Assembly (NCBI GenBank): GCA_963779225.1
Contig: CAVZWW010000003.1
Location: 1,503,835-1,567,834, forward strand
From: an uncultured Bacteroidota bacterium
Lineage (GTDB): Bacteria > Bacteroidota > Ignavibacteria > UBA10030 > UBA6906
Length of the DNA stretch: 64,000 bases
Reading direction: 5' to 3'
Made by a program: the position numbers and the translations under genes. This document shows, one piece after another, positions 1-64,000 of this stretch (positions are counted from its first letter, which is position 1; each line of letters begins with the position of its first letter). The notes beneath the pieces are model-generated. The model was not told the origin of the DNA and made no database searches. It saw only the letters and a program-made list of their open reading frames with translations.

Positions 1-345
1 ACGATCACCCGGGACAGGGTATCCGTCGAGGATGTCCCTGTGCGGTTTTTGCGGCCGGACCATCCTGTGCTCACATACCCCAACAAGCTCACATCGTCGG
101 ACTTCGACGGGTGGGTTCAGGAACGGGGACTCTATTTCGCAGGTGCCTGGGCTAAGGAGTATGAAACACCCCTCGAATGTCACGATCCGGGTGAAGATCC
201 GAAAGCGGGGGGGCTCTTGTACGCCCGCTACGGCAAAGGGTACTATGTATACACCGGCCTCTCTTTCTTCCGACAGCTGCCTGCGGGAGTGCCGGGCGCA
301 TACAGGCTTTTTGCGAATCTTCTTTCGCAGGATGTGGATCGTTGA
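1..345 (+). CDS. C-terminal fragment of a protein truncated by the window start. It is possibly the class-I glutamine-amidotransferase-like C-terminal domain of a PIG-L/LmbE-like deacetylase family protein.
   Basis: Frame 1 is open from nt 1 (TITRDRVSVEDVP...) to a stop at 343-345. The C-terminal peptide ...GKGYYVYTGLSFFRQLPAGVPGAYRLFANLLSQ resembles, from memory, the conserved tail of large LmbE-family proteins of Bacteroidota. No start codon lies inside the window. Confidence 0.35.
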   Translation, partial: TITRDRVSVEDVPVRFLRPDHPVLTYPNKLTSSDFDGWVQERGLYFAGAWAKEYETPLECHDPGEDPKAGGLLYARYGKGYYVYTGLSFFRQLPAGVPGAYRLFANLLSQDVDR

Positions 346-376
346 GGAACAGTAAGGAAACCGGGTCCGGGATGAC

Positions 377-2089
377 ATGAGCACGATCGACTGGATTGTC
401 CTGGCCGCTACGCTTGCTTCAATCGTCGCTTTCGGACTCTATAAGAGCCGGGCGACAGGCAATCTTCAGAGCTATCTCCTTGCCGGCAGGTCCATGCCCT
501 GGTATGCCGTGGCCCTCTCGATCATGGCCACACAGGCCAGCGCAATCACCTTCACCTCCACTCCGGGACAGGCCTTTGCCGACGGCATGCGGTTCGTGCA
601 ATACTACTTCGGCCTGCCGATTGCGATGGTGATTCTCTCCATTACCGCAGTGCCGCTCTATCACCGGTTGAAAGTCTTCACCGCCTACGAGTACCTCGAG
701 CACCGCTTCGATCTGAAAACGCGGACACTCACGAGTACGATCTTCATGATCCAGCGGGGATTGGGGGCGGGCATGACCATCTTCGCGCCTTCTATCATCT
801 TCTCGGTCATGCTCGGGTGGGACGTCCGCATCACCTCGGCCGTGATCGGGGGAGCGATCATTCTGTACACGACAACGGGGGGTGTGAAGGCCGTCAGCTG
901 GACACATATGCAGCAATTGACGATCGTGATGCTGGGCATGGTTGCCGCATTCATAACGGCGGTTGTTCTCCTGCCGTCCGATATCTCATTCGGCGACGCT
1001 CTCTCGGTTGCAGGCGGCATGGGCAAGATGAATATCGTGGATTTCCGATTCGATTGGAGCAACCGATACAACTTCTGGTCGGGCATAATAGGAGGGCTTT
1101 TTGTCGCCCTGGCGTATTTCGGGACGGACCAGTCGCAGGTCCAGAGGTACCTGACCGGTGCCTCGGTGAGGCAAAGCCGGCTCGGACTGATGTTCAACGG
1201 CATCGCGAAAGTGCCGATGCAGTTCTTTATTCTGCTCATCGGCGTGATGGTGTTCGTGTTCTATCAATTCACCGTGCCGCCGGTCTTTTTCAATCCCGTT
1301 GAAACAGAAAAAGTGCGGGCGAGTTCTCAGGGCGTCGCTTTCGGTGAGGCGGAGAGAGAGTATGCGGATGCGCACAGGGCGAAAGCCGCCGCTGTCAGGT
1401 CGTATCTTGCTGCCAAGGAGTCAGGCGAAGGGGACCGCCTGGCGGCAGCGGAAGAAAGACTGAGAGGCGCCGACGGGCGCTCAAATGAAATCCGATCCAG
1501 AGCAATCGGGATCATGCGTGCCGCCGATCCGGCTGTTGACATCAACGACACAAACTATGTCTTCCTGACGTTCATACTGCAGCATTTGCCAGTCGGACTT
1601 ATCGGGCTCCTGCTGGCTTGCGTTCTCTCGGCGTCCATGTCATCCGGTTCCGGGGAGCTGAGTGCGCTGGCGACGACCACGGTTATTGACGTGTACCGGC
1701 GTCACATTAGGCCGGACGCGACTGACGGGCAGGCTCTTGTTGTCTCGCGGATTGCTATGGCGGGGTGGGGTGCGTACGGGGTGTTCTTTTCACAGTTTGC
1801 GAACCATCTGGGATCACTGGTCGAGGCCGTGAACATCCTGGGTTCGCTGTTTTACGGTACGATGCTGGGAATTTTCGTGATAGCTTTTTATCTGAAGAGG
1901 ATTAAGGGGACGGCGACATTTCTTGCGGCTTTTGCCGGGGAGGCTGTTGTTCTGGGGTTTTTCGCCCTCACGGACATCTCCTGGCTCTGGTATAACGTCA
2001 TCGGATGTGGGGTGGTAGTGTTTGCGGCGGCTCTTCTGCAGGTGATTTTGCCTTCCTCCCGCCCCGCAAGGCCTGCGGAAGGCACCTGA
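377..2089 (+). CDS. sodium:solute symporter (SSF) family transporter
   Basis: 570 aa with about 13 predicted TM helices. The N-terminus ...YLLAGRSMPWYAVALSIMATQASAITFTSTPGQAF and the FGTDQSQVQRYL segment are typical of SSF (SglT/PutP-like) carriers. An AGGAAA ribosome-binding site precedes the ATG. Confidence 0.85.
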   Translation: MSTIDWIVLAATLASIVAFGLYKSRATGNLQSYLLAGRSMPWYAVALSIMATQASAITFTSTPGQAFADGMRFVQYYFGLPIAMVILSITAVPLYHRLKVFTAYEYLEHRFDLKTRTLTSTIFMIQRGLGAGMTIFAPSIIFSVMLGWDVRITSAVIGGAIILYTTTGGVKAVSWTHMQQLTIVMLGMVAAFITAVVLLPSDISFGDALSVAGGMGKMNIVDFRFDWSNRYNFWSGIIGGLFVALAYFGTDQSQVQRYLTGASVRQSRLGLMFNGIAKVPMQFFILLIGVMVFVFYQFTVPPVFFNPVETEKVRASSQGVAFGEAEREYADAHRAKAAAVRSYLAAKESGEGDRLAAAEERLRGADGRSNEIRSRAIGIMRAADPAVDINDTNYVFLTFILQHLPVGLIGLLLACVLSASMSSGSGELSALATTTVIDVYRRHIRPDATDGQALVVSRIAMAGWGAYGVFFSQFANHLGSLVEAVNILGSLFYGTMLGIFVIAFYLKRIKGTATFLAAFAGEAVVLGFFALTDISWLWYNVIGCGVVVFAAALLQVILPSSRPARPAEGT

Positions 2090-2176
2090 GCCACTCCGCC
2101 TTCCTGTGTCACGCATGATACATTCCCTTCGGGCCGCCAGTCATCCTGTGACGTATGCTCCGCAGGAGACACATGA

Positions 2177-2227
2177 GGCACAGTGCCACACCTCCCGGGT
2201 CTCACCCTTTGGGTGTAGCACAGTGCC
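2177..2227. terminator. Imperfect 16-bp inverted repeat (GGCACAGTGCCACACC ... GGTGTAGCACAGTGCC) sitting between convergent genes; candidate bidirectional terminator.
   Basis: 14 of 16 arm positions are complementary, with an approximately 19-nt loop. It lies in the 146-bp gap between the symporter stop at 2089 and the minus-strand DUF2911 stop at 2236. No T-tract follows. Confidence 0.35.
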
Positions 2228-2235
2228 TCCCCGGG

Positions 2236-3108
2236 CTACTTCTTCTTCCAGTCGGCAATCAGCTGTTCCGTCGCTGTCACGTTCGCACCGGGATTCTGAG
2301 CCTTGGCGAGTTTGATCGATTCCTCGCCAAGAGTGATGGCTTCTTTGAAATTCCCCTTCTCGGCCAACAATTGCGCCTTCGTCCGGACGTTCGAGGCATT
2401 ACGGTTGAGTGCCAGAGAGCGGTCCACCCAAACCATGGCCTGTTCAAGCGAGAATTTCTCGGTCAGACCGTACCGGGCCGCCTGATTCAGCACACGCCAG
2501 TCACCCACCTGCGATTCGATGTTTGCCAGCGTCGCAAACTCGGCACTGAAGCCCACTGCAAGCTTCTCCCACGCAATCACCACCCGTGTAGACGTCGGGG
2601 TCAGATCGGTGAAGGTAAATGACAGCCATTCCTCGTGCGGATTCGCGACCGGCTGCACATTGATCTTCAGGGTGTCATATTTGGGCTCATAGATCGTCCC
2701 CCAGTTCTTGACTTCAGTGTTAAAGACCAACTGCCACTCGTTTTTCCCCGGGATGATCAGGAAACGGTATGTTCCCGCGCCCAGCCTGGCGCCATTGATG
2801 GTGACCGGATCGCTGAAGGTGATCAGGGTCGGTTCGTTTGCACCGACACGCCAGACCTGGTCATAGGGGAGCAGTCCGCCCCAGATAGTCCTCCCCTTCA
2901 CGCCGGGGCGGTGATACGTTACGGTGATTTCGCTCAATCCGACGACCTGTTTGACCATTGCCCCCTGGCTGATCATCGGAACACGGCGTTGGGGGAGTTC
3001 GGGGGCTCGGACGGTCTGGGCGTGCAAAGCGGTGCTGCCGAGCAACAGGACAGCGCAGAGCGATATGCCTGCAAAGAGGCGGACTGGGGTGGTCATAGTG
3101 ATCTCCAT
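2236..3108 (-). CDS. secreted DUF2911-family protein
   Basis: 290 aa. The signal peptide (LFAGISLCAVLLLGSTALHAQ) is followed by ...GRTIWGGLLPYDQVWRVGANEPTLITFSDPVTINGARLGAGTYRFLIIPGKNEWQLVFN, which matches the DUF2911 core pattern known from Bacteroidota. The C-terminus has a TPR-like helical tail. Confidence 0.6.
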   Translation of the reverse strand: MEITMTTPVRLFAGISLCAVLLLGSTALHAQTVRAPELPQRRVPMISQGAMVKQVVGLSEITVTYHRPGVKGRTIWGGLLPYDQVWRVGANEPTLITFSDPVTINGARLGAGTYRFLIIPGKNEWQLVFNTEVKNWGTIYEPKYDTLKINVQPVANPHEEWLSFTFTDLTPTSTRVVIAWEKLAVGFSAEFATLANIESQVGDWRVLNQAARYGLTEKFSLEQAMVWVDRSLALNRNASNVRTKAQLLAEKGNFKEAITLGEESIKLAKAQNPGANVTATEQLIADWKKK

Positions 3109-3327
3109 ACTGTAGGATGTGGGAAAAGTGGTGCGGTAAGGTAGGAAAGTGGGGGGTGACTTACAATGGGGGGTGACTTGCAGCGTTTTCTTCTTGCAGG
3201 TGATGCGGGTTTCAGGTACTTTTTAACTCTACCGCGCAGGAATTCCTGCACTCTGAGCGTCGGTGTACGGGATATCATTCCGTGCTTTTTGACCCTGTCA
3301 AATGATCGTCTACATGAGGAGACATCC

Positions 3328-4305
3328 ATGGAGTTCTTGCTTGGTGCTGCCGTTCTGATCGGTGTCGTGATCGCGATCGAATACCGGTTTCGGAATCCGG
3401 ACAGTCTCATCATTCGTGAAGGGAAGGAGGGATTCGCGGAGCGGAAGTCCCGGCTCTACCCGCGGCACCTCAGCCTGGTGCTGCCCCGGACAACGCATGC
3501 GTTCCAGGTGAGGGTGGAGGCAATTGCCAGGGGGAATCTTGACGTGCGCGCCGTACTGGCGGCGTCTGTGGCGGCCTCACCCGACCATCTTGACGCACTG
3601 GTCCGCATGGGCGGATGGCGGAAAGATGCCGTCGAACGTGCGGCGAAAGAACTGGAAGGTCAACTGCAATCGCAGGTCAAGGAGTACACCGAACAGTTCA
3701 CGGTGGAGGAGTTGTCGTCGCAAAAGCTGCTTGAATATCTGCAACAGCAATTGCCGGCCAGCAAAAAGGGGCTTGGTATCGAGGTGGTCTCTCTGGTGCT
3801 GCTTTCGTACGGTCCCGGCGAGACGCGGATTGTGGAGGCGCTTCAGCAGCAGGAACATGCCCGCATTCTCGAGCGGACCGAAACTCTGGAGCAGCAGGCG
3901 CGCATCGCCGCTGCTAAGACGAAGCTGAAGGCGGACGAAGAGATCGCCCTGCTCGAACATGCGCTCGAACTGAAAAAGTACGAGATGAAGAAGACTCAGG
4001 TCGAGCAGGAATCCGCGCTCGCCGACCTTCGTGTCGATGACGATATCCGCCGTCACCGCAAGCAGCTTCTGCTCGATAAGGAAGAATTCGAGATGCTGAA
4101 GAGCAACCCCGAGCTTCTGATGCTGACTCCCCAGGCAGCCCGTCTGGCGGAAGCCAGTCAGGGGCTAAGGAACGCCCGCACCATCGTTTCGCTCTCGCCG
4201 CAGGATCTGGCGCAGGGGTCGGACCTGCTCGGCATGTTTCAGCGGCTGCTCCAGAACGCGCTGGGATCGCGCACCGGCGGAGAAGCGGCTCCTAAGACCA
4301 AATAG
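3328..4305 (+). CDS. membrane-anchored SPFH/band-7-like protein with a long C-terminal coiled coil (flotillin-like)
   Basis: An N-terminal TM helix (MEFLLGAAVLIGVVIAIEY) is followed by an SPFH-like beta-rich segment and then about 200 aa of heptad-like Glu/Lys/Leu-rich sequence. The ORF track opens at 3166, but the first ATG with a plausible N-terminal TM segment is 3328. Confidence 0.45.
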   Translation: MEFLLGAAVLIGVVIAIEYRFRNPDSLIIREGKEGFAERKSRLYPRHLSLVLPRTTHAFQVRVEAIARGNLDVRAVLAASVAASPDHLDALVRMGGWRKDAVERAAKELEGQLQSQVKEYTEQFTVEELSSQKLLEYLQQQLPASKKGLGIEVVSLVLLSYGPGETRIVEALQQQEHARILERTETLEQQARIAAAKTKLKADEEIALLEHALELKKYEMKKTQVEQESALADLRVDDDIRRHRKQLLLDKEEFEMLKSNPELLMLTPQAARLAEASQGLRNARTIVSLSPQDLAQGSDLLGMFQRLLQNALGSRTGGEAAPKTK

Positions 4306-4340
4306 TCCAGCGGCAACTCACACGCTTCCCGGGCATTCCC

Positions 4341-7300
4341 GTGTCATCTACTTCCTCCCATCATATCGATCCATTGTGGCCTTTCCGGCTCAAGCCGATC
4401 AAGGCGGCCCGCGTTTCGGAGATCAGCGAAGCGACCGCCGCCTCTGAAACGCCTCCGGAAGAGCGCGTCAACTTCCATATCGGAAACCCGGTGCAGGACG
4501 AACGGCTCCGGTCAGCCTACCTCCGTATGGTGCTCGGGATCGACATCCGGCGTGACGACCTCGGCGAAGATGCCACCGATCAGCTGCTCGCCGAACTTGC
4601 GTGGGAACCGGACGACCGTCGGGTGATTGAGTTCCTGCGCACACTCATCGGCAAGAGCGGGCCATATACGCCCCGCGGGGGTTTCACCCGGGCCAATCCG
4701 CATCGTATCACCCAGGAACTCTCCAGGTGGCTCCAGCAACAGGAGACACTGACGTATGATCTGGGGCAGGTGACCGGGAAGCGGGAGATCATTCTTGCAT
4801 CTGGAGGGATTGCCGAAACGTTGCGCGTCCTGCTCCATGCACTCTCGGCGAATCTGGTGGAGAGGTCGGCGCACTTCTTTTTCCTGAACACGGATGTTGA
4901 AGTCGATGAAGACCTCTTCAGCGGGATGCGCTTCGAACGTCTTCCGTCAGACGGGCAGAGCGCGCTGGCGAGGATGGCTGAACATTTTACCTCCGTGCGG
5001 GAAATGCCGACGTTTCTCTTTATCGGCTGTGCACTGCAGGAAGATACGCGCCGGGCATTGCGGCAAATGAGCATCGAGGCACCGCTGATGTTCATCGAGG
5101 CCAATGACGAACCCAACCACCGGTCACTGGCACGGGAAGCGAAACTCGTGCACCGTGTCGTCCGGATGCTGACGCCGGGAATTTTTTCGCCGAAGCTTCG
5201 TGATCTTTCCACCGTTTTTCTCCTGGGCAATGCAGGTATCCTGGGAGTTTTTGAATCCATGCACTTTCAGCTGAAAGGCACGCCCTCCGCTTCCGAGCTG
5301 GAATTGCTGGCATACCTCCTCGATCGGCGTGAAGATTGGGAGGGGGTGGCGACAACCTCGATTGAACTCCCCATTGACCGTCAGGGGGAGCGATTCGTGG
5401 CGCTCAGCAATGTCGGAAAGCCTCTTGCCGGGTATGCGGCTCGGGTCGAACGTCTCGCAGAACACGCTACCGAGAATCGCGTCGGGAGATTGGTGGAGAG
5501 AGCCCTGAACATCGGGGCCAGGGTCGATCTCGCTGTTCAGCGCCTGCAGGAGAGGGCTCATGCCCCGGGCGTCGAAATGTTCGCGCACACAGATGCACGG
5601 ACTCTCGTGACCGATCTGGCGGCGAACGTGGAATCCGTGGCGTGGCGGGTGGCGCTGCGTGACAGTTTCCTTCAGGTATTTCTCAGAAGCCATCCGGAAT
5701 ACCTCCCTTCTGCATGTGTTGTCGTCAGCGGGTCCTCGCGGACGGCGCTGGGATTGCTCGGGTTTCACTGCGGCATACGGGAAGTCATCATTCCCGATTT
5801 GAGCTGGAGCTATGAACATTGCTTCCCGAGGGTTGAAGCTGTTCCCCTGACACCGGACTACACTCTCGATGCCGATGCGATTCTGGCGGTCGTCAGAAGA
5901 AAACTCGCAGCGGATCCGCAGTGGCATCGTTACGGCGCGGTGGCGATCAATAATCCGCACAATGCGACCGGACGCGTATTTCGTGAACACGACGTCTCCC
6001 GGCTTCTCGTCGGACTGCTGGAGATGAACATTCTCGTCATCGACGATCTTTCATACCAGGATGTCGCGCCGGAGGAAGGGCTGCCGGGTATTGCCACGCT
6101 GCGTCAGCTGGCCGACGGTCTGGTGCGGGCGGGGCGGTTGACGGAACAACAGACCGTGAACGTTGTGACGGTGCATTCGGTGTCCAAGACCGATTCCCTG
6201 GCGGGTGCAAGGCTGGCTGTTGTGGAAATCCGGCAGGCCGGTCTTCGAAAGGCATTCCTCCGCGTGGAGGAGCGCATACAGCCGAACATCGCGGCAATCC
6301 TGATGACGTATCTGTTCTACCGGAACACCCCCGAAGTGCCGCGCGCATACTGGCAACTCCGGAACAGGATCTTCCTGGAACGAAGCGAGGCATTGCTCCA
6401 GGCATCTACACAATTGCCAAAGGAGCGGAATACCTTCGCTATCAGGATTCTCCCTCCGACCGGCAGCATGTATCCGCTTATGGTGATCGACCGTCTGCCT
6501 TCCGGCCTGTCGCTGGACTGGCTTGCATCCGGACTGGCACGCCAGGGCATCGGGATTCTGCCGCTGTCCACGTTTGCGCGGACGGAGGAAGGGTTTGAAA
6601 CGGGACGCAAGACATTCCGCCTGACTCTCGGCGGAACGGATGGTGCGGAAACGCTCCGGATCAAAACACGCCGGGTCCTGATTGACCTCAATCGTCTTGT
6701 GGAGCAGGAGGCATTCCGGTACAACCGGCACTACGCATCCTTGATAACGGTCCCGGTCCGGTTCCAGGAAACGCAGGACAGCGCTCGATGGGCGGAGGCG
6801 ATGGAGACCGTGCAGCACGAATGTGTCCGGATGATGCATCCTGCTCCCCGCCCGTTCCAGGGAGTTGTGGCGGATGCCCGCTTCAGCGAGGAGTATGTGC
6901 CGGCCCGGCTCGCGACGCTGCACCGGCGCTATCGCGATCGTCTGATGCTCGCCGATTACACCATTGCCGCTGCGGATGTGGACGGGGCGAGGTCGCTCGC
7001 GGTCCGGCTGGAGCGTGAGTTTTACAAAGACTCCCTTACGCAGCGCCAGGCCACATTCCAGAACCGCCTGTACGATCGAACGGTGCATCCGACACAGATG
7101 TACTCCATCAAGGTGGAACAGGCTGCGGACGAGGTCATCGCCGGGATCGTGCGGGGGGAGGGAGCGACGACTCAGGCAGCAACCTCACTGGCAAAGGCCC
7201 TTCAGGCGGAATTCCTTGGACTCAATGTGGCCATCTCGTCGAGCGAGGAATCGGACGAACTGCTTCTCGATCTTGATGCCCTTATCGCCGCCGAAAATCT

Positions 7301-9944
7301 CCAGCGCCTGACCGCGGGCGATGACACGAGGCAGCAGGTGTCCTTCTGGGGGGACTGGGACGGCAGCAACCGGCCTTCGGGTCAGGGTCATCGTCTTGTG
7401 GCGACGACCCTGATGGCCAATGTCACGCGCATGTCACGTTTACTCTCGCTTGTCGTGCGGTCGGCGGACCCGCCGGGAGTTGACAGCTCGCTCGTCGATG
7501 AACTCCGGCAATTGCCGGAGAAGAACACACGATTTTCTGTTCTGCTGCATGATATCACCCGGTTGACCCATCAGCTGGAGAAACGATATCGCGGCATCCT
7601 CCCGGTTTTCGTCAAACCCGGGGCCGTCCGCGGTCTCGGCATGAAACTGGGTATTGCGCGTGACCCGCTAACGCTTCTCTGGCGCCATAACGACCGCCTG
7701 GAACGGAAGATGTTCCATCTGCGGACGCAACGACGGGAATCCCTCGAATACTACTTCAGCCTCAACAAGCGGTTGCGCAAGCAGCTCCACGGGTTGATAC
7801 GCGTCATTCAGCAGCAGCGGCACGACGTGCGCCTTCTGGTCGAAGCAGGGCAGTATGGCGACCTGCTGCAGCGCATGGTGATTACCCCCCGGATCCATCA
7901 GAATATCATCACCGCGCAGGATTCGTTTGCCATCGACACCACCGTGCACAACATCTATGAAATCAACGAGATATCCGGACGGTACGGCAACCCGGGCATG
8001 ATCCTCACCCTTCAGGTGAGTATGTCGACGAAGGCGGAGGCGCTTATCGCGCTCGACAGGAAAATGCGGGCGCATCACGAGCAGACGCTGCGCGAGCATC
8101 CGGATCTCGAGTTGCCGATCGTGAGGCTCGTTCCGCTGTTCGAAGATCTGGATGCCATTGAGTCGATCCCCGCCTATCTCCAGCAGATCTGGGATTATGC
8201 GTTCCAGAGCCGCCGGCTCAATCAGGAAACGGAGGATCGGTTTGTCGAAATCATCGGAGAAGTGTTCATCGCCGGTTCGGATATCAGTCAGCAGGTGGGA
8301 CAGGCGGCGGGGGCGGTGCTGTATCGAAGAGCCAAGCACAAAATCATCGTCTGGCTTGCCGAACACCGGCTCGTCGATCATGTGCGGTTGAAAATGGGAA
8401 GCGGGGAGCCCATGCAGCGCCAGGGCGGCTACTATGCACCGATGTCGGGGAAACCTGCCTTTGAGCGGGGGACGCTCGCGTCGCTGCCGGCATCGCTGCC
8501 TGCAGCGGCGCGCAAGAGTGCACAGTACGCGACAACGCCGGTGATGGGGATCTTCGGGGGCGGGGACCTTCGCACCCTTCAGGGGACAATTTCCGAACAG
8601 CTGCGGTCTCTGCCGGTGGAGGAACGTCTGCACGTCCTCCATCACCTCCGGGAAGCGCAGCGCCATCATCGATCCGCTCTTATCAGTGCCGCGGAAGCGC
8701 TCGTGGAAAGCAGGATGAAGCAGCACAACAGGGGGTCGCAGCAGCTGGAGAGGCTGACGATCGGGAACGCTGATTCCGTTTATGACCGATTCATCGACAT
8801 GCTGACCGAGGATTTCCGTCAGATTCTGTACGGAAGGGAGGAGGATGCGCTGGGGATTCACATCATTGCCTATTTCATTGCCCGCTCTATGCCACAGCTG
8901 CGTGATCGTCCGACCGTCCGTCCCGTCCGGGGGAGTGCCGGCGCTCGCGGTCAGGAAATACTCGGTGAGGTCGCGCGCATGATCCCGTTGAGCCGGCGGG
9001 GCAGCCTCCTCCGGGCCATCGCGCACAATCAGTCGCAGACAATGGTGCTGGGCATCAATCAATTGACGACCGGTCTGTTTCGGGCGCTTCAACGCTTTGC
9101 CGGAGTGGAGTTCACCGAAGGGCATGCGGAGACTCTGATCGTCGATCGCATTCTTCCCCAGCTTCCTGTGTACGAGATCCTGCAGTCGCTCCGGTTGTAT
9201 CATGATCCGGAACTGCGCTGGCTGAAGGAGGTCGAGGCGGCGTTTCCCGCGGGCAATTCAGCTTTTCTGGCTTTGCGTGAAGACAATGACAGCATGCCGC
9301 ACTTCATCGGCCTCCTGCAGCAGGAATTACTGCGCCGCCATGGGATGGATGTTAATGACTTCTTTGACGACGGGAAGCTCCTTCCTGATTTGCTCCCCCA
9401 TCTCCGGCCGGATCTGGCGATACTCCTCCAGGGGAATCTGTTCAACACCGACGTGGAGCAGATGCTGGATGGCGTTCACACGTCGTTCAACACGGCCTGG
9501 AGGAATGCGGTGGCGGAAGGTATGGGCATACCGGATCAGATCCGGACCTGGCGGTCGGCCATCTGGGGGTTGCTGAAGCAGCCGATAGTGGATCGCGTCC
9601 GGAGTTTTGCCGAACTTGCCGTGGCACTTCATTCTCTTTCCCCCGCGGACATTGCGGGTGTGGCAACCGGGAGGCCGTCGAAGCTCAAAGTTTCCGATGA
9701 GCTTTCGCACTTCTTCCGTTCCGCGAATCAGAATGACGAGCTTCGCGATTTTCTGGCATCGACGCTCCGGTATCTCACGGCGTTGTCGGAGGGGATGCTG
9801 GAGGTGCCGGTGTCCATTATCCGTTCCATCAAGGAAGTCGAACGAATCGCGATGATCGAAGAGCAGGAGGTTTCGCCGGAGAAGCAGGATTTGTTGCGGT
9901 ATTACCTGCTACAGATCGCGCGTGTGGCGGGGGAGAACGGGTAG
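4341..9944 (+). CDS. giant 1867-aa cytoplasmic multidomain protein. A PLP-dependent aminotransferase class I/II fold region (about aa 40-900, possibly a tandem pseudo-dimer) is fused to a C-terminal PEP-carboxylase-like domain (about aa 930-1867).
   Basis: Aminotransferase motifs include NFHIGNP near the N-terminus, then VVVSGSSRTAL, EVIIPDLSWSY, AVAINNPHNATGRVF, ILVIDDLSYQD and VHSVSKTDSLAGARLAVV (a Lys-containing SxSK motif). PEPC-like motifs include VSMSTKAEALIAL (compare ISMAKTPSDVLAV), RLVPLFEDLDAI (compare VPLFETIEDL), EVFIAGSDISQQVGQAAG (compare MIGYSDSAKDAG), LKMGSGEPMQRQGGYYAP (compare LFHGRGGSIGRGGAP) and a C-terminus ...IARVAGENG (compare ...IAAGLRNTG). The start is GTG at 4341 with no obvious ribosome-binding site, so the start is uncertain. 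Confidence 0.75.
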   Translation: MSSTSSHHIDPLWPFRLKPIKAARVSEISEATAASETPPEERVNFHIGNPVQDERLRSAYLRMVLGIDIRRDDLGEDATDQLLAELAWEPDDRRVIEFLRTLIGKSGPYTPRGGFTRANPHRITQELSRWLQQQETLTYDLGQVTGKREIILASGGIAETLRVLLHALSANLVERSAHFFFLNTDVEVDEDLFSGMRFERLPSDGQSALARMAEHFTSVREMPTFLFIGCALQEDTRRALRQMSIEAPLMFIEANDEPNHRSLAREAKLVHRVVRMLTPGIFSPKLRDLSTVFLLGNAGILGVFESMHFQLKGTPSASELELLAYLLDRREDWEGVATTSIELPIDRQGERFVALSNVGKPLAGYAARVERLAEHATENRVGRLVERALNIGARVDLAVQRLQERAHAPGVEMFAHTDARTLVTDLAANVESVAWRVALRDSFLQVFLRSHPEYLPSACVVVSGSSRTALGLLGFHCGIREVIIPDLSWSYEHCFPRVEAVPLTPDYTLDADAILAVVRRKLAADPQWHRYGAVAINNPHNATGRVFREHDVSRLLVGLLEMNILVIDDLSYQDVAPEEGLPGIATLRQLADGLVRAGRLTEQQTVNVVTVHSVSKTDSLAGARLAVVEIRQAGLRKAFLRVEERIQPNIAAILMTYLFYRNTPEVPRAYWQLRNRIFLERSEALLQASTQLPKERNTFAIRILPPTGSMYPLMVIDRLPSGLSLDWLASGLARQGIGILPLSTFARTEEGFETGRKTFRLTLGGTDGAETLRIKTRRVLIDLNRLVEQEAFRYNRHYASLITVPVRFQETQDSARWAEAMETVQHECVRMMHPAPRPFQGVVADARFSEEYVPARLATLHRRYRDRLMLADYTIAAADVDGARSLAVRLEREFYKDSLTQRQATFQNRLYDRTVHPTQMYSIKVEQAADEVIAGIVRGEGATTQAATSLAKALQAEFLGLNVAISSSEESDELLLDLDALIAAENLQRLTAGDDTRQQVSFWGDWDGSNRPSGQGHRLVATTLMANVTRMSRLLSLVVRSADPPGVDSSLVDELRQLPEKNTRFSVLLHDITRLTHQLEKRYRGILPVFVKPGAVRGLGMKLGIARDPLTLLWRHNDRLERKMFHLRTQRRESLEYYFSLNKRLRKQLHGLIRVIQQQRHDVRLLVEAGQYGDLLQRMVITPRIHQNIITAQDSFAIDTTVHNIYEINEISGRYGNPGMILTLQVSMSTKAEALIALDRKMRAHHEQTLREHPDLELPIVRLVPLFEDLDAIESIPAYLQQIWDYAFQSRRLNQETEDRFVEIIGEVFIAGSDISQQVGQAAGAVLYRRAKHKIIVWLAEHRLVDHVRLKMGSGEPMQRQGGYYAPMSGKPAFERGTLASLPASLPAAARKSAQYATTPVMGIFGGGDLRTLQGTISEQLRSLPVEERLHVLHHLREAQRHHRSALISAAEALVESRMKQHNRGSQQLERLTIGNADSVYDRFIDMLTEDFRQILYGREEDALGIHIIAYFIARSMPQLRDRPTVRPVRGSAGARGQEILGEVARMIPLSRRGSLLRAIAHNQSQTMVLGINQLTTGLFRALQRFAGVEFTEGHAETLIVDRILPQLPVYEILQSLRLYHDPELRWLKEVEAAFPAGNSAFLALREDNDSMPHFIGLLQQELLRRHGMDVNDFFDDGKLLPDLLPHLRPDLAILLQGNLFNTDVEQMLDGVHTSFNTAWRNAVAEGMGIPDQIRTWRSAIWGLLKQPIVDRVRSFAELAVALHSLSPADIAGVATGRPSKLKVSDELSHFFRSANQNDELRDFLASTLRYLTALSEGMLEVPVSIIRSIKEVERIAMIEEQEVSPEKQDLLRYYLLQIARVAGENG

Positions 9945-10028
9945 GATTCCGGAAATCCCGGTTTTCGTCGTTTTCGTTTGACAATGAAGACCGCCGTTTG
10001 TAGATTTCGTCAGTGATAATTCCCAGGC

Positions 10029-10053
10029 TCACTCTCACAGCAGTGAGTTTTTT
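10029..10053 (+). terminator. rho-independent terminator-like hairpin (GCTCACT-8nt-AGTGAGT followed by TTTTTT) 85 bp after the giant ORF
   Basis: A 6-7 bp stem is followed by a six-T run, which is rare in this GC-rich sequence. Confidence 0.5.
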
Positions 10054-10061
10054 GTGTGAAT

Positions 10062-10081
10062 TGATGTTAGCGCTAACATCA
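10062..10081. promoter_or_regulatory. Perfect 20-bp palindrome TGATGTTAGCGCTAACATCA; candidate LacI-family operator (site 1 of 3), 91 bp upstream of galT.
   Basis: The core TGTTAGCGCTAACA fits the generic LacI/CcpA-type operator pattern TGnnAnCGnTnnCA with a central CG. An identical 20-mer occurs at 12636-12655 and the 14-bp core at 56126-56139. Confidence 0.5.
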
Positions 10082-10171
10082 TGCGGGGAAAACATTTGCT
10101 GTCGCCAGGGAGCGCAACAAATTGGGCGCCGACTGCTTAACACTGGAAAGAACAAGGCCCTGCTCGCTTCG

Positions 10172-11200
10172 ATGAACCTTGCAGATCACCCTCACAGGCG
10201 ATACAACCCCCTCTCCGGAGAATGGATACTCGTGTCGCCCCACAGGACAAAACGGCCCTGGCAAGGCAAACAGGAACCTCTGGGTGACCTTCATCGTCCG
10301 GCGCACGATCCGGACTGTTACCTGTGTCCCGGCAATACCCGTGCCGGCGGCCATAAGAACCCGGACTATACGGGGACCTACGTCTTCACCAACGACTTTG
10401 CAGCGCTCCTCCCGGATGGTCCGGTTACATCCGCCACTCCCCATCCGCTCGTCAGGTATGAAGGAATTCAGGGGACGAGCCGGGTTGTCTGCTTTTCGCC
10501 GCGACACGATCTCACGCTCCCGGAGCTTGCGATCCCTGAAATACGTCAGGTGGTTGACACCTGGGTACGGGAGTCGGCTGAACTGGGCAAGCTCTACCGC
10601 TGGGTCCAGATTTTTGAAAACAAGGGTGAGATGATGGGATGTTCGAACCCCCACCCTCATGGGCAGATCTGGGCGGGGTCGTCATTGCCCGCCGAACCGG
10701 CAAAGGAACATCGCCAACAGCGGGAGTATCTCACGCAGACCGGGGCGATCCTCTTGTTGGACTACCTGCGGTACGAAGTTGAATGCTCCGAGCGGGTCGT
10801 GCTGGAAAACACACACTGGGTTTGCCTGGTGCCATTCTGGGCGGTGTGGCCCTTCGAAGTGGTACTCCTTCCCCGGCGGCATGTTCTGCGTCTGACAGAC
10901 CTGATGGAGGGGGAACGGGACATGCTTGCAGACATCCTCAAGCGTCTTCTGACACGCCTTGACAATCTTTTTCAGATTCCCTTTCCGTATACATTCGGCT
11001 GGCACGGTGCACCGTATCAGGAACATGCCCCCGAATTCTGGCAGCTCCATGCGCATCTGATGCCCCCGCTTCTCCGTTCTGCCACCGTGCAGAAATTCAT
11101 GGTCGGCTATGAGCTGCTTGCGGAGCCTCAACGTGACATTACACCCGAACAGGCCGCCGCGACGATGCGGACTATGCCGGAGGTTCGATTCCAGCCGTGA
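10172..11200 (+). CDS. galT: galactose-1-phosphate uridylyltransferase
   Basis: [25 protein letters not shown], a CxxC zinc motif and the active-site HPHGQIW motif are present. The ORF track start at 10013 is replaced by the in-frame ATG at 10172, which matches the usual GalT N-terminus. Confidence 0.9.
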
Positions 11201-11325
11201 CACCGATTCCGGCCATGGGGCACGTCTCTGGCCCCGGCTGCGTCACGGTGTTGACTCTCCGGAGCATTGGAGCCATAGCTCTCTTTCCCCACTATGTTCT
11301 TCACCATTAAGAAGGAACTCCCGTC

Positions 11326-12474
11326 ATGAAGTTCGCCAGACCGGTACTTCGGTATGCACTCGTCCTGATCATTGCAAGTTTGAGTGGGTGTTCAAAAAGA
11401 ACGGAGGAGGCCGGAGTCATGAAACCGCAACCCTTTGGAACCACGGCCGACGGAGCAGAGGTTTCCCTCTATACGCTGAAGAACCGCGCCGGCATGGAGG
11501 CGACAATCACAAACTACGGGGGGATCGTTGTCTCGCTACGTGTGCCGGACAGGATGGGGAAGTTCGACGATGTAGTGCTTGGATATGAATCCCTCACAGG
11601 GTATCTCAAAGAGACACCGTATTTCGGTGCGCTGATCGGGAGGTACGGGAACCGTATCGCCAGGGGGAAGTTCACGCTCAATGGGAAGGGATACTCCCTT
11701 GCGACAAACAACGGCAAGAATCATCTGCACGGGGGCCTGAAAGGTTTTGACAAGGTGGTCTGGACGGCCGAGCAGACAGAGACGCCGGCGGGTCCTTCGC
11801 TTGTGCTCACCTATCTGAGCAAGGACGGTGAAGAAGGATATCCGGGCAATCTGCGGGTACGGGCGGTCTACACCGTTACCGAAGCCAATGAACTCGCCGT
11901 GGAGTTTTCAGCGACGACCGACAAACCGACGGTGGTGAACCTGACGCATCATTCATACTTCAATCTTGCCGGTGCCGCATCGCCGACAACCATTCTCAAC
12001 CATACCATCATGATCGATGCGGACCGGTTCACGCCGATAGACAGCGGCCTGATCCCCACGGGTGAGCTGCGGGAAGTTACTGGAACCCCGATGGATTTCA
12101 GGACCCCGACGCCTATTGGTGCCAGGATAGATGTGGCTGACGAGCAGCTGCGGTTTGGCCTGGGGTATGATCACAACTGGGTGTTGAACAAGAGGGACCA
12201 GGGCATGAGGCTGGCGGCACGGGTGGAGGAGTCCACGACGGGAAGAATTCTGGAGGTTCTGACTTCGGAACCGGGGATACAGTTCTACTCGGGGAATTTT
12301 CTGGACGGCACGCTGGTGGGCAAGGGGGGGAAAGCATACGTGTACAGGTACGGCTTCTGCCTGGAGCCCCAGCATTTCCCCGATTCGCCGAACAAACCGG
12401 ACTTCCCGACCGTCGTGTTGAATCCCGGGCAGACGTACGGGCACAAGATATTGTATAGATTTCTGGTCAGGTAG
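11326..12474 (+). CDS. galM: aldose 1-epimerase (galactose mutarotase), lipoprotein
   Basis: A lipobox (LSGC) is present. GalM motifs include YGGIVVSLRVPDRMG, GALIGRYGNRIA, NHLHGG and THHSYFNL. Confidence 0.85.
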   Translation: MKFARPVLRYALVLIIASLSGCSKRTEEAGVMKPQPFGTTADGAEVSLYTLKNRAGMEATITNYGGIVVSLRVPDRMGKFDDVVLGYESLTGYLKETPYFGALIGRYGNRIARGKFTLNGKGYSLATNNGKNHLHGGLKGFDKVVWTAEQTETPAGPSLVLTYLSKDGEEGYPGNLRVRAVYTVTEANELAVEFSATTDKPTVVNLTHHSYFNLAGAASPTTILNHTIMIDADRFTPIDSGLIPTGELREVTGTPMDFRTPTPIGARIDVADEQLRFGLGYDHNWVLNKRDQGMRLAARVEESTTGRILEVLTSEPGIQFYSGNFLDGTLVGKGGKAYVYRYGFCLEPQHFPDSPNKPDFPTVVLNPGQTYGHKILYRFLVR

Positions 12475-12516
12475 CCAAGGGGACCTATGCCCTGGCCGGA
12501 TTCAGTAACTTCATAA

Positions 12517-12548
12517 GTGACTTTATAATTGACTTTACCATTGACTTT
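12517..12548. repeat. Three tandem 12-bp direct repeats (GTGACTTTATAA / TTGACTTTACCA / TTGACTTTCTGA) in an AT-rich island.
   Basis: Read directly from the sequence. The helical-turn spacing and the TTGAC cores suggest a promoter or transcription-factor binding array. The repeats lie about 330 bp upstream of the 12880 operon and about 90 bp upstream of operator site 2. Confidence 0.4.
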
Positions 12549-12635
12549 CTGATCAGTAAGTGGTAAAATTTGGCTAATCCTCTATGTATTTCTGAAATTA
12601 CACGCTGGCTCTTGCGGCCCATGTTGTGTGTGGAC

Positions 12636-12655
12636 TGATGTTAGCGCTAACATCA
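12636..12655. promoter_or_regulatory. Second copy of the palindrome TGATGTTAGCGCTAACATCA (LacI-type operator candidate), 225 bp upstream of the 12880 gene.
   Basis: Identical 20-mer to site 1. Both copies are preceded by a GTGTG-containing stretch. Confidence 0.5.
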
Positions 12656-12879
12656 GAAGATGAAATGATGTAACTTCCAGGTAGCGGATCGACTGTGCGG
12701 TGGGTCTCACCGCGATGCGCTCCGGAGTTCAACCACGGACAATTGTCCCTTAGCCCAAGAAAGGAGGTGAGCCGGCACTGACATGTGAACACTCCTGCCG
12801 TTCCACTATTATCGCGGAAAATTCCGCACACGGCAGCGAACGATGTTGGCAGCATGATAACATCTCATGGAGGGCACTA

Positions 12880-15042
12880 ATGAAATCCCGGTTCTCTTTG
12901 TTTGCCATAGTCGCACTGGCGGTGGTCAGTACCGTCGGGCTTCGTGCGCAGGGGCTCGAGCCGATTGGCGGTCCATACACCGTTGACTCGAACACGGTGG
13001 TGCTGCTGCACTTTGACAGCACACTGGTGAATGCCGCTGCAACAGTCGGCAAGACCGCTGCCGCCGCTGTTTCCCACACCACCAACCCGGCCAAGATTTA
13101 CTACATCAACAACACCGGCGTTACCGGTATGGGGAAATGCATCCGTCTGGACAACAGCGCCAGCACTGATTCAACGTACCTCATGGTGCCGGATACCGCG
13201 GCGTTGGATCTGACCGGCAGCTGGACCATTGAAGCCTGGGCGAACATCTTCACGTTTGGAGACAATGCCCAGGACTATCGCTGGGTTCCGCGTGTGTGCA
13301 TGAAACCCGCCGACGTGACGTTCTATGATGGCGCCAACTGGTGGATGGAAATGTGGGGCGACAGTCGTTCGTTCCAAACAGGTTATGTCGCAGAGTCAGG
13401 ATCGTACGTGACGACGTCGTCTCCCGCCAATATGTTCGTTCCGGGAGAATGGGTCCACCTGACGTTTATTCGCGACACCGCGCGTTCGTTTATCGCGGTC
13501 ATGGTTCATGATAAGGACAAAAACCTAAGAGGATTTATCACGCAGGGCTTTACCAAAGGCGATCAGCCACGTACAACGAAGCAGGCGGTGCACATAGGGT
13601 GGGCAGGAGCGGTTGGCATCACCAATGCAAGCAACGATTCATGGCTCGACGGATTTATTGATGAACTCCGCATCAGCAAAGTGGTCCGGAATTTTGCTGG
13701 ACCTCCGGTCATTTCGAACAAGATCATACTTCCAAACCAGCCGTCGACCGCAGGGTCCTATCCCGTCAGCGTCACTGCGTTCCCGCTCAATGCCGGCGGA
13801 AGCATCACGAGCGCAATGCTGATGTACCGCACCGACACCGTGAGTGCATTCAGCAGCGTCACCCTGAGCGCGGGTCCCAACGACACGTTCACCGGCGCCA
13901 TCCCCGGCCAGGCGTTCGGCACGATTGTGCAATACTACTACAAGGTGACGGACAACAACAGCCTGTATTCTCTGTTCCCGTCCAATGCTGAAACGACGAC
14001 CAATCCAACCCGGCTGTCCTTCGGTATCTATCAACCCAATTCGATGACGCTTGATCTGACATTCGAGGAAGGTCCGACCAACCCCCCGATCGACCATTCC
14101 CCGAACAACTGCACGATCGTTACGCGCGTACAGAAGGATTATTCGACGGACGTTCCGACGGGCGGCGGCACCTACTCGTGGCAGTTAAAGACCCACCCGG
14201 GAATCCTTATTGATTCCAACTGGGTTGAGGCTGTTTCGCCCTTCCTCGCGGCGGAAGAGTTCACACTAGACTGCTGGATCAAGGCAGACTCCGCCGACAG
14301 GCATGCAACACGGATCATCATCAACCCGTCTGCAGAGCAGGACTGGAATAACGCCAACTTCGAGCTGAGTTTCCGCAACGGTGCAACCCTCCCCGTCTTC
14401 ACTGCTCGATACTGGAACAATGACGGTTCCGGTGCGCCCACTCTGCAGGACACGCTTGTCGCAGGGACGGCACATGTCGGCAAATGGCGGCATGTCATCA
14501 TCGAGAGGAATAAGACGAGCAGCGAGTTCGCCATGGCAATCAAGGATGAGAACGACGTACTGATGTTCAAGAAGGTCGTCGCCGCGCCAAAACCCCCGCT
14601 GATGGCCGGTGCACCTCTCCGTATCGGACGGTCGTGGTTCGACGCTGCCGATAATTACTATGTCGCTCCCTTCCGCGGAAGAATCGACAACGTCAAGGTG
14701 TACAACTATCCGGCGGCCGGGATTACCACTTCAGTGGATCCTGGGGCCGGCGAAACCACACCGTACACGTTCGATCTGGCTCAGAACTATCCGAACCCGT
14801 TCAACCCGACCACGCGGATTGAGTTTGTGGTGCCGAAGGCGATGACTGCACAGCTCATCGTGTACGACGTGCTCGGCCGCGCGGTGAAGACGCTGTTCAA
14901 CGAAGAGACGCATGCCGGTTCGCACTTCGTTCAATGGGACGGCACGAACCAGGGTGGCCTGGGCGTGGCGAGCGGCGTCTACTTTGCCCGTTTGAGAGCG
15001 GGAGATTTCGAGAAGACGATGAAGATGATGCTCATGCGATGA
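12880..15042 (+). CDS. secreted T9SS cargo protein with two LamG/concanavalin-A-like lectin domains and a C-terminal T9SS sorting domain
   Basis: A signal peptide is present, together with the motifs IDELRISKVVRNF and IDNVKVYNY. The C-terminus ...QNYPNPFNPTTRIEFVVP...SGVYFARLRAGDFEKTMKMMLMR is a canonical type-A T9SS sorting domain. A GGAGGG ribosome-binding site is present. Confidence 0.8.
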   Translation: MKSRFSLFAIVALAVVSTVGLRAQGLEPIGGPYTVDSNTVVLLHFDSTLVNAAATVGKTAAAAVSHTTNPAKIYYINNTGVTGMGKCIRLDNSASTDSTYLMVPDTAALDLTGSWTIEAWANIFTFGDNAQDYRWVPRVCMKPADVTFYDGANWWMEMWGDSRSFQTGYVAESGSYVTTSSPANMFVPGEWVHLTFIRDTARSFIAVMVHDKDKNLRGFITQGFTKGDQPRTTKQAVHIGWAGAVGITNASNDSWLDGFIDELRISKVVRNFAGPPVISNKIILPNQPSTAGSYPVSVTAFPLNAGGSITSAMLMYRTDTVSAFSSVTLSAGPNDTFTGAIPGQAFGTIVQYYYKVTDNNSLYSLFPSNAETTTNPTRLSFGIYQPNSMTLDLTFEEGPTNPPIDHSPNNCTIVTRVQKDYSTDVPTGGGTYSWQLKTHPGILIDSNWVEAVSPFLAAEEFTLDCWIKADSADRHATRIIINPSAEQDWNNANFELSFRNGATLPVFTARYWNNDGSGAPTLQDTLVAGTAHVGKWRHVIIERNKTSSEFAMAIKDENDVLMFKKVVAAPKPPLMAGAPLRIGRSWFDAADNYYVAPFRGRIDNVKVYNYPAAGITTSVDPGAGETTPYTFDLAQNYPNPFNPTTRIEFVVPKAMTAQLIVYDVLGRAVKTLFNEETHAGSHFVQWDGTNQGGLGVASGVYFARLRAGDFEKTMKMMLMR

Positions 15043-15073
15043 GCAGGGAATTCGTGTTTTGCTAAAGAATTAA

Positions 15074-15130
15074 GCCCGCAGGGCAGGGGCCCCCGGTTGC
15101 ATAGAGCAGCCGGCGGGCCCTGCCGGCGGG
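15074..15130 (+). terminator. GC-rich imperfect hairpin after the 12880 gene (possible terminator or attenuator)
   Basis: GCCCGCAGGGCAGGGGCCC ... GGGCCCTGCCGGCGGG. The arms pair imperfectly and no T-tract follows. Confidence 0.25.
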
Positions 15131-15155
15131 TGTACATTGACCGATCGGGGCGCGT

Positions 15156-15806
15156 ATGCCGAAGAGGTACAGTCTATTCGTTCCCGCCATCATCCTTGCG
15201 GGAGTTCTCCTGTCCTGCAGAACAAGTGTCGAACCCTCTCCTGAGCCCGGCATCATCAGGGTGACGCTGAAGGGTGCGGACTGGGACACGAGCATCGTCA
15301 TCCAGAATGACACGTCGAAGTTTTCACGATGGGACAAGTTTGACGTGATGGTCTCACAGGGCAGATTGTACCAGGGCGAAATCTATGCGTACATCTACAA
15401 CAATCCGAGCAGTGAACGGAAGGCGAGCGACACGGCGAATATTCTCGGGCGGGAATGGCTGGACGGAACACCGATTACCACGGGCGATACGGCCACCATC
15501 ACACCGGCGAACAGCCGGTTCCGGAAGTACCTCGTGTTTGAATCCTATGCGCCTCCCGGTACGTATGACAGGATTTCTCTGTCGCTGGTTGCCTATGAGA
15601 TGGAGATCTTCATCCCCAAACACTATCTCAATCCGGTCATGCTCCCGCCCGACGTGGCGCCCGGCATAGATTTTCCCGGTACGTATACAATCACCGAAAA
15701 CGGTGTGACCGAAGTCGAGCTCGAGCTGGCTCCATACCAATCCCTGGTGCGGTATCAGGATATGTATTACTTTGAACGCAAAATCGCTGTTGTCGATGTG
15801 CACTAG
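15156..15806 (+). CDS. hypothetical lipoprotein
   Basis: The signal peptide carries a Cys (LLSC). No motif was recognised. Confidence 0.55.
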   Translation: MPKRYSLFVPAIILAGVLLSCRTSVEPSPEPGIIRVTLKGADWDTSIVIQNDTSKFSRWDKFDVMVSQGRLYQGEIYAYIYNNPSSERKASDTANILGREWLDGTPITTGDTATITPANSRFRKYLVFESYAPPGTYDRISLSLVAYEMEIFIPKHYLNPVMLPPDVAPGIDFPGTYTITENGVTEVELELAPYQSLVRYQDMYYFERKIAVVDVH

Positions 15807-15881
15807 CATGACATCCACAGGGCGGGCAGATGCGGTTCTGCACCCCTGTCTGACCGGAGTATCGATGACTACAGGTGTCTT

Positions 15882-17366
15882 ATGAAAAGACGGTTCACGG
15901 TTCCGGTGCTCTTGTTTACGCTGCTGCTTGCTGTTGTGCACATTTCCTGCGAACGGCCAACAGATCCGCCAAACCCCAACGGCCCGCCTCAAACGAAGCT
16001 GGCAAATGTCCCCAAGGAGTTTGACACCGTCTTTGCCCTGGTGAACATGAGCTGGAGCGGCGGAGACAATGACGGGTTTATCACGAACTACCAGTACCGG
16101 TACTTCACCTACCATCTTATGCCCGGGTCGAGCACGGAATGGGTGCTCTTCGATTCCACGGCCTGGAAGGACACCGTCGGGACAGGAGTGCTGCTTGCCT
16201 TCAATTCCACCGAAGCCCTCAACAAGCAACTTTTCTTTGTGCGTGCGGTGGATAATGACGGCAACCCTGATCCAACGCCGGCGGTGAAGGTTCTCTACAC
16301 GGTGAGAACGGTCTCGCCGATCACGAGGATCCTATCCCCGACGAACAATGGCAGCGTTCTCGTGAGTACGACCGTCACCGACTGGTGGAATGGCGTGCTG
16401 GTTATTTTCAAGGCCACGGATCCCACGGGTCTTGCCCAGATTGTGGAATATGCATGGGCGGTGGACGACGGCCCGTGGACCTGGCAGAAGGATACGTCGG
16501 TGTTCATCACTCCGGAGAAATTCGCGGCGCCACTCAACGGCATACACGAAGTGAAGGTGATTTCGCGCAATAACACCAACCTGATAGATCCCGTGGGCGA
16601 TTCGATCAGTATTAATCTGATTATTCCTCCGTTCAACAAGGGCATCCTGATCATCGACGAAACTGATGAATTCAACAATCCCTTTATCACCCTGGGGATC
16701 CCCGATTCGGTGACCGATGCATTCTACGCCCAGGTGTTCCCCGGCTCCGCGAGCTGGGATTTCAAAACTCAGGGGATGCCTCCCCGCGAAGTCATGGCGC
16801 AGTACAGGCTTGTGGTCTGGCATGCCGATGATGTCCCCACCAGCCGCCCCCACAAAATTTCCGATCCGGCGAACATCGAAGTGTTCACCGACTACCTGAA
16901 GGTGGGGGGAAAATTTCTGATGAGCGGCTGGCGGATCCTGAAATCATTCGCCTACTACAACAACTTCCCCTTTACATTCTCTTCGGGATCGTTCGTGTAC
17001 GATTATCTGCATATCCGCATGGTCACCGAGACAGATATTCTGGGCGACATGTCGGGGGGGAAGGGAAAGACCGGTGTGTTCAGCAGCTTCAAGGTGGATT
17101 CCACGCGCCTGGCGTTTTTCCCGTACAACGGCCGGTTGTCGCAGGTGAATCTGATTATCACCATGGCGGGCTTTACGGATATCCTCTATTCCTATCAAAA
17201 CGACGACAGCAGTCCCAATGTCACCTACCGGGGACGTGCGGTTGCCCTGCGGTACTACGGCACGGTTTACGATGCCGTGGTACTCGGTTTTCCGATGTAT
17301 TTCATAGATGAGAACGATGCAAAGGTCATGGCAAAAGAAATTGTCCGGAGTCTGCATGTCGAGTGA
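15882..17366 (+). CDS. hypothetical secreted/lipoprotein (494 aa)
   Basis: The signal peptide ends in ISC. The protein is predicted beta-rich and no motif was recognised. It overlaps the next gene by 11 nt. Confidence 0.6.
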   Translation: MKRRFTVPVLLFTLLLAVVHISCERPTDPPNPNGPPQTKLANVPKEFDTVFALVNMSWSGGDNDGFITNYQYRYFTYHLMPGSSTEWVLFDSTAWKDTVGTGVLLAFNSTEALNKQLFFVRAVDNDGNPDPTPAVKVLYTVRTVSPITRILSPTNNGSVLVSTTVTDWWNGVLVIFKATDPTGLAQIVEYAWAVDDGPWTWQKDTSVFITPEKFAAPLNGIHEVKVISRNNTNLIDPVGDSISINLIIPPFNKGILIIDETDEFNNPFITLGIPDSVTDAFYAQVFPGSASWDFKTQGMPPREVMAQYRLVVWHADDVPTSRPHKISDPANIEVFTDYLKVGGKFLMSGWRILKSFAYYNNFPFTFSSGSFVYDYLHIRMVTETDILGDMSGGKGKTGVFSSFKVDSTRLAFFPYNGRLSQVNLIITMAGFTDILYSYQNDDSSPNVTYRGRAVALRYYGTVYDAVVLGFPMYFIDENDAKVMAKEIVRSLHVE

Positions 17367-20169
17367 GCATGCTGCACGATTGAGGCGTAGATCGCGAAGA
17401 CGCCTGCCGGCCCGCTGTGGTGCGGCCTTCCTGGCGTTTCTGCTCTGTCTCACGGCAGGGATGGCCCAGAATACCGGGAAGATCGCAGGGACGGTGAAAG
17501 ACAAAGCCAATGGAGAGCCTCTCGTCGGTGCAAACGTCGCCATTAAAGGGACGATCCTCGGTGCATCAACCGACATCGACGGGCACTTCTTCATCCTGCG
17601 TGTTCCTCCCGGCGTACACGATGTGCTGGTCACAAGCGTTGGCTATCAGGGCATAACCGTGAAGGGTGTGCGTGTGCAGGTGGATCTCACCGCGGAGGTC
17701 AGCATCAAGCTCGAGCAGACGAGCATCGAGGTTGAGGGAGTGACCGTTACCGCCGAACAGAAGATGGTGCAAAAAGATGTCACGTCGACACGCCGGACGG
17801 TGTCGCAGAGCACTATCCGTGCAACACCGGGTCTTGACGCGACGACGGACATCTTCAAATTGCAGGGCGGAACGGTACTCACCGCAGCCCCTCCGACACT
17901 CCGCCTTGCCGACGGAACACAGCTGCAGGTTCGTGACGAGAGCCTCCAGGATGTGCACATACGCGGCGGACGCGGCGGCGAAATCCTGTACATGGTGGAC
18001 GGTATGCCGATGACCCATCCGATCTACGGTGGACGGAGCGTCATGGATCTGAACCTGGTTGACGTGGAAAGCGTGGAGCTCCTGACCGGTGCTTTCAATG
18101 CCGAGTACGGCCAGGCGCAATCCGGTGTGGTCAATATTATCACAAGAAGCGGCGGCGAACAGTTCCACGGCGGCGTGGAGTACAAGACCGACCGTGCAGG
18201 CGTGTTTGGCGAATCGTATTTCACGGACTATACATCCCTGTATATCGGCGGGCCTGAACCGCTCACACAGGTTCTCCTCCCTGCCCTCGGTCTCGACCCC
18301 GGCCGCGGATTGACCTTCTTTCTTTCGGGCAATACAACGCTGACCAATACGCCCTATGACAACCACCGCACCCGTGGCGACCTTGATCTGCTTGCCTGGA
18401 CGTTTCCCGAACGGCAGGACAATGCGGTGAACCTGAACGCCAAACTGAACTGGGATATCAGCGGGGAACAAAAACTCGCCTTGAGTTACCATGGGTCCCG
18501 GAAACAGTGGAGCAGCTTCGACTGGTTGTGGATCAACTCGCCTGACAACACCGCCGACTACAAACGTACCAACTATGCATTGAACGCCTCGTTCAATCAG
18601 GTCCTCTCAAGAGCAACCTACTTCACATTGATGGCGGGATACCTTGACGTCGTGTACAAAGGTTCACTGAGAGGCCAAGCCCCCCCCGATTTTTGGCGGA
18701 CGGATAGTACCGGCCGGCTTATTCCCTTGTACAATTCCCCCACGATTGATCCCAGTACCGGCTTCTATGATGAGAGCGGTGTAGAGTCCATTTGGCGGGA
18801 TGACCACACCAAAACGTTTACATTTAAAGGCGATATGACGTCGCAAGTGCATCCGGCGCACATGATCAAGACCGGCCTGGAATTCTCCTATAACACACTC
18901 AGCTATATCGACATACAGGACGGCGGAACAAAACTGTCGAAATACGGCCAGGGAATCGATTCCGTGCCGCCACCCGGACCGTACCCGTTGTTCGGCCAGA
19001 ACCGCTGGGTTTTCGACGTCAAACCGACGATCGCTTCGGCGTATGTCCAGGACAAATTTGAACTGGAGTACCTTGTCCTCAACGCAGGTGTGCGCATCGA
19101 CTACTTCAACCTCGGGAAAACCGTGATGGAGAGCGGGTGGCAGACGGCGTGGGAGGCGGCGACTGGACTGCCGGCAGACTGGAAGCAACAGATCTTCAAA
19201 GTGAGTCCCCGTTTTGGGATCTCCTTCCCGATCTCCGAGAATACCGTCGTCTTCTTCTCTTACGGACACTTCAACCAGCTGCCTGAATTGCAGTATTACT
19301 ACCGTGATCCGTACAGCAGCACCTTTACAGGAAATCCGGGATTGGATTATGAGCAGACCATCCTGTATGAGTTTGGATTTACGCATCAGCTGACGGATTA
19401 CTGGGCCTTCGATATCAAGAGCTACGGAAAGGACATTTCCAAACAGATCGGAACCACGCGCGTGTACGGAACGGAGGGAACGCCGGTTGACCTGTACGAC
19501 AACAAGGGATACGGCCGTGCCCGGGGTCTCGAATTCGAGATAGTGAAAAATCCTTCGGACTTCATCGCCGGGCGGGCCACCTACACGATCCAATGGGCGA
19601 ACGGCTACTCATCGTCGGCGTTCGACGACTACGTACGATCGACCAACAACTTCCCTTATCCGATCCGCGAACGGGCGCTGGAATGGGATACACGTCACCA
19701 GGTGATCGTGCAGGCAAGCCTGGCGGCCGGGCTGCGTCAGTATCCGAATGTCTTTGGTTTTGAATTACCTGATGACTGGAACCTGACCATGCTCTACCGG
19801 TTCTCCACGGGGACGCCGTACACACCGGGCGAGGCCACGCTGAACCCGGTCGAACTGCAGAAGCAGGAAAACACAAGGTACGGGCCGTATACCAGCAGCG
19901 CTGATCTGAAATTCGAAAAGGGTTTCACTCTGGCCGGCGTTCGTCTGGCATTCACGGTGGACGTGTTCAACCTTTTTGACCAGCGGAACGTCCAGACCGT
20001 GCGGTCGGATATCGGGTTTAACCAGTGGACCGGAGAACCATACCGGTACGGAGACATCCAGGAGCCGCAGGATAACTTCTATGACTACTACACAATGGTC
20101 AGCATACGCGATCCCCGTGTGTTTTCCACCGGGCGGACAACAAAACTTGGTGTGAGGGTGGATTTCTAA
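17356..20169 (+). CDS. TonB-dependent outer-membrane receptor with an N-terminal carboxypeptidase-regulatory-like domain
   Basis: The signal peptide is followed by TGKIAGTVKDKANGEPLVGANVAIKG (a CarbopepD_reg-like domain), a plug domain and a long barrel that ends in the aromatic ...KLGVRVDF. No SusD-like gene follows. Confidence 0.85.
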   Translation: MSSEHAARLRRRSRRRLPARCGAAFLAFLLCLTAGMAQNTGKIAGTVKDKANGEPLVGANVAIKGTILGASTDIDGHFFILRVPPGVHDVLVTSVGYQGITVKGVRVQVDLTAEVSIKLEQTSIEVEGVTVTAEQKMVQKDVTSTRRTVSQSTIRATPGLDATTDIFKLQGGTVLTAAPPTLRLADGTQLQVRDESLQDVHIRGGRGGEILYMVDGMPMTHPIYGGRSVMDLNLVDVESVELLTGAFNAEYGQAQSGVVNIITRSGGEQFHGGVEYKTDRAGVFGESYFTDYTSLYIGGPEPLTQVLLPALGLDPGRGLTFFLSGNTTLTNTPYDNHRTRGDLDLLAWTFPERQDNAVNLNAKLNWDISGEQKLALSYHGSRKQWSSFDWLWINSPDNTADYKRTNYALNASFNQVLSRATYFTLMAGYLDVVYKGSLRGQAPPDFWRTDSTGRLIPLYNSPTIDPSTGFYDESGVESIWRDDHTKTFTFKGDMTSQVHPAHMIKTGLEFSYNTLSYIDIQDGGTKLSKYGQGIDSVPPPGPYPLFGQNRWVFDVKPTIASAYVQDKFELEYLVLNAGVRIDYFNLGKTVMESGWQTAWEAATGLPADWKQQIFKVSPRFGISFPISENTVVFFSYGHFNQLPELQYYYRDPYSSTFTGNPGLDYEQTILYEFGFTHQLTDYWAFDIKSYGKDISKQIGTTRVYGTEGTPVDLYDNKGYGRARGLEFEIVKNPSDFIAGRATYTIQWANGYSSSAFDDYVRSTNNFPYPIRERALEWDTRHQVIVQASLAAGLRQYPNVFGFELPDDWNLTMLYRFSTGTPYTPGEATLNPVELQKQENTRYGPYTSSADLKFEKGFTLAGVRLAFTVDVFNLFDQRNVQTVRSDIGFNQWTGEPYRYGDIQEPQDNFYDYYTMVSIRDPRVFSTGRTTKLGVRVDF

Positions 20170-20186
20170 GCAGAAAGAGAACTCTT

Positions 20187-21956
20187 ATGCGTGTGTGGAA
20201 GAGAGTCGTGTTGCTGTCCTGTTCCGTCCAGCTGCTTGCCGCCGGCATGGCGAGCGCACAATCGACGAAACTGGATTGGGCGATGACCACCACAGGCAAG
20301 ATGCGGCAGGTGATCACCAACATGGGGACATTCGACAAAGGACGCACGAATTATCCCGGCCTCATAAACGCCGAATTCCCGGCCGGGAGCGACGAGGAAC
20401 ATCTCTTCCAGGGGGGCATCTGGGTCGGCGGCATCACGCCGACGGGCGACACTCTGGTCTCTCAGTCGGAAGCGCACTTCACCGCGCATGAATTCTATCC
20501 ATCTGCCAACGCTTGGGACACCATATGGACGGGGTCGAAGGGGGACACGCTGGACATCCCCTACTGGCCCGGCTATGAATGCATTTCCGACCAGGATTTC
20601 GTCTGCCGCTATAGTGACTACAACCTGTTGAATATCGACAATCATACACCGTTGTATCTTGACGTCGTGCAAACGACATACTCGTGGAGCTCGGCGGGGT
20701 TGGACGAATTTCTGCTGTATAAGTACTACATCGTCCCCAAGAAGTTCCCCATCAAGAACATGTATATCGGGTTCTGGATGCACAGCGCGATCGGGAATGT
20801 CGGGGCGACCGACAACTTCATCGACGAATTTACGCGCTACTTTCCGCAGTACCACCTGGCGATGGCTGAGGACTCCAAGGGCGGGAGCGACGGCCAGGCG
20901 ATCAGCCCCATAGGGTTCAGCGTCCTCGCTCCCACGACAAATGTCGCCAGCTGGAGCTTTAACTATTACGAACATGAGGAACTTCCGAGTAGGGATCCGG
21001 CGTGCTACACTGTCATGGCGAGCGGCAACATCATGCCGGACCGGCTTGAACGCGCACGTGCCCATATCATCTATGCGTTTGGTCCATTTCAGGCCGAAGT
21101 CGGCGACACGATCGTCGTCGAGATGGGTGAGATTTTCGGTCTTGGTGTAGCCGGTGCGTTGAACAACGCCGAATACTTGCAGTTCCTCAAGAGCAAGAAT
21201 TTCCGCGTTCCTGCACCACCCCCGAAGCCCGCACTTCGTGTGACCACCAGCAGTCACGAGGTGAGCCTGGACTGGACCCCGCTACCCGGCGGGGTAAATC
21301 CGGAAACGTACACAGACGCGAACCGCGGGGATACAGTAAAATACCCCTTCGAAGGGTATCGTCTGTACCGGAGCACCAAGGGGAGCGACGGCCCATGGAC
21401 CCTCCTTGCGGAGTACGACATTCTCAACGACATCGGCTACAACACCGGTCTCCAGTATACGTATAGGGATGCGGGTTTGCTGAACAACGTGGAGTACTAC
21501 TATACGCTGACGTCGTTTTCACAACCCGACAAGGTGATCAAATTCGCCTCGCAGGAGACCGGACTCTCTGCGAACGCAAAAGTCATCGTCCCGGGAACAG
21601 TCCCTCCTCAAACGGTGGGGGAGGTGGCGGCTGTGCCCAATCCTTACCGGGGGGATCTCCCTTACAGCTCGTACAATCCCCCCTGGGAACGGCCGCAGGG
21701 AAACCGTCCGTGGTGGATGGAACAGGACCGTCGTATACAATTCATCAATCTGCCGGCCCAGTGCCAGATCAAGATCTTCACGCTCGCCGGAGATCTCGTA
21801 AACACGCTCGAGCATGCAGATCCGAACAAAGGATATGAAGACTGGAATCTGACCTCCTCGATCGGTCAGGCGATTGCCAGCGGCATCTACCTTTTTACGG
21901 TTGAAGACCGCGTAAATGGGAATGTGCAGGTGGGGAAATTCGTCATCATAAAGTAG
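20187..21956 (+). CDS. secreted protein with a fibronectin-III-like domain and a variant T9SS C-terminal sorting domain
   Basis: The signal peptide ends in AAGMASAQ. An FN3-like segment (EVSLDWTPLP...YRLYRS) is present. The C-terminal approximately 80 aa (...IQFINLPAQCQIKIFTLAGDLV...ASGIYLFTV...GKFVIIK) is T9SS-sorting-domain-like. Confidence 0.65.
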   Translation: MRVWKRVVLLSCSVQLLAAGMASAQSTKLDWAMTTTGKMRQVITNMGTFDKGRTNYPGLINAEFPAGSDEEHLFQGGIWVGGITPTGDTLVSQSEAHFTAHEFYPSANAWDTIWTGSKGDTLDIPYWPGYECISDQDFVCRYSDYNLLNIDNHTPLYLDVVQTTYSWSSAGLDEFLLYKYYIVPKKFPIKNMYIGFWMHSAIGNVGATDNFIDEFTRYFPQYHLAMAEDSKGGSDGQAISPIGFSVLAPTTNVASWSFNYYEHEELPSRDPACYTVMASGNIMPDRLERARAHIIYAFGPFQAEVGDTIVVEMGEIFGLGVAGALNNAEYLQFLKSKNFRVPAPPPKPALRVTTSSHEVSLDWTPLPGGVNPETYTDANRGDTVKYPFEGYRLYRSTKGSDGPWTLLAEYDILNDIGYNTGLQYTYRDAGLLNNVEYYYTLTSFSQPDKVIKFASQETGLSANAKVIVPGTVPPQTVGEVAAVPNPYRGDLPYSSYNPPWERPQGNRPWWMEQDRRIQFINLPAQCQIKIFTLAGDLVNTLEHADPNKGYEDWNLTSSIGQAIASGIYLFTVEDRVNGNVQVGKFVIIK

Positions 21957-21988
21957 TCCAGCCTTTGCGCACTTGAAGGTGAAGAGCA

Positions 21989-22909
21989 ATGAAACGGACG
22001 TGGATAGCTCTGCTGGTGCTGGTGCCCGGACTTCTGTTCGGGCAGTATAACCGTCCAGGCAGCACAGACGCGCAATTCCTGAAAATCGGGGTCAGCGCGC
22101 GCGGAGCGGGGATGAGCGATGCCTACATCGCCGTCGTGGACGGGGCGGATGCCACGTACTACAATCCGGCAGCCTTGCCCTGGCTTAAGAAAACCGATGT
22201 GGTCTTCAACCATACGTCCTGGTTTGCAGGGATCAACCATGAATTTGTCGCCGCTGCCTACAACTTCGAGGATCTCGGCGCATTCGGCATGTCCGTGACT
22301 GCACTCAGTACCGACGAAATGAAAGTCCGTACTCCCCTCCAGCCGGAAGGTACCGGCGAGACCTTTTACTCGGCGAACTACCGGTTCGGACTGAGCTATG
22401 CCCGCTTCCTGACCGACCGGGTAACCTTCGGCCTGACGGTGAGCTATATCAACATGAAGCTCTACCAGGAATTTTCAGCTCATGCGTTTTCCCTCAACAT
22501 CGCGGTGATGTATCTCTCCGACTTCCGGGGCTTCCGGTTCGCCCTCGAGATAGCGGATTTCGGGTCAAGCATTCAATATGTCAACGAGTCGTACCCTCTC
22601 CCGACAAATTTCAAGTTCGGCCTGGGGATGAATGCCATCGATGGGGACAATCAGAAACTGCTGGTGAGTTTCTCGGCCATCAAACCGAACGAGGGCGAAC
22701 CACAAGCGCAGGCGGGCATGGAATGGAATTTCATGAACACGTTCTTCGTCCGCGGAGGATACAGATTCAATTACTCGGCAGCCACCTATTCTCTCGGCGG
22801 CGGTGTTGCCTTCGATCTCGCCGGGATTGGCATGCGGGCGGACTATGCATTCAATAATTACACCACTCTTGGAGGCAGTCACCGGTTCGGCCTCGGTCTG
22901 TCGTTCTGA
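21989..22909 (+). CDS. PorV/PorQ-family outer-membrane beta-barrel protein
   Basis: A signal peptide is followed by GVSARGAGMSDAYIAVVDGADATYYNPAAL, which matches the conserved PorV/PorQ N-terminal motif. The sequence has alternating beta-strand character and ends ...GLSF. Confidence 0.6.
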   Translation: MKRTWIALLVLVPGLLFGQYNRPGSTDAQFLKIGVSARGAGMSDAYIAVVDGADATYYNPAALPWLKKTDVVFNHTSWFAGINHEFVAAAYNFEDLGAFGMSVTALSTDEMKVRTPLQPEGTGETFYSANYRFGLSYARFLTDRVTFGLTVSYINMKLYQEFSAHAFSLNIAVMYLSDFRGFRFALEIADFGSSIQYVNESYPLPTNFKFGLGMNAIDGDNQKLLVSFSAIKPNEGEPQAQAGMEWNFMNTFFVRGGYRFNYSAATYSLGGGVAFDLAGIGMRADYAFNNYTTLGGSHRFGLGLSF

Positions 22910-22955
22910 TGGTGCGCGTCCTCGGCCGCCTCATATAACTACGGTGCGGCCCCGC

Positions 22956-25316
22956 ATGCATACTCCTCGTACGTATCACCTCTCCCCCACCCGGGCTGTG
23001 CGATTGCTGTTGTGCAGTCGGCTTTCCTGCGTGGCGGTCTTCATGGTCATGCTTCTTCTGGCTTCCCTCTGTCCCTCCCAGGTGACGTTCGCCCGGCGGG
23101 ACACCACATATACCCTTGCTCTCCCCGATGCGTTCCCGGCCGACAACTACACGCCGCACGGGTACATCGACAATCCGTTTCACAGCATGGTCAACAACCG
23201 GAGCGGTGTGATCCGTTCATATCCTCCCCTGGGATTCGGCTGGTGGAGGGCGGATGCCAATCCTGGAGCATACGGGGAGGGGAGCCGGGATCATGTGAAT
23301 TATCTCTCCATCCTGGAACTGGGGGTTTCCGTCGGGGACAGTGTATTTCTGACAACCGGGGATTTTGAACGCCACGGCGTGGAACTCGCCTCCGCGTACC
23401 ATACAAAACATCTGGTCAGTTACGACTGGCAAAGCGGGCCCGTCACCGTTCACCTGCGCTTCTTCCTGCCCTTCGAGAATTCCCTTGTGTGCCAGGTGGA
23501 GCTGCTCAATGCAGGGGGAACCGGTGTGCAGGTGCGGCTGGATGCGGCGGCGATCACGAAGATCGGGTCTGAAAAGTGGTGGGGAAGCGACGGGATAACG
23601 GCGCGCTACCTGCCGGACGACGGAGTCAGTGTGAGCAAAATCTGGGCCTATGGCGACGTCTTCGCTCTGGGGGCGTCACACGCACCCATTGCCCACATGA
23701 GCACGGTGAAGGAGGAAGAGTGGGAGCAATGGATCCGCCGGAAGGACACCGTCTCCGTCTCCTCCATGGCGGTGATGGGGCCAGGTCCGTGCTGGACCGC
23801 CCACGCGTACCGGGTACGTGTTCCCGCGAACGGCCGCACTACGGCACTGGTCTCTCTCAGCCGCGGAAAAAACGAGCACGCTGTCCGGGCTGAACTCGCA
23901 CGCGCGCTTCGGGACGCGATTCCGATGGCACAGGGTCAACTGGCGAAGGACAGGGTGTTCTGGTCGTTCTGTCCTACGCTTTCCGGCGATTGGCCTCCGG
24001 CATGGAGAAGGGGATGGGTGTACGACTTCGAAACGCTCCGCATGAATGTCCGGCCCCCGGTTGGCATCTTTACACACCCCTGGGACGGTATGCAGGTACA
24101 TTCGCCGCGCGTGGTTCTCGGTGAAACCTGCCTGGATATGATGGCCCTCTCATATGCCGATCCTGTTCTCGCACGTGAAGTGGTGGAGGGGACATTCGCC
24201 GATGCGCTCGCGCCGAATATTCCCTGCTCCCGTGAAGATGGGAGCGTCAACATGATCTCCTCCGACGGCTCGGAATGCGGCACCGCGCCGATGTGGGGAT
24301 TTCCGTTTCGCGTCATCCGGTCGCTCTTTCTCGCTTCGGGAGACTCCGCCTGGATCGTGCGGCTGTATCCACACCTGAAAGCCTATGCTCTCTGGTGGCT
24401 GAAGAACAGAACCGATACCGAAGGATGGCTGCACTGTAACAACAGCTGGGAATCCGGTCAGGACGGGTCAAGAAGGTTTCTGGTCGCCGAAAAGAACGAA
24501 GGCGCCGTCGCGGATTTTGTCCGCACGGTGGACGTGGAGGCGAGCATGGCGGAGGCGCTTGGCATACTCGGCGAGTTTGCCCGCTTTGTTCCGGGTCCGG
24601 ACGAAACGGCGATGTGGAAGGAGCTTGCCGAACGGAGAATACGGAACACGCAATCGATGTTTTTCGAAGGAGGGTTCCGTGACGTTGACGGTCGGTCAGG
24701 GACCCCGATTATCCTCAACGGTCACAACGATGTAATGATGCTGGCCCCGCTGGTCTGCGGTGTCGCGACCCCCGACCAGCAGCGGGCCGTGAAACCGATG
24801 TTCCGGTATTTTCTGGACAACCCGCGCTCCGCCCTGGAGTGGCCGCCGCTCCTCTATACGTATGCGGAGGCCGCCTGGAACGCCGGAGAACGAGAGGCCG
24901 CATCGACAGCGGTTGCTGCTACGGCCGCGCGGGTCTACAGGCGTATTGATGCACGCACAGCTACCGGCGGTAGAGACCGGGATCAATTCTCGTACAGGGT
25001 TCCCGGTGTGGCAAACGAGTTCTGGCCACTGGGCAATACTCCGCCCGGCGGAGAAAATTACGGATGGGGCGCTACCCTCCCCGCACACATCATCCGGAAC
25101 ATCGTGGGATTCAGGGAACAGGAAGGCAGCGGCAATAGTGCTGATGCATTCGTCATCGCCCCCTGCCTTTCTCCAGATCTTTTCCACCCGGAAAGACCTA
25201 CGGCATCAGGAACCTTCACTACCGCGATCTCACGTTTGATCTTGATGTCACATGCCGCGAATCCTCCGGCCTGCAGACGGTTTTCCGCTATCGTTCACCG
25301 CAACCCGTTGCTGTGA
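22956..25316 (+). CDS. secreted (alpha/alpha)6-barrel glycoside hydrolase, GH63/GH37-like (clan GH-G); paralog 1
   Basis: WESGQDGSRRF matches the GH63/GH37 ESG-x-D-x-S-xRW catalytic-region motif. It is paralogous to the proteins at 25464-28193 and 33013-35160 (shared NRTDTEGWLHC versus NRDTDGDGLCEW). The start was moved from 22803 to the ATG at 22956 so that it follows the PorV-like stop. The C-terminal approximately 60 aa extend beyond the paralogs and may hide a frameshift. Confidence 0.6.
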   Translation: MHTPRTYHLSPTRAVRLLLCSRLSCVAVFMVMLLLASLCPSQVTFARRDTTYTLALPDAFPADNYTPHGYIDNPFHSMVNNRSGVIRSYPPLGFGWWRADANPGAYGEGSRDHVNYLSILELGVSVGDSVFLTTGDFERHGVELASAYHTKHLVSYDWQSGPVTVHLRFFLPFENSLVCQVELLNAGGTGVQVRLDAAAITKIGSEKWWGSDGITARYLPDDGVSVSKIWAYGDVFALGASHAPIAHMSTVKEEEWEQWIRRKDTVSVSSMAVMGPGPCWTAHAYRVRVPANGRTTALVSLSRGKNEHAVRAELARALRDAIPMAQGQLAKDRVFWSFCPTLSGDWPPAWRRGWVYDFETLRMNVRPPVGIFTHPWDGMQVHSPRVVLGETCLDMMALSYADPVLAREVVEGTFADALAPNIPCSREDGSVNMISSDGSECGTAPMWGFPFRVIRSLFLASGDSAWIVRLYPHLKAYALWWLKNRTDTEGWLHCNNSWESGQDGSRRFLVAEKNEGAVADFVRTVDVEASMAEALGILGEFARFVPGPDETAMWKELAERRIRNTQSMFFEGGFRDVDGRSGTPIILNGHNDVMMLAPLVCGVATPDQQRAVKPMFRYFLDNPRSALEWPPLLYTYAEAAWNAGEREAASTAVAATAARVYRRIDARTATGGRDRDQFSYRVPGVANEFWPLGNTPPGGENYGWGATLPAHIIRNIVGFREQEGSGNSADAFVIAPCLSPDLFHPERPTASGTFTTAISRLILMSHAANPPACRRFSAIVHRNPLL

Positions 25317-25463
25317 CGGCTCTGGAACAGGACGGGAAAATCCGGGTCGCTGCAACTGCGGCAAGCCAGGCGGGTGTCCTGACCCTCCGGGGACGAAATG
25401 CGACCGTTTACCGCTTCCGGCTTTCTTCCCTGCACAGTGCTCCTTGAGAAAGGTGACAGAACC

Positions 25464-28193
25464 GTGAATGTGTTCAAACATCTGCTGCTCTCTTGCCTTC
25501 TGCCCGGTTCACTGGCCGCGCAGGTGATGCAGCCCTATCTTTCGAACCTTCGGGCAACGAAGGACAGTCCGCTCTTTGCGACGTATGCGGCCGCAATGGA
25601 ACGTTCGGAGTTCACGCTGGACGAAGGATATCACCTCGTGTTCTATGATTCAACCCGCGGGATCGATCTCGTCACCGACAATGCCGGTGTCTGGTCGGTC
25701 GGCTTCAGGAAAGGCTCCCGTTTTGTGTATGCCCTGCGCGACATGGCAAAACCGCCCGTGCTGACCGTCTCCTACCCTGACATGGTCAAATATGCGTACG
25801 CACCGTTCGATAGTGTCCGGGTGGACATCACGTTTGTCGTTCACAGCTCCCGGATGGCCGTGCAGGAAGTGGCCGTCACCAACGAGGGGCGTGAGAGAAC
25901 CTCCATCGACGTCATTCCGTTCCTGCAGAATCCTGAACGTGCATTCAACGACGTATCGTTTCTTCACTCCCGAAAAGCGATCGCCTTCACGCACGAAGAG
26001 TTCCCCGACAGCTGGGTCCGGGAGCACGGTGTGCCGTTCGTGGACAGGGTGCACGACCTGTTTGTCTTTTCGCGCCCGCCCGCCCGGCTCTCCAGCTTCA
26101 GAAGCTTTCGCTGGAGCGGCGTTGAAATTCCCCCGGCGATAGAAATGAACAGGAAGCCGCTCTTTACGGTGTGGGGTCGGATGACGGACCGGAACGGAGA
26201 ACGGTGTCTCCATCGTACGCCGCCTCCCCGCATGCTGGTGGTGCTGAACGGAGACCGGAGGCGGATCCTGATCGAAAATGCACCGCGCTGGGGGAATACG
26301 GAATCGGGCATCACTGCTTCTGCCCTGTACGGCGTCGAACTGGGGAACTTCGGAGTGATTCGTTACGGCGACACGGCAACGGTCATGCTGTCATGCGGCG
26401 CAACCGGCGACGGCGCGACGGTGCGGGCTGCGATCGGCGACACTTCCAGTGTGCGGGACCAGCGCATTGATGTCCGGCTTGGATCCGTTGGCGGCCTGCG
26501 CGCACCGGAGAACGTGCGGCGCGATATCTGGGGGAGCGGCACGGAGCTGCGCCTCTACTGGAAACCGACAGGACCGGCTGTCCGGTACGATGTGTACCGG
26601 CGCGACTACGGTGCCGGTGGCGTGTATGAGCGCGTGGCGGCAGGTATTGAACAGACATTCTTTACAGACAAAAACATCCCGGATGACAGGATTTACGGGT
26701 ACGTAGTGACTGCCGTCGACGGCCGCGGCAGGATGAGTATGCATTCGAACGAAGTAAACAATATCGAGGGAAGCGATTTCCTCACCGATGTGAAATACCC
26801 CGGACAGGTGAAGGGAGATGCGCGCGATCTTTCGCGTGTGGTGTCGGCGTGGGAGACGCTGGAAATCGCTCCGGGTGCGACAGAGCGTTTGCGCGTGGTG
26901 CGCGCCATGCACCGGCCAGATGAGGACCGGGCAAAGGTTCTCGCTGCCGCAGAGCGCCTTATGGACGAAGATCTGGACGGGTACCTGAAGGACAATGAAC
27001 TTCTGTTCAGCCGTGTTCCTCCGCCACGATTCACCGATCCCGATAAGACCATGCTGTACTGGAGCGCGTATTCCCTGATGCGTCAGGTCATGCTGCCTCC
27101 GGAAGGGAAGTGCGGATTCAATTATTACGTGTTTTCACGTGAGCCACAATGGGGATGGGGACACGGGGGGCAGGTCTTCCACGAAAGCCTGACGATGCTC
27201 GCGTATGCCCTCATGGACCCGATGAGTGCCATGAATTCCCAACGGGTCTTCCGCGAACGGCAACAGAAAGGGGGATACATCAACTATCGAACCGGTCCCT
27301 ATCTGGATGAGACCATTCCCACCGGCGGGCAGATGACCAGTTCTGCGCCCTGGTATGCGTGGCAGAACTGGGAAGTCTACAGGCTGACGAAGGACAAGAC
27401 GTTTCTGGAACAGATGTATCAATCCAGCGCGGGGTTCTACAGGTACTTCGTCAAAAACCGGGATACCGATGGAGACGGTCTCTGCGAGTGGGGCGGGGAA
27501 GCGGTGCTGGAATCTGTCCGCGATGCCCGCGTGGCCGTCTGGGATGAAGTCGGATGGCCGAGTGAGTTCGAGGCGGTCGATGCCAATAGCATGCTGGTTA
27601 TGGAAGCGAAAGCGCTGTCTGCCATGGCCGCGGAGTTGGGACGTTCCGGTGAAGCCAGCGATTGGCTGAAGGACGCCGACGAGCGCTCGATGAAGATCAA
27701 CAAAACCTTCTGGGACGAGGAAACCGGATTCTACTACCAGGTGGACAAGAAGGACCATGACTTCACATTCAAAAAGCCGGACGATTTGAAGCGGGAAGAG
27801 ATCATCGGTTTTCTTCCTCTCTGGGCGGGCATCCCGGATTCAGCCCGTGCGCGCCGGCTGGTGGAGAAACTCACCGATCCGCAGAAATTCTGGCGGCCCT
27901 ATGGCGTGCCGACGCTCGCGGCGGACGATCCGTATTACAATCCCAAAGGGTACTGGAACGGGCCGGTCTGGGTACAGTGGGACTATCTCATCGAGCGGGG
28001 TCTGCTATCCTACGGCTACAAGAAGGAAGCACGCGAGCTGGTGGACCGCGTGGCCGCAGGCATGATCGCGCAGCTCAAGAAAGACCATAATTTCTGGGAG
28101 TTCTACAGCCCGGACGACCCATGGGCAGGCTATCACAAAACGTACATCTGGGCAGGAATCATCACCCGGATGATGCATGATATGCTCGAATGA
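25464..28193 (+). CDS. secreted (alpha/alpha)6-barrel GH63/GH37-like glycoside hydrolase; paralog 2 (about 910 aa)
   Basis: Motifs include NYYVFSREPQWGWGHGGQVFHESL, NRDTDGDGLCEWGG and a C-terminal FWRPYGVPTLAADDPYYNPKGYWNGPVWVQWDYL. The start is assigned to GTG 25464 to give a signal peptide (track ATG 25398). Confidence 0.65.
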   Translation: MNVFKHLLLSCLLPGSLAAQVMQPYLSNLRATKDSPLFATYAAAMERSEFTLDEGYHLVFYDSTRGIDLVTDNAGVWSVGFRKGSRFVYALRDMAKPPVLTVSYPDMVKYAYAPFDSVRVDITFVVHSSRMAVQEVAVTNEGRERTSIDVIPFLQNPERAFNDVSFLHSRKAIAFTHEEFPDSWVREHGVPFVDRVHDLFVFSRPPARLSSFRSFRWSGVEIPPAIEMNRKPLFTVWGRMTDRNGERCLHRTPPPRMLVVLNGDRRRILIENAPRWGNTESGITASALYGVELGNFGVIRYGDTATVMLSCGATGDGATVRAAIGDTSSVRDQRIDVRLGSVGGLRAPENVRRDIWGSGTELRLYWKPTGPAVRYDVYRRDYGAGGVYERVAAGIEQTFFTDKNIPDDRIYGYVVTAVDGRGRMSMHSNEVNNIEGSDFLTDVKYPGQVKGDARDLSRVVSAWETLEIAPGATERLRVVRAMHRPDEDRAKVLAAAERLMDEDLDGYLKDNELLFSRVPPPRFTDPDKTMLYWSAYSLMRQVMLPPEGKCGFNYYVFSREPQWGWGHGGQVFHESLTMLAYALMDPMSAMNSQRVFRERQQKGGYINYRTGPYLDETIPTGGQMTSSAPWYAWQNWEVYRLTKDKTFLEQMYQSSAGFYRYFVKNRDTDGDGLCEWGGEAVLESVRDARVAVWDEVGWPSEFEAVDANSMLVMEAKALSAMAAELGRSGEASDWLKDADERSMKINKTFWDEETGFYYQVDKKDHDFTFKKPDDLKREEIIGFLPLWAGIPDSARARRLVEKLTDPQKFWRPYGVPTLAADDPYYNPKGYWNGPVWVQWDYLIERGLLSYGYKKEARELVDRVAAGMIAQLKKDHNFWEFYSPDDPWAGYHKTYIWAGIITRMMHDMLE

Positions 28194-28204
28194 ATGGAGC
28201 TCCT

Positions 28205-29725
28205 ATGTCGCCGACCTTTCGCAGTTGTCATGTCGTCTTGTCCGTCTTCCTCTGCACTGTAGTAGCCCCGGCTGCCGGCGCGCAGAATATCCGTTCGGTA
28301 ACAATCTCAACGTCTCCTGGAATGACGATCACCGGCTACGTCGGGGCAGGTGGCGAGCAGGTCAAACTGTCTGTACCGCTGCCTGTCTTCACCTGCACGG
28401 TGAATGAGAAGCCCGTAAGCGCGCTCTCGTTCCGTGCAGAGCGGACAGGAGACAGTATCCGGTGGGAATCTTCCATCGGATTGTCAGGTGGCTTGCGTGT
28501 GGACAATGGATTCGGTCATGGCTGGAAGGCCACAGTGACATTTCACAATGTATCGCGTGACACGCTTCAGCTCGCCAACGTTGTTCCCCTGGGCGAAGGT
28601 TCTGACCGCGTGTTCATTCGCGCCGCCGGGCCCCAGACGTACCAGTTCCGTCTGAGCCGGTCCGCCCTCTTCCGCCCGGGAGTCGGACCGATCGGCGTCG
28701 TGTTGCCCGACAATGCCTGGGAAATGGGGTTCTGTGATGTCCCCGCCGACCGTGGGAAATCCCTGACGGCCATTGCGCGGCGTCTGGATTCTGCACAGGC
28801 CGATTTGCGGAGATTCCGTGCTGCTCTCCCCCCCGGCGGATGGGTGCAGTACATCTTCTACGCGGATGATCACACGGGCGACTGGCGGGCCGGCCTGCGC
28901 ATGATGTTCCAGGAACGATGGCTGTACGACCTTGACAGGTTCGACAACGCTCTTTTCGAACGAACGGACCTTGCCTGGATCCGGAGGAGTTATTTGCTTC
29001 TTCTCCAGTTTGCCTGGGACTCGGACTATTACGATGCGATGGCGGGACGATACCGGTACGATCAGTTCCTCGCCGGCCGTGGCGCCGCGCTGGGCGGCTT
29101 CGAAGCATATATGATCTGGCCCACGTGGCCGCGGCTCGGGCTGGATCAACGGAACCAGTGGGACATGTATCGTGATTTACCCGGAGGCACGGCGGAATTG
29201 CAGAGGCAGGTCCGGTATGCGCACGGACTGGGTACCCGGTACTTCATTGCCTATAATCCATGGGACGAGAGCACCCGGCGGGAAGATCATCTTACGGGGA
29301 TGGAACAGATGCTCCGGACGCTGAACGCCGACGGTGTTGTGCTGGATACCTGGGGGCAATCGAGCAAGGAGTTCCAGGCTGCAGCAGATCGCGTGAAGCC
29401 CGGCGTGGTGCTCTATAGCGAGGGGATGGCAATACCGAAGGATATGCCCGGGATTGTCGCCGGACGGGTTCACGATGCGATCTACATGCCTCCCCCCTTG
29501 AATTTGAACAAGCTCATCAAGCCCGAATTCGCCATCTTCCGTGTCATCCAGCTGGCGGAAGGCAGGATTCATCGCGAAATTGCGGTCTCGCTCTTCAACG
29601 GCTACGGGACGGAATTGAACATCATGCGACCGGGGCGGCCCGATTGGATAGACGAGGAACTGAGCGTATCTCGGAAAGACAACCAAGATCCTGCGCGAAA
29701 ACTCAACCGCCTTTCTCTCGCGTGA
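28205..29725 (+). CDS. secreted hypothetical protein, possibly a TIM-barrel glycosidase-like domain
   Basis: A signal peptide is present and a GGAG ribosome-binding site lies 7 nt before ATG 28205; track start 28190 overlaps the previous stop in an ATGA. No firm motif was recognised. The reading frame ends 11 nt before the FGE-domain ORF begins, and the two ORFs' open frames overlap over 29664-29725. Confidence 0.5.
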   Translation: MSPTFRSCHVVLSVFLCTVVAPAAGAQNIRSVTISTSPGMTITGYVGAGGEQVKLSVPLPVFTCTVNEKPVSALSFRAERTGDSIRWESSIGLSGGLRVDNGFGHGWKATVTFHNVSRDTLQLANVVPLGEGSDRVFIRAAGPQTYQFRLSRSALFRPGVGPIGVVLPDNAWEMGFCDVPADRGKSLTAIARRLDSAQADLRRFRAALPPGGWVQYIFYADDHTGDWRAGLRMMFQERWLYDLDRFDNALFERTDLAWIRRSYLLLLQFAWDSDYYDAMAGRYRYDQFLAGRGAALGGFEAYMIWPTWPRLGLDQRNQWDMYRDLPGGTAELQRQVRYAHGLGTRYFIAYNPWDESTRREDHLTGMEQMLRTLNADGVVLDTWGQSSKEFQAAADRVKPGVVLYSEGMAIPKDMPGIVAGRVHDAIYMPPPLNLNKLIKPEFAIFRVIQLAEGRIHREIAVSLFNGYGTELNIMRPGRPDWIDEELSVSRKDNQDPARKLNRLSLA

Positions 29726-29735
29726 CTGGGTTCCC

Positions 29736-31013
29736 TTGCTCAACACGAGGGTCGATAGCATCTGGGTCAATAAATGGCCGACACCTGCGAAGACGCTCTA
29801 CACGATCTACAGCCTCAGGCCCGAAGGATTTGCCGGTCCTCTCTTCGAAGCCCCTGCCCCCCGTGACTCCCACTATGTGTCCCTCTGGAACCATGAGGAA
29901 CTGGACACGGTCATGGTCGGCGGGAAATCCTACGTGCCGTCAACGGTCGATGGATTCAGCAGATCCTGGCTGGGGACACGCCGCGAAGGAAATGTGGATT
30001 GTCTTGCTCTGTTTCCCCGGCTTCTGCAGGTGGATCTGGATCAGGATTCTCTTTCCATCAATGTCTCTGCCGGGGATTCCGTTGTCGTATGGGCGGGAAC
30101 ACCTTCTTACACAACACGGTCCGTTCGATTCCGCGCCGGAAAGATTGCCCTCTCCCTGCACGCAGCACTCGGCAGGCACGAAGAGAAATTCGTAGTGCAG
30201 CTCTTTGATGGGGCGGGGCTCCTGGATGAGCGCGTGCTGTATGTCCCGCTGGCAACTCCCCGGCTGATTTCCAAGCGGGAAAAAACGGCGCCGGCCGGAA
30301 CATTGCCTCCCGATATGGTGATAATTCCCGCCGGCACATTCACCTACACGCCGACGCGGAGTTTCCTGAGCCCCAACGAAGTGATTCCCTACCCGGGGTC
30401 GAAAAACACCATCGTCACGTTGCCTCTCTTTTTCATGGACCGTTATCCGGTCACCAACGCCCGGTACAAAGAATTTCTCACCGCGACGGGTTACAGACCG
30501 GCTGACACGACGAACTTCCTCAAACACTGGAACCAGGGAAATCCACCGAAGGGAATGGAGAATCACCCGGTGGTTTATGTCGACCGATCCGATGCACGGG
30601 CCTATGCACAGTGGGCGGGGAAGCGGCTTCCAAGGGAAATCGAGTGGCAGTACGCTGCGCAAGGCGGAGATGGCCGCAAGTATCCATGGGGTAACATATG
30701 CGATTCGACGAAGTGCAACCAGAATCGGGGTACTACCAGCCCTGTTGATGCCTACCCGGAAGGGAAGAGTCCTTTCGGCGTCATGGATCTTGTGGGAAAC
30801 GTGTGGCAGCTGACCGGCGACCTGTACGACAACGGTACGTTTTACTACACGGTGATTCGCGGGGGGAGCTACTACAATCCTACAGCAAGCTGGTGGTATG
30901 TGCAGGGTGGCCCGCAGCCTGCGGACAATCCCCAGATCCTGCTGCTCGTCTCACCCGGATTCGACCGGTGTGCAACGGTCGGGTTCCGTTGCGTCAAGGA
31001 TGCTGGACAATAA
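29736..31013 (+). CDS. FGE-sulfatase (SUMF1/formylglycine-generating-enzyme-like) domain protein. It is either a separate gene with a TTG start or the C-terminal part of a frameshifted fusion with the preceding ORF.
   Basis: The C-terminal half contains MDRYPVTNARYKEFL, YAQWAGKRLPREIEWQYAAQGG, YPWGN, GVMDLVGNVWQLT, RGGSY and FRCVKD, which are the FGE-sulfatase family hallmarks. The N-terminal approximately 200 aa are unassigned. Confidence 0.6.
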   Translation: MLNTRVDSIWVNKWPTPAKTLYTIYSLRPEGFAGPLFEAPAPRDSHYVSLWNHEELDTVMVGGKSYVPSTVDGFSRSWLGTRREGNVDCLALFPRLLQVDLDQDSLSINVSAGDSVVVWAGTPSYTTRSVRFRAGKIALSLHAALGRHEEKFVVQLFDGAGLLDERVLYVPLATPRLISKREKTAPAGTLPPDMVIIPAGTFTYTPTRSFLSPNEVIPYPGSKNTIVTLPLFFMDRYPVTNARYKEFLTATGYRPADTTNFLKHWNQGNPPKGMENHPVVYVDRSDARAYAQWAGKRLPREIEWQYAAQGGDGRKYPWGNICDSTKCNQNRGTTSPVDAYPEGKSPFGVMDLVGNVWQLTGDLYDNGTFYYTVIRGGSYYNPTASWWYVQGGPQPADNPQILLLVSPGFDRCATVGFRCVKDAGQ

Positions 31014-31036
31014 CTTGTCTGCAGAAGGAGAGATGC

Positions 31037-32998
31037 ATGATCCGGAGAATCTTGAGTGCACTGGCCCTTGCATGCTGCGGTATCCCCGCATTGCTCGCGC
31101 AGGGTCCCTTCGACAACATCCTCTCGCCGGCCCGTCTGCCGATGTTGAAGGAGTCGAGGCTGCGACAGATCTCCAGCCACGACACCAGCGGCGGGAACAG
31201 CGATTTTGTCGCGATCGCAGCCGGTGCGACGGCGGAGATTGCAAGGATGGAAGGACCCGGCGTGATTGTCGGAATATGGTGCACGGTGGCCTCCCCCGAT
31301 CCATACTTCCTCCGGCGTACGTTGCTGCGGATGTACTGGGACGGAGAGACGGCCCCTTCCGTCGATGTTCCGCTCGGCGACTTCTTCGGAACAGGATTCC
31401 AGTACAAACAGTACATCACACCGTATACGGGGATGTCCAGCGGTGGCTACTACTGCTACTTCCCCATGCCGTTCGCCAAATCCGCACGGATCGAAGTCGT
31501 GAATGAAACCGGAGAGGAAATCAACTCCTTCTACTATCATATCGACTACCAGCAGCTCTCGCGGCCTCTCGGCGGGGATGTGGCCTATTTCCATGCCACA
31601 TGGCACAGGGAACCCAGGACCGACCCCCGCGCGGTGTACACGCTCCTCAACGCCAAAGGACGGGGGCACCTCGTGGGTGTGAATATGAGCATGCAGAGCT
31701 ATAACAACGACATGCAGTATCTCGAAGGGGACGAGCTGGTCTATGTGGACGGTGAGAAGTTGCCGTCCATTGCCGGGACCGGTACGGAAGACTACTTTAA
31801 CGGTGGCTGGTACTTCAACAAAGGTGAATTCGCGGCGCCCTATCACGGCCTGATTCTCAAGGACGATTCCCTGCAACGCATCGCCGCCTACCGGTTCCAC
31901 ATACAGGATGCCATCCCGTTCACCACATCTCTCCGGTTTGCCATTGAACACGGCGACCGGAACACCGAGATCGCGGACTACAGCAGCACCGCATACTGGT
32001 ACCAGCTGGAGCCGCATATGCCGCTGTCGCCTATGCCTCCTGCCGGATTCCGTATCCCGCTCCGGGTCGTTGTTCCTAACGGCGCTGTGGAAGCCGAAGC
32101 GCTTACACCGTCCGGAACCGCAGCGCCCATCCGCACCGAGGATATGACACCGTTCGGAGCCGAGTGGAGTGGGATGAAGCAGCTTCTTGTGCTCACGGAA
32201 AAACAGGGAGACGGCTTTGTGCTTGCGCTCCCGGCGATCGAAGAAATGTACGATGTCTCGCTCTACTATACACGCGGTCAATCCTATGGAAGTGTCGTGG
32301 TGCAACACGACGGTCAAAAAGTCGGGAGTATCGAAGGATTTGGTGCTTCGACGATACCGGGGGGGAAGGTCCTGCTGAAAGGACTCGGGTCACACGAAGG
32401 GTACATCAAACTCCAGTTTTCGGTGGAAGGGAAGGATGCGAAGTCTTCCGGATATGCCGTCGGGCTGGATGCATTCACGCTCGAGCCTCACAGGGTCTAT
32501 ATCCCCGAGTGGTATCTGATCGGGCCGTTCCCCAACCAGCGCGACGCAAAACTCCGTCGCCTCGGTCTGGATACGGTGTTCCCTCCCGAAAAATCGATTG
32601 ACCTTGCGGCAAGCTACGCCGGTGTGGATCAGCAGCCTGTGAAGTGGATATTGACGAAAACTCCTGCAAAAGGACGGATGGATCTGTATCAGTTCGACCC
32701 GTACGAAATGGTCGTGGTCTATGCCCTGACCTATGTGTACTCGCCAAAACAACAGACCGTCCCCCTCCTTCTGGGCAGTGATGACGGCGTCAAGGTGTTT
32801 CTGAATGGGCTTGAGATCCATCGTTTTCTGGCCATCCGGGTGGCTGCGCCGGACCAGGACCGTGTGCTGCTCAACCTGAAGGAGGGATGGAATGCTCTGA
32901 TGCTGAAGATCGAGAACAACTATGGCGGTTACAATTTCTACGCACGCGTTCTCGATCCGGGGCATAGCCTCGTGTTCAGTCCAATCAAGAAACACTGA
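31037..32998 (+). CDS. secreted DUF2961-like protein (GH172-like family) with an extra C-terminal beta-sandwich region
   Basis: A strong ribosome-binding site (GAAGGAGAG) and signal peptide are present. YLEGDELVYVDGEKLPSIAGTGTEDYFNGGWYF resembles the DUF2961 signature as I recall it. Track start 30803 was rejected because the upstream extension is not coding-like and lacks a ribosome-binding site. Confidence 0.6.
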   Translation: MIRRILSALALACCGIPALLAQGPFDNILSPARLPMLKESRLRQISSHDTSGGNSDFVAIAAGATAEIARMEGPGVIVGIWCTVASPDPYFLRRTLLRMYWDGETAPSVDVPLGDFFGTGFQYKQYITPYTGMSSGGYYCYFPMPFAKSARIEVVNETGEEINSFYYHIDYQQLSRPLGGDVAYFHATWHREPRTDPRAVYTLLNAKGRGHLVGVNMSMQSYNNDMQYLEGDELVYVDGEKLPSIAGTGTEDYFNGGWYFNKGEFAAPYHGLILKDDSLQRIAAYRFHIQDAIPFTTSLRFAIEHGDRNTEIADYSSTAYWYQLEPHMPLSPMPPAGFRIPLRVVVPNGAVEAEALTPSGTAAPIRTEDMTPFGAEWSGMKQLLVLTEKQGDGFVLALPAIEEMYDVSLYYTRGQSYGSVVVQHDGQKVGSIEGFGASTIPGGKVLLKGLGSHEGYIKLQFSVEGKDAKSSGYAVGLDAFTLEPHRVYIPEWYLIGPFPNQRDAKLRRLGLDTVFPPEKSIDLAASYAGVDQQPVKWILTKTPAKGRMDLYQFDPYEMVVVYALTYVYSPKQQTVPLLLGSDDGVKVFLNGLEIHRFLAIRVAAPDQDRVLLNLKEGWNALMLKIENNYGGYNFYARVLDPGHSLVFSPIKKH

Positions 32999-33012
32999 CC
33001 GGGAGTTTCACC

Positions 33013-35160
33013 GTGAATCTCCGACATCGTCTCGCAGGCATGCTGTTCACCATCGTTACCGCCGGGTCGCTGCAGGGGCAGGTTGTTGTGGGTGACCCGT
33101 ATCTGACGATTCGTGCAGGTGCGAACGACCCTCTCTTTGCGACCTACGCGGCTGCCATGAGCCGTTCCCGCTTCTTCGCCGATAAAGCGTACTTCATGGA
33201 CTACTTCACGCCCGACAAACCGATTACGTATTCCAGTCAGTACGCGGGGGATCTGGCGGTTGTGTGGAAGTTCAACAACATGGTTATCAACCGGATTCGG
33301 GACTTTGCCCGCCCGCCCGTTGTTATCGCGACCTTCCCGGACATGGCGGTGCTGGAGTATGAACCCTTCAAGGATGTACAGGTTCAGGAAGTCTTCTGCG
33401 TGTACAGTTCCGGATCGGCGGTGATCGACCTTCACCTGGAGAACCGTGGGACGGTCCCGCTCGTGCTGATGGCGTATCCCCTTCTGCATCTGCCACAGGA
33501 TTCCCTTAGAGTGGTTCGGCACGATCCGGGTGCATCGGGCACGGTCTTCACCCATCACGAACAGCTTGTCCGGCTGCACAGCAATCTCTACAAGGACCGG
33601 GGGTATCCCACCGATTTCCGGAATCTGCTTTCCTCACGGCCCGCTCCCGACAGCCACGGGGCATACGAATTCTGTTCGCTGGAGGACTTCTATTTTGCGG
33701 TCAAGCGGTTGAGCAAGGTCCATGAGAACGTAAAAGCCCTGAACATCAGGGATAGCGGACCGGCGACCATCGTCACATTGCAGAACACCCTGACATTAAG
33801 GCCGGGTGAAAAGGCAGCGTTACGGTTTGTGCGCAGTGTGCAGGATGCACGTCGGCCCGAAGCGGAACTGCTGGCAGACGCCGGCAGCGCTCTCACAGCG
33901 GATCTGCAGAAGACCGTGGATGACAATGTTGCGCTCTTCCGTTCGGTGCCACGTGTGCACTTCAAGTCGCCGGCGGAGAAACTTGTCTATCTCGGGGCCT
34001 TCAATCTTGTCCGGCAGTGCATGCTCCCCCCGGACGGGCAGACGAAACACAACTATTATGTTTTTTCCCGCAACCCGGTGTGGGGCTGGGGCCATGGTCA
34101 CCAGGTCATGCACGAGTCCCTCTCCATGATTCCGTATGTCTACCTCGATGCCCGGTCCGCCGAGGAGTCCCAGCGCGTCTACATGGAGCAGCAATACGAA
34201 GACGGGTTGATCGCTTACCGCCACGGTCCGCGCGGGCCACAGGTCTATCCGCATGAAGGAACCCCCACCACCTCCGCACCCTTCTTCTCGTGGACGAACT
34301 GGGAGATGTACAGCGTCACCAAAAATAGAGCTTTCCTTGCTGAATCCTATGCCGCCGGATCACGCTTCATCCGCTATCTGGAACAGGAGCGCGATGCCGA
34401 CCGGGATGGGATGTATGAGTGGGGTCCGTACGGGATCATCGAAAATGTCCGTGACGGATGGAATGTGGTGTTCCAGCTGTTCTCGGAAGGGGAGGACGAA
34501 GGACGGGATATTTCCCATGAGCTCGACGTGCTTGATCTTACCGCGGAAGTGGCGAACGAGATGTTCTCCCTGAGGCAAATGGCGCAGGAGCTTAAGGATA
34601 CTGCGGGCGTGAGGGAGTGGTCTACGAAATTCCAGCGGACCGCAGACCTGATCAACAGGTACATGTGGGATCCCAAAGACAAATTCTACTATAACGTTTC
34701 CATGTCCGACAACACCTTCGAGTTTGAAGGGAAGAGCCTGAGGCGCAAGGAATTGATCGGCTTTCTCCCGATGTGGGCGCATGTCGCCACGAAGGAACAA
34801 GCCCGGGAGCTCGTCAAGCATCTGACCGATCCCGGTCAATTCTGGCGCCGTTTCGGTGTCCCGACACTGGCCGCAAACGACCCAAACTATACGCCGTTTG
34901 TGGACGGATGCTGCCGCTGGAACGGTCCGGTGTGGCTGCTCTGGGACTATATCGTCATGCGCGGACTCAAGAACTACGGGTACCATGATATTGCCGGAGC
35001 GGTCGCCGAACGGATGATGCTGGCGGTGACAACGCAGCTGGCAACCAACCATCGTTTTTGGGAATCGTACAGCCCAGACTATGCCGTGCAGGAGAGTCCC
35101 TCCAACTACATCTGGGATTCCATCATGGCCAGAGTGCTTATTGACTATTATGCGAAGTGA
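33013..35160 (+). CDS. secreted (alpha/alpha)6-barrel GH63/GH37-like glycoside hydrolase; paralog 3
   Basis: GTG start with a GGGAG ribosome-binding site. Motifs include DPLFATYAAAMSRSRF, NYYVFSRNPVWGWGHGHQVMHESL, ERDADRDGMYEWG and FWRRFGVPTLAANDPNYTP...WNGPVWLLWDYIVMRGL. Confidence 0.65.
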   Translation: MNLRHRLAGMLFTIVTAGSLQGQVVVGDPYLTIRAGANDPLFATYAAAMSRSRFFADKAYFMDYFTPDKPITYSSQYAGDLAVVWKFNNMVINRIRDFARPPVVIATFPDMAVLEYEPFKDVQVQEVFCVYSSGSAVIDLHLENRGTVPLVLMAYPLLHLPQDSLRVVRHDPGASGTVFTHHEQLVRLHSNLYKDRGYPTDFRNLLSSRPAPDSHGAYEFCSLEDFYFAVKRLSKVHENVKALNIRDSGPATIVTLQNTLTLRPGEKAALRFVRSVQDARRPEAELLADAGSALTADLQKTVDDNVALFRSVPRVHFKSPAEKLVYLGAFNLVRQCMLPPDGQTKHNYYVFSRNPVWGWGHGHQVMHESLSMIPYVYLDARSAEESQRVYMEQQYEDGLIAYRHGPRGPQVYPHEGTPTTSAPFFSWTNWEMYSVTKNRAFLAESYAAGSRFIRYLEQERDADRDGMYEWGPYGIIENVRDGWNVVFQLFSEGEDEGRDISHELDVLDLTAEVANEMFSLRQMAQELKDTAGVREWSTKFQRTADLINRYMWDPKDKFYYNVSMSDNTFEFEGKSLRRKELIGFLPMWAHVATKEQARELVKHLTDPGQFWRRFGVPTLAANDPNYTPFVDGCCRWNGPVWLLWDYIVMRGLKNYGYHDIAGAVAERMMLAVTTQLATNHRFWESYSPDYAVQESPSNYIWDSIMARVLIDYYAK

Positions 35161-35190
35161 ATGTATCTGCCAACAGGAGAGGAAATCAAC

Positions 35191-37278
35191 ATGCCCGGTC
35201 ATCACGGATGTGCCGTCACGCCCTGGCTTATCACGGTTCTTCTGGCGATTGCCTTCCCGTTTGAAGTGAGGGCCCAGATCACCCGGATTCTCCCCGTGAA
35301 AATCGGCGCAGCAATTCAGGCGGGCAGCGTACGGGTGACCTATGCGCCGCCGGCCGGAGCCGATACGCTGAAACCTTTTGACGGGAACCCTTTTACGGAG
35401 TTTGCCGCCCTCGCCAGCGATTCGATTGTGGTAACCCTGGAATGTGACTCGTTGGTCCACATGGAAAAGAGCAAAGTGTTCTTCTGGAACTCCGGGGTGT
35501 GGAAGCTGGAAATTGCCGATTCGCTCGCCCACTTGGACTCCCGAACAGGTTCGTATGCGGTCCTGACGGAAGGGAAGGCATTTTCCCCGTTCATGTGGGA
35601 TTCAGTGACGTTCGCCCCGCGCATTGCGCGCTTTGTCCGCCTCCGCGGGGTGAGCACACAGGGGCCGGGTATCTATATCGGGGAATGGATGCTGGAAGGG
35701 ACGGTGACCTTCACCTCCTTTGTCATTCTTCCCCCGGATCTCCGCGTGATTCCCGGCGGAGTGCTGCAATTGAGCGTAAACATCAAGGATGATCAGGGCG
35801 TGGTCCACCCTAACTTTTTGACCGAACCCCTGGATTGGGGAACGGGAGATCCCTCTATTGCCCGCGTCGATCCGGATGGCAAGTTGAGCGGGCTGGCTCT
35901 CGGTACGACCACCGTTACTGTGCGGACGGATGCACAGACCCTCTCGGGTACGGCGCCGGTTTCCGTTGTCCAGGACTTCCGGCCGGAGAAGGTGGCGCCG
36001 ATGATCGTTAAGGTCGCCGTCGTGTACCAGGACCCCATGTTGTCCTCTGCGAACCGGATACACGAAGAATTTCACTGGCGGGACCCCCGAGTGCTGGCAC
36101 CCGCGTTGGTCAAACACTTCCGGGAATGCACCGACAGTGTCGTGAACTTCCAGCTCACTGAGACGGTCGAAGCGACCCAGCTTTTTACGCGGTACAAAGG
36201 AACCTATATGACGGTCGAACAATATGTTCAGCTGCTGAAAGAGCCGGGGTGGTCGACGCTAAAGGCTGCTTCGGATAGCGGACAGCTTCAGTTCGACTAC
36301 CGGGAGTTTGTGAAGTTCTATCATTTCGATGACAAAAGAAATGCGGGCCAGATCGACGAAGTATGGGTCTTCGCGGGTCCGTATCTGTCCATGTGGGAGT
36401 CGCAGCTCATGGGTCCGAATGCATTCTGGTGGAACTCCCCCCCGATCAAGGATGGCACAGCACTGACCAGACTACTCTCGGTCATGGGACTCAACTACGA
36501 GCGGGGAGTGGATCAGGCGTTTCACAGCTTCGGACACCGTACCGAAAGTGCAATCGTTCAGGCATACCGCGAGGCTCAGGGGAAACCCTGGAATCCGCAA
36601 TCGCCAAACCCCACCCCTTGGGATCGGTTCACCCGCATCAACAAAGACATGCCCGGACAGGCACATGTGGGAAATGTCCATTTTCCGCCGAACGGGGTCA
36701 AGGACTACGATTACGGCAATACAACGCTGGTGACATCGTACGCAGAGAACTGGTACCGTTACCCCTATCTGTTCGAGCAAGTCAGCCAGGTGAATGTTTC
36801 AACATGGTACTATACTCCGGGAGAGCCGCTGGCTGAGGGTCTGGATCACCTCGGATACCTCCGCTGGTGGTACGGCCATCTGCCTCGTTATGTCGGCGTG
36901 TCGGACGGTGTGCTCAACAACTGGTGGCACTATGCCCTGGATTACGAATCTGCCGTCGCCCTGGCAAAAAGTCTGTCCTCTGCTGATGTCCCTTCCTTCA
37001 ACATGTCGATACCCGGGGAGTTGCAGCTGCAACAGAACTATCCGAACCCTTTTAATCCCTCGACGTCCATAGAGTTTACTCTTGGAACACGTTCCCCTGT
37101 GACGCTGCAGGTGTTCAATGTTCTGGGACAGTGTGTCGCGCACGTGCTTGATGGCGTGGCGGATGCGGGCCCGCACCGGCTGCAGTTTGACGGACAAGCA
37201 CTTGCTTCCGGCATCTACTTCTATCGCCTGTCAACGCCGCTGGGAGTGTCAACCAAGAAAATGACTCTGGTGAAATAA
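35191..37278 (+). CDS. secreted protein with a bacterial Ig-like (BIG2) domain, an unassigned approximately 370-aa domain and a C-terminal T9SS sorting domain
   Basis: AGGAGAGG ribosome-binding site. The BIG2-like segment is VIPGGVLQLSVNI...GTTTVTV. The C-terminus LQQNYPNPFNPSTSIEFTLG...SGIYFYRL...KKMTLVK is a canonical T9SS sorting domain. Confidence 0.7.
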   Translation: MPGHHGCAVTPWLITVLLAIAFPFEVRAQITRILPVKIGAAIQAGSVRVTYAPPAGADTLKPFDGNPFTEFAALASDSIVVTLECDSLVHMEKSKVFFWNSGVWKLEIADSLAHLDSRTGSYAVLTEGKAFSPFMWDSVTFAPRIARFVRLRGVSTQGPGIYIGEWMLEGTVTFTSFVILPPDLRVIPGGVLQLSVNIKDDQGVVHPNFLTEPLDWGTGDPSIARVDPDGKLSGLALGTTTVTVRTDAQTLSGTAPVSVVQDFRPEKVAPMIVKVAVVYQDPMLSSANRIHEEFHWRDPRVLAPALVKHFRECTDSVVNFQLTETVEATQLFTRYKGTYMTVEQYVQLLKEPGWSTLKAASDSGQLQFDYREFVKFYHFDDKRNAGQIDEVWVFAGPYLSMWESQLMGPNAFWWNSPPIKDGTALTRLLSVMGLNYERGVDQAFHSFGHRTESAIVQAYREAQGKPWNPQSPNPTPWDRFTRINKDMPGQAHVGNVHFPPNGVKDYDYGNTTLVTSYAENWYRYPYLFEQVSQVNVSTWYYTPGEPLAEGLDHLGYLRWWYGHLPRYVGVSDGVLNNWWHYALDYESAVALAKSLSSADVPSFNMSIPGELQLQQNYPNPFNPSTSIEFTLGTRSPVTLQVFNVLGQCVAHVLDGVADAGPHRLQFDGQALASGIYFYRLSTPLGVSTKKMTLVK

Positions 37279-40200
37279 TGCGTCGACGCCTGGTTTTTCT
37301 GTCGCTCTTCTTTGTCACGACCGCTGTGTCTCTCGGCCTCGAATCCCGCCGGGTCACGGTTGGGTACGCGACGTTCACCTCCCGGTTGACGGCTGAAGAC
37401 AGTGCTGCCCTGGCCTGGCTCACGCGCAATCCGCTCTTCACGGTTGCCGTAGTGCCGCTTGATACTCCCGCCCCGGCCATCCCGGCGTATGACCTAGTCT
37501 GGGTTCATCTTCCGGATTCCGCGGCCTACCGGAACAGTCTTTCCGGCGAATCCGGCCGGAAGGTCTTGACAACGTATGCTGCACGAGGAGGAAAGCTGCT
37601 CTGCACGGGCTTTGCCGCATTCCTGGCCAACGATCTGGGTTTTGAACGGATCCGGCCCACGGTACGGTATGATACCCTGCAGGACGATTGGCTCTGGGAC
37701 AAAAAAGGATTCCAGAGTCACCTGGGACACCCGATCTTCGCAGGCCTCTTTGGAGGGGATTATGTCTGGGACGCGCGCGAGGATCAGGTTTTGCCCGTCG
37801 TTGGCTACTACGATATGGCGTGGCCCGCACAGAGCAAAGTGCTGGCGGTGGAAAAATCCTACGTGTTCATGCACGCAGAGCGCAAAACAGTCCTGGAACT
37901 TCGCGCTCAGAAAGGCCGGATGATCTCCATCGGCGGACTCATCTACTTTGCCCGGCAAAACACCATGCGCCGCACCATGGAGAAGTTTCTCGAGAACACG
38001 CTCCTGTACCTTGCCGGCCGGAATACAGGCGGACCCGTTACGACGTGGGAACCCTCTGACGGTGTGCCCCGGCCGTTGACCGTCGGTTCCCGCCCACTCC
38101 GTCTGTCGGGCGAGCGGGATCTTCGACATCTTTCTGCCAGCGGATTGATGCTCTCCCGCGAGCGTCCGGAAAACGCGTTCTTTGATCTTGCCGGCAGGCG
38201 TGCGCTGGTGATGGGTCATGAGAACGGGGGCATCGATGAAGTGTGGATCCATCCCATACGGGTGTTGCGCGACTATCAGGCGGGGATTGTATCGGGAGAT
38301 TCCGTCGCCTGGCTCCGGAACTTTCCGGTTTCAGTCGAGATAAGACCTGAATCGTTTACGCGCGTCTTCACATTGCCGGATGGACGCCTCACGGAGATCA
38401 TCTATCCTTCCTTCGACCGCGCCGGAGGGCTCGTCCACTATGAAGCTTCAAGGCCGCTGCGCATCATGATCCGCTTCCGCGCGGACCTGAGATTGATGTG
38501 GCCGTATGATGCGAGCGCCCTCGGGAACGCCTACTATGGGTACGACGAACCCTTGCGCGCCCTCCACGTGCGTGACAGCAGCGGGACATTTGCCTGCGTA
38601 TTTGGCGCAGACGCTCCGCCGCGTTCGCACCTCGCAGGCCCCTATGCGACCGTTGACCGCGGTCCGGAGGGCCTGACAGGAACACCAACCGGGGCCAATC
38701 AGGTGGCATTCGGGGCCGAATATGACATCAGACCGGAGACGCGGCATGTCCTCAACTTCTGTTTCGCCGGGACGAACGAAGGATGGAGGGTCGCGCTGGA
38801 AGACTACAGGTCTCTGCTCGAACACCCGGAGACAACCCATCGGGAGCTAGTCCGGCATTACCGGACACTTCTTTCGCGGAGTCTTTCCATCAGCTCACCC
38901 GATGCCGAATTCAACCGCCTCTGGCCATGGGCGATTGTGGGGGCGGACCGTTTTGTCACCCGCACACCCGGACTCGGCACGGGGCTCGTTGCGGGATTCT
39001 CTACCGTTGCACGGGGTTGGGATGGCGCCCAGAAGATATCCGGGAGGCCGGGGTATGCCTGGTACTTCGGAAGGGATGCGGCCTGGTCAAGTTTCGCTCT
39101 CGACGGCTACGGCGACTTCGCGACCGTACGCAAGCAGCTGGAGCTGTATCAACATTTCCAGTATTTCTCGGGGAAGATCTACCATGAGCTCATGACCAGC
39201 GGGGTTGTCCATTTTGACGCCTCCGATGCGACGCCGCTATACGTTATTCTGGCGGGACATTATATGAGGGCGTCCGGCGATATCGACTTCATCAAGAAGA
39301 GCTGGCCCTCCCTGGAGCGCGCAATGGATTTTCTCTATTCTACGGACACCGACGGCGATGGACTCATTGAAAATACCGATGTCGGGCACGGGTGGATGGA
39401 GCCGGGAGGATCCCTGTTCGGCGTGCACTCGGAAATGCATCTGTCTGTACTCTGGTCGCAGGCATTGCGCGAGGCGGCCTCGATTGCACAGGTTCTTGGA
39501 AAGAACGAGCTGGGTACGAAGTACGGCACCGACGCCGAAACGGTCCGGGTGATTGTCAACCGCGATTTCTGGAATCCCCGGACGCAATTCTTCAATTATG
39601 GCAAGTTGAAAGGCGGGGGATTCCGGGAGGAACCGACTGCTCTTGCCGCGGCCGGCGCGCTCTATGGACTGCTTGATGATGCCAAAGCCCGGCCGATGCT
39701 GGACCAGCTTGCCGCCAACGGGTTCTCGACCAACTGGGGGGTGCGGGTTGTCAGCGGAACTTCACCGATCTTCAACCCCCGCAGCTACCAGGAAGGCAGT
39801 GTGTGGCCGCTGATGACCGGATGGACCGCTCTCGGCGAATACACATACGGGAATTCCACTCAGGGGTTTACGCATGTCATGAACGTGCTTCGGATCAAGA
39901 ATCTCTGGTCCATGGGGTTCGTACAGGAAGTGATGCACGGTGCCGTCAACCGGCCGGCCGGCGTCTGCCCGCATCAGTGCTGGTCAGAAACCGCCATCCT
40001 GCATCCCGCCATCGAAGGAATGGTGGGCTGGAGTCCGGATGCGCCGCACCGTTCGGCGTTCCTCCGTCCCCGTTTTCCCCTTCACTGGGATTCGGTGTCG
40101 GTGTCGAACCTGAGGGTCGGTTCGACGGTCTTACAGTGCACAATGAATCGTGCACGACGAACGACGGTCTATACCGTGAGGCGGCTGAAAGGGCCTCCCT

Positions 40201-40655
40201 GTCTCGTGCACCTCGCACCGGAAATTCCTCCCAGCATGGAGGTGACCGCGGTAAAGGTCAACGGCGTGCGGACGGAGTTTGATCGCGGGACGTTCCGCGG
40301 GACCCTGCGCACTCCCATCCAGGTCATGGTGAAGAACACCGCGACGGTTGCATTGGAACATACCGGAGGGATAGGGTTGGTGCCGGTTGTTCCGCGCCCC
40401 GCACCGGGCGACAGCGCCATGGGAACGCGCATCGTTTCGACGACGCTCGATGACGCCATGTACTCGATTACCGTGGAAGGGAAACAGGGGGAAGAGGTGG
40501 TGTTTCCCGTCGTGTTGTTCGACCATGCACTCCCATCAGTTCAGGGAGCCCGGCTCCGGGCCGGACTCCGGAAGGGCACCGCTGAACTTCTGGTCACGTT
40601 CGACCGTGCAGCTACCGTGCTTCAGCGCAAGACCGTCCGGCTGCAATTGAGATAA
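37278..40655 (+). CDS. large secreted protein (1125 aa): an N-terminal class-I glutamine-amidotransferase-like/ThuA-like region plus a C-terminal GDE_C-like (amylo-alpha-1,6-glucosidase-type) (alpha/alpha)6 barrel
   Basis: A signal peptide is present. SYQEGSVWPLMTGW resembles the GDE_C motif SYHNGSVWPHDN. The N-terminal region has a DJ-1/ThuA-like pattern. There is no T9SS sorting domain. Confidence 0.55.
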   Translation: MRRRLVFLSLFFVTTAVSLGLESRRVTVGYATFTSRLTAEDSAALAWLTRNPLFTVAVVPLDTPAPAIPAYDLVWVHLPDSAAYRNSLSGESGRKVLTTYAARGGKLLCTGFAAFLANDLGFERIRPTVRYDTLQDDWLWDKKGFQSHLGHPIFAGLFGGDYVWDAREDQVLPVVGYYDMAWPAQSKVLAVEKSYVFMHAERKTVLELRAQKGRMISIGGLIYFARQNTMRRTMEKFLENTLLYLAGRNTGGPVTTWEPSDGVPRPLTVGSRPLRLSGERDLRHLSASGLMLSRERPENAFFDLAGRRALVMGHENGGIDEVWIHPIRVLRDYQAGIVSGDSVAWLRNFPVSVEIRPESFTRVFTLPDGRLTEIIYPSFDRAGGLVHYEASRPLRIMIRFRADLRLMWPYDASALGNAYYGYDEPLRALHVRDSSGTFACVFGADAPPRSHLAGPYATVDRGPEGLTGTPTGANQVAFGAEYDIRPETRHVLNFCFAGTNEGWRVALEDYRSLLEHPETTHRELVRHYRTLLSRSLSISSPDAEFNRLWPWAIVGADRFVTRTPGLGTGLVAGFSTVARGWDGAQKISGRPGYAWYFGRDAAWSSFALDGYGDFATVRKQLELYQHFQYFSGKIYHELMTSGVVHFDASDATPLYVILAGHYMRASGDIDFIKKSWPSLERAMDFLYSTDTDGDGLIENTDVGHGWMEPGGSLFGVHSEMHLSVLWSQALREAASIAQVLGKNELGTKYGTDAETVRVIVNRDFWNPRTQFFNYGKLKGGGFREEPTALAAAGALYGLLDDAKARPMLDQLAANGFSTNWGVRVVSGTSPIFNPRSYQEGSVWPLMTGWTALGEYTYGNSTQGFTHVMNVLRIKNLWSMGFVQEVMHGAVNRPAGVCPHQCWSETAILHPAIEGMVGWSPDAPHRSAFLRPRFPLHWDSVSVSNLRVGSTVLQCTMNRARRTTVYTVRRLKGPPCLVHLAPEIPPSMEVTAVKVNGVRTEFDRGTFRGTLRTPIQVMVKNTATVALEHTGGIGLVPVVPRPAPGDSAMGTRIVSTTLDDAMYSITVEGKQGEEVVFPVVLFDHALPSVQGARLRAGLRKGTAELLVTFDRAATVLQRKTVRLQLR

Positions 40656-40658
40656 GCA

Positions 40659-41768
40659 GTGAGGTACCTTGTGAACCGCAAGATTCAACGCAAAGGCAAA
40701 CCCGGGAAGCGTGGACCCCGGCGGGTGACGGCGCTGGATGTTGCCACAGCGCTGGGCCTCTCGACAATGACCGTCTCGCGTGCGTTGAACCGGAGACCGA
40801 ACGTGGACGAAGAGACACGTTCACGGGTGTTGAAGACGGCCAAACGACTGGGATACAGTCCGAACGACATTGCCAAGAGCCTCGCGCTGAACAAGACCAA
40901 CATCATCGGTGTTGTGGTCCCTGAGATATCCCATTCCTTCTTCCCCGAGACGATTCGAGGGATCGAAGGGGTCACCTATGCGGGCGGGTATAATCTGATT
41001 TTGATGCACTCCGCCGAAATCGCCATGCGGGAGCGGGATGCCATAAAGACGCTCGAATCGAAACGGGTCGATGGCATTCTCATTTCGACGGCCCAGGATA
41101 TCACGGATTCCCAGCTGTACGAGAGACTGATCCGGCTGGGTGTGCCGGTGGTGTTTTTCGACCGGTGTATCCGGGGGATCGGAGCAACGTGTGTCAGCAT
41201 TGACGACGAGGAGAGCTCGCGTACGATCACGGGACATCTTCTTGATCATGGATACCGGAGAATCGGGCATCTTGCCGGGCCCCAGAAGATTTCGATTGGG
41301 AGAGAGCGTCTCATTGGGTTCAGGCGTGCGATGGCCGACCGTATGGTGTCCGTTGATGAACGTCTCATCGTGGAGTGCGGGTTTCATGAATCGGGGGGCT
41401 ATGCATCTGCGAACATGATTCTGGATCGTCCCGCAGAAGACCGGCCCCGGGCGATTGTTGCCGTCAACGATCCCGCCGCCTTCGGTGCAATGAGGGCGAT
41501 CCTTGATCGTGGCCTCAGGATTCCGGATGACATTGCCCTGGTGGGATTCTCGGATGATATCCGGGCTTCGCTCATGCCCGTTCCTCTGACAACAATCTGC
41601 CAGCCAGCCTACGCGCTCGGCAAACTTGCAGCGGAAAAACTCCTTGCCATCATCGAGGGAAGATCTTCCGCTCCCGAAGAACTCGTCGTGAAGACCGAAC
41701 TGGTGATCCGCAAATCCTGCGGGTGCGGTGACGGACGGAGGCTCCCACTTTCAGGAACCACTGTATGA
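40659..41768 (+). CDS. LacI-family transcriptional regulator
   Basis: The helix-turn-helix VTALDVATALGLSTMTVSRALN is followed by a periplasmic-binding-protein-like sugar-binding core. The start may be GTG 40671 (GTGAGG ribosome-binding site). This is the candidate cognate regulator of the repeated palindrome. Confidence 0.85.
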   Translation: MRYLVNRKIQRKGKPGKRGPRRVTALDVATALGLSTMTVSRALNRRPNVDEETRSRVLKTAKRLGYSPNDIAKSLALNKTNIIGVVVPEISHSFFPETIRGIEGVTYAGGYNLILMHSAEIAMRERDAIKTLESKRVDGILISTAQDITDSQLYERLIRLGVPVVFFDRCIRGIGATCVSIDDEESSRTITGHLLDHGYRRIGHLAGPQKISIGRERLIGFRRAMADRMVSVDERLIVECGFHESGGYASANMILDRPAEDRPRAIVAVNDPAAFGAMRAILDRGLRIPDDIALVGFSDDIRASLMPVPLTTICQPAYALGKLAAEKLLAIIEGRSSAPEELVVKTELVIRKSCGCGDGRRLPLSGTTV

Positions 41769-42682
41769 AACCTGATATTGTCGTCCTCGGGAGCTCCAAC
41801 ACCGACATGGTGGTGCGGTTGCCGCGTCTGCCCGGACCCGGGGAAACGATTCTGGGAGGAGTGTTTTCCATGGTGCCGGGAGGGAAGGGGGCAAACCAGG
41901 CGATTGCGGCGGCACGGGCGGGGGGTCAGGTCACGTTCATCGGCAGAGTAGGGGGGGATTCCTTTGGCCGTGAAGCGGTGGCTGCCTTGCGCGCGGAGCA
42001 GATCGAACTGACCTATCTGACAAGCGATACAGGCCATCCATCCGGGGTGGCGCTGATCTGTGTGGATGCCCGGGGGGAGAATGCTATCGCTGTGGCGCCG
42101 GGGGCAAACGGAGAAGTGTCCCCCGGAGATGTGGAACGTGCCCGCGAGGCAATCGCGAAGGCTGACATCCTTGTTGCACAATTCGAGGTACCCCTGCCGT
42201 CAGTGCACGCCGCGGCACAGGTGGCCGCTTCAAGCGGCACACGGTTTATCCTGAATCCCGCCCCTGCTTTGCCGGTCGACGATGAATTCCTCCGTACCGT
42301 GTCAGTACTGACACCCAACAAACATGAAGCGGAAGTGTTGACCGGCGTGCGGATCGCAGACGACAGAGATATCGTCCGGGCGGCGCACGCTCTCCAGTTC
42401 CGCGGCGCGGAAAGAGTGATCATCACGCTCGGCGAGAGAGGGGCCTATGTGCGGGAGAACGATGAGAGTGCCTGGATTCCCGCGTTCAAAGTGAACACCG
42501 TTGACTCTACCGGAGCCGGCGACGTCTTTAGCGGAGCTCTCGCGGTCGCACTCGGAGAGGGCCTTCCACTCTTCGACGCAGCACGTTTCGCAACCGCCGC
42601 CGCCGCTATCGCCGTCACGCGACAAGGCGCCCAACCATCAGCGCCCACACGGGGCGAGATTGATTCACTCCTGCGCGGCTGA
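41765..42682 (+). CDS. rbsK: ribokinase (PfkB family)
   Basis: Motifs VLGSSNTDMVV, GGKGANQA and TGAGDVFSGALAV match the ribokinase signatures. Confidence 0.8.
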   Translation: MKPDIVVLGSSNTDMVVRLPRLPGPGETILGGVFSMVPGGKGANQAIAAARAGGQVTFIGRVGGDSFGREAVAALRAEQIELTYLTSDTGHPSGVALICVDARGENAIAVAPGANGEVSPGDVERAREAIAKADILVAQFEVPLPSVHAAAQVAASSGTRFILNPAPALPVDDEFLRTVSVLTPNKHEAEVLTGVRIADDRDIVRAAHALQFRGAERVIITLGERGAYVRENDESAWIPAFKVNTVDSTGAGDVFSGALAVALGEGLPLFDAARFATAAAAIAVTRQGAQPSAPTRGEIDSLLRG

Positions 42683-42698
42683 GCCGCAGGGGATGCAC

Positions 42699-43853
42699 AT
42701 GCCACAGGTTATCGAAATCGGGGTCACCACTGAAGAAATCGCCGCACGGCGAAGGCGCGTCGAACAGGTAAGACTGTTCGCATTGCCTGATCGGGTCCCG
42801 GTCATCCCGGCAATCGCACACCGTTTCCTGGTTCCGAAGACCGGCACGCGTTTCCGGGACTACTACAGCGATCCGGAAACGATGCTCCATACGCAAATTC
42901 TTGCGCAGAAGTGGCTCCTGGAACACGTCCGGACGGATGCGTACAGTATCACCGGGCCCTGGGTGGGAGCATGGACGGATTTTCAGAACACCTTTGAAGC
43001 CGGGAGCCTTGGGTGTGAGATCCTGTTTTCTGATGATGACATCCCCTGGGTGGGGAATGGCTGGGTGAAAACGGACGCCGACCTCCGGCGCCTGGAGGCA
43101 ATGGATGTCGTTCATTCCGGTATCAATGCCCGGCAGATCGCCTATCGCCGTGGAATGATGGAAATCGCGGACCGGTACCCCGTGCGATTCCTCGGGGGAG
43201 AGGTGTTCTACCCCGGCCGGAACCCCTCGTTGACGCACACTTCTGACGGTCCGTTCGGCGTTGCAGGGGACCTGATGGGACAAACCGAACTTTTTGTTGC
43301 AGTGAAGGAACAGCCGGAATTCGTGCGCGAACTCCTGCGCATTGTCACCGATCACCTGATCACCTACCTCGATTTCTGCTGGGAAGAAGAACATTTGCCC
43401 CTCCCGCGCGACCTTGCCTGGACGGACGATCTGGCTGTGTCTCTTTCGGCGGAAACATACAGGGACCTGGTATTGCCATTTGAGCGCCGCCTCCGTTTTC
43501 ACTTCGATGGGCGACTCAGTCTACATATGTGCGGTGCCAGCGATCATCTGCTCGAAATCTTCCGCGACGATCTGGCGATTCATGAATTTCAGGGTTTTGG
43601 GTACCAGGTACGGCTTGACCGTGTTGCGAGCGTAATGGGCGGACGCGTGGTGTTGATCGGCAACGTGAACCCCATGCTGATCCACGCAGGCACGCCGGAA
43701 GAGGTGCGTGAAGCAACACGAATGGTGATTGAATCCCTGGGGCCGCACCGCGGACTGATCATCCAGGACGGAAGCAATATTCCGCCCGGATCGCCTCTGG
43801 AAAACATCAATGCCATGATGGAAGCTGCCGAACGTTATGGGCGTTATACCTGA
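42699..43853 (+). CDS. uroporphyrinogen-decarboxylase (URO-D)/MtaA-like family protein (function unknown in glycan loci); paralog 1
   Basis: URO-D-like TIM-barrel pattern (DRVPVIPAIAHRF..., ...HMCGASDHLLEIF...). The start could also be ATG 42693. Confidence 0.6.
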   Translation: MPQVIEIGVTTEEIAARRRRVEQVRLFALPDRVPVIPAIAHRFLVPKTGTRFRDYYSDPETMLHTQILAQKWLLEHVRTDAYSITGPWVGAWTDFQNTFEAGSLGCEILFSDDDIPWVGNGWVKTDADLRRLEAMDVVHSGINARQIAYRRGMMEIADRYPVRFLGGEVFYPGRNPSLTHTSDGPFGVAGDLMGQTELFVAVKEQPEFVRELLRIVTDHLITYLDFCWEEEHLPLPRDLAWTDDLAVSLSAETYRDLVLPFERRLRFHFDGRLSLHMCGASDHLLEIFRDDLAIHEFQGFGYQVRLDRVASVMGGRVVLIGNVNPMLIHAGTPEEVREATRMVIESLGPHRGLIIQDGSNIPPGSPLENINAMMEAAERYGRYT

Positions 43854-45003
43854 ACCACCGTACGGATCCCGCGACCGGGCTGTCGAAGCCCGGTCGTTTC
43901 TTTCGCGCATGTGGCATCTCGAGAACGCAGAACGGCCCGGATTCATGTTCGGCTATGTCGGACCACGCGTAAGGGGAGGTGAGCCGATACGGAGCGCTCT
44001 TTTCTCCACCGAAGGTGCCGGAACCGTTCGCAGCCGCCTGCTGGATGCCGGGAAGTTCCTGAATGCCCAGCTCACAGAGAACGAAGCAGTGGCGGCCCTT
44101 CCAGGAGATGTGGTTCCTTCGGTGTGCCCCGCCTTCGGTGTGGTGGGCATCCCTTCGGCATTTGGCTGTGAGGTGGTGTGGTGGGAAGACAATCTCCCGG
44201 CCGTACGACCGCTTGCAGGGCTTGATCCCGGCAGGATTCTGGAGATGGAGAAGCCATCCGTCCGCGCCGGCGAACTCGGCCGTGTGCTCGAGTACACAGC
44301 CGAGTTCGTACGGAAGACCGGGGGACGTGTGCCGGTGCGGCTGACCGATATCCAGGGACCGCTGGACAGCGCGGCCCTCATCGTGGGTCATACGGAATTC
44401 CTCAGCCTGCTCTCCATGAACCCTGCCGCAGCGCATCATCTTCTGCGCCTGGTTACCGAGTTTGCCATCGAACTGGTGAAGGCACAGCGCGAGATTGTCC
44501 GGGAATCGGGCGTGGAGTTTGTCCCCAGCATGTTCCAGCCATGGATGCCGGATGGGTTCGGGGTGTCCGTGGCGAATGACGAAAGCGTGATGATCTCTGC
44601 GGGGATGCACGATGAATTCTCCGTTCCCTACCTCAACATCCTGTCTGAAGAATTCGGCGGGGTGGCAATACACTCCTGCGGTGATTGGACACATCAGTTC
44701 ACCAGTCTCGAAAAGGTTCGTCATCTCCGGGGATTGGAGTTCGGTGCAAGTGAGGCGCCCTATGAGCGTGTTCTCGAATACTTCGGGGGCCGGACCGTGC
44801 TCGCGTGCCGCGTCGGCCTCCACCGTGATATTCAATTTGACGGAATGAAGGACTATGTCGGCAGGATTCTCCAGACGGCGCGAACGTTCAGAGGGCTCTT
44901 CATCAATGTCGATATCACGAACGGGATCGTGGATACGACCTGGCCCGAAACGGACATGGAGGAGATCGCACGGATGATAACCTCTCTCCCGGAAAGGACC
45001 TGA
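43837..45003 (+). CDS. URO-D/MtaA-like family protein; paralog 2
   Basis: Similar fold pattern (...IHSCGDWTHQFTSL...). It overlaps the previous gene by 17 nt. Confidence 0.55.
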   Translation: MGVIPEPPYGSRDRAVEARSFLSRMWHLENAERPGFMFGYVGPRVRGGEPIRSALFSTEGAGTVRSRLLDAGKFLNAQLTENEAVAALPGDVVPSVCPAFGVVGIPSAFGCEVVWWEDNLPAVRPLAGLDPGRILEMEKPSVRAGELGRVLEYTAEFVRKTGGRVPVRLTDIQGPLDSAALIVGHTEFLSLLSMNPAAAHHLLRLVTEFAIELVKAQREIVRESGVEFVPSMFQPWMPDGFGVSVANDESVMISAGMHDEFSVPYLNILSEEFGGVAIHSCGDWTHQFTSLEKVRHLRGLEFGASEAPYERVLEYFGGRTVLACRVGLHRDIQFDGMKDYVGRILQTARTFRGLFINVDITNGIVDTTWPETDMEEIARMITSLPERT

Positions 45004-45006
45004 TCG

Positions 45007-47442
45007 GTGCGCCCCGCCCCGCATAATGCCCCTGAAGGGTTTACCTGGATCACCCGCCTGGAGGCATGGTCCCTGAGAACAACGCTGCTGACAGTCACCG
45101 CTTCGACCAGCGCAGGAGACCGTGCGGATCTGATTTTTGAGGCGGTCGATCAGCATATGTGGCGATGGACCGTCATCCCGCACGGCTCTCCCGAGCCACC
45201 CGAGACAGGGATGGTCATTGTCTCCGCCGGGCAGAGTGTACAGCTGAATGTGGAGGAAACCGGAGAGTCGCTCATTGTCACGGGTCCTGCTCTTACTCTG
45301 GTGATTCACCGGGACCCCTGGTTGATGCGGTTCCTTGATGCGCAGGGAGCAGACCTCTTCCGCGAGAACCCCGCCGATATCGACGGCCTCGGAAGGCCGT
45401 TTGTGCTCCCTCTGGGCTATGTCCGGCGCGCGGAGGACGTCCGGGCTGTGACACTCTCCTTCCATGTCAAGCCCGATGAATGCCTCTTCGGATTGGGTGA
45501 GAAGTTCACGCCGCTCAACAAGGCCGGACAACGGATTGTCACCTGGACTCAGGATGCGTTTGGATCAACGAGTGAGCGTTCACACAAGAATATGCCATTC
45601 CTGTTCAGCACACGCGGATACGGTCTCTTTCTGGATACGGGCGCGCGGGTCACCTGGGATCTGTGCTCGGTTTCCTGCCAATCCGCCACCTTCACCGCCG
45701 ATGCGCCATCCCTCCGCGGATATCTCTTCGCCGGAAACACCCCTGCCGACATTCTTTCCCGCTTTGCCGGCCTCACCGGCCATGCACCGGTGCCGCCGAA
45801 ATGGTCGTTCGGTCTGTGGGTGTCGTCAGGAGGAACGTATCGCAACCGCAAAACGCTGGAGGATCTGGTCGATGGGCTGGACTCGCACGGGATTCCGGCC
45901 GACGTGGTTCACGTCGACCCCTGGTGGATGAAGTGGAGGACATACTGCGATTTCCGGTGGGACACGGAAGCCTTTCCCGATCCGGAGGGCTTTGTGCGAA
46001 TGCTGCATGGGAGGGGGCTGAAACTCTGCCTCTGGGAACACCCGTATATCTCCGTGGAAAGCGATCTCTACCAGGCAGGTCTCAACGAGGGGTATTTCGT
46101 GAAGCGGCCGGACGGCCAGGTGTACGTGATTGATTACGGTCTCTCGCTGGCGCCGAGGCCCGACGGTGTTGTCCGGGAGACGACGCCTCAGAACTCCTGG
46201 AATGCACGCGTGGCAATTGTTGACCTTACCAACGCCAGGGCCTACGACTGGTTTCAGGATCTCCACCGTCCGCTCTTGCGCATGGGTGTGGACGTCTTCA
46301 AGACGGATTTCGGAGAAGATATTCCCGTTGACGCGCTCTTCAGCAATGGTCAGACCGGAGCCACCATGCACAATCTGTATCCGCTCCTGTACAATAGCGC
46401 CGTGGCCGAAGTGACACGCCAGGAACGGGGGTATCCTCTGGTCTGGGGGCGTGCCGGAACTGCCGGGAGTCAACGTACCCCGGTATGCTGGTCGGGGGAT
46501 CCCGCAGCCGATTTCGAAAGCCTGGCCTGCACTATTCGCGGAGGTCTCTCCATAGGACTCTCCGGGATCCCCTTCTGGAGCAACGATATCGGAGGATACC
46601 GCGGGACCCCGGACCCGGAATTGTATGTCCGCTGGGCACAGTTTGGACTCCTCTGTTCACACAGCAGAATGCACGGGGACAGCCCCCGCGAACCCTGGCA
46701 ATTCGGCGAAACGGCGCTGGCCATTGTCCGGAAGTATGTGAATCTCCGGTATGAATTCTTTCCCTATCTCTATTCCTGCGCACACGAGGCCAGCCGGACC
46801 GGCATACCCGTTCTGCGCCCGATGCCACTCGCATTTCCCGGAGACGCGAACGCATTCGACAAAGACTTCCAGTTCATGCTGGGTCCGTCATTCCTCGTTG
46901 CGCCTGTCATCGATCGCTCGGGCGAACGCACCGTCTACCTTCCGGATGGTCAGTGGATGGACTATTGGAGTGGCGCCGTCCTGCACGGACCCCGTGCCTT
47001 CACAATGCAAGTTCCACTCGGAAAACTCCCCCTGTTTCTGTGCGGAGGGGCAATCATCCCGAAGACGCATCCCGGGGATCACATTCCTCTCGGTATCATC
47101 GATCCGCTCGTTGTCGAGATCTTCCCGTTTTCTGCATCGGCCTATGAGTTCCGGGAGGATGAAGGAGTGACAGGGTTTGCCGTCATGCAGACGGAACGCG
47201 GTGCGAGCATCGAATGGGCGGGTCCCCTGGAAAGACGCGTGCTCTTCCGGCTCCGTTCACGATACGGTTCGCCGCGCCTGAGACTTTCTTCATCAGGAAA
47301 CACCGGGGCAAAGGAACGTGCCGCGACGTCGGCGAAGGACGGAACCACGGAAGTGGAAGTGCCGCGGTCAGCCGGAGGAATTCTTGAATTCACCTATGAC
47401 GGAGTGATGATTGATGAAAAAGAATGGCATCCTTCACAGTGA
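45007..47442 (+). CDS. GH31 alpha-glucosidase/alpha-xylosidase
   Basis: GVDVFKTDFGE is the GH31 nucleophile motif, and WHADVVHVDPWWM... is also present. GTG start 4 nt after the previous stop. Confidence 0.85.
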   Translation: MRPAPHNAPEGFTWITRLEAWSLRTTLLTVTASTSAGDRADLIFEAVDQHMWRWTVIPHGSPEPPETGMVIVSAGQSVQLNVEETGESLIVTGPALTLVIHRDPWLMRFLDAQGADLFRENPADIDGLGRPFVLPLGYVRRAEDVRAVTLSFHVKPDECLFGLGEKFTPLNKAGQRIVTWTQDAFGSTSERSHKNMPFLFSTRGYGLFLDTGARVTWDLCSVSCQSATFTADAPSLRGYLFAGNTPADILSRFAGLTGHAPVPPKWSFGLWVSSGGTYRNRKTLEDLVDGLDSHGIPADVVHVDPWWMKWRTYCDFRWDTEAFPDPEGFVRMLHGRGLKLCLWEHPYISVESDLYQAGLNEGYFVKRPDGQVYVIDYGLSLAPRPDGVVRETTPQNSWNARVAIVDLTNARAYDWFQDLHRPLLRMGVDVFKTDFGEDIPVDALFSNGQTGATMHNLYPLLYNSAVAEVTRQERGYPLVWGRAGTAGSQRTPVCWSGDPAADFESLACTIRGGLSIGLSGIPFWSNDIGGYRGTPDPELYVRWAQFGLLCSHSRMHGDSPREPWQFGETALAIVRKYVNLRYEFFPYLYSCAHEASRTGIPVLRPMPLAFPGDANAFDKDFQFMLGPSFLVAPVIDRSGERTVYLPDGQWMDYWSGAVLHGPRAFTMQVPLGKLPLFLCGGAIIPKTHPGDHIPLGIIDPLVVEIFPFSASAYEFREDEGVTGFAVMQTERGASIEWAGPLERRVLFRLRSRYGSPRLRLSSSGNTGAKERAATSAKDGTTEVEVPRSAGGILEFTYDGVMIDEKEWHPSQ

Positions 47443-47815
47443 GCTCGCGCGTATCGTGGCGGGGATGGGCCACGGTGACAAACTGGTTATCTGTGACAGT
47501 GGCTATCCCATACCACACGGGAAACCTGTGGCTGATCTGATCCTGACCGTGGGTGTGCCCGGGGTGGTGCAGACGCTCACGACGGTTCTGCAGGAGCTAC
47601 ATATCGAGGGAGTGATCGTTGCAGAAGAGATGGAGCGAAGAAGTCCTCAGATATTCCGGCAGGTCCAGGGCGCTGTGCCCGCCGTGCCGATGAAGAAGAT
47701 GCCCCATGAGGAATTCAAACAGTTGACGCGCAACGAGAGCAACGTCAGTTTTGTGCGGACCGGCGAAGCCACGCCGTTTGCGAATGTGATCCTGGTGGCG
47801 GGTGTGGTGTTCTAA
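47414..47815 (+). CDS. rbsD: RbsD/FucU-family sugar mutarotase (D-ribose pyranase-like)
   Basis: MKKNGILHSELARIVAGMGHGDKLVICDSGYPIP...FANVILVAGVVF aligns closely, from memory, with E. coli RbsD ([34 protein letters not shown]...YANIILCAGVTF). Confidence 0.8.
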   Translation: MKKNGILHSELARIVAGMGHGDKLVICDSGYPIPHGKPVADLILTVGVPGVVQTLTTVLQELHIEGVIVAEEMERRSPQIFRQVQGAVPAVPMKKMPHEEFKQLTRNESNVSFVRTGEATPFANVILVAGVVF

Positions 47816-48013
47816 GGTTGCCGGATCTGTCTCCCGGTGCGAACAGCGCGGTGTCCCGGCAAAGGCACAGGACGAGGCCAACAAGGATTCTCCGGGCTCG
47901 TGGTGTGACGGCATGGGCGATCCGCTCCCCGGCGCGCGCCTCTACGGCCGCGGAGGCAAGGAAGGGCAGGGGCGATGAGAAGTGCCGGCGTGGAGTGATC
48001 CCCGGGCGATGTG

Positions 48014-49030
48014 CTACCCGGCGAGTGCTTCAGCCGCCATCGCGGCAACGCATGCGGGAGGGACGTTGGGCAGGAGTGCCTCGTGACTCGGACTGATGAT
48101 CACATGCGGCCCGAGCAATCCCCGTACCCGGCGTACCTCCTCCCTGATGTCGTCCTCCGATCCGTGGACCAAAAGTTCCTGCGTATCAATTCCTCCGAAA
48201 AACGAGATTCTTCCGCCGTAGTCTCGTGCAAGCGTGACGGCATCCATGTTTTCCGCTCTGGCTTGCAGCGGGTGCAGGCACTCCACGCCCGCATCGATCA
48301 ACCGGTCAATAATGCGGTGAACCGATCCGCAGGAATGCAGGAGCACCTGATAACCGTGCTGATGCGCCTGTCGGGTGAACTTCTGAAACCAGGGAAGGAT
48401 GAACCGGTCAAAATGGGCCGGGCCGATCATGAGATCCCGCTGCGTGCCAAAGTCGTTCCCAAAAAAATAGCCATCGATGAGCGAGCCGGCCTTCCGGAAA
48501 AACCGCTCGTTCGCTTCGAGATAGAAACCGCACACACGGGCGAACGCTGCCTCCACGACCGCCGGGTGTGTGTGGAGTTTGACCATAAATGCTTCGACAC
48601 CGAAGAGATCCATCACATCATGGAAAAAGGGAGCCCAGAACCCGCTGGCCCGGTAGACCTCGCCGGCTGCGGAGAGTCGTCCGAGGGCTTCGTCGAAATG
48701 CAGGTACTCGAGGCGGGGCCAATCATATTCCTCCACCTCACGGACGGATTCTGCATCCGCCAGTGGTCCCGGCTCTCCCAACGAGTGCTTGTATTTCCAG
48801 ACATCGAAGAATCCTTTCCCCTCCGGATGACGGTATGTGGATTCCATGTCCTGAGGGGTGATCCATCGGAGGTCGCTTCCGAGCAAGCGATGGAGATCGT
48901 CAAGCGTGGTTGTGCCGAAATAGGCGTGATAGCCCGGGAGCGTCTCGGGGTGCGGGTTGCCCAACCAGAACCCGCAGCGGTCGGCAGGCTGACGGGCGAT
49001 TATCCTGAAAATGCGTTCACGGCTGGTCAT
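48014..49030 (-). CDS. URO-D/MtaA-like family protein; paralog 3
   Basis: MTSRERIFRIIARQPADRCGFWLG... and HSCGSVHRIIDRL... fit the URO-D-like family. Confidence 0.6.
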   Translation of the reverse strand: MTSRERIFRIIARQPADRCGFWLGNPHPETLPGYHAYFGTTTLDDLHRLLGSDLRWITPQDMESTYRHPEGKGFFDVWKYKHSLGEPGPLADAESVREVEEYDWPRLEYLHFDEALGRLSAAGEVYRASGFWAPFFHDVMDLFGVEAFMVKLHTHPAVVEAAFARVCGFYLEANERFFRKAGSLIDGYFFGNDFGTQRDLMIGPAHFDRFILPWFQKFTRQAHQHGYQVLLHSCGSVHRIIDRLIDAGVECLHPLQARAENMDAVTLARDYGGRISFFGGIDTQELLVHGSEDDIREEVRRVRGLLGPHVIISPSHEALLPNVPPACVAAMAAEALAG

Positions 49031-49048
49031 GATGAGCAGTGCTTCCTT

Positions 49049-51895
49049 TTAGTTGGGCCGGATTTCCAGACTCGATGATAGCCGGATGTCTTCAGAGGAA
49101 CTCCCCACCATTACGCCGATGATACCTGGCTCGAGAACAGGGGTCATGGATTGATCAAGGAAAGTGAGTTGATCGGCAGACAGGGCGAATGAAACAGTGG
49201 TTTTTTCGCCTGCCGCAAGTGTCACCCGGCGGAATCCTTTCAGCTCCCTGACGGGCCGAGTGACCGATGCGACCGAATCCCGGATGTATAACTGTGCCAC
49301 CTCATCACCTCTTTGCGAACCGGTGTTCTGTATATCCACACTGACACCCACCGTATCACCGGGACTCATGTGCCGGGACGACAACCGGAGATTGGTGTAC
49401 GCAAACGTTGTGTAACTGAGTCCGTATCCGAAAGGAAACAGAGGGTTGCCACTCATGTCTGAATAGTCATCCCCCCGTCCTGTCGGCTTGTGGTTGTAAA
49501 AGAGAGGCAATTGTCCGACATAACGGGGAAACGTGAGCGGAAGTTTTCCGCCGGGGTTGTAGATCCCCCAGAGTATGTCCGCGATCGCGGTGCCGCCCTC
49601 CTCTCCCGGGTACCAGACATCCACGATCGCCGCAACATCTTCGATCCAGTTGCTCATGGTTACTGCGCTTCCGGCGAACAATACGACGACCGTCGGCGTG
49701 CCCGTCGCGGCGACGGCCTTGATCAACCTTTCCTGATCGCCCGGCAGTTCAAGATGAGAGCGATCATATCCTTCTCCTTCGATAATGCCCACGGCGACCA
49801 AAGCGACATCGGCGCGGCGTGCTGCGCCGGCGGCGGCCTCAAGGCGCGGATCGGAGGACAGCATCTGTTGCCATACCAGGCTGGCATAACTCCATCCGTC
49901 ATTTTCATAATAGTCGATGCGCAGGTCATAACTGCGGCCCGCTTCCAGGTTCATCGTCACAGCGTCAAGAGTGGCGCCCCGGTCGAACCAGCTGTCGATA
50001 AGCAGTTTTCCGTCAAGCCAGAGACGAACACCGTCATCGGTGCTTGCACCGAAACGGTAGGTTCCCGTGGTTTTGGGTTTCAACCTGCCCGTCCAGCGGA
50101 CCGAGAAGTGCTCACGCGGGATCAGGGAATCGGGCGAACCCATCGCCCACGTAAAATGCACCTGCCTGTCTATCCGGCGCAAGCGGGGTTTCCCCGAAAA
50201 CGTCTGATTATCGAAGTACTCGCCACGCAGCCCCTGCTCACCGGGCTTGCCATCGGGGGGAAAGAGATATTCCGGAGGAATCGGCGGGAGCGATGAAAAG
50301 CCAGCTTCGCAGCCCTTTTCATACTGTACTGTGACCAAAGAGGATAGTGCGCCTTTGACACCTTCCAGAAGCGTGACAACCTTCATGCCATAGCCACTGT
50401 AGTCCCCGAGCAGCACGGAATCCGCACACGGCCCGATGACCGCTATGGACCTGATGTCCTTTTTCAGAGGCAGGATGTTGCCCTCGTTTTTCAGGAGCAC
50501 GATGGCCTCACGCGCGGCCTGGAGCGCGAGTGCTCGATGCTCTTTGCTGTCGTTAACTGCATCGGCCACCTTCGGATCGACATAAGGATTCTCAAAGAGT
50601 CCGAGACGGAATTTCGCCCGGAGGACATTCCTGGCAGCCGCCTCCACGGCTTCAGCGGTGGCAGGGTCCGTCCGCGCGGTGTCCAGAAGGGGACGGCCAT
50701 AACAGTTCACACCGGGTAACTCCATGTCCAATCCTGCTCTCACAGCCAGGACACCCGCTTCCGCCGCTGTCGAAACGACGAAGTGCTTGTCCCTGATCCA
50801 CTCAACGGAATAGTAATCGGAAACCACGATCCCACGGAATCCCCATTCCTTCCGGAGAAGATCCCTTAGCAGCCAACGATTGGCGGAACAGGGAATGTCA
50901 TTCAGTGCGTTGTATGCCGCCATGATGGCGCCCGCACCGGCTTCGCGTACGCAGGCTTCAAACGGAGGGAGGTATACTTCGCGCAGTTCCCGTTCGGAGA
51001 TGTGAACGGGATAACTATCCCTGCCACCGTCCCCGAAGTTTGCCACGAAATGTTTCGGCGTGCTGATCACCCCTTCGTGTTCGACACCCTTGCAGAAGGC
51101 CACACCCATGCGCGATTGGAGAAGGGGATCTTCGCCGTAGGTCTCTCCCACGCGACCCCAGCGGACATCCCTGGCGATGTTGACCACCGGGGAGAGAACC
51201 TGGCGGATTCCTCTGGCCCGCGCCTCCCGCCCGATGACGGTCCCGATCTTGTACATGAGTCCTGGGTCCCACGTGGCTGCCAGACCGATTGCTTGAGGGA
51301 AACTGGTGGCTTTGTTGGCCATGAGACCGTGAAGGGCTTCGTCATGAATCAGGATCGGAATCCGGAGTCGGGTTTTCTCAAGAGCAAGCTTCTGTATGGC
51401 GTTTGCCTTGGCCGCAGCCTCAGCGGCGGTGGACGCCCGGAGAAGCGGGCCAACCCCGCCGAGACCGTGCTCGGAGATATTCCTGCCCCATTCGATCTTC
51501 GTGGAAATACACTGGAGCTGGGCGATCTTCTCTTCCAATGTCATCCGCGCAAGCAAATCGCGCACACGCTCTTCGAGGTTTGTCTCCGCGTTCAGATATG
51601 CTGGAGGTTTCTCCCGGGTTTGGCCCGAGAATGCGGAGATCAGCAACGCCCGGTTCTTCTCGTCCGTTCCGGCGGGGGACTCGGGAACGGAGGAAACCGG
51701 GGTCCTGGCCTGTGTTCCGGTCAGGGATGCTGAGGCCACGGGTGCCGGGGGTGTTTGCTGCACGCCGGCAGAGGGTATCGGAATGATATCTGCCGGTGTT
51801 CTCTCCTGCGCTTCGGCCGGGGACGGCCGGATACAGAGCAAGATCAGGGCAAAGCCCTTCAGGAGAGTCTGGCGGTTGCATATATTCTGGGTCAT
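49049..51895 (-). CDS. GH3 beta-glucosidase/beta-xylosidase with a PA14 insertion, secreted
   Basis: GH3 segments LARMTLEEKIAQL, GIRQVLSPVVNIARDVRWGRV, KHFVANFG and GFRGIVVSDY are present, with a PA14-like GLRGEYFDNQTFSGKP segment. The start is set to ATG 51895 (GGGAGAGG ribosome-binding site, signal peptide) rather than track 52087. It overlaps the GH38 stop in an ATGA. Confidence 0.85.
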   Translation of the reverse strand: MTQNICNRQTLLKGFALILLCIRPSPAEAQERTPADIIPIPSAGVQQTPPAPVASASLTGTQARTPVSSVPESPAGTDEKNRALLISAFSGQTREKPPAYLNAETNLEERVRDLLARMTLEEKIAQLQCISTKIEWGRNISEHGLGGVGPLLRASTAAEAAAKANAIQKLALEKTRLRIPILIHDEALHGLMANKATSFPQAIGLAATWDPGLMYKIGTVIGREARARGIRQVLSPVVNIARDVRWGRVGETYGEDPLLQSRMGVAFCKGVEHEGVISTPKHFVANFGDGGRDSYPVHISERELREVYLPPFEACVREAGAGAIMAAYNALNDIPCSANRWLLRDLLRKEWGFRGIVVSDYYSVEWIRDKHFVVSTAAEAGVLAVRAGLDMELPGVNCYGRPLLDTARTDPATAEAVEAAARNVLRAKFRLGLFENPYVDPKVADAVNDSKEHRALALQAAREAIVLLKNEGNILPLKKDIRSIAVIGPCADSVLLGDYSGYGMKVVTLLEGVKGALSSLVTVQYEKGCEAGFSSLPPIPPEYLFPPDGKPGEQGLRGEYFDNQTFSGKPRLRRIDRQVHFTWAMGSPDSLIPREHFSVRWTGRLKPKTTGTYRFGASTDDGVRLWLDGKLLIDSWFDRGATLDAVTMNLEAGRSYDLRIDYYENDGWSYASLVWQQMLSSDPRLEAAAGAARRADVALVAVGIIEGEGYDRSHLELPGDQERLIKAVAATGTPTVVVLFAGSAVTMSNWIEDVAAIVDVWYPGEEGGTAIADILWGIYNPGGKLPLTFPRYVGQLPLFYNHKPTGRGDDYSDMSGNPLFPFGYGLSYTTFAYTNLRLSSRHMSPGDTVGVSVDIQNTGSQRGDEVAQLYIRDSVASVTRPVRELKGFRRVTLAAGEKTTVSFALSADQLTFLDQSMTPVLEPGIIGVMVGSSSEDIRLSSSLEIRPN

Positions 51896-54333
51896 TGTTC
51901 CTCTCCCGGACGTACCTCCCGCCACCTTCCGGTCGGCCCGATCAGAATCGTCTTTATGGCGAACGGATGGAAACTCAAACGTGCGACGAGAGCGGGTTGT
52001 GAGATGGTGAGGAGTGCTTTGGTGGCGATACCTGATGTTTCGTGGAACCGCAGGAGAAGCCCGCGACCCCCTTCCGCAGGGTGACACGCCGTCAGACGGA
52101 TGTTCCGGGGTGCAAGCGAGAGAATCTCATCAACATGAGAGCCGTTGGTTGCAACCTTACCCCTGCGCCGCACGTTCCCGATAGGAAGATGGGCGTATAC
52201 AGCCGGCGGAGCAGCGAGCCAATCAGCAAGCCCCGTTACGCGGCGTCGGACGTCATCTGCGTCGCCCGCAGTGATGAGGATGCGGAAATCATGAACCCCC
52301 TGATCCATATACTTACGCGAGGGTGGATCGGGAATGGACAATCCTTTTTCGTGACAATACGCAGCACTGCGAAGGACGGAAAGTCGAATCTCCCCGTCGG
52401 CAATATCCAGGCCGTGCTGTCCGCTGTTGATCACCGCGAGGGCCGTGGCCCTGCCTTTAACCGTTCCCTCCGCGAGGCACCAGCGTCCGTGGACGTGTTC
52501 CTGACTATCCGCCGGCCGTGTGATGGCTCCCCCGGGGATTTCGCATAGAAAGCCGGAATTCCTGAAAACGGTGGGGATGGACAGTTTGAGCCGTTTGCGA
52601 TGTTCCTTCCAGTGCACACGAAAACGGTACTCCAGCACCGGCCAATCATGATAGGTGATGGTCTGCAGAACCACTGAGCTGTTGTGCCATGCGAATTCGG
52701 ATTCAACGATCGTTCGGACAGGGCCCGCATCGATGCGCACAGGAAAATCTCTCACGGGAGTGAATCGGCCCACGAGATTGTTGTAGCTCCAGCAATCCGA
52801 CCCCCATGCGTCGCCGTCGTCTTCAACGACCAGCGGTTGCAGGAGGGGGCCGGTGAGACACTCCCGTTCGCCGCCTGCGTCGAGGCTGGACACCAAGCCC
52901 GACCGCCCATCCATGCTGCACCTGAGCGCAGGTACAGTGTCCGCTCCCAGCCGTACTCCCTCCGCAATCCGGAGTTCATACCGCGCGGCCCCCAGACCGG
53001 GAAGATCGGCAAAGAAGGTCACTTTCCGCCGCCATCCGTTGAATGGAAGTAACGACTCAGGCTGCTCTTCCTGGCAGGGAATTTCTCTACCGTCAAGCGT
53101 GTAGAGCCGGAGGTGCCATTGCCCCGTCCATTTCGGTCGCAGGTCGAGCATGCACTCGACCTCCACAGGAACGCTGGTGCACGAGGGGTTTGCATTCAGG
53201 ACCGTGACGGGGATGTACAGGGTGCGACCTGTTCCCCGATTCATGGCTGCCGCGACCCCGACTCTAAGACGTCGAGCCGTTGTAGAAGAAGCTCCATACA
53301 GGTCGAGTGCATCCCGCTCGGCCGGTTCCGTGCAGGAACCGGGGAGAATGTCGTGGAAATCATTGAAGAGATGATCTTTCCAGGCCTCGAGCAGTTCCGC
53401 ACGGGGATCCCGGGCGCGGCCGGTCCACCATGCGGCGGAACACAGTGCCTCCGTCTGAACAAGTTCGGCAAGGCTGGACACGGCGTGTCGTTTCAGACGT
53501 GAGAGGGAAGTGTAGCATCCGGTGAAGACACGCTGGAGATCCCCCTTGACAACTGGAGCATCTGCAGCGCCGCTCCTCAACGCCCGGTAAAGGTGTTCGG
53601 GGGTACTATGTCGGAGAACCACGCGGGATTCACGTTGCTGAAAAGCCTGGATCTTTTCAAGATCTTCCCGTGAAGCCCCGCCACCGTGGTTTCCGATCCC
53701 CCAGAAGACCGGGACATCGCGTCGTAGCCGGAGCGCATGTTCGGTTCCTTCCTGGAGACGCTGTTCGATATTATCCCTCTCGGTGTGGTAGAGACCCACG
53801 GCGATCCGGTAGGTAAGGATCTCTGACCCGTCAACCCCCCGCCAGCGGTACAGATCAGAGGGTATGTGAAGTTCGGGCTCTTGCGGTCGCATGTGGATGT
53901 ACATTTTGTACCCGGCGCGCATGAGGATTTGCGGGAGGCCCCCGCTGTGTCCGAACGAATCGAAATTGTACGCGACCAGTGGTGTTTTGTGAAAATGCCT
54001 GGCAAAGAATCTCCGTCCTTCCGAAATATGCCTGATCAAGGACTCCATTCCCGGAAGGTTGGTATCCGGTTGAATATACCACCCGCCGCTGATACACCAT
54101 CGTCCTTGCTGCACGAGCTTCTGAATTTTGCGGAAGAGAGCCGGATCCAATTCCAGGACCCAGCGGTACAAGACCGCCTCATTATGGTTGAAAATCAACC
54201 CGGGATGGTCTGACAGCATCCTCACGGCATTGCTGAAGGTTGAGAGAGCTTCAGCGCACCCCTCTTCCCAGCGCCATTGCCAGACAGGGTCCAGATGGGC
54301 ATTGCAGATCAGATGTACAGACGGTTTTTTCAT
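51892..54333 (-). CDS. GH38 alpha-mannosidase
   Basis: HLICNAHLDPVWQWRWEE and ISGGWYIQPDTNLPGMESLIRHISEG are GH38 N-terminal hallmarks. Confidence 0.85.
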   Translation of the reverse strand: MKKPSVHLICNAHLDPVWQWRWEEGCAEALSTFSNAVRMLSDHPGLIFNHNEAVLYRWVLELDPALFRKIQKLVQQGRWCISGGWYIQPDTNLPGMESLIRHISEGRRFFARHFHKTPLVAYNFDSFGHSGGLPQILMRAGYKMYIHMRPQEPELHIPSDLYRWRGVDGSEILTYRIAVGLYHTERDNIEQRLQEGTEHALRLRRDVPVFWGIGNHGGGASREDLEKIQAFQQRESRVVLRHSTPEHLYRALRSGAADAPVVKGDLQRVFTGCYTSLSRLKRHAVSSLAELVQTEALCSAAWWTGRARDPRAELLEAWKDHLFNDFHDILPGSCTEPAERDALDLYGASSTTARRLRVGVAAAMNRGTGRTLYIPVTVLNANPSCTSVPVEVECMLDLRPKWTGQWHLRLYTLDGREIPCQEEQPESLLPFNGWRRKVTFFADLPGLGAARYELRIAEGVRLGADTVPALRCSMDGRSGLVSSLDAGGERECLTGPLLQPLVVEDDGDAWGSDCWSYNNLVGRFTPVRDFPVRIDAGPVRTIVESEFAWHNSSVVLQTITYHDWPVLEYRFRVHWKEHRKRLKLSIPTVFRNSGFLCEIPGGAITRPADSQEHVHGRWCLAEGTVKGRATALAVINSGQHGLDIADGEIRLSVLRSAAYCHEKGLSIPDPPSRKYMDQGVHDFRILITAGDADDVRRRVTGLADWLAAPPAVYAHLPIGNVRRRGKVATNGSHVDEILSLAPRNIRLTACHPAEGGRGLLLRFHETSGIATKALLTISQPALVARLSFHPFAIKTILIGPTGRWREVRPGEEQ

Positions 54334-54339
54334 GGCGGA

Positions 54340-56124
54340 TCACACCTCATCGGGAGAAGGGAGATTCTTGAACCACGTGTAGTAGAGGACTATCCCCAGG
54401 GCAATGAAGACACCGATCCAGATTCCCATGGAGCCCCAATCGCGGAGAAAGAGGAAGAAAGGAATCAGGGCGAGGGAGACCTGAAAAAAGACCGTCAAAA
54501 ATCCGTTCAGCATGTCTATACGCGGCATGGGATCGCCGACGGGGACGAGCCCTCTCCGTTCGGCCTCGCGCCGCACAGGTCCCCAGAACCCGAAGGGACG
54601 GACCTTCGAGTAGAAGGTGACCAGGGTATCCATGCTGGTGGGGGCTGTCAACCAACCGATGGTAATCGTCACGACAAAAGAGCCGATGGTGTCCACGGCG
54701 AGGGTCACCAGAACGGACCAATTCGCAAAGAAGAGTTTTTGCGCCAGGATAATGCTCGTTGAAGCGATCATGCTCCACACAAACGCTCTTGCACTGAAAC
54801 GCCACCAGTGCCACCGGCATGTCGAAGGCACCAGGATCATTGTGACGACGATGAAGATCATGGTCTCCCAGGCGGAAACGATGTCGGTGAAGGAGAGACT
54901 GAAGACGAATCCGAGCGTGATGGCACCGACGGATGCCAGCTGCCCCATTCTGACGAGCCAGTGTTGAGACCGGTCCTTCCCCCAGTAGCGCCCGAGAAAA
55001 TCGTTCGTAATAACAGAACTGGTGACGTTGATCATTGCGCTGAGTGTGGACATCAGTGCGGCGAGAAGGACGGCCATAAAAATTCCCCGGACTCCGATCG
55101 GGAGTCTCTTGAGGACCAGCGGCATGATTTTCTCCGCGTCGAAACCTGCGGCACCCCCGAGGTACACAATGCCCAGCACGAGGAATGAACAGGCGATAAT
55201 CCAGCGGAGCGTGTACCCCACGGTCCACGTGCCCGCCGCAAGCATGGCGTCACGCGGGCTTCTGGTGGTAAGAAAGAATTGGAAGTCCCAGACATTGGGA
55301 CCAGCGAGGACCCGGAAGATCAGCCATGAAAACCCTACCAGAAGCATTGGTCCGAAGAGGTAGTAGTGCTGGTAGCTTGCCGGCGTATCCTCCAGGTAGG
55401 ACGACCAGAGAGTCCAGGTAGGCGCGAGAGAACTCCATCCGGGGTCCTTTCCGGCAAGAAATGAAGTGCCATCCCCGGCCTGGAATGCCATGATCCCGAG
55501 AACAACCGCGCCGATGGCGATCAAAATGGTCTGAAATACATCTGCCAGAATGACCCCTTTGAATCCCCCGAGCGTGACATAAATACCGACCACGCCGAAG
55601 ACGAGGAGGGCGGAGACCCATCGGGAGAAGGGAAGAAACTCTTCGGCGAATTTTCCGGTTCCCACCGCCATAAACATCAGGTTGAAGACCATCAGAACGA
55701 GCAGAAACGTTGCGGCGGCCAGCCGGGCATATTCTGTGTCTTTTGTGTTGCCGAATCGCGTGACATTCCATTCGGCAAAGGTCATGACGCCGGATCGCCG
55801 GATGTACTTGGCCTGAAAGGCCATATAGAAGCAGATGATCAGCCAGCCCCAGAAGATGTGTGTCATCCATATGCTCTTGACGCCCAGATAGAACATGGCG
55901 CCGACGAGGGCCATCGTGCCCCCGATATCAATGTAGCTCGAACAGCCGGAAAGTCCGAGCATCCACCAGGGGACATCACGGTCGGCAAGGAAATACGATC
56001 CGACGCCGGCCGTGGCTTTCTTCTGGATATACACGCCGATCAGGGCATTCAAAAGAAGATAGCCGGCGATGATAGCGATATCGACCCAGTGCAAATCCAT
56101 AATCATCTCCCGGTTGCTGGTCAA
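54340..56124 (-). CDS. sodium:solute symporter (SSF) family transporter
   Basis: 594 aa with about 14 TM helices and an SSF-like N-terminus (YFLADRDVPWWMLGLSGCSSYIDIGGTMALVGAMFYLG). The true start may be the internal M at MIMD, since the operator abuts the annotated ATG. Confidence 0.85.
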   Translation of the reverse strand: MTSNREMIMDLHWVDIAIIAGYLLLNALIGVYIQKKATAGVGSYFLADRDVPWWMLGLSGCSSYIDIGGTMALVGAMFYLGVKSIWMTHIFWGWLIICFYMAFQAKYIRRSGVMTFAEWNVTRFGNTKDTEYARLAAATFLLVLMVFNLMFMAVGTGKFAEEFLPFSRWVSALLVFGVVGIYVTLGGFKGVILADVFQTILIAIGAVVLGIMAFQAGDGTSFLAGKDPGWSSLAPTWTLWSSYLEDTPASYQHYYLFGPMLLVGFSWLIFRVLAGPNVWDFQFFLTTRSPRDAMLAAGTWTVGYTLRWIIACSFLVLGIVYLGGAAGFDAEKIMPLVLKRLPIGVRGIFMAVLLAALMSTLSAMINVTSSVITNDFLGRYWGKDRSQHWLVRMGQLASVGAITLGFVFSLSFTDIVSAWETMIFIVVTMILVPSTCRWHWWRFSARAFVWSMIASTSIILAQKLFFANWSVLVTLAVDTIGSFVVTITIGWLTAPTSMDTLVTFYSKVRPFGFWGPVRREAERRGLVPVGDPMPRIDMLNGFLTVFFQVSLALIPFFLFLRDWGSMGIWIGVFIALGIVLYYTWFKNLPSPDEV

Positions 56125-56125
56125 A

Positions 56126-56139
56126 TGTTAGCGCTAACA
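56126..56139. promoter_or_regulatory. Third copy of the operator core TGTTAGCGCTAACA, immediately upstream of the minus-strand symporter-GH38-GH3 operon.
   Basis: Exact 14-bp core shared with sites 1 and 2. It is positioned over the 5' UTR and start codon, consistent with repression. Confidence 0.45.
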
Positions 56140-56307
56140 GACAAAGCTCCCGGCGTGCGGATTGCAGGGTAGCAGAAGAATGTCGGGCGAGTAACAGTAT
56201 TGAGACTGGACATGGAGAAGGAGCGGGCTGGTGCCGACCGCTCCTGCACGCTCTGCACAATGTAGGCAGCAGTCGCGGAAAGGTCAAGCAGATCTGACGT
56301 GCCTTTT

Positions 56308-56325
56308 TATACGATTTTTCGTATA
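56308..56325. promoter_or_regulatory. 18-bp palindrome TATACGATTTTTCGTATA (7-bp arms, 4-bp spacer) in the divergent intergenic region ahead of the efflux operon.
   Basis: A perfect inverted repeat read from the sequence. It lies about 130 bp upstream of the macA-like start. It is a candidate TetR/MarR-type operator. Confidence 0.3.
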
Positions 56326-56456
56326 TTTCAGGCTGATTTTGAGCCGAACTCGCCCCTGTGAAGCTAAACTCTTTCCCCGCCGGGGTGTCTAATATTCGAC
56401 GAACCGCTGCTCCGGTTTTGCCGGAAATCCCCCAATGTGATTCACAAGGATTGCTG

Positions 56457-58001
56457 ATGAAAAAGAGAATCGTCATCCCCGTTGCCCTGCTCGTCATCGC
56501 TGTCGCCCTGTTCGTTGTTTTCTCCCGCGGCAACGACAAGAAGTACGAATTCCGCTATGACAAGGTCACCGAAGGTGATGTCACCATGAACGTGACCGCC
56601 ACCGGTACTATCAACGCCGTGACCAGCGTCGAGGTGGGAACACAGGTCTCGGGCATCATCATGAAACTGTATGCCGATTTCAATTCGATTGTGAAAGAAG
56701 GGCAGTTGATCGCACAGATCGACCCGACCTTCCTCCAACAGGCGGTGAAGGACGCTTCGGCCAGCCTTGAACGCGCGCAGGCACAATACGCCGACGCAAA
56801 ACGGGTACTCGAAAGGACAAAAACCCTCTTCGAGAAGAACCTCGAGTCACAGATGAATTATGATGCGGCGGTCACCCAGTTCGAAACGAATTCCGCGGCA
56901 CTGAAACAGGCAACGGCATCCCTCGACCGTGCAAAGATCAATCTCGCCTATGCGACCATCTATGCGCCGATCAGCGGCGTGGTGATTGACCGGAAGGTGA
57001 ATGTCGGGCAGACCGTGGCAGCGAGTTTCTCCTCGCCCACACTGTATACCATTGCCAACGATCTCCACAAGATGCAGGTGCAGGCCACAATCGATGAATC
57101 CGATATCGGCAAGATCAACCTCGGACAGGAGGCAACATTCAACGTCGATGCCTACCCGGATGATCGATTCACCGGGACGGTGTCACAAATCCGTCTCGCC
57201 CCGGTCTCCATCCAGAATGTGGTGAACTACACGGTGATCATCGACTTCAGCAACGATCAGTTGAAGCTCATGCCGGGTATGACGGCAAACGTGAGAGTCC
57301 TTGTGGGCAGCAGCACGGGTGTTCTGCGCGTCCCGAATATGGCTCTGCGCTTTCAGCCACCGGCCGATCTGGTGGACAGCGCGAAAGTCAAGGAGTTGGG
57401 CGAGAGCGCGTTTGGCATGGGAGGAGGAAGGAGACCGGGAAGGGGCTCCGGTGAATTTGGCATGGGAGGAGGCAGCGGCCCTGGAACGGGCTCCGGTGAT
57501 TCTGGCATGGACAACGGAGACACCACGGGTACTGCCCAACGCCGTGCGAGGCGGCAGGCGATGCGGGACTCCATCCAGGCGGCGCACGGCGGAAAGCTGA
57601 GCGACGACGAGTTGATGGGGGAAATGCGCAAGGTGTTTGAGCGGGTGCGGCAGGCGGGAGCACCGCGAACACCGACACCCCCACCGGCAAGTGTCCCGAA
57701 GCGTTCCGCTCAGGGGTCACGCTTCGGTATAGAAAATACCTTTCCGGAATTCCAGAAAGCCGCATCAGCACCGGTGCCACGGTTCACACGGGGCAGGGTG
57801 TGGATCATGAACAGCAGCGGCAAACTCGAGCCCGTACCTGTCAGAACGGGACTTTCCGACGGACGGTTCACCGAGGTCAAATCCCAGAGCCTGAAATCGG
57901 GTGATCAGATCGTCCTGGGTGCATCGTTGACGTCCGAAATTGCTTCAGGATCCTCCACAAACCCGCTGGCGCCACAGCAGATGGGAGGGGGCAGGCGTTG
58001 A
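56457..58001 (+). CDS. efflux transporter periplasmic adaptor subunit (MacA/HlyD family) with an approximately 150-aa Gly/Pro-rich low-complexity insertion
   Basis: AAGGA ribosome-binding site. An N-terminal TM helix, coiled-coil hairpin and beta-barrel regions are present (...IDPTFLQQAVKDASASLERAQAQYADAKR...). The insert is FGMGGGRRPGRGSGEFGMGGGSGPGTGSGDSGM... Confidence 0.8.
   Translation: MKKRIVIPVALLVIAVALFVVFSRGNDKKYEFRYDKVTEGDVTMNVTATGTINAVTSVEVGTQVSGIIMKLYADFNSIVKEGQLIAQIDPTFLQQAVKDASASLERAQAQYADAKRVLERTKTLFEKNLESQMNYDAAVTQFETNSAALKQATASLDRAKINLAYATIYAPISGVVIDRKVNVGQTVAASFSSPTLYTIANDLHKMQVQATIDESDIGKINLGQEATFNVDAYPDDRFTGTVSQIRLAPVSIQNVVNYTVIIDFSNDQLKLMPGMTANVRVLVGSSTGVLRVPNMALRFQPPADLVDSAKVKELGESAFGMGGGRRPGRGSGEFGMGGGSGPGTGSGDSGMDNGDTTGTAQRRARRQAMRDSIQAAHGGKLSDDELMGEMRKVFERVRQAGAPRTPTPPPASVPKRSAQGSRFGIENTFPEFQKAASAPVPRFTRGRVWIMNSSGKLEPVPVRTGLSDGRFTEVKSQSLKSGDQIVLGASLTSEIASGSSTNPLAPQQMGGGRR
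57411..57510 (+). repeat. 45-bp in-frame tandem repeat (about 2.2 copies) inside the macA-like gene, encoding FGMGGG(R/S)xPGxGSGE/D units
   Basis: TTTGGCATGGGAGGAGG...GGCTCCGGTGA is repeated at 57411 and 57456, with a partial third copy at 57501. Confidence 0.6.
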
Positions 58002-58789
58002 GCAGACAGTCCACGACCGCTTCGCCGGGTTTTGACGGGGCGCTGATACATATCGATCACCTGACAAAAGTCTACCCGCTCGGTGAGATGGAGGTCCACG
58101 CCCTGCGCGGCGTGTCGGCAGAGATCAAGAATGGAGAGTTCCTTGCGATTATGGGAGCTTCCGGATCGGGCAAATCGACCTTCATGAACATACTCGGTTG
58201 CCTGGACAAACCCACAAAGGGTTCCTACATGCTCGGCGATATCGACGTGAGCAAGCTTACTCGCGATGAGCTCGCGCATATCCGGAACGCCAAGATCGGC
58301 TTTGTCTTTCAGGGATTTAACCTCCTTTCCCGCACTTCGGCGATAGAAAACGCTGAACTGCCGCTGCTTTATTGCGCGATGTCGAATAAGGAACGGAAGG
58401 AGCGCGCGGTTGCCGCTCTGGAGCGCGTGGGTCTGGGGGATAGGATACACCACTTTCCGAACCAGCTGTCCGGCGGGCAGCAACAGCGTGTGGCCATAGC
58501 CCGGGCACTTGTGAACGACCCCAGCATCGTCCTTGCAGACGAGCCGACCGGAAACCTGGACAGCCGCACGAGTGTGGAAGTGATGGGGATTTTCCAGGAA
58601 TTGAACAACCATGGAATTACCGTGATCCTGGTAACCCACGAGCCGGATATCGCACAATTTGCCAAACGTCACATCGTGTTCCGGGACGGAAAAATCAGGT
58701 CGGATAAGTCCAACCCCGCGCCACGCGTGGCTGCAGAAGTGCTGAAGGAAATGCCCGTGATTGACGATGAGGAGGAGGAAGGATCATGA
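57998..58789 (+). CDS. ABC transporter ATP-binding protein (MacB/LolD type)
   Basis: Walker A GASGSGKST, the signature LSGGQQQRVAIARAL, Walker B IVLADEPTGNLD and the H-loop are present. TTG start overlapping the macA-like stop. Confidence 0.9.
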   Translation: MSRQSTTASPGFDGALIHIDHLTKVYPLGEMEVHALRGVSAEIKNGEFLAIMGASGSGKSTFMNILGCLDKPTKGSYMLGDIDVSKLTRDELAHIRNAKIGFVFQGFNLLSRTSAIENAELPLLYCAMSNKERKERAVAALERVGLGDRIHHFPNQLSGGQQQRVAIARALVNDPSIVLADEPTGNLDSRTSVEVMGIFQELNNHGITVILVTHEPDIAQFAKRHIVFRDGKIRSDKSNPAPRVAAEVLKEMPVIDDEEEEGS

Positions 58790-60003
58790 AGACTATCAAC
58801 ATTGTCCGCTCCGCGTTCCGGGCGCTTCGCCGCAACAAAATGCGTTCATTTCTGACGATGCTGGGGATTATCATCGGGGTCGGCGCCGTGATCGCCATGC
58901 TTGCAATCGGCCAGGGAGCCGAGTACTCGGTGAAACAACAGATCTCCTCGCTCGGCACAAACGTTCTCATCGTGTTTCCGGGTTCTCAACAGACGGGTGG
59001 ACTGAGAATGGGGGCAGGAACCGTAACAACCCTCACGGAAGAAGACGCGTGGGCGATTCAGAAAGAGTGCCCTGCGGTGGCGTTTGTCTCCCCCGGCGCC
59101 CGTGGAGGTGGACAGGTGATCGCGGGCAACCTGAACTGGGGGACGAGCATCGAGGGGACGGGGGCGGACTATCTGGAAATCCGGAGCTGGACGATCGAGT
59201 ACGGCGAGTTCTATTCCGATCAGGACGTCAAAGCCGCTTCGAAGGTTTGCATCCTGGGAAAGACCGTGGCAGACGCTCTCTTTCCAGAGTCGACCCCGGT
59301 CGGCCAGAACATCCGCATACGGAATGTTCCCTTCAGAGTTCTCGGTGTGCTATCGAAAAAAGGGCAAAACGCGATGGGGATGGACCAGGACGATATCATC
59401 CTTGCCCCGTATACCACGGTGTTGCGTCGCCTGTCACATTATCCGTATCTCCGGCAGATTCTCGTTTCCGCGACAAGCTCCTCGAACATCGGCGCCGCGC
59501 AGGCACAAATCTCCGAACTCCTGCGGATGCGCCACAAGATCGCACCGTTTGAAGCCGACGATTTCACCATCCGGAATCAATCCGACCTTGCGGCAACTGC
59601 GACGGCCACCACCGAGATCCTGACAATCCTTCTGGCGAGCATCGCGTCCGTATCCCTGCTGGTGGGGGGCATCGGCATCATGAATATCATGCTGGTCTCC
59701 GTGACCGAACGGACACGCGAAATCGGGATCAGAATGAGTGTGGGCGCGCGGGGCCGGGACATTCTGACGCAATTCCTGATTGAGGCGCTTGTACTCAGTC
59801 TGCTGGGAGGGATTCTCGGGATTCTGCTCGGCGTTGGCGGGTCCCTCGCGATTTCCAGTTTCGCGAAGTGGCCGACCATTATTACCGTGTTCTCGATTCT
59901 CCTGTCGTTCGGCTTTTCGATTGCGATCGGCATCTTCTTCGGTTTCTACCCGGCGCGTAAGGCCGCACTGCTGAATCCCATCGACGCGCTGAGATATGAA
60001 TGA
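58786..60003 (+). CDS. ABC transporter permease, FtsX/MacB-like
   Basis: MKTINIVRSAFRALRRNKMRSFLTMLGIIIGVGAVIAM..., followed by a large periplasmic domain and three more TM helices. It overlaps the previous stop in an ATGA. Confidence 0.85.
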   Translation: MKTINIVRSAFRALRRNKMRSFLTMLGIIIGVGAVIAMLAIGQGAEYSVKQQISSLGTNVLIVFPGSQQTGGLRMGAGTVTTLTEEDAWAIQKECPAVAFVSPGARGGGQVIAGNLNWGTSIEGTGADYLEIRSWTIEYGEFYSDQDVKAASKVCILGKTVADALFPESTPVGQNIRIRNVPFRVLGVLSKKGQNAMGMDQDDIILAPYTTVLRRLSHYPYLRQILVSATSSSNIGAAQAQISELLRMRHKIAPFEADDFTIRNQSDLAATATATTEILTILLASIASVSLLVGGIGIMNIMLVSVTERTREIGIRMSVGARGRDILTQFLIEALVLSLLGGILGILLGVGGSLAISSFAKWPTIITVFSILLSFGFSIAIGIFFGFYPARKAALLNPIDALRYE

Positions 60004-60112
60004 CGGTCCGGGGCAACGCTCCTGCGGCGTAGCCCCGTTCCTTCACATGGTCTCGGGACGGCTCCGATTCTCCACATAACACTCTCGCAGTTGCAAACCC
60101 GCCGCCATCATC

Positions 60113-61618
60113 TCAGCGTATTACAATTATCTTCCGAGTTGCCGCATAGCGCTCTCCGCCGGGCGCCAGCCCTTCCGCCACCATCCTGCACAGGTAAATA
60201 CCTGACGCAACGGCCGGAGTCCACCCGGTCACATGGTATCCCGCCTGCCGGATTCCGTTCACGAGTTCCTGAACCCTCCGTCCCTGCACGTCATAGACAT
60301 CAATGTGCACGTTGCTCTCGTGCGGGAGGGCAAACTCCATCGTGGTAAAGCCGTTACAGGGATTCGGGAAATTGTTCAGCAATGCGAATGCTGATGGAGA
60401 ATTGGCCCTACCACTCTGCGACGAGTCCGGATCAATGTCGCGCGCGTAACGGGCATACAGCCCGCGCATGACCTCTTTCGTCCGATCCTGCTGAACGGGA
60501 TTCTGAAACCACTGCCATGAGAGTGCCCCGGCATAGCCCGACGCGTAAAGAGCCTGGTAAAGGGCGTTGTAGTGGATGCCATAGGCGTCGTCCAGCAGGA
60601 ATTCGGCTACCACAAGGGGCTTTGAGAGAGCCCAATGTGCGAATGGGTGAAAAAACGGAGAGAGCGCGGGCCCGGCCCAGTCGTAGTAATGTACCGTGTA
60701 GAAATCCAGAACCCCCAGTGGATCTCCCCCTGCGGCGAACAGTTGGTCATCGCGGTAATAATTCGCCCGCCCCGGACTCTCAAAGTGTCCAAGGATCTCT
60801 TCTGCCGGGAGCACCACTCCGTAGCGTCCTGCAAACCGGGTCTCGATGTCGTGTCGTCTTTCTTTCGTCAGAGCCTGTGATGGCGAAAGGGGATCTGACG
60901 GCTTTGCCACATCACGTACATCAGTGAGGGATATGAAGCTCCAGGCGCCTGAGGTGACCTGTGCCCGCGGATCGGTCCGATGAATGGCGCCTGCAATACG
61001 GTTCACGAATCGCTGAATGGCGATCATGGGAACATGATGCGTGAATGACCACCCGAACTCATTGCTCATGCCCTCCGGTTCGTTGCACACCTCCCAGGCA
61101 ATGATGCCCGGATGTCCTTTGAGAGCGTCAATCATCGGCACAAGAGCATTGTCGATGTACGCCTTTGTGGCGAGGGTATCGGTGAGCATCAACGCTGCTC
61201 TACCGGTAATATCCTCGCCGAAGGAGATCCGGAGCATGTCGAATGACCAGAGGCAAAGGATCAGCCCGATCTTCCGCCCGTGGGCGGCATCGAGAATGGC
61301 CTTCAGATCGGCTATTGCGCCAACCCCCGGGCCGATCACCAGGCCGGAGCTGTCAAATTCCGGAGTGACAGCGCCATTGGTATGCAGCCAGAGGCGCATG
61401 GTATTTCCGCCGCCGGCGCGAAGCGAATCGAACATGTCTCTGAATGTTCCCGGATCTGTCGGTCCCGGACCGATATCGGAGGCGAAGTTCACCCACGCGA
61501 TATTGGAGCCGCTCAAAAAGAGCTGCCGTCCGTTGAATGGAATCCGCGATTGAGCCGCCACGGGCGGATGTCCGCCAAGAACGAGCAGAAGGAGGAGTGT
61601 CGGTATGCATGAGCGCAT
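60113..61618 (-). CDS. secreted GH5-like glycoside hydrolase (beta-mannanase/cellulase-like) with a C-terminal T9SS sorting domain
   Basis: A signal peptide is present. GGNTMRLWLH and IIAWEVCNEPEG match the GH5 NEP acid/base region. The C-terminus ...LLNNFPNPCNGFTTMEFALP...SGIYLCRMVA...RKIIVIR is a T9SS sorting domain. Confidence 0.65.
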   Translation of the reverse strand: MRSCIPTLLLLLVLGGHPPVAAQSRIPFNGRQLFLSGSNIAWVNFASDIGPGPTDPGTFRDMFDSLRAGGGNTMRLWLHTNGAVTPEFDSSGLVIGPGVGAIADLKAILDAAHGRKIGLILCLWSFDMLRISFGEDITGRAALMLTDTLATKAYIDNALVPMIDALKGHPGIIAWEVCNEPEGMSNEFGWSFTHHVPMIAIQRFVNRIAGAIHRTDPRAQVTSGAWSFISLTDVRDVAKPSDPLSPSQALTKERRHDIETRFAGRYGVVLPAEEILGHFESPGRANYYRDDQLFAAGGDPLGVLDFYTVHYYDWAGPALSPFFHPFAHWALSKPLVVAEFLLDDAYGIHYNALYQALYASGYAGALSWQWFQNPVQQDRTKEVMRGLYARYARDIDPDSSQSGRANSPSAFALLNNFPNPCNGFTTMEFALPHESNVHIDVYDVQGRRVQELVNGIRQAGYHVTGWTPAVASGIYLCRMVAEGLAPGGERYAATRKIIVIR

Positions 61619-61828
61619 GGCAACAGGAAATATATGAAATGTCTCTCTCAGATTTGGTATCTCTTTCTTTTTGCTGCTCCGGCGGTTTTTACGTATTGAA
61701 ATCCGACGGAAAAGGGGTTGCTTTCTTACTTACTGCTGCCTATCTTGGTCCATCGCATCAGGTTCTTTGTACAGGTGAGTCAAGGATGTCTCGTCCAATG
61801 CCGCTCAATGCGGTAGGAGGCCTGCCCC

Positions 61829-62569
61829 ATGATTCGGCTCTTTTCAAGGATCCCTGATGCCCTCGTCAGGGTTCTCGTTGTCTTCGTACTCCTGTTCGCT
61901 GTTCTGCTCGTCGTCCGTTTGCTCCTTCCCCGCACTCTGACCGACACGGCAATTCACGTGCAGTCCACGATGGACCGTGAAATGGCGAAGCCCGTGATGT
62001 ATGCGGGTCAGAGCTCGTGCAAGGACTGTCACGAAGAGTACGCCAAGAAGGCATCGGGGTATCATAAGAACCTCTCATGTGAGACATGCCACGGCAGTGC
62101 CCGCCAGCATGCGGAGGCTCCGACAGAGACGAAGCCCGTCATCCCGGGCCGCCGGGAATTCTGCTACGGATGCCATCGTTACGATCCCGCGCGGCCGACC
62201 GGGTTCCCTCAGATTAATCCTGCGGCACACAATCCTCTCAAGGAATGCATTTCCTGTCACGATCCGCACGACCCGAAACCACCGAGCATTCCCCAGGAAT
62301 GTGCTGCATGTCATGGTGAAATCGCGCGCTCGAAAGCGATCTCTCCTCACGTCCAGCTTGAATGCACGACCTGCCATACCGTTCCTCCGGGGCACAAGAT
62401 CTCACCGCGAGCCGTGCGCGCAGAAGTGCCGACCGAGCGAGAGTTCTGCGGCCGTTGCCATGCCAAAGAGGCGTTACCCAAAGACCCGCCCAAGATCGAT
62501 CTTGCGACGCACGGCGAGAAGTATCTGTGCTGGCAATGCCACTATCCACATCTGCCGGAGCTCGACTGA
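61829..62569 (+). CDS. membrane-anchored octahaem c-type cytochrome
   Basis: An N-terminal TM helix and eight CxxCH motifs (CKDCH, CETCH, CYGCH, CISCH, CAACH, CTTCH, CGRCH, CWQCH) sit in 246 aa. A TAGGAGG ribosome-binding site is present. Confidence 0.85.
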   Translation: MIRLFSRIPDALVRVLVVFVLLFAVLLVVRLLLPRTLTDTAIHVQSTMDREMAKPVMYAGQSSCKDCHEEYAKKASGYHKNLSCETCHGSARQHAEAPTETKPVIPGRREFCYGCHRYDPARPTGFPQINPAAHNPLKECISCHDPHDPKPPSIPQECAACHGEIARSKAISPHVQLECTTCHTVPPGHKISPRAVRAEVPTEREFCGRCHAKEALPKDPPKIDLATHGEKYLCWQCHYPHLPELD

Positions 62570-62570
62570 G

Positions 62571-63314
62571 ATGAACCGACGAAAATTTGTGGAACGCCTG
62601 ATCTCGGTGGTTGCCTCGGTATCGGCTGTTGCATCCGGGTTTCGACGGGCGAGGGCGGGAGTGCCGGAGGGCTATGAGCCCGGCGCCCACCGTTACAGCA
62701 TGGGCATTCAGGTGGACAATTGCATTGGATGCGGCCGCTGCATGGAGGCATGTAAGGCGGAGAACCTCGTGCCTAAAGAACCGTACTTTTTAAGGACCTG
62801 GGTGGAGCGGTACCTGATCAGAAAGGACGGAACGGTGGCTGTCCGGAATATTGCCAATGATGAAACGGGTGGACAGGAATCTCCGGTGGACCGGAACATG
62901 CTCCGGAGTTTTTTCATTCCCAAGCTCTGCAACCAGTGCGACGAGCCGCCCTGCGTCCAGGTCTGTCCTGTGGGCGCGACAATCTCGACCGAAGACGGAG
63001 TTGTGCTGGTGGACGATCAGCGGTGTATCGGATGCCGGTACTGCATCCAGGCCTGTCCCTACGGCGCACGGTACCTCCACCCCGTTACCATGACCGCGGA
63101 CAAATGCACATTTTGCTATCATCGAATTACCAAGGGTCTCCTTCCCGCCTGCGTGGAGGTATGTCCGACCCAGGCACGGATTTTCGGCGATTTGAAAAGC
63201 AAATCGAATCCGCTGCAGCGCTTCAAGAGAATGCATAAGCTCTCCGTCTTGAAGCCGTCTCTCAACACCGAGCCAAAAGTCCTCTACTCCAATCTCGACG
63301 GAGAAGTGCGATGA
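62571..63314 (+). CDS. 4Fe-4S ferredoxin-type iron-sulfur subunit (NrfC/PsrB/HybA-like) with a Tat signal
   Basis: A twin-arginine motif (MNRRKFVERL) and four Cys clusters (CIGCGRCMEAC, CNQCDEPPCVQVCP, CIGCRYCIQACP, CTFC...CVEVCP) are present. The start is set at ATG 62571, directly after the cytochrome stop; the track ORF at 62001 is an out-of-context upstream extension. Confidence 0.85.
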   Translation: MNRRKFVERLISVVASVSAVASGFRRARAGVPEGYEPGAHRYSMGIQVDNCIGCGRCMEACKAENLVPKEPYFLRTWVERYLIRKDGTVAVRNIANDETGGQESPVDRNMLRSFFIPKLCNQCDEPPCVQVCPVGATISTEDGVVLVDDQRCIGCRYCIQACPYGARYLHPVTMTADKCTFCYHRITKGLLPACVEVCPTQARIFGDLKSKSNPLQRFKRMHKLSVLKPSLNTEPKVLYSNLDGEVR

Positions 63315-64000
63315 ACAATCCACTCGTTGAGCGGCTTGCGGAGCTTCTGCAGCAGGTAACGGGGTTCATCTACCCGAACGAGGTGGAGATTCACTGGTCG
63401 ATCCTCGTCGTGGTCTATCCGTATCTGACCGGTCTTGTTGCCGGAGCGTTCATCCTTGCCTCCCTGGTCAAAGTGTTTAACGTCAAGGAAGTCCAGTCGG
63501 TGTACCGTCTGGCGATGCTCACTGCGCTGGCGTTTTTGTTGATCGCGCCTCTCCCGCTCCTGATACACCTCGGGCATCCCGGGCGATCCTATGAAATCTT
63601 TCTGAACCCGAATTTTACGTCAGCCATGGCCATGTTCGGGTTTGTCTATGCCTGGTACCTGATGATGGTTCTCCTTCTGGAGATCTGGTTCACGTACAGA
63701 AAGGAACTGGTGGTCTGGTCCCAGGAAAAACCGGTGCCCCTGCGGTGGCTCTACCGTGTCCTGGCGCTCTTTTCCCGGGAAACCAGCCCCGCCTCGGTGA
63801 CGTTCGACAAGAAAATGGTGAAGGCTATCACCATTATCGGCATTCCTTCGGCGTTCCTCCTCCACGGATACGTCGGTTTCATCTTCGGTTCGATCAAGGC
63901 CAATCCCTGGTGGAGCAGCGTGCTGATGCCCATCGTCTTCCTTTTCTCCGCCATCGTGTCGGGTATCGCCCTTGTCATTATGCTCTATATGGTGATGACG
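63311..64000 (+). CDS. NrfD/PsrC-like polytopic quinone-interacting membrane subunit, 3' partial (runs off the window)
   Basis: The ATGA start overlaps the FeS-subunit stop. The frame stays open to nt 64000 and encodes hydrophobic helices (LVVVYPYLTGLVAGAFILASL, LAMLTALAFLLIAPLPLL...). Confidence 0.7.
   Translation, partial: MNNPLVERLAELLQQVTGFIYPNEVEIHWSILVVVYPYLTGLVAGAFILASLVKVFNVKEVQSVYRLAMLTALAFLLIAPLPLLIHLGHPGRSYEIFLNPNFTSAMAMFGFVYAWYLMMVLLLEIWFTYRKELVVWSQEKPVPLRWLYRVLALFSRETSPASVTFDKKMVKAITIIGIPSAFLLHGYVGFIFGSIKANPWWSSVLMPIVFLFSAIVSGIALVIMLYMVMT

Follow-up and report, generated by a model that had tools for sequence, protein, structure and literature searches.

Introduction

Few enzymes of central carbon metabolism have been studied as well as the PEP carboxylases (PEPCs), none of which, to our knowledge, is found as a fusion with an aminotransferase. 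The bacterial/plant-type enzymes (PF00311) include E. coli Ppc (PDB 1jqn) and the PEPCs of maize and Flaveria; the archaeal-type enzyme (atPEPC, PF14010), e.g. Clostridium perfringens PepcA (PDB 3odm), is about 530 aa long. A 2020 review of the PEP-pyruvate-oxaloacetate node gives four PEPC types and no fusion (PMC8100219). Ordinary class I/II (fold-type I) aminotransferases of the COG0436-like group, such as E. coli YbdL, KAT/BNA3, the PatB C-S lyases and ACC synthase, are homodimers of ~400 aa. Some SPFH/Band-7 scaffolds come with a partner of their own, as HflK/C do with FtsH and as in the stomatin/NfeD operons.

Here we analyzed a window, i.e. a whole stretch of 64,000 nucleotides of DNA, in which a single ORF downstream of an SPFH/Band-7-like gene joins aminotransferase-type and PEPC-like modules. 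Unlike the COG0436-like aminotransferases, its aminotransferase domain is embedded in an 1867-aa chain, between a probably degenerate aminotransferase-like module and the PEPC-like module. The latter is 16% identical to atPEPC and, at about 1,060 aa, twice its size; it differs further from atPEPC in being fused behind two aminotransferase-like modules, with no clear free-standing form among the representatives listed, in its lid motif (GSGEPMQRQGG), in its obligate SPFH partner and in that its activity is predicted. Bacterial/plant-type PEPC is similar in overall size to the module and likewise ends in Gly, but has a tail past the LRAI motif that is shorter by about 140 aa. The SPFH protein resembles HflK/C-FtsH and stomatin/NfeD in its N-terminal membrane anchor, SPFH domain and coiled coil, and in a fixed operon with its presumed client. 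However, the client here would be a giant enzyme of metabolic type, neither a protease nor NfeD, the SPFH domain is barely at the Pfam threshold, the C-terminal motif is family-specific and the pairing is known from the genes. Our overall explanation, including its mechanism, is that of a conserved two-gene module of an SPFH scaffold and a three-module cytoplasmic enzyme, and we give it a probability of roughly 60%.

Results

A widely conserved three-module protein

The ORF at 4341..9944 of the forward strand starts with GTG and encodes 1867 aa followed by a stop codon, exactly as given in a preliminary description made from the sequence of the window. It is a genuine, widely conserved bacterial protein and not an assembly join. 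Three conserved modules are separated by two variable linkers. Homologues were found in 345 species genomes by genome scan, the best 80 loci all being full-length, and at least 120 full-length homologues at 51-88% identity were present among the matches listed. In a search of 1.84 billion representatives, the full-length fusion formed about 40 clusters at 50% identity. Full-length homologues span about 1,790-1,950 aa and belong to the Ignavibacteriota/Bacteroidota, Chloroflexota (Anaerolineae) and Acidobacteriota. Conservation was scored on 31 divergent representatives of the fusion (34-52% identity), and "invariant" refers to these throughout. Databases label the protein only "aminotransferase"; the fusion is absent from their names, and we found nothing relevant in the literature on PEPC-aminotransferase fusions, "PEPC-like" proteins or SPFH-aminotransferase operons. 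The few shorter homologues among the matches listed resembled fragments.

The aminotransferase domain

The class I/II PLP aminotransferase-fold domain occupies aa 419-795 (5595..6725, + strand). All of the motifs that the preliminary description had quoted for it were found in the ORF: VVVSGSSRTAL (aa 459-469), EVIIPDLSWSY (481-491), AVAINNPHNATG (533-544), ILVIDDLSYQD (564-574) and the Schiff-base motif VHSVSKTDSLAGARLAVV (611-628), which contains K616 (codon 6186-6188). As had been predicted, Pfam Aminotran_1_2 (PF00155) matched this part of the protein (aa 456-767) with E 5.8e-15 and 55.8 bits, the cut-off being 19.7, and the same family is precomputed for all 120 listed homologues. We looked for the Schiff-base Lys, the Asp that contacts the pyridine N, the Asn, the Tyr, the phosphate Arg and the alpha-carboxylate Arg, and all were present. 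The set of N541, D569, Y572, K616, R624 and R760 is invariant (31/31) and aligns, with canonical spacing, with the YbdL equivalents; in the S-x-S/A-K motif that ends in K616, S615 is invariant and S613 is kept in at least 90% of representatives. In three dimensions the domain has the structure of fold type I.

The description of this domain as being of the aspartate aminotransferase type was borne out for the class I/II fold and its full PLP set, but not for the substrate. The domain fell into no characterised NCBIfam subfamily (best scores about 25-27 bits against cut-offs of 276-553), and the label "aspartate" is not justified. It may act as a transaminase, as a C-S lyase or as a decarboxylase.

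A divergent PEPC-family module

The C-terminal module, aa ~807-1867 (6759..9941, + strand), has a TIM-barrel core with helical elaborations. It had first been taken to cover the last ~940 aa, but its start lies at about aa 807-850, which gives a length of about 1,020-1,060 aa, because the motif DRTVHPTQ (aa 912-919) belongs to it. Searches with sequence alone stayed below threshold. Pfam PEPcase reached 13.1 bits against a gathering cut-off of 22.4 (E 0.022), so that the HMM match proposed as a check was not obtained; the best members of the fusion family gave E 7e-4 for PEPcase and 0.008 for PEPcase_2, an NCBIfam search detected no PEPC in the C-terminal part, and phmmer and hmmsearch of PDB sequences with this part or its profiles returned no PEPC but spurious caspase-3 matches at E about 1.

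PEPC homology was settled by structure prediction with fold search and by profile-profile alignment with shuffle controls. The top Foldseek matches of the module were bacterial/plant-type PEPCs (E 8e-11), no non-PEPC protein matched at significance, and the fold was a TIM barrel with the helical elaborations specific to PEPC. By hhalign, the module and PEPC were collinear over 726 columns with a score of 40.4, compared with 14-26 for 21 shuffled or reversed controls; alignment with the single E. coli Ppc sequence gave E 0.22. Identity to PEPCs is 12-16%. The PEPC-like blocks quoted in the preliminary description are all present and were profile-aligned to the E. coli Ppc blocks named there. 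These results support its central proposal, a previously undescribed fusion, within one chain, of a PLP aminotransferase fold of class I/II and a complete PEPC-like domain. Of the two outcomes named there as refuting it, a C-terminal half with no significant PEPcase profile or structural match and an assembly join, neither was obtained.

Active-site residues of the PEPC-like module

Residues were compared with those of 12 bacterial/plant-type PEPCs in E. coli numbering. DRTVHPTQ (7074..7097; this and the following motifs lie on the + strand) is the equivalent of PEPC TAHPT and is invariant in 31/31 representatives, with H916 aligned to H138, itself invariant in 12/12 PEPCs. Both the GRGG loop and the TAHPT region had been called degenerate; for TAHPT this does not hold, its equivalent having been overlooked on account of its position ahead of the "last ~940 aa". 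The equivalent of SWxGGDRDGNP, SFWGDWDGSNRPSGQG (aa 1001-1016, 7341..7388), is nearly invariant in the fusion family, and its W1006 and G1008 correspond to W248 and G250, which are invariant in PEPCs. The metal ligands E506 and D543 correspond to E1268 in PLFE (aa 1265-1268, 8133..8144) and D1314 in AGSDISQ (aa 1311-1317, 8271..8291). RDRPTVRP (aa 1521-1528, 8901..8924) contains R1523 and R1527, equivalent to R699 and R703, and LRAIAHNQSQ (aa 1557-1566, 9009..9038), the counterpart of PEPC LRAIPW, contains R1558, equivalent to R713.

By analogy with PEPC, E1268 and D1314 are metal ligands, R1146, R1523 and R1558 contact the PEP phosphate, R1360 is the lid arginine and H916 the catalytic base. 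H916, E1268, D1314, R1360, R1523 and R1558 are invariant (31/31), as are their partners in the 12 PEPCs; R1146 is kept in 28 of the 31 representatives and its equivalent, R396, is invariant in the 12 PEPCs. In E. coli numbering, the module thus has in common with bacterial/plant-type PEPC H138, W248, G250, R396, PLFE506, SD543, R587, R699-P, R703 and LR713AI. The density of invariant positions is highest in the PEPC-like core (12.2%). The protein ends in RVAGENG (9921..9941), in which G1867 is invariant and N1866 at least 90% conserved; the final Gly is like that of PEPC ...(R/K)N(T/S)G, the 12 PEPCs ending in xNTG or xNSG, and the tail lies outside the hhalign alignment.

The remodelled glycine-rich lid, RLKMGSGEPMQRQGGYY (aa 1349-1365, 8385..8435), keeps R1360 (= R587); set against FHGRGGxxGRGG of bacterial/plant-type PEPC it reads KMGSGEPMQRQGG, with H579 replaced by M/L, R581 by S/C, G583 by E and G588 by Q. 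In AGSDISQ, Y541 is replaced by G1312 and K546 (of YSDSxKD) by Q1317. Across three phyla, the residues that stand in these places are fixed or almost fixed, which points to selection for a different lid function, not to decay. The changes leave the lid with less positive charge and an extra acidic residue, which is not expected of a site that handles bicarbonate and carboxyphosphate. K620 is not kept in the fusion family, nor is the allosteric aspartate site of bpPEPC, K773 being replaced by H/Q and R832 unaligned.

The N-terminal module

The N-terminal module (aa 10-335; 4368..5345, + strand) is an alpha/beta unit in which NFHIGNP (aa 44-50) and PYxPRGG (108-114) are invariant; it has 20 invariant positions in all. 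Its secondary structure in the AF2 model comprises seven strands, whose spacing resembles that of the aminotransferase domain. The module lacks a Schiff-base Lys, matched no HMM in Pfam, NCBIfam or PDB, and was not significantly similar to YbdL or AspC by hhalign. A reading of it as a recognisable aminotransferase was therefore set aside on the lack of any such match, with a weak internal similarity remaining: against the protein's own aminotransferase module it scored 29.6 (E 0.005), where shuffles scored 12-23. The weaker N-terminal copy, or tandem pseudo-dimer, suggested earlier is consistent with this internal score but finds no backing among the Pfam and PDB matches. The module is probably a degenerate aminotransferase-like large domain.

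The SPFH partner and the locus

The gene at 3328..4305 (+ strand) encodes a membrane-anchored SPFH/Band-7-like protein of 325 aa; its ATG at 3328 was placed by orthologue alignment within a mechanical ORF of 3166-4305. Its parts are a TM helix at the N-terminus, an SPFH domain, a coiled coil and a C-terminal motif at aa 260-290, NPELLxLTPQAARLAEASQxLKNARTIVSL, that is invariant in the orthologue alignment, where the hydrophobic N-terminal segment is also seen. Pfam Band_7 (PF01145) matched it marginally (E 3.6e-5, 24.3 bits, cut-off 23.6) and matched 8 of 14 orthologues (best E 6.7e-8). An orthologue (46-95% identity) lies immediately upstream of the fusion gene, on the same strand, in 82/82 loci with upstream DNA.

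The fusion gene had been placed between an SPFH gene and a glycan locus. The SPFH gene proved to be a strict operon partner, but galT/galM and the other glycan genes downstream are not conserved neighbours. Examined to about 4 kb in both directions, 84 loci showed no further conserved operon member, and the other neighbour "clusters" turned out to be antisense ORFs within the giant gene itself. The genes that flank the pair are of the housekeeping kind (gyrA/B, leu operon) and differ from one genome to the next. A defence-system reading of the gene pair was rejected on these variable flanks and on a PADLOC search with no match for either protein at E <= 0.1.

Discussion

Proposed function

Taken from conserved residues and gene order, the locus very probably encodes a catalytically active fusion of an aminotransferase and a PEPC homologue with an obligate SPFH partner. 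We propose that the C-terminal module would bind Mg/Mn-PEP and make enolpyruvate, which in the simplest case would be carboxylated there by bicarbonate to oxaloacetate. Transamination of this labile keto acid, most simply to aspartate, would fall to the adjacent PLP domain, with the N-terminal module replacing the second subunit that aminotransferases normally need, and the invariant C-terminal motif of the SPFH partner may serve to keep the enzyme at the membrane. A PEP to oxaloacetate to aspartate channel, as proposed before, would be coherent; that the chemistry is specifically PEP + HCO3- to oxaloacetate to aspartate is possible, and we would put it at rather less than an even chance.

In the metabolic scheme published for Melioribacter roseus, Pyc, Pck and Mae appear and PEPC does not (PMC3534657), and a MAG labelled M. 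roseus has a full-length homologue (locus L044), which we counted as anaplerotic context in favor of the two-gene enzyme module. Counted against it were the sub-threshold PEPcase match, the low identity to PEPCs, the replaced lid residues and the lack of an aminotransferase subfamily, as well as the role of a membrane SPFH partner in such a pathway, for which the proposal offers no explanation.

Alternative explanations

The protein could be two separate genes joined artificially during assembly or annotation, a concern raised in the preliminary description. We found no evidence in support of this, and the same full-length architecture recurs in three phyla and in assemblies made independently by many studies, on contigs of up to 2.4 Mb; with the fusion kept in so many species genomes and clusters, the join was rejected and its probability is practically negligible. 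It is also very improbable that the C-terminal similarity reflects a generic TIM-barrel resemblance within the PEP/pyruvate superfamily. Barrels of that superfamily align over about 200-230 residues, whereas PEPCs align over 468-581, and Foldseek matches outside PEPC lacked significance. Moreover, seven PEPC-specific motifs beyond the barrel features (TAHPT, SWxGGDRDGNP, SMxxT, PLFE, YSDS, RPxxR and LRAI) are collinear by hhalign, and PEPC and the module both end in Gly.

Granted PEPC ancestry, the module might be a dead, PEPC-derived pseudoenzyme whose role toward the aminotransferase is that of a regulator, a sensor or a structural scaffold. The departure of the glycine-rich lid from canonical PEPC and the sub-threshold Pfam score are in line with this, and a PEPC-derived sensor is conceivable because PEPCs bind aspartate or malate as effectors (PMC8100219). 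However, the residues of the bpPEPC allosteric aspartate site are lost, the metal ligands, catalytic His and four substrate arginines are invariant among representatives as divergent as these, and invariant sites are densest in the PEPC-like core; the degenerate TAHPT on which this alternative partly rested was an error, since the catalytic His motif is intact. We regard a pseudoenzyme as improbable. Less easily dismissed, though still on the unlikely side, is that the same architecture carries out another chemistry, in which PEP is activated at the conserved metal/arginine site, the remodelled lid has abandoned bicarbonate, and the enolpyruvate or phosphoryl group passes to a different acceptor, which might be an amine or an intermediate formed on PLP by the neighbouring domain, in a reaction that is undescribed. 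The consistent replacement of R581, H579, G583, G588 and K546 across three phyla, together with the loss of K620, argues for it, as do an aminotransferase outside every known subfamily and the scarcity of the C-terminal module on its own (no clear case among the representatives listed from the 1.84 billion searched). The module is also as distant (12-16%) from both PEPC types as these reportedly are from each other (PMC8100219). Nevertheless, the equivalents of H138, E506, D543, R396, R587, R699 and R713 that were kept are precisely the residues on which PEPC depends, a step from oxaloacetate to aspartate connects most parsimoniously with an aminotransferase, and there is no positive evidence for an alternative acceptor. 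We suggest only tentatively, as a minority reading, that the module is a third, unrecognised PEPC-family branch with the PEP/metal site kept, a new lid and a new PLP-coupled PEP reaction in an SPFH client; if true, both the enzyme class and the kind of SPFH client would be new, and the protein would not be a channel of PEPC and aspartate aminotransferase.

Significance of the locus

The locus adds to the PEPC family a deeply divergent branch that current profile libraries miss, and it corrects a systematic mis-annotation, about 1,500 of the 1,867 residues being at present without annotation. The fusion is carried by hundreds of lineages known only without culture, and by a few in culture, within the Ignavibacteriota, Anaerolineae and Acidobacteriota; such lineages are abundant in sediments, soils and bioreactors. 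If PEP is carboxylated, the conserved two-gene module would represent an anaplerotic route of CO2 fixation that has gone unnoticed and a natural design for channelling substrate into aspartate, and if not, a new PEP-dependent reaction. Either way, it offers a concrete soluble-enzyme client for studying the function of bacterial SPFH scaffolds.

Linkers and minor features of the locus

Variable linker 1 (aa 336-418; 5346..5594, + strand) is partly a long helix, with low pLDDT at aa 336-363 and 400-409, no invariant position and a mean top-residue frequency of 0.23. Variable linker 2 begins at 6726..6758 (+ strand), as part of a poorly conserved stretch (aa 796-905) that extends into the first helices of the C-terminal module and has one invariant position. 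No tRNA or Rfam match was found anywhere in the window. A consensus scan, in which the number of terminator-like hairpins was not above that of shuffles, placed one hairpin upstream of the SPFH gene (3265..3285, + strand), a possible operon boundary, and another with a T-run 81 nt past the stop codon of the fusion gene (10025..10050, + strand), a possible operon end. A locus in an Ignavibacteriota MAG (L012) is 90% identical.

Architecture and distribution of the giant protein

The ORF at 4341-9944 (+) is unbroken over 1,867 codons from a GTG start codon, and all of the motifs quoted in the preliminary description were found at the relative positions given there. Among 5.8 billion proteins searched, at least 120 were full-length homologues with 51-88% identity to the window protein, nearly all of them 1,850-1,900 aa long. 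The sole Pfam label on all listed homologues was PF00155, and their source annotations ("aminotransferase" or "hypothetical protein") leave the C-terminal part unnamed. When one genome per GTDB species was scanned, 345 genomes were found to carry a relative. The best 80 of these loci, all with the full-length architecture, were labeled Ignavibacteriota or Bacteroidota (37, including Melioribacter roseus and Stygiobacter), Chloroflexota (38, mostly Anaerolineae), Acidobacteriota (3) or "bacterium" (2), and the protein from one Ignavibacteriota MAG was 90% identical to that of the window. Because full-length homologues are so widely conserved, the fusion is not an assembly chimera, a possibility raised when it was first described.

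An alignment of 31 representatives, each 34-52% identical to the window protein, showed conservation in three blocks with two variable linkers between them: an N-terminal module (aa 10-335, 6% invariant positions), linker 1 (aa 336-418, 0%), the aminotransferase domain (aa 419-795, 8%), linker 2 (aa 796-905, about 1%) and a module resembling PEP carboxylase (PEPC; aa 906-1867, 10%, with 12% in its core, 906-1600). The family is compact: a profile built from the last 1,076 positions was searched exhaustively with HMMER against 1.84 billion 50%-identity representatives and matched only 243 proteins at E ≤ 1e-3, with no canonical PEPC among the top 150 matches. About 40 of the 243 were full-length representatives (~1,700-1,950 aa), in which the matched part always began around residue 690-860 and continued to the C-terminus, and most of the remainder were contig fragments. 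Three proteins, P0121 (1160 aa), P0124 (1385 aa) and P0155 (994 aa), have the PEPC-like module with the N-terminal part short or absent, probably through contig-end truncation.

Aminotransferase domain and N-terminal module

Pfam Aminotran_1_2 matched aa 456-767 (E 5.8e-15), and hhalign aligned the family profile with E. coli YbdL at 93% probability (E 3e-7), pairing NNPHNATG with NTPHNPSA, VIDDLSY with VISDEVY, HSVSK with SSFGK and FRLTL with IRLCF. All 31 representatives share N541, D569, Y572, K616, R624 and R760 without exception, with the canonical spacing of N194, D222, Y225, K258, R266 and R386 in established aminotransferase numbering; the domain therefore looks PLP-competent. It falls outside the characterized aminotransferase subfamilies, since none fits (NCBIfam scores of ~25 bits against cut-offs of 276-553). 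The aminotransferase-type PLP fold proposed earlier stands on the Pfam match, the YbdL alignment and the invariant residues, but the aspartate specificity attached to it is not established.

The N-terminal module, previously read as a weak second copy, gave no HMM match in Pfam, NCBIfam or PDB sequences and no significant similarity to YbdL or AspC. In the structure model, however, it contains seven beta-strands alternating with helices, spaced as in the aminotransferase domain. Over strands d and e the profiles of the two modules aligned in register, pairing FLFIG with AVAINNPHNATG and LMFIE with ILVIDD, and they scored 29.6, above 30 shuffled controls (12.3-22.9; mean 16.7, sd 2.2). The invariant NFHIGNP and PYxPRGG motifs resemble two motifs known from class I aminotransferases, G38-x-P and Y70. 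Where the Schiff-base Lys would stand, the module has Ile or Met. The strand pattern, the internal profile similarity and the two motifs suggest that the module is the large domain of an aminotransferase in degenerate form; with low confidence, it is read as a probable pseudo-subunit.

PEPC homology of the C-terminal module

The PEPcase profile match anticipated for the C-terminal half proved to be below threshold: Pfam aligned aa 1201-1336 with profile positions 472-596 at 13 bits (E 0.022) against a cut-off of 22.4. Other family members reached E 7e-4 for PEPcase and 0.008 for PEPcase_2, and PDB sequence matches to this part included no PEPC. A family C-terminal profile compared by hhalign with an alignment of 12 PEPCs (E. 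coli Ppc and the products of megaplasmid ppc genes) scored 40.4 (E 0.002), against 14-26 for one reversed and 20 block-shuffled controls, and at low stringency was collinear across 726 columns (aa 807-1693 with Ppc 21-873). While the Pfam and PDB sequence searches by themselves were marginal, the predicted structure was decisive in identifying a PEPC homologue. An AF2 model of aa 790-1867 (pLDDT 78, pTM 0.80) was compared with the PDB by Foldseek, and all 42 matches at E ≤ 1e-5 were PEPCs, including E. coli 1jqn (8e-11), the Flaveria, maize and Arabidopsis enzymes and archaeal-type 3odm (about 1e-6); match 43 was an ABC transporter (E 0.008). This bears out the PEPC-like structure proposed for the C-terminal half and, with the corrections noted here, the reading of the protein as an aminotransferase-PEPC-like fusion.

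E. coli Ppc and the giant protein, respectively, have seven motifs with matching order and similar spacing: TAHPT (136) and TVHPT (914), PLFE (503 and 1265), GYSDS (540) and AGSD (1311), GRGGSIGRGG (580) and GSGEPMQRQGG (1353), RPAKR (699) and RDRPTVRP (1521), LRAIPW (712) and LRAIAH (1557), and, beyond the columns aligned by hhalign, C-terminal NTG (883) and ENG (1867). In the profile alignment, SWMGGDRDGNP of Ppc pairs with FWGDWDGSNRP. Residues invariant in both families are H138 (H916 in the giant protein), W248 (W1006), G250 (G1008), E506 (E1268), S542/D543 (S1313/D1314), G580 and G582 (G1353 and G1355), R587 (R1360), R699-P700 (R1523-P1524), R703 (R1527) and L712-R713-A-I (L1557-R1558-A-I); R396 (R1146) is kept in 28 of the 31 representatives. 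In the PEPC structural literature (reportedly Kai, Matsumura and Izui 2003, cited in PMC8100219), these are the metal ligands, PEP-phosphate arginines, lid arginine and catalytic base. Contrary to what had been supposed, the TAHPT region is not degenerate, while the GRGG loop does differ from that of PEPC, as had been noted. Other invariant residues replace Y541 (G), K546 (Q), H579 (L/M), R581 (S/C), G583 (E) and G588 (Q), and the equivalents of K620 and K773 are not conserved in the family. Such a pattern marks a constrained, probably catalytic site with a PEPC-like PEP and metal half. The PEPC lid shields carboxyphosphate and CO2; that of the giant protein has been rebuilt, with positive charge reduced relative to PEPC.

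A conserved pair with an SPFH protein

The gene directly upstream (3328-4305, +) encodes a 325-aa protein with an N-terminal hydrophobic helix, a Band_7/SPFH domain and a coiled coil. The Band_7 match is marginal yet reproducible: the window protein scores 24.3 bits where the cut-off is 23.6, and 8 of 14 orthologues match, with a best E of 6.7e-8. A mechanical ORF starts at 3166 (379 aa), but orthologues without exception have 319-329 aa and open with a hydrophobic MEF.../MW... segment, so ATG 3328 is probably the true start; the 54 additional codons run across a terminator-like hairpin (3265-3285). The C-terminal part of the protein contains an invariant motif, NPELLxLTPQAARLAEASQxLKNARTIVSL. 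Across 14 sequences drawn from three phyla, 20 of its positions are invariant, and it is a candidate enzyme docking site or oligomerization element. This ~30-residue stretch (aa 260-290, window about 4105-4197) is the best conserved of the protein, above the SPFH domain.

Of 84 related loci searched by tblastn, 82 have the SPFH gene directly upstream of the giant gene and in the same orientation, and the other two begin at a contig edge. Identity of the SPFH protein (46-95%) follows that of the giant protein. Clustering of all flanking ORFs in the 84 loci found no further conserved neighbor; flanks vary by genome (gyrA/B, leu operon, galT/galM, ferritin and others). Terminator-like hairpins, identified at consensus level only, flank the pair at 3265-3285 and 10025-10050, and PADLOC found no defense-system similarity. 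The SPFH protein and the three-module enzyme form a fixed unit. The two-gene module is ~50% identical across Ignavibacteriota/Bacteroidota, Chloroflexota-Anaerolineae and Acidobacteriota. Housekeeping proteins of these phyla are usually far less alike, which suggests that the whole operon passed between phyla.

Proposed function and alternatives

The model and alignments together show a PEPC-fold module whose PEP, metal and His site is intact. It would convert PEP to a keto acid; the most parsimonious reaction is the bicarbonate-dependent one to oxaloacetate, a strongly exergonic step (PMC8100219). The keto acid would be aminated by the PLP domain, in the simplest case to give aspartate, and the SPFH protein may hold or organize the enzyme at the membrane. 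In the published metabolic scheme of M. roseus (PMC3534657), pyruvate carboxylase, PEP carboxykinase and malic enzyme appear but PEPC does not, so the giant protein could supply that activity, although anaplerosis is already covered in the scheme. This function is directly testable, and unproven.

That the C-terminal module is a dead scaffold is unlikely because its catalytic residues are invariant. A different PEP-dependent reaction is a serious alternative, though less favored than the PEPC reaction; the lid changes relative to PEPC, the aminotransferase's lack of a subfamily assignment and the unexplained SPFH partner speak for it. By homology to PEPCs (archaeal and bacterial-plant types) and class I aminotransferases, the giant protein would be expected to work like them, but it fails the curated PEPC profile threshold and lacks the canonical lid and K546. 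For these two reasons the C-terminal module is not classed as a PEPC but is placed in the PEPC superfamily as a branch that is new and divergent. Searchable literature yielded no description of a fusion between PEPC and an aminotransferase, of a comparable "PEPC-like" protein in bacteria or of an operon pairing SPFH and aminotransferase genes; the giant protein is a real feature, a new combination assembled from known folds.

Surrounding genes

No tRNA genes or Rfam families at gathering threshold were found in the 64-kb window (1-64000). Downstream of the giant gene are galT (10013-11200; GalP_UDP_transf N and C domains) and galM (11326-12474); VIT1 and a P-type ATPase intervene in the 86%-identical relative L006. 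As listed from GTG 10013, the galT ORF overlaps the 10025-10050 hairpin, and translation probably begins some 45 codons further on, since the L006 orthologue has 350 aa. A run of genes for secreted or outer-membrane proteins at 12880-22909 (+) is probably the "glycan locus" of the preliminary description. Among its members are a 720-aa protein carrying Laminin_G_3, FlgD_ig and T9SS Por_Secre_tail domains (the sole protein scanned in the run), a 953-aa TonB-dependent-receptor-like ORF (17308-20169) and ORFs of 494, 589 and 306 aa with signal-peptide-like N-termini. Upstream of the module are an SSF sodium:solute symporter (377-2089, +) and a DUF2911 protein (2236-3108, -; E 7e-45), a pair absent from this position in more distant loci and also preceding the module in L006.

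What the first reader, a model, noticed from the sequence alone, without database searches (positions are those of the whole stretch)
10062..10081. A 20-bp perfect palindrome (LacI-type operator) occurs three times and links galT-galM, the T9SS/TBDR glycan array and a convergent GH3-GH38-symporter operon into one candidate regulon
TGATGTTAGCGCTAACATCA is present identically at 10062-10081, which is 91 bp upstream of galT, and at 12636-12655, upstream of the 12880 operon. Its 14-bp core TGTTAGCGCTAACA recurs at 56126-56139, abutting the start of the minus-strand symporter/GH38/GH3/URO-D operon. The core fits the LacI/CcpA operator pattern TGnnAnCGnTnnCA with a central CG, and a LacI-family gene lies inside the array at 40659.

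Three exact copies in 64 kb of GC-rich DNA are far beyond chance. The positions, upstream of operon heads and once overlapping a start codon, argue for a repressor-controlled regulon. This gives a concrete regulatory model for the island.
Basis: seen in the sequence. Interest (0 to 1): 0.6.

Follow-up and report, generated by a model that had tools for sequence, protein, structure and literature searches.

The report
LacI-type operator shared by three sugar operons
A short DNA palindrome that occurs three times in this window is very probably the binding site of a LacI-family sugar repressor that co-ordinates three neighbouring carbohydrate-utilisation operons; it is a sound but ordinary example of a textbook kind of gene switch.

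Summary
TGATGTTAGCGCTAACATCA occurs exactly at 10062-10081 and 12636-12655, and its 14-bp core occurs at 56126-56139. There are no degenerate copies, and shuffled sequence gives about zero.

All three copies lie between a conserved sigma-70-like promoter and the first gene of an operon:
- galT-galM;
- a roughly 35-kb same-strand T9SS/TonB-receptor/glycosidase cluster that contains the only LacI-family gene in the window;
- a symporter-GH38-GH3 operon.

In metagenomic and MAG relatives (62-87% protein identity) the intergenic DNA has diverged, but the palindrome is kept at the orthologous positions. TGTTA, CG and TAACA are invariant in 15 sites.

The same 18-mer occurs 87 times across other phyla, against about 9 expected. 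It lies directly next to a LacI-family gene in 24 of the 80 loci listed. It matches the published E. coli GntR and Rhodobacter CceR operators.

The window's LacI shares the MTVSR recognition-helix signature of E. coli GntR; many regulators next to the 18-mer have M or I at that position. Its neighbours are ribokinase and ribose pyranase.

Verdict: a genuine LacI-family operator and small regulon, a new member of a known kind. Two points remain inferred: that this LacI is the binder, and how repression works. One detail is wrong: the third site does not overlap a start codon.

The parts
10062..10081 (.). Operator 1: the perfect 20-bp palindrome TGATGTTAGCGCTAACATCA, 91 bp before the galT ATG and about +59 from the predicted transcription start.
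   Evidence: Exact match. It is conserved upstream of galT in L151 and upstream of galK-galM in L189.
12636..12655 (.). Operator 2: the identical 20-bp palindrome, 225 bp before the ATG of the first gene of the 35-kb glycan cluster and about +70 from the predicted transcription start.
   Evidence: Exact match. It is conserved 177-236 bp upstream of the orthologous head gene in L209, L189, L190 and L170.
56125..56140 (.). Operator 3: ATGTTAGCGCTAACAG, with the exact 14-bp core at 56126-56139. The core ends 25 nt upstream of the symporter ATG at 56100 (minus strand) and lies about +120 from the predicted transcription start.
   Evidence: Exact core. The same position is kept in L210 (exact 18-mer) and in L212 (1 mismatch).
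40671..41768 (+). LacI-family regulator gene (365 aa) and candidate binder. Its helix-turn-helix reads LGLSTMTVSRALN. It is followed by a ribokinase gene with a 4-bp overlap.
   Evidence: Pfam finds LacI plus Peripla_BP domains. The exact protein, P0001, is on record. It lies below the cut-off of every NCBIfam equivalog; the best is RbsR.
9978..10006 (+). Predicted sigma-70-type promoter of galT-galM (TTGACA, 17 nt, TAGATT).
   Evidence: Consensus scan, 10 of 12 matches. TTGACAAT...TAG(A/T)TT is also present in L189, and TTGACA...TATGAT in L151.
12541..12569 (+). Predicted promoter of the glycan cluster (TTGACT, 17 nt, TG-TAAAAT).
   Evidence: Consensus scan, 10 of 12 matches. ATTGACTTT is invariant in all 5 aligned relatives.
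56259..56287 (-). Predicted promoter of the symporter operon (TTGACC, 17 nt, TACATT).
   Evidence: TTGACCTTT and CCTACATT are invariant blocks in the window/L210/L212 alignment. Coordinates were read.
10172..12474 (+). Target operon 1: galT and galM (Leloir pathway).
   Evidence: Pfam.
12880..47815 (+). Target cluster 2: about 20 same-strand genes with gaps of at most 114 bp. It includes T9SS-secreted lectin-like proteins, a TonB-dependent receptor, a PorV-like protein, GH63-like, GH172, GH116-like and GH31 enzymes, LacI, ribokinase, URO-D/MtaA-like proteins and ribose pyranase.
   Evidence: ORFs; Pfam and NCBIfam. The cluster shows no excess of internal promoter-like or terminator-like sites, apart from one hairpin at 43871-43897.
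48014..56100 (-). Target operon 3: SSF symporter, GH38 alpha-mannosidase, GH3 and a URO-D-like protein.
   Evidence: Pfam. Synteny is conserved in L210 and L212.

Best explanation
The palindrome (consensus gATGTTAgCGcTAACATc) is the DNA operator of a dimeric LacI-family repressor. The most likely binder is the RbsR-like LacI encoded at 40671-41768 inside the glycan cluster.

Without inducer, the repressor would bind the three operators. They lie in the transcribed leaders, 45-120 nt downstream of conserved sigma-70-type promoters. Binding there would block RNA polymerase as a roadblock, or hinder promoter clearance. This would shut off galT-galM, the 35-kb T9SS/TonB-receptor glycosidase cluster (and so the repressor's own gene), and the symporter-GH38-GH3 operon.

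A sugar or sugar phosphate released from the target glycan would bind the periplasmic-binding-protein-like domain and release the repressor. Candidates are ribose or ribose-5-phosphate, given the adjacent ribokinase and ribose pyranase, or galactose.

Shown here: the sites exist, they are non-random, they are conserved at orthologous positions, they have the LacI-family form, and the same sequence accompanies LacI genes elsewhere.

Inferred: which protein binds, repression rather than activation, the roadblock mechanism, the inducer, and autoregulation through a single long transcript.
For: 1. **Not chance.** The 20-mer occurs twice and the 14-mer three times, against 0.00 and 0.08 expected.

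2. **Canonical form.** The element is an even 20-bp palindrome with a central CG. Of 1303 LacI-TF motifs, 1251 are even palindromes of 16-22 nt and 1173 have a central CG (PMC4052901).

3. **Conserved at orthologous positions.**
   - Site 2 is kept upstream of the head-gene orthologue in L209, L189, L190 and L170 (87-74% aa identity).
   - Site 1 is kept upstream of galT (L151) and of galK-galM (L189).
   - Site 3 is kept at the identical distance from the symporter ATG in L210 and L212.
   - In the site 2 and site 3 alignments only the promoter hexamers and the palindrome are long conserved blocks. At site 1 the palindrome is conserved, and the TTGACA hexamer was recognised by eye.
   - In more distant relatives (L193, L208), tandem copies follow directly after the -10 of an SSF-galK-head-gene operon.
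   - Across 15 sites, TGTTA, CG and TAACA never vary. Only the position two bases either side of the centre does.

4. **The same sequence accompanies LacI genes elsewhere.** The exact 18-mer gives 87 stretches in the species-representative genomes, against about 9 expected; that expectation is my own calculation, 596 Gb divided by 4^18. Of the 80 loci listed, 32 carry a LacI-family ORF within 8 kb, and in 24 the ORF is directly adjacent.

5. **Matches characterised operators.** E. coli GntR binds ATGTTACCGATAACAG, with consensus ATGTTACCCGTAACAT (PMC10450161). Such sites are present at gntK. R. sphaeroides CceR sites confirmed by ChIP and EMSA include GCCGTTAGCGCTAACAGGC (PMC4323418).

6. **Recognition helix.** The window LacI reads S-T-M-TVSR and E. 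coli GntR reads T-K-M-TVSR. Regulators adjacent to the identical 18-mer mostly read S-x-(M/I/Q)-TVSR. A 41%-identical paralogue in relatives that lack the motif reads S-V/A-S-TVSR and sits next to a different palindrome, CGCAAACGTTTGCA.

7. **Gene context.** It is the only LacI-family gene in the window. It lies in the same-strand cluster headed by site 2, with no excess of internal promoter or terminator signals before it. On one relative's 89.7-kb contig, a LacI orthologue and a symporter orthologue carrying the conserved operator appear to co-occur, judging from the matching contig lengths.
Against: - No operator lies within 14 kb of the LacI gene here, or within 10 kb of its orthologues in L001, L003, L215 and L216. 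The link between regulator and site therefore rests on operon membership and the helix signature.
- Another LacI paralogue elsewhere in the 3.75-Mb genome, for example a GalR-like one, could be the real binder.
- Some regulators next to the same 18-mer have other residue pairs: H-Q in several actinobacteria, A-Q in one, and I-A in another. The helix signature is suggestive, not diagnostic.
- The operators lie downstream of the predicted promoters, which is a less common place for repression. The promoters are consensus predictions only.
- L211 (a scaffold gap upstream of its LacI) and L214 (only a degenerate TGTTCCTCATAACA) do not show a clear site.
- The genome-wide distribution in the source genome was not obtained.
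Confidence: 0.85

Rival explanations
1. The palindrome is a LacI-family operator, but a different LacI paralogue encoded outside the window binds it, for example a GalR-like galactose repressor. The LacI at 40671 would then control something else.
For: - No site lies near the LacI gene or its orthologues.
- The regulon includes Leloir-pathway genes (galT and galM here; galK in L189, L193 and L208), which GalR-type LacI regulators classically control.
- Very different LacI subfamilies use the same 18-mer, so the sequence alone does not identify the binder.
Against: - The window LacI has the M-TVSR helix seen in GntR and in several regulators adjacent to the motif.
- It sits in the cluster headed by operator 2.
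- It appears to co-occur on a relative's 89.7-kb contig with a conserved operator (contig lengths).
- No other regulator gene was found next to any of the 15 related sites.
Confidence: 0.25
2. The palindrome works as an RNA hairpin in the 5' leaders, in processing, stability or translational control. All three copies lie downstream of the predicted promoters and would be transcribed.
For: - The predicted transcription starts put the sites at about +59, +70 and +120.
- The 20-mer can form an 8-bp stem with a GCGC loop (seen in the fold).
- The only variable positions are in the would-be loop.
Against: - The stem never shows a compensatory change: its sequence is invariant in 15 sites across relatives of 62-87% identity. 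That fits base-specific protein contacts rather than structure.
- In L193 and L208 one copy abuts the -10 and the transcription start.
- In other phyla the identical sequence lies in promoter regions of LacI genes or just after them.
- There is no Rfam match, and the galT leader does not fold better than shuffled sequence (z = 0.49).
Confidence: 0.04
3. The palindrome is a REP-like or otherwise dispersed repeat, or a recently duplicated promoter module, with no regulatory role.
For: - Sites 1 and 2 share 29 of 32 bases, including a left flank (TTnTGTGTGnAnTGA...) beyond the palindrome (family D8). This could reflect duplication.
- The source genome could not be scanned as a whole.
Against: - All three copies are 5' of operon heads, and none lies after a gene or inside one.
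- Similarity does not extend beyond about 32 bp.
- The sites are retained at orthologous positions in diverged relatives whose flanks are not conserved.
- The form and the neighbourhood are those of LacI operators.
Confidence: 0.03

Closest known systems
E. coli GntR/IdnR (LacI family) operators, consensus ATGTTA-N4-TAACAT
   Same: The half-sites are identical (ATGTTA / TAACAT) with the same spacing. The recognition helix is shared: x-M-TVSR in GntR and S-T-M-TVSR here. Both are repressor-type sugar-acid or sugar regulons.
   Different: The regulator here is only 29% identical to GntR. It scores far below the GntR and IdnR equivalog cut-offs (116 bits against 433, and 104 against 500). The targets are glycan-degradation, Leloir and ribose genes, not gluconate genes. 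The central four bases here are GCGC.
CceR (GapR, RSP_1663) of Rhodobacter sphaeroides, a LacI-family regulator of central carbon metabolism
   Same: Sites verified by ChIP-seq and EMSA contain GTTAGCGCTAAC; the zwf site is GCCGTTAGCGCTAACAGGC. The effector is a sugar phosphate, 6-phosphogluconate (PMC4323418). The many alphaproteobacterial hits to the 18-mer (Thalassospira, Stellaceae) are probably of this type.
   Different: CceR is a global regulator, acts as both activator and repressor, and is usually not clustered with its targets. Here the regulon is local, as far as can be seen, and lies in an organism of the FCB group.
RbsR-type local LacI repressors (ribose operon)
   Same: RbsR models give the best, but sub-threshold, family matches. 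The gene is followed by a ribokinase, and the cluster ends with a D-ribose pyranase; both score above their equivalog cut-offs.
   Different: The score is 207 bits against a cut-off of 531, so this is not an orthologue. The operator differs from the E. coli rbs operator as I remember it (a GAAACGTTTC-type site, recalled from memory and not checked here). There is no rbsACB transporter. The regulon covers a 35-kb T9SS/TonB-receptor glycosidase cluster.
CcpA/cre in Firmicutes (TGWAANCGNTNWCA)
   Same: A 14-bp palindrome with a central CG. cre sites often lie downstream of promoters and act as roadblocks (established knowledge). CcpA is the closest solved structure (E = 1e-49).
   Different: Position 4 differs from the cre consensus (T here, A in cre). 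The regulator scores 188 bits against the CcpA cut-off of 442. Nothing here points to an HPr-Ser-P co-repressor system, and the taxon is different.

Membership tests
LacI-family transcription-factor binding site (operator) | Even palindrome of 16-22 nt | tested here: met
   A perfect 20-bp palindrome occurs twice, and a 16-bp conserved consensus holds over 15 sites. The criterion is from PMC4052901.
LacI-family transcription-factor binding site (operator) | Central CG pair | tested here: met
   CG is invariant at the centre of all 15 compiled sites.
LacI-family transcription-factor binding site (operator) | Located in the upstream region of the regulated operon (over 75% of known sites lie between -140 and -30 of the start codon) | tested here: met
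   The site centres are at about -100 (galT), -234 (head gene) and -32 (symporter). Site 2 lies outside the modal range, but its position is conserved at -177 to -236 in relatives.
LacI-family transcription-factor binding site (operator) | Conserved as an island in alignments of orthologous upstream regions (phylogenetic footprint) | tested here: met
   Alignments A1-A3: the palindrome is a long invariant block at all three sites. The promoter hexamers are also invariant at sites 2 and 3.
LacI-family transcription-factor binding site (operator) | A cognate LacI-family regulator is encoded in the genome, usually near its targets, and is often autoregulated (72%) | tested here: inconclusive
   A LacI gene lies inside the cluster headed by site 2. 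It is 28 kb from that site and has no site of its own. Co-transcription is inferred only from the small gaps and the lack of internal signals.
LacI-family transcription-factor binding site (operator) | Direct, effector-sensitive binding by the regulator | not testable with these tools
   This needs EMSA, DAP-seq or ChIP with the purified protein.
GntR/IdnR/CceR-type operator class (half-site ATGTTA) | Half-sites ATGTTA / TAACAT separated by 4 bases | tested here: met
   The consensus from 15 sites was compared with the published GntR and CceR sites and with the E. coli gntK region.
GntR/IdnR/CceR-type operator class (half-site ATGTTA) | The regulator is orthologous to GntR, IdnR or CceR | tested here: not met
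   Identity to E. coli GntR is 29%. The scores are below the cut-offs for GntR (116/433 and 176/400) and IdnR (104/500). The site works like one of this class, but the regulator is not a member of those orthologous groups.
RbsR (ribose repressor) orthologous group | Score above the equivalog cut-off | tested here: not met
   207 bits against 531, and 202 against 382.
REP / dispersed palindromic repeat | Many copies, typically at the 3' ends of genes or between convergent genes, with no link to gene function | tested here: not met
   There are three copies in 64 kb, all 5' of operon heads with related functions, and they are conserved at orthologous positions. The whole-genome copy number was not obtainable.

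The most novel reading that the evidence does not exclude
In this Ignavibacteria-like lineage of the FCB group, one RbsR-like LacI repressor, acting from roadblock positions deep in the 5' leaders, would be the master switch of a very large (about 35 kb) T9SS/TonB-receptor glycan-degradation cluster together with Leloir, ribose-salvage and MtaA-like (possibly sugar O-demethylation) genes. Such a regulatory design would differ from the hybrid two-component, SusR and ECF-sigma control that is typical of Bacteroidetes polysaccharide-utilisation loci. It would also give an entry point for finding the unknown glycan substrate.
Probability: 0.3. Interest if true: 0.4.

Novelty: new member of a known kind. 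Interest (0 to 1): 0.27.

Why it matters
The finding gives a concrete and cheaply testable regulatory model for a large carbohydrate-utilisation island in an uncultured or little-studied FCB-group bacterium. The island is only partly annotated.

The model comprises three operators, one candidate repressor and a short list of candidate inducers (ribose, galactose). Because the operator is conserved in relatives, it can be used as a search key. With it one could delimit the regulon across Ignavibacteria-like genomes and infer which glycan the GH63-like, GH172, GH38, GH31 and GH3 enzymes attack.

It does not change what is known about LacI-family regulation.

Tried and rejected
1. **LacI-anchored loci.** L001, L002, L003, L215 and L216 have no site within 10 kb. 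This is uninformative, because the gene lies deep inside the cluster in these relatives, as it does here.

2. **Enumerating the regulon in the source genome.**
   - The exact GalM protein is not on record.
   - The exact LacI protein is on record, but only on contigs without retrievable DNA.
   - Collection scans list at most 80 loci, so I used the 18-mer rather than the 14-mer. The source genome was not among the 80 of 87 stretches listed.

3. **L211.** A LacI orthologue heads an operon that contains the symporter, but a run of N lies upstream of it, so no conclusion is possible.

4. **L214.** Only a degenerate TGTTCCTCATAACA lies upstream of the symporter.

5. **RNA reading.** There is no Rfam family in the window, the galT leader does not fold better than shuffles, and the stem shows no covariation.

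6. **Literature.** A full-text search for the exact 14-mer found no paper.

7. **A -10 inside the operator.** I considered that TAACAT within the operator, paired with the shared TTGTGT-like left flank, forms a second promoter that the operator overlaps. The spacing and sequence of that flank are not consistent across relatives, so I dropped the idea.

8. **DNA looping between sites 1 and 2.** I considered this (they are 2574 bp apart) but did not test it. I saw no obvious LacI-like tetramerisation heptad in the C-terminus; this was judged by eye only.

Full report
**Observation**

The 20-mer TGATGTTAGCGCTAACATCA is present exactly at 10062-10081 and 12636-12655. No other match exists at up to three mismatches, and 100 dinucleotide-preserving shuffles gave none.

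The 14-bp core TGTTAGCGCTAACA occurs exactly three times: 10065, 12639 and 56126. There are no copies with 1-2 mismatches; shuffles gave 0.08 expected, and none of 100 shuffles reached three. The relaxed form TGTTA-N4-TAACA with one mismatch finds the same three sites.

**Surroundings**

- galT (10172-11200) and galM (11326-12474).
- A same-strand array from 12880 to 47815, with intergenic gaps of at most 114 bp. It encodes:
  - lectin-like proteins with T9SS sorting domains;
  - a TonB-dependent receptor and a PorV-like protein;
  - several GH63/MGH1-like enzymes, a GH172 (DUF2961), a GH116-like protein and a GH31;
  - three URO-D/MtaA-like proteins;
  - a LacI-family regulator (40671-41768);
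  - a ribokinase and a D-ribose pyranase, both above their equivalog cut-offs.
- On the minus strand, an SSF symporter, GH38, GH3 and a URO-D-like gene (56100 down to 48014).

The window has about 58% G+C. Its proteins have their closest relatives in unnamed Ignavibacteria, Bacteroidota and Calditrichota metagenome-assembled genomes. The exact LacI protein is on record on a 3.75-Mb contig.

One detail of the finding is wrong. The third site abuts only the longest possible ORF (TTG at 56124). Nearly all of the listed orthologues of the symporter are 586 aa, which fixes the start at ATG 56100, behind a GGGAG ribosome-binding site. The operator therefore ends 25 nt before the start codon and does not overlap it.

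**Conservation in relatives**

I anchored on the first gene of the cluster to recover metagenomic loci. I also used two Bacteroidota genomes that the 18-mer scan hit.

*Site 2.* The palindrome sits 177-236 bp upstream of the orthologous head gene in four kinds of relative:
- L209 (87% aa identity, exact core);
- L189 (82%, one mismatch);
- L190 and L170 (74%, exact 18-mer).

*Site 1.* It is found upstream of galT in L151 and upstream of galK-galM in L189.

*Site 3.* It is kept at exactly the same distance from the symporter ATG in L210 (87%, exact 18-mer) and L212 (79%, one mismatch).

In the alignments of the site 2 and site 3 regions, the only long invariant blocks are a sigma-70-like promoter (-35 TTGAC[C/T]TT plus a -10) and the palindrome. 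The mean column identity is about 60%. At site 1 the palindrome is the one long conserved block. The TTGACA hexamer there is shared with L151, and with L189 by eye.

In more distant relatives (L193 and L208, 62-65%), two copies lie 58-59 bp apart. The first follows directly after the -10, and both precede an operon of SSF symporter and galK that runs into the same head gene.

Across the 15 sites, TGTTA, the central CG and TAACA never vary. Only the position two bases either side of the centre does. These sites were retrieved with up to three mismatches allowed, so the restriction of changes to one position is informative.

A third group of relatives (L195, L197, L199 and L207, 64-67%) lacks the motif. 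Instead it carries a 41%-identical LacI paralogue upstream, with a different palindrome (CGCAAACGTTTGCA) at its start.

**What kind of element**

The form is that of a LacI-family operator. In a survey of 1303 LacI-family regulators, 1251 motifs were even palindromes of 16-22 nt and 1173 had a central CG. Most sites lay between -140 and -30 of the start codon, and 72% of the regulators were autoregulated (PMC4052901).

The exact 18-mer GATGTTAGCGCTAACATC gives 87 stretches in the species-representative genome collection. My estimate of the chance expectation is about 9 (596 Gb divided by 4^18). The hits include Thalassospira, a Stellaceae genome, Halomonas, Pseudomonas, Collimonas, Bordetella, many actinomycetes, a Chloroflexota genome and Firmicutes.

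Of the 80 loci listed, 32 carry a LacI-family ORF within the 8-kb stretch. In 24 of them the site lies within about 300 bp upstream of that gene or within 250 bp after its 3' end.

The sequence also matches characterised operators:
- E. coli GntR binds ATGTTACCGATAACAG, with consensus ATGTTACCCGTAACAT (PMC10450161). Two such sites lie between gntR and gntK in MG1655.
- R. sphaeroides CceR binds sites such as GCCGTTAGCGCTAACAGGC and TTTGTTAGCGCTAACTAGC, shown by ChIP-seq and EMSA (PMC4323418).

The many copies per genome in Thalassospira and the other alphaproteobacteria are probably CceR/GapR-type global regulons.

**Which protein binds**

The only LacI-family gene in the window is the one at 40671-41768. 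It is not an orthologue of any characterised regulator. All NCBIfam equivalog scores are far below their cut-offs; the best is RbsR, at 207 bits against 531. Identity to E. coli GntR is 29%, and the closest solved structures are CcpA and PurR.

Its recognition helix reads S-T-M-TVSR.
- E. coli GntR, which binds the same half-site, reads T-K-M-TVSR.
- The regulators directly adjacent to the identical 18-mer in other phyla mostly read S-x-(M/I/Q)-TVSR.
- The paralogue associated with the different palindrome reads S-V/A-S-TVSR.

The gene lies in the same-strand cluster headed by operator 2. Neither promoter-like nor terminator-like sites are enriched before it, so autoregulation through a long transcript is plausible. 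On one relative's 89.7-kb contig, a LacI orthologue (P0012) and the symporter orthologue (P0123) with its conserved operator appear to co-occur, judging from the matching contig lengths.

Against this, no site lies within 14 kb of the gene here, or within 10 kb in L001, L003, L215 and L216. Paralogues elsewhere in the genome could not be examined. I put about 0.85-0.9 on a LacI-family operator and regulon, and about 0.65 on this particular LacI being the binder.

**Mechanism**

The predicted promoters are conserved in relatives. They are at 9978-10006, 12541-12569 and 56287-56259.

They place the operator centres at about +59, +70 and +120, that is, inside the 5' leaders. This suggests repression by a roadblock or by hindered promoter clearance. 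That mode is known for cre/CcpA and PurR (established knowledge). In L193 and L208 one operator abuts the -10, the classical occlusion position.

The inducer is unknown. Ribose or ribose-5-phosphate are candidates because of the ribokinase next to the LacI gene and the ribose pyranase at the cluster end. Galactose is a candidate because galT and galM here, and galK in relatives, are targets.

**Rivals**

- *RNA hairpin.* This is conceivable because the sites are transcribed. However, the stem sequence never changes, and so never covaries. One copy in relatives overlaps the transcription start, and in other phyla the sequence lies in the promoters of LacI genes. There is no Rfam match, and the leader does not fold better than shuffles.
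- *REP-like repeat or recent duplication.* This is contradicted by the positions, the short extent of similarity (32 bp between sites 1 and 2) and the conservation at orthologous positions.

**Verdict**

It is an ordinary LacI-family operator and regulon, a new member of a known kind. Its value is practical: a testable regulatory model and a search key for a poorly understood glycan-utilisation island in an FCB-group bacterium.

Noticed in passing
window 12757-12790 (and the aligned positions in L209, L189, L190 and L170): The long leader of the cluster-head gene has a conserved Shine-Dalgarno-like block, AAGAAAGGAGGTGA, followed by CCGGCAC. In the window and in L209 a start-stop mini-ORF, ATG-TGA (12783-12788), follows it. 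All this lies about 100 nt upstream of the real ATG at 12880. Its function is unknown.
   Followed up: partly
window 10025-10055: A terminator-like hairpin with a T-run lies between the predicted galT promoter (9978-10006) and operator 1. The same order of promoter, hairpin and operator is seen in L151, but L189 has no hairpin. It may be the terminator of the upstream gene, or an attenuator or 5' stem.
   Followed up: partly
window 43871-43897: A strong hairpin (11 pairs, 8 of them G-C) with a T-rich tail lies in the gap between two URO-D-like genes. It may split the 35-kb array into two transcription units.
   Followed up: no
window 42699-43853, 43945-45003 and 48014-49030; L211, L214 and L216: The glycosidase cluster contains three paralogues of URO-D/MtaA-CmuA-like methyltransferases. 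Relatives add S-methyltransferase-domain and B12-binding genes. This hints at cobalamin-dependent O-demethylation of methylated sugars.
   Followed up: no
L102-L181 (hits in the genome collection): Thalassospira species and a Stellaceae genome each carry many copies of the exact 18-mer, mostly without an adjacent LacI gene. This is probably a CceR/GapR-type global regulon in Alphaproteobacteria.
   Followed up: partly
L023 66-79 and 1886-1899: A contig labelled as viral (IMG/VR) carries the 14-mer twice, each copy inside a direct repeat of about 200 bp (a duplicated upstream region).
   Followed up: partly
L195, L197, L199 and L207 (for example L195 2951-2970): Relatives whose head gene lacks the motif have a different LacI paralogue (41% identity) upstream, with a CGCAAACGTTTGCA palindrome at its start. 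This suggests that the regulator of the same cluster has been replaced.
   Followed up: partly
window 57411-57500: A 45-nt tandem duplication (84% identity) lies inside the HlyD-like membrane-fusion gene. It encodes a Gly-rich repeat.
   Followed up: no

Follow-up and report, generated by a model that had tools for sequence, protein, structure and literature searches.

A putative LacI-regulated glycan uptake module combining a TonB-dependent transporter, a CTD protein and a PorV/PorQ-family barrel

Gene content, operators and surroundings of the module

The window, a stretch of 64,000 nucleotides, had initially been annotated as carrying a five-gene uptake module from position 15156 onwards, in which two lipoproteins precede a TonB-dependent receptor that is followed by a secreted protein (hereafter P589) and a PorV/PorQ-like barrel. 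All five open reading frames, including the two lipoprotein genes ahead of the receptor, indeed lie at the annotated positions on the plus strand (Table 1) with intergenic gaps of 75, -11, 17 and 32 bp, and an independent gene call chose the same receptor start. The conserved unit is larger than first described, however, since it comprises six genes and begins with the gene of a LamG protein at 12880.

Table 1. Features of the module and of associated elements in the window, with parts of P589 given as residues and nucleotide positions.
Feature	Position	Strand	Description
LacI-type operator, copy 2	10061..10082	.	upstream of likely galT start
LacI-family operator, copy 1	12636..12657	.	perfect 22-bp palindrome CTGATGTTAGCGCTAACATCAG, core TGTTAGCGCTAACA
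LamG protein	12880..15042	+	module gene 1; 720 aa, secreted, T9SS type A CTD
lipoA	15156..15806	+	216-aa lipoprotein, family unnamed
lipoB	15882..17366	+	494-aa lipoprotein
TonB-dependent transporter	17356..20169	+	937 aa; N-terminal carboxypeptidase-regulatory-like domain, plug, barrel
P589	20187..21956	+	589 aa, secreted, unnamed family
P589 signal peptide	residues 1-24	+	predicted cleavage before invariant Q25
P589 N-domain	residues 25-345 = 20259-21221	+	beta-supersandwich (AF2 model)
P589 FN3-like domain	residues 346-467 = 21222-21587	+	AF2 model, Foldseek
P589 extended CTD	residues 468-589 = 21588-21953	+	conserved VPNPYRGD linker and beta-sandwich
PorV/PorQ-family outer-membrane beta-barrel	21989..22909	+	306 aa
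LacI-family transcription regulator	40659..41768	+	Pfam: LacI HTH and Peripla_BP_3
LacI-type operator, copy 3	56124..56141	.	directly upstream of minus-strand SSF-GH38-GH3 genes

The first operator copy lies between the LamG gene and a sigma-70-like promoter at 12541-12569 that is a consensus match only. Three copies of its 14-bp core are present in the window (at 10065, 12639 and 56126) where 0.08 would be expected. In 14 of 44 related loci, the 500 nt ahead of the LamG gene contain the same or a similar operator, compared with a background frequency of 0.02 per 530 nt. Because the palindrome is of the LacI type, the LacI-family regulator encoded in the window is the probable repressor at all three sites. 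The neighbouring genes encode galT, an aldose epimerase, five MGH1/GH63-like enzymes, GH172/DUF2961 and GH31 proteins, GH38 and GH3 enzymes, a PfkB kinase, an SSF transporter and the LacI regulator, so that the co-localisation of glycoside hydrolases (GH63/MGH1-like, GH172, GH31, GH38, GH3) with a regulator by which polysaccharide utilisation loci (PULs) are recognised is found here. The module would be the outer-membrane capture-and-import part of this large LacI-regulated carbohydrate utilisation locus of an Ignavibacteriota-like bacterium, and its six genes may form one operon that starts with the LamG gene.

Transporter, barrel and candidate glycan-binding proteins

The receptor shows the hallmarks of a TonB-dependent transporter: Pfam matches to CarbopepD_reg_2 (59.6 bits), Plug (36.9 bits, cutoff 23.9) and TonB_dep_Rec_b-barrel (57.5 bits, cutoff 27), a conserved TonB-box-like motif (VEGVTVTAEQ at residue 126) and a conserved C-terminal aromatic residue (F/W). 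It reaches only 76.6 bits with the SusC/RagA model TIGR04056 (cutoff 368.25), to which only its N-terminal residues 58-285 align, and there were no SusC chains among its PDB sequence matches. Judged by its sequence, the receptor is thus of a non-SusC/RagA type. The initial annotation had reported that no SusD-like gene is present and had treated this as unusual. The observation holds, as no open reading frame scanned in the window matched a SusD-family Pfam model, but the premise does not, because a SusD partner is not expected beside a receptor that is not SusC-type and being "SusD-less" is therefore not anomalous in itself. We rejected lipoB as a SusD candidate because its model consists of beta and alpha/beta domains rather than the helical SusD fold, and lipoA, with a length of only 216 aa, does not qualify as an adjacent SusD/RagB protein either.

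The barrel belongs to the PorV/PorQ family as had been proposed, with 188.7 bits over its full length against NF033709 (cutoff 90). It scores 68.6 bits with each of the two equivalog models, below the cutoffs for PorV (NF033710, 250) and PorQ (NF033711, 220); its relatives reach 77-115 bits with the PorQ model, which slightly outscores the PorV model across these barrels. The sole PDB sequence match was Flavobacterium johnsoniae PorV (6h3i_F, E 1.7e-5). Two other families were considered and rejected, namely FadL/OmpP1/TodX (PF03349, Toluene_X; 14.9 bits over 73 residues only, cutoff 29.7) and PorP/SprF (TIGR03519; 24.8 bits, cutoff 90.55). An ordinary SusC/SusD PUL whose SusD had been missed, or a FadL-type channel unrelated to P589, might have been suggested by the SusC-like N-terminal carboxypeptidase-regulatory domain of the receptor and by the FadL fold of PorV itself (PMC12578637), but the SusD search, the SusC and Toluene_X scores and the predicted fold of lipoB refute this explanation, to which we give next to no weight.

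Of the remaining module proteins, the LamG protein carries two LamG/ConA-like lectin domains (Laminin_G_3, 71 bits) and a canonical T9SS type A C-terminal sorting domain (CTD; TIGR04183, 35.1 bits, cutoff 23). Both lipoA and lipoB have a signal peptide followed by a cysteine, as befits lipoproteins, and this cysteine is kept in nearly all orthologues with a readable N-terminus; in lipoB, C23 is invariant in a 61-sequence alignment. A motif is also conserved in each case, C-x-TGVExSP(D/E)PG in the orthologues of lipoA and C-ERxTxPxxPN in lipoB. Searches of Pfam and NCBIfam with lipoA and lipoB gave no match. The AF2 model of lipoB (pLDDT 92.7) shows two Ig/FN3/PKD-like domains (~37-247), for which Foldseek returned tandem FN3 matches, and a C-terminal alpha/beta domain (~253-494). 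Among 61 lipoB relatives, 20 match PKD weakly and 9 match DUF4960 (best E 0.025), a levan-binding flavodoxin-like domain (PMC10076258); we treat the latter match as a lead only. We regard lipoB as a candidate surface glycan-binding protein. The initial annotation had suggested that P589 takes the place of SusD in glycan capture, which it may do, and glycan binding could be assigned equally well to the lectin-like T9SS protein with the LamG domains or to lipoB.

P589 and its C-terminal domain

P589 matches no Pfam family, and a search of the PDB found no sequence relative. In its AF2 model (pLDDT 87.7), the N-domain resembles the N-terminal supersandwich of GH94/GH149/GH116 enzymes (Foldseek E 3.5e-6 to 1e-4), with modest TM-scores of 0.28-0.34 as normalised to the whole query. 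Residues ~346-467 are modelled as a beta-sandwich, and FN3 arrays match at E ~1e-5. The FN3 domain that had been annotated in this protein is predicted as an FN3-like fold, but it lies below detection by curated HMMs here: Pfam fn3 does not match P589 of the window, and among 60 relatives it matches 5, with a best E of 8.4e-4.

A similar qualification applies to the T9SS sorting domain that P589 had been said to carry. A further beta-sandwich is predicted at residues 516-589, and the last 73 residues, and no other part, match the CTD portion of the PorZ model (E 2e-6). The CTD portion of this model (NF052228) matches all 60 P589 relatives and the PorU CTD 39 of them. By contrast, the curated thresholds of the general sorting-domain models (23 bits for TIGR04183, 27 bits for PF18962) are not reached, and neither model matches P589 of the window at E<=0.01, so that, of the domain models named for the module, TIGR04183 failed for P589 whereas CarbopepD_reg_2, TonB_dep_Rec_b-barrel and the PorV family were recovered. 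At E<=1, TIGR04183 matches 47 of 60 relatives (best E 4.4e-4). Aligned by hhalign to the type A CTD profile of the LamG protein, the P589 CTD gives a probability of 96.9% and E 1.8e-10 over 72 columns; for reference, two ordinary CTDs align with each other at E 4e-52. By profile comparison, the CTD of P589 is a divergent homologue of type A CTDs. At least three other CTD proteins are encoded in the window (12880, 35161, 60113), and such neighbours with ordinary T9SS CTDs suggest that a T9SS is present; SprA has been reported in FCB phyla other than Chlorobiota (PMC12611786).

PorZ and PorU are T9SS proteins known to retain their CTDs, bound to PorQ and PorV, respectively (PMC10202324). We propose that P589 likewise retains its CTD because this domain is matched best by the CTD models of these two proteins and because the linker and CTD are its most conserved parts: median identity to P589 of the window rises from 51% in the N-domain to 57% in FN3, 68% in the linker and 75% in the CTD, and tandem P589 paralogues that share one barrel gene have 76% identity in the linker and 77% in the CTD vs 49% in the N-domain. 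This conservation argument is only partly specific, since the CTD of the LamG protein is also better conserved than its body (56% vs 40%), although the two are equal in T9Big2 (44% vs 44%). The barrel is the presumed cognate anchor of the P589 CTD.

A binding role of the N-domain is proposed because its model resembles the non-catalytic supersandwich of the GH94/GH149/GH116 enzymes. P589 could instead be a surface-tethered enzyme of a new glycan-cleaving or glycan-modifying family with a SusG-like endo role that feeds oligosaccharides to the receptor. Its conservation is unusually high for a binder, with 51 of 321 N-domain positions invariant, many of them Asp, Glu, His, Trp or Tyr; there is no obvious surface endo-acting enzyme among the six module genes, and several glycoside hydrolase and lyase families use beta-sandwich folds. 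We nevertheless hold an enzymatic role to be improbable, as the structural matches are to non-catalytic rather than catalytic domains, the sequence matches no Pfam family or PDB chain, and conservation among the divergent variants described below is far stronger in the CTD than in the N-domain.

Recurrence of the arrangement and a proposed mechanism

Gene order was assessed in 77 non-redundant related loci, of which 65 were testable for the flanks of P589 and 46 for the upstream order. The LamG, lipoA, lipoB and receptor genes stand in this order in 44 of the 46, the receptor lies directly upstream of P589 in 59 of the 65, and in 57 of the 65 the barrel is found no further than 700 bp behind the last copy of P589. 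The arrangement is far beyond chance, and it does recur in relatives. These loci come from metagenome-assembled genomes labelled Ignavibacteriota, Calditrichota, KSB1, Fidelibacterota, Zhuqueibacterota and Rhodothermales. Median identities are 61% for the barrel, the most conserved module member, 57% for the receptor and 56% for P589, compared with 50% for lipoB, 40% for the LamG protein and 34% for lipoA, the least conserved; the first three share a similarly slow evolutionary rate, and the other three evolve faster.

A P589 profile search retrieved 473 representatives of 50% clusters at E<=1e-30. We sampled seven divergent P589-like variants of 766-1311 aa with other N-terminal parts: six of them are immediately followed by a barrel of the PorV/PorQ family (128-217 bits with NF033709), and a homologous receptor precedes all five whose upstream DNA could be read. 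One divergent variant (L086) stands alone. In addition, P589 homologues at two Balneolaceae loci, which occur with a LamG protein and T9SS-secreted GH63-like enzymes, have no receptor or barrel within 10 kb. Taken together with L086, these loci indicate that the partnership of receptor, P589 and barrel is not obligatory. The initial suggestion that a CTD protein and a PorV-like barrel work with the receptor is strengthened by the recurrence of all three with very different P589-like proteins and in varied gene surroundings. No description of a receptor/P589-like/barrel unit was found in the searchable literature, in keeping with the initial view of the architecture as not well described. We see in it an undescribed three-part unit that is present in a wide range of Bacteroidota-related phyla and that also occurs in non-glycan contexts.

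Part of this evidence would also fit a barrel that is only a cargo-specific secretion adaptor, pulling P589 from the T9SS translocon as PorP/SprF does for type B cargo; P589 would then be a free or separately attached glycan binder, and the adjacent receptor would reflect co-expression and no complex. Genes of type B CTD cargo are usually clustered with those of their cognate PorP/SprF proteins (PMC10202324), 35 of 60 P589 relatives match the type B model CHU_C weakly (best E 5.2e-5), the barrel itself has its weak PorP/SprF match, and neither a receptor nor a barrel adjoins the Balneolaceae homologues. The receptor directly upstream in most loci and in every readable variant, including one (L087) with no enzyme genes among those called on the fetched stretch, argues against a mere adaptor, as does the slow evolutionary rate common to receptor, P589 and barrel, and we consider this explanation unlikely, if worth keeping in mind.

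At another variant locus (L085), ExbB-ExbD-ExbD-TonB genes are inserted between the receptor and the P589-like gene, which is suggestive only as a pointer to TonB/ExbBD-dependent import. The same ExbB-ExbD-TonB genes directly before the P589-like gene could speak for a different role of the receptor, namely that it exports or assembles P589 while the PorV-like barrel takes the CTD, as a T9SS-independent mini secretion unit. Oar is reported to act in this way in Myxococcus, and Oar-type proteins export a protease; moreover, the receptor belongs to a CarboxypepD_reg-containing non-SusC class, its relatives match OMP_b-brl_4, and L087 shows that the three genes can occur without catabolic genes. 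A plugged 22-strand barrel offers no obvious path for a folded protein of 600-1300 aa, however, the operon in the window is governed by a LacI operator of the sugar type and has genes for catabolic enzymes and sugar transporters around it, and the neighbouring ordinary CTDs point to a T9SS, all of which makes export through the receptor very improbable.

Our preferred reading, to which we assign a probability of roughly 0.55, is a LacI-regulated glycan uptake module in which the barrel tethers P589 through its uncleaved CTD beside the receptor, as PorQ holds PorZ. Glycan would be bound at the surface by the LamG lectin-like protein and probably also by lipoB, and oligosaccharides would be imported by the TonB-energised transporter. 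The CTD of P589 would dock uncleaved on the dedicated barrel encoded immediately downstream and thereby hold the carbohydrate-binding-type N-domain beside the transporter, with FN3 as a spacer. The analysis shows the gene content, the families and predicted folds of the proteins, the conservation of the operator, and a synteny that extends both to other phyla and to divergent variants, whereas the surface location, the retention of the CTD, a physical contact between P589 and the transporter, and the substrate are inferred. The combination of transporter, P589-like protein and PorV/PorQ-like barrel is widespread outside Bacteroidia, with N-terminal domains that may differ by substrate.

The module resembles the SusC/SusD PULs ("utilisomes") in its TonB-dependent transporter with an N-terminal carboxypeptidase-regulatory-like domain, in a conserved surface-partner gene immediately downstream of the transporter gene, and in a single locus that also encodes extra glycan-binding proteins of the surface, numerous glycoside hydrolases and a regulator. 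It differs in that its transporter fails the SusC/RagA model, SusD is absent and the downstream partner is a Sec/T9SS-type CTD protein with its own small barrel instead of a lipoprotein; SusC/SusD PULs also number dozens per genome, whereas the module usually occurs once per genome among the genomes sampled. Non-SusC TonB-dependent transporters for carbohydrates or vitamins, sometimes with a surface-exposed capping protein, are found in the SusD-independent CUT loci of Proteobacteria and in receptor-lipoprotein pairs of the BtuB-BtuG type. To our knowledge, their partners, where present, are lipoproteins, and none has a T9SS CTD and a dedicated barrel.

In BamG-BamH of the Bacteroidota BAM complex, a 14-stranded FadL/PorV-like barrel is packed on a large barrel and a surface protein is held through the extracellular loops of the small barrel (PMC12578637), as we envisage here; unlike P589, however, BamH is lipid-anchored as a lipoprotein, BamA takes the place of the large partner barrel, and the complex serves to insert proteins and not to take up nutrients. 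Matches to the BamG model are negligible here. Type B cargo with PorP/SprF (SprB-SprF) likewise has a cargo gene adjoining that of a dedicated PorV-like barrel, which is proposed to anchor uncleaved cargo, and these systems need a region larger than the ~80-aa CTD, while P589 has a conserved ~45-aa linker before its CTD. The P589 CTD is nearer type A, however, the barrel falls outside the PorP/SprF family, and the coupling to a TonB-dependent transporter has not been described for type B. In the PorZ-PorQ and PorU-PorV pairs of the T9SS attachment complex, a CTD protein is kept at the surface by its uncleaved CTD on a PorV-family barrel, and it is to the CTDs of PorZ and PorU that the P589 CTD is most similar, with a barrel slightly nearer PorQ. 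P589 differs from them in being without the beta-propeller of PorZ or the peptidase domain of PorU, its barrel is shorter and fails both equivalog cutoffs, and the genes for P589 and its barrel belong to a transporter operon under sugar regulation and do not accompany secretion machinery.

Composition of the six-gene module

Six plus-strand genes lie head to tail at 12880-22909, separated by 113, 75, -11, 17 and 32 bp, and encode a LamG protein, two lipoproteins (lipoA and lipoB), a TonB-dependent transporter (the receptor), a secreted protein (P589) and a PorV/PorQ-family barrel. The five genes of 15156-22909, which the initial annotation had described as an uptake module, are confirmed. The C-terminal domain of T9SS cargo (CTD) in the LamG protein scores 35.1 bits on TIGR04183 (cutoff 23), and both lipoproteins keep the Cys after the signal peptide in nearly all orthologues with a readable N-terminus. 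The receptor carries a TonB-box-like motif and a terminal F/W, both conserved; that this receptor-like barrel instead serves export has a low probability.

Genes of the module, LacI regulator gene and operator copies in the window
Feature	Position	Strand	Length	Description
LamG protein	12880-15042	+	720 aa	two LamG/ConA-like domains; canonical T9SS type A CTD
lipoA	15156-15806	+	216 aa	signal peptide and Cys; no Pfam or NCBIfam family
lipoB	15882-17366	+	494 aa	signal peptide and Cys; no Pfam or NCBIfam family
TonB-dependent transporter (receptor)	17356-20169	+	937 aa	CarbopepD_reg_2, Plug, barrel
P589	20187-21956	+	589 aa	without Pfam domain
PorV/PorQ-family barrel	21989-22909	+	306 aa	NF033709 match
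LacI regulator gene	40659-41768
Operator copy	10065-10078			upstream of galT
Operator copy	12639-12652			upstream of LamG gene, downstream of promoter-like site
Operator copy	56126-56139			upstream of SSF-GH38-GH3 genes

No ORF of the window matches the SusD family, in agreement with the earlier observation that the receptor has no SusD-like neighbor. The notion that this makes the locus anomalous did not hold up: the SusC model fails on the receptor, and the absence of SusD is therefore to be expected. A cryptic SusD in lipoA or lipoB was rejected because neither matches any family and the fold of lipoB is not helical. The lipoB model (pLDDT 92.7) consists of two Ig/PKD-like domains and an alpha/beta domain without an assigned fold. 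Weak matches to DUF4960, a flavodoxin-like levan-binding domain (PMC10076258), in 9 of 61 lipoB relatives provide a lead that lipoB may have a domain of this kind.

The barrel had been proposed to be PorV/PorQ-like rather than a FadL-type transporter, and this stands (NF033709 188.7 bits, cutoff 90, versus only 14.9 bits for the FadL/Toluene_X model). Against the equivalog models of PorV and PorQ it reaches 68.6 bits each time, under both cutoffs, and its sole sequence relative in the PDB is PorV of F. johnsoniae. Alternatively, the barrel may be a secretion adaptor only. Its identification as a general PorV beside PorU was rejected: a KSB1 locus (L002) has a Peptidase_C25 gene with CTD 3 kb downstream, and this gene matches PorU in the CTD only (22 bits, cutoff 420).

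The predicted mature N-terminus is Gln in all four signal-peptidase-I substrates of the module (genes at 12880, 17356, 20187 and 21989, with predicted cleavage at the slash in RA/QG, MA/QN, SA/QS and FG/QY), and Q25 of P589 is invariant among 60 sequences. The predicted cleavage sites thus follow the "Q-rule" (Gln after signal cleavage), which is known from Bacteroidetes and, according to PMC5837995, does not extend to the whole FCB group.

Carbohydrate locus and LacI-type operators

The module lies within a carbohydrate locus of about 45 kb that contains galT, an aldose epimerase, five MGH1/GH63-like enzymes, a GH172/DUF2961 protein, an FGE-like protein and a T9SS Big_2 protein as well as a LacI regulator, PfkB kinase, RbsD/FucU, GH31, GH3, GH38 and an SSF transporter. 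The enzyme set encoded at 22803-40655 and 45007-54333 (five MGH1/GH63-like, GH172/DUF2961, GH31, GH38, GH3 and the FGE-sulfatase-like protein) is unusual; the last of these and a family-less 511-aa protein (28190-29725) accompany the module in other phyla, and two URO-D-like genes (42501, 43837) lie inside the locus. The GH63/YgjK-like, GH31 and GH38 enzymes together with the Leloir genes suggest an alpha-glucoside or a galactose- or mannose-containing glycan as substrate, and GH172, PfkB and DUF4960 hint at fructans.

A perfect palindrome of LacI/CcpA type, TGTTAGCGCTAACA, occurs three times in the window versus 0.08 copies expected, and GATGTTAGCGCTAACATC is a candidate operator site for the LacI protein. 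Because its arms abut, an inverted-repeat search of the intergenic regions did not pick up the palindrome, which was identified by reading the sequence itself. Of 44 related loci, 14 have this or a similar operator upstream of the LamG gene (background 0.02), which indicates that the LamG gene is the first of the module and that the module is part of a sugar-responsive regulon. As predicted from these sites, the three putative operators define a small regulon of galT-epimerase, the LamG-led outer-membrane module and SSF-GH38-GH3. In Melioribacter and several further loci of Ignavibacteria, the LamG gene likewise has the TGTTAGCGCTAACA operator on its 5' side; in one Balneolaceae locus the variant TGTTATCGATAACA takes this place.

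The only recognizable domain of an 1867-aa ORF (4341-9944, plus strand) is an aminotransferase class I/II fold (residues 456-767); the remaining ~1500 residues have no Pfam match. Genes for a tripartite efflux pump (HlyD-type membrane-fusion protein, ABC ATPase and MacB/FtsX permease; 56358-60003) follow directly after the third operator, on the strand opposite to the SSF gene.

Conservation across phyla and divergent triads

The species-representative genomes scanned encode P589 relatives at 446 places, and synteny was counted over 77 non-redundant loci with the testable loci as denominators. The order LamG-lipoA-lipoB-receptor is kept in 44/46 loci, the receptor lies directly 5' of P589 in 59/65, and the barrel follows the last P589 copy within 700 bp in 57/65. 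The number of tandem P589 copies is one in 32 loci, two in 40 and three in 5, and the barrel gene is always single. Carriers, as labeled by the MAG submitters, belong to Ignavibacteriota (including Melioribacter), Calditrichota, KSB1, Fidelibacterota/Marinimicrobia, Zhuqueibacterota and Rhodothermales, and GH63-like enzymes, galK and other T9SS proteins accompany the module. Across 42 complete loci, median identities to the window proteins are higher for the barrel (61%), receptor (57%) and P589 (56%) than for lipoB (50%), the LamG protein (40%) and lipoA (34%), which marks the first three as a core that evolves slowly.

Two Balneolaceae loci are the exceptions; they have a LamG protein, P589 and T9SS-secreted GH63-like enzymes, and in them no receptor, lipoprotein or barrel was found within 10 kb of the P589 homologue. 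In these MAGs (L075, 1762-14993; L079, 7490-14888), a 939-aa T9SS protein also flanks P589, and the GH63-like enzymes bear CTDs themselves. The arrangement looks like a form of this pathway that works with secreted enzymes.

The P589 profile matched 473 cluster representatives (50% identity) at E<=1e-30, a number that rises to 2942 at E<=1e-10, many of them proteins of 700-1300 aa that have the linker and CTD as main common part and mostly lack a Pfam domain. Among seven divergent variants sampled (L082, L083 and L085-L089), a PorV/PorQ-family barrel lies immediately 3' in six (25-39% identity to the window barrel; NF033709 128-217 bits), and a homologous CarboxypepD_reg-type receptor lies upstream in 5/5 with readable upstream DNA. 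Their contexts include a beta-helix protein (L083), ExbB-ExbD-ExbD-TonB between receptor and P589-like gene (L085, 1006-6839) and an adjoining Opp-type oligopeptide ABC transporter (L089, 1-4645 and 4946-12357); L086 stands alone, and no enzyme genes were among those called on the stretch fetched for L087, whose named relatives are Fermentibacteria, Eisenbacteria and Marinimicrobia. The L089 and L085 contexts hint that some triads of receptor, P589-like protein and barrel import peptides or other non-glycan substrates.

P589 as a putative tethered partner of the receptor

All P589 relatives are annotated as "hypothetical", with 45-93% identity across phyla, and PDB sequence searches with P589 and lipoB profiles gave no meaningful match. 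The AF2 model of P589 (pLDDT 87.7) comprises a signal peptide cleaved before the invariant Gln, a beta-supersandwich of ~320 aa, an FN3-like domain and a conserved Pro-rich linker (VPNPYRGD...) leading into a C-terminal beta-sandwich. In Foldseek, the middle part matches FN3 arrays, and the N-domain matches the supersandwich that forms the N-terminal, non-catalytic part of GH94, GH149 and GH116 enzymes, dextran dextrinase and cyclic-glucan synthase (E 3.5e-6 to 1e-4). Alternatively, P589 may itself be a surface enzyme.

The CTD of P589 falls below the TIGR04183 and PF18962 thresholds and is homologous to the type A CTDs of neighboring genes (hhalign 96.9%, E 1.8e-10; two ordinary CTDs give E 4e-52 with each other). 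Among HMMs it is matched best by the CTD portions of PorZ (60/60 relatives) and PorU (39/60), which, according to a T9SS review (PMC10202324), stay uncleaved and bound to PorQ and PorV. Linker and CTD are the best-conserved parts, both among orthologues compared with the window protein (N-domain 51%, linker 68%, CTD 75%) and among tandem paralogues with one common barrel gene (49%, 76% and 77%). We rejected this conservation as proof of CTD retention and keep it as weak support, since the LamG CTD also outconserves its body (56% vs 40%); the Big_2 CTD does not (44% vs 44%). At residues 483-515, VPNPYRGD resembles the NYPNPFNP that directly precedes ordinary CTDs in this genome (e.g., in the LamG protein), and in P589 a conserved insertion of ~25 residues (...PPWEKP..R..WMEQDRR) lies between this motif and the first strand of the CTD. 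The insertion may mark a retained subclass, and the data point to a distinct, putatively retained CTD type with the signature VPNPYR ... RRIxFINLP ... GKFVIIK.

These findings are most economically read as a module for glycan capture and import, presumably surface-exposed and T9SS-dependent, in which the conserved partner of the receptor is not a lipoprotein. This partner would be P589 as a T9SS-type secreted protein, tethered to its dedicated PorQ-like barrel through an uncleaved, specialized CTD, so that the PorZ-PorQ type of anchoring would be applied to a nutrient transporter. More broadly, we consider it possible, at a probability of roughly 0.35, that the triad forms a stable outer-membrane complex and constitutes a second, SusD-independent capture solution for TonB-dependent import across the FCB group, in which the uncleaved, specialized CTD of a lid or binding protein delivered by the T9SS would tether it non-covalently to a dedicated small barrel packing against the transporter. 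Swaps of the N-terminal domain would then retarget it to other substrates, glycans here and possibly peptides beside the Opp transporter.

Surface-partnered TonB-dependent uptake is understood mainly via SusCD in Bacteroidia, and the roles known for PorV-family barrels are chiefly those of T9SS shuttles and anchors; the module joins the two. It suggests how the many FCB lineages outside Bacteroidia (among them Ignavibacteriota, Calditrichota, KSB1, Fidelibacterota/Marinimicrobia, Fermentibacteria and Eisenbacteria), which are abundant in soils, sediments and the ocean, fit non-SusC receptors with surface partners, and gives three protein families annotated only as "hypothetical" a testable role. 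Since a MAG assigned to the cultured species Melioribacter roseus carries the locus, the model is open to experiment. We found no description of the module in open-access literature and bioRxiv (topics Ignavibacteria, Melioribacter/Caldithrix, PorV-like and FCB TonB/T9SS), and it is absent from the genome papers on Melioribacter and Caldithrix.

Among known systems, the module does not belong to the SusCD kind, as its receptor fails the SusC model and it has no SusD. The putative anchoring of P589 by an uncleaved CTD on a PorV-family barrel is like that in PorZ-PorQ and PorU-PorV, and its tethering can also be likened to that of type B CTDs by PorP/SprF. BamG holds BamH beside BamA (PMC12578637), much as the barrel would hold P589 by the receptor.
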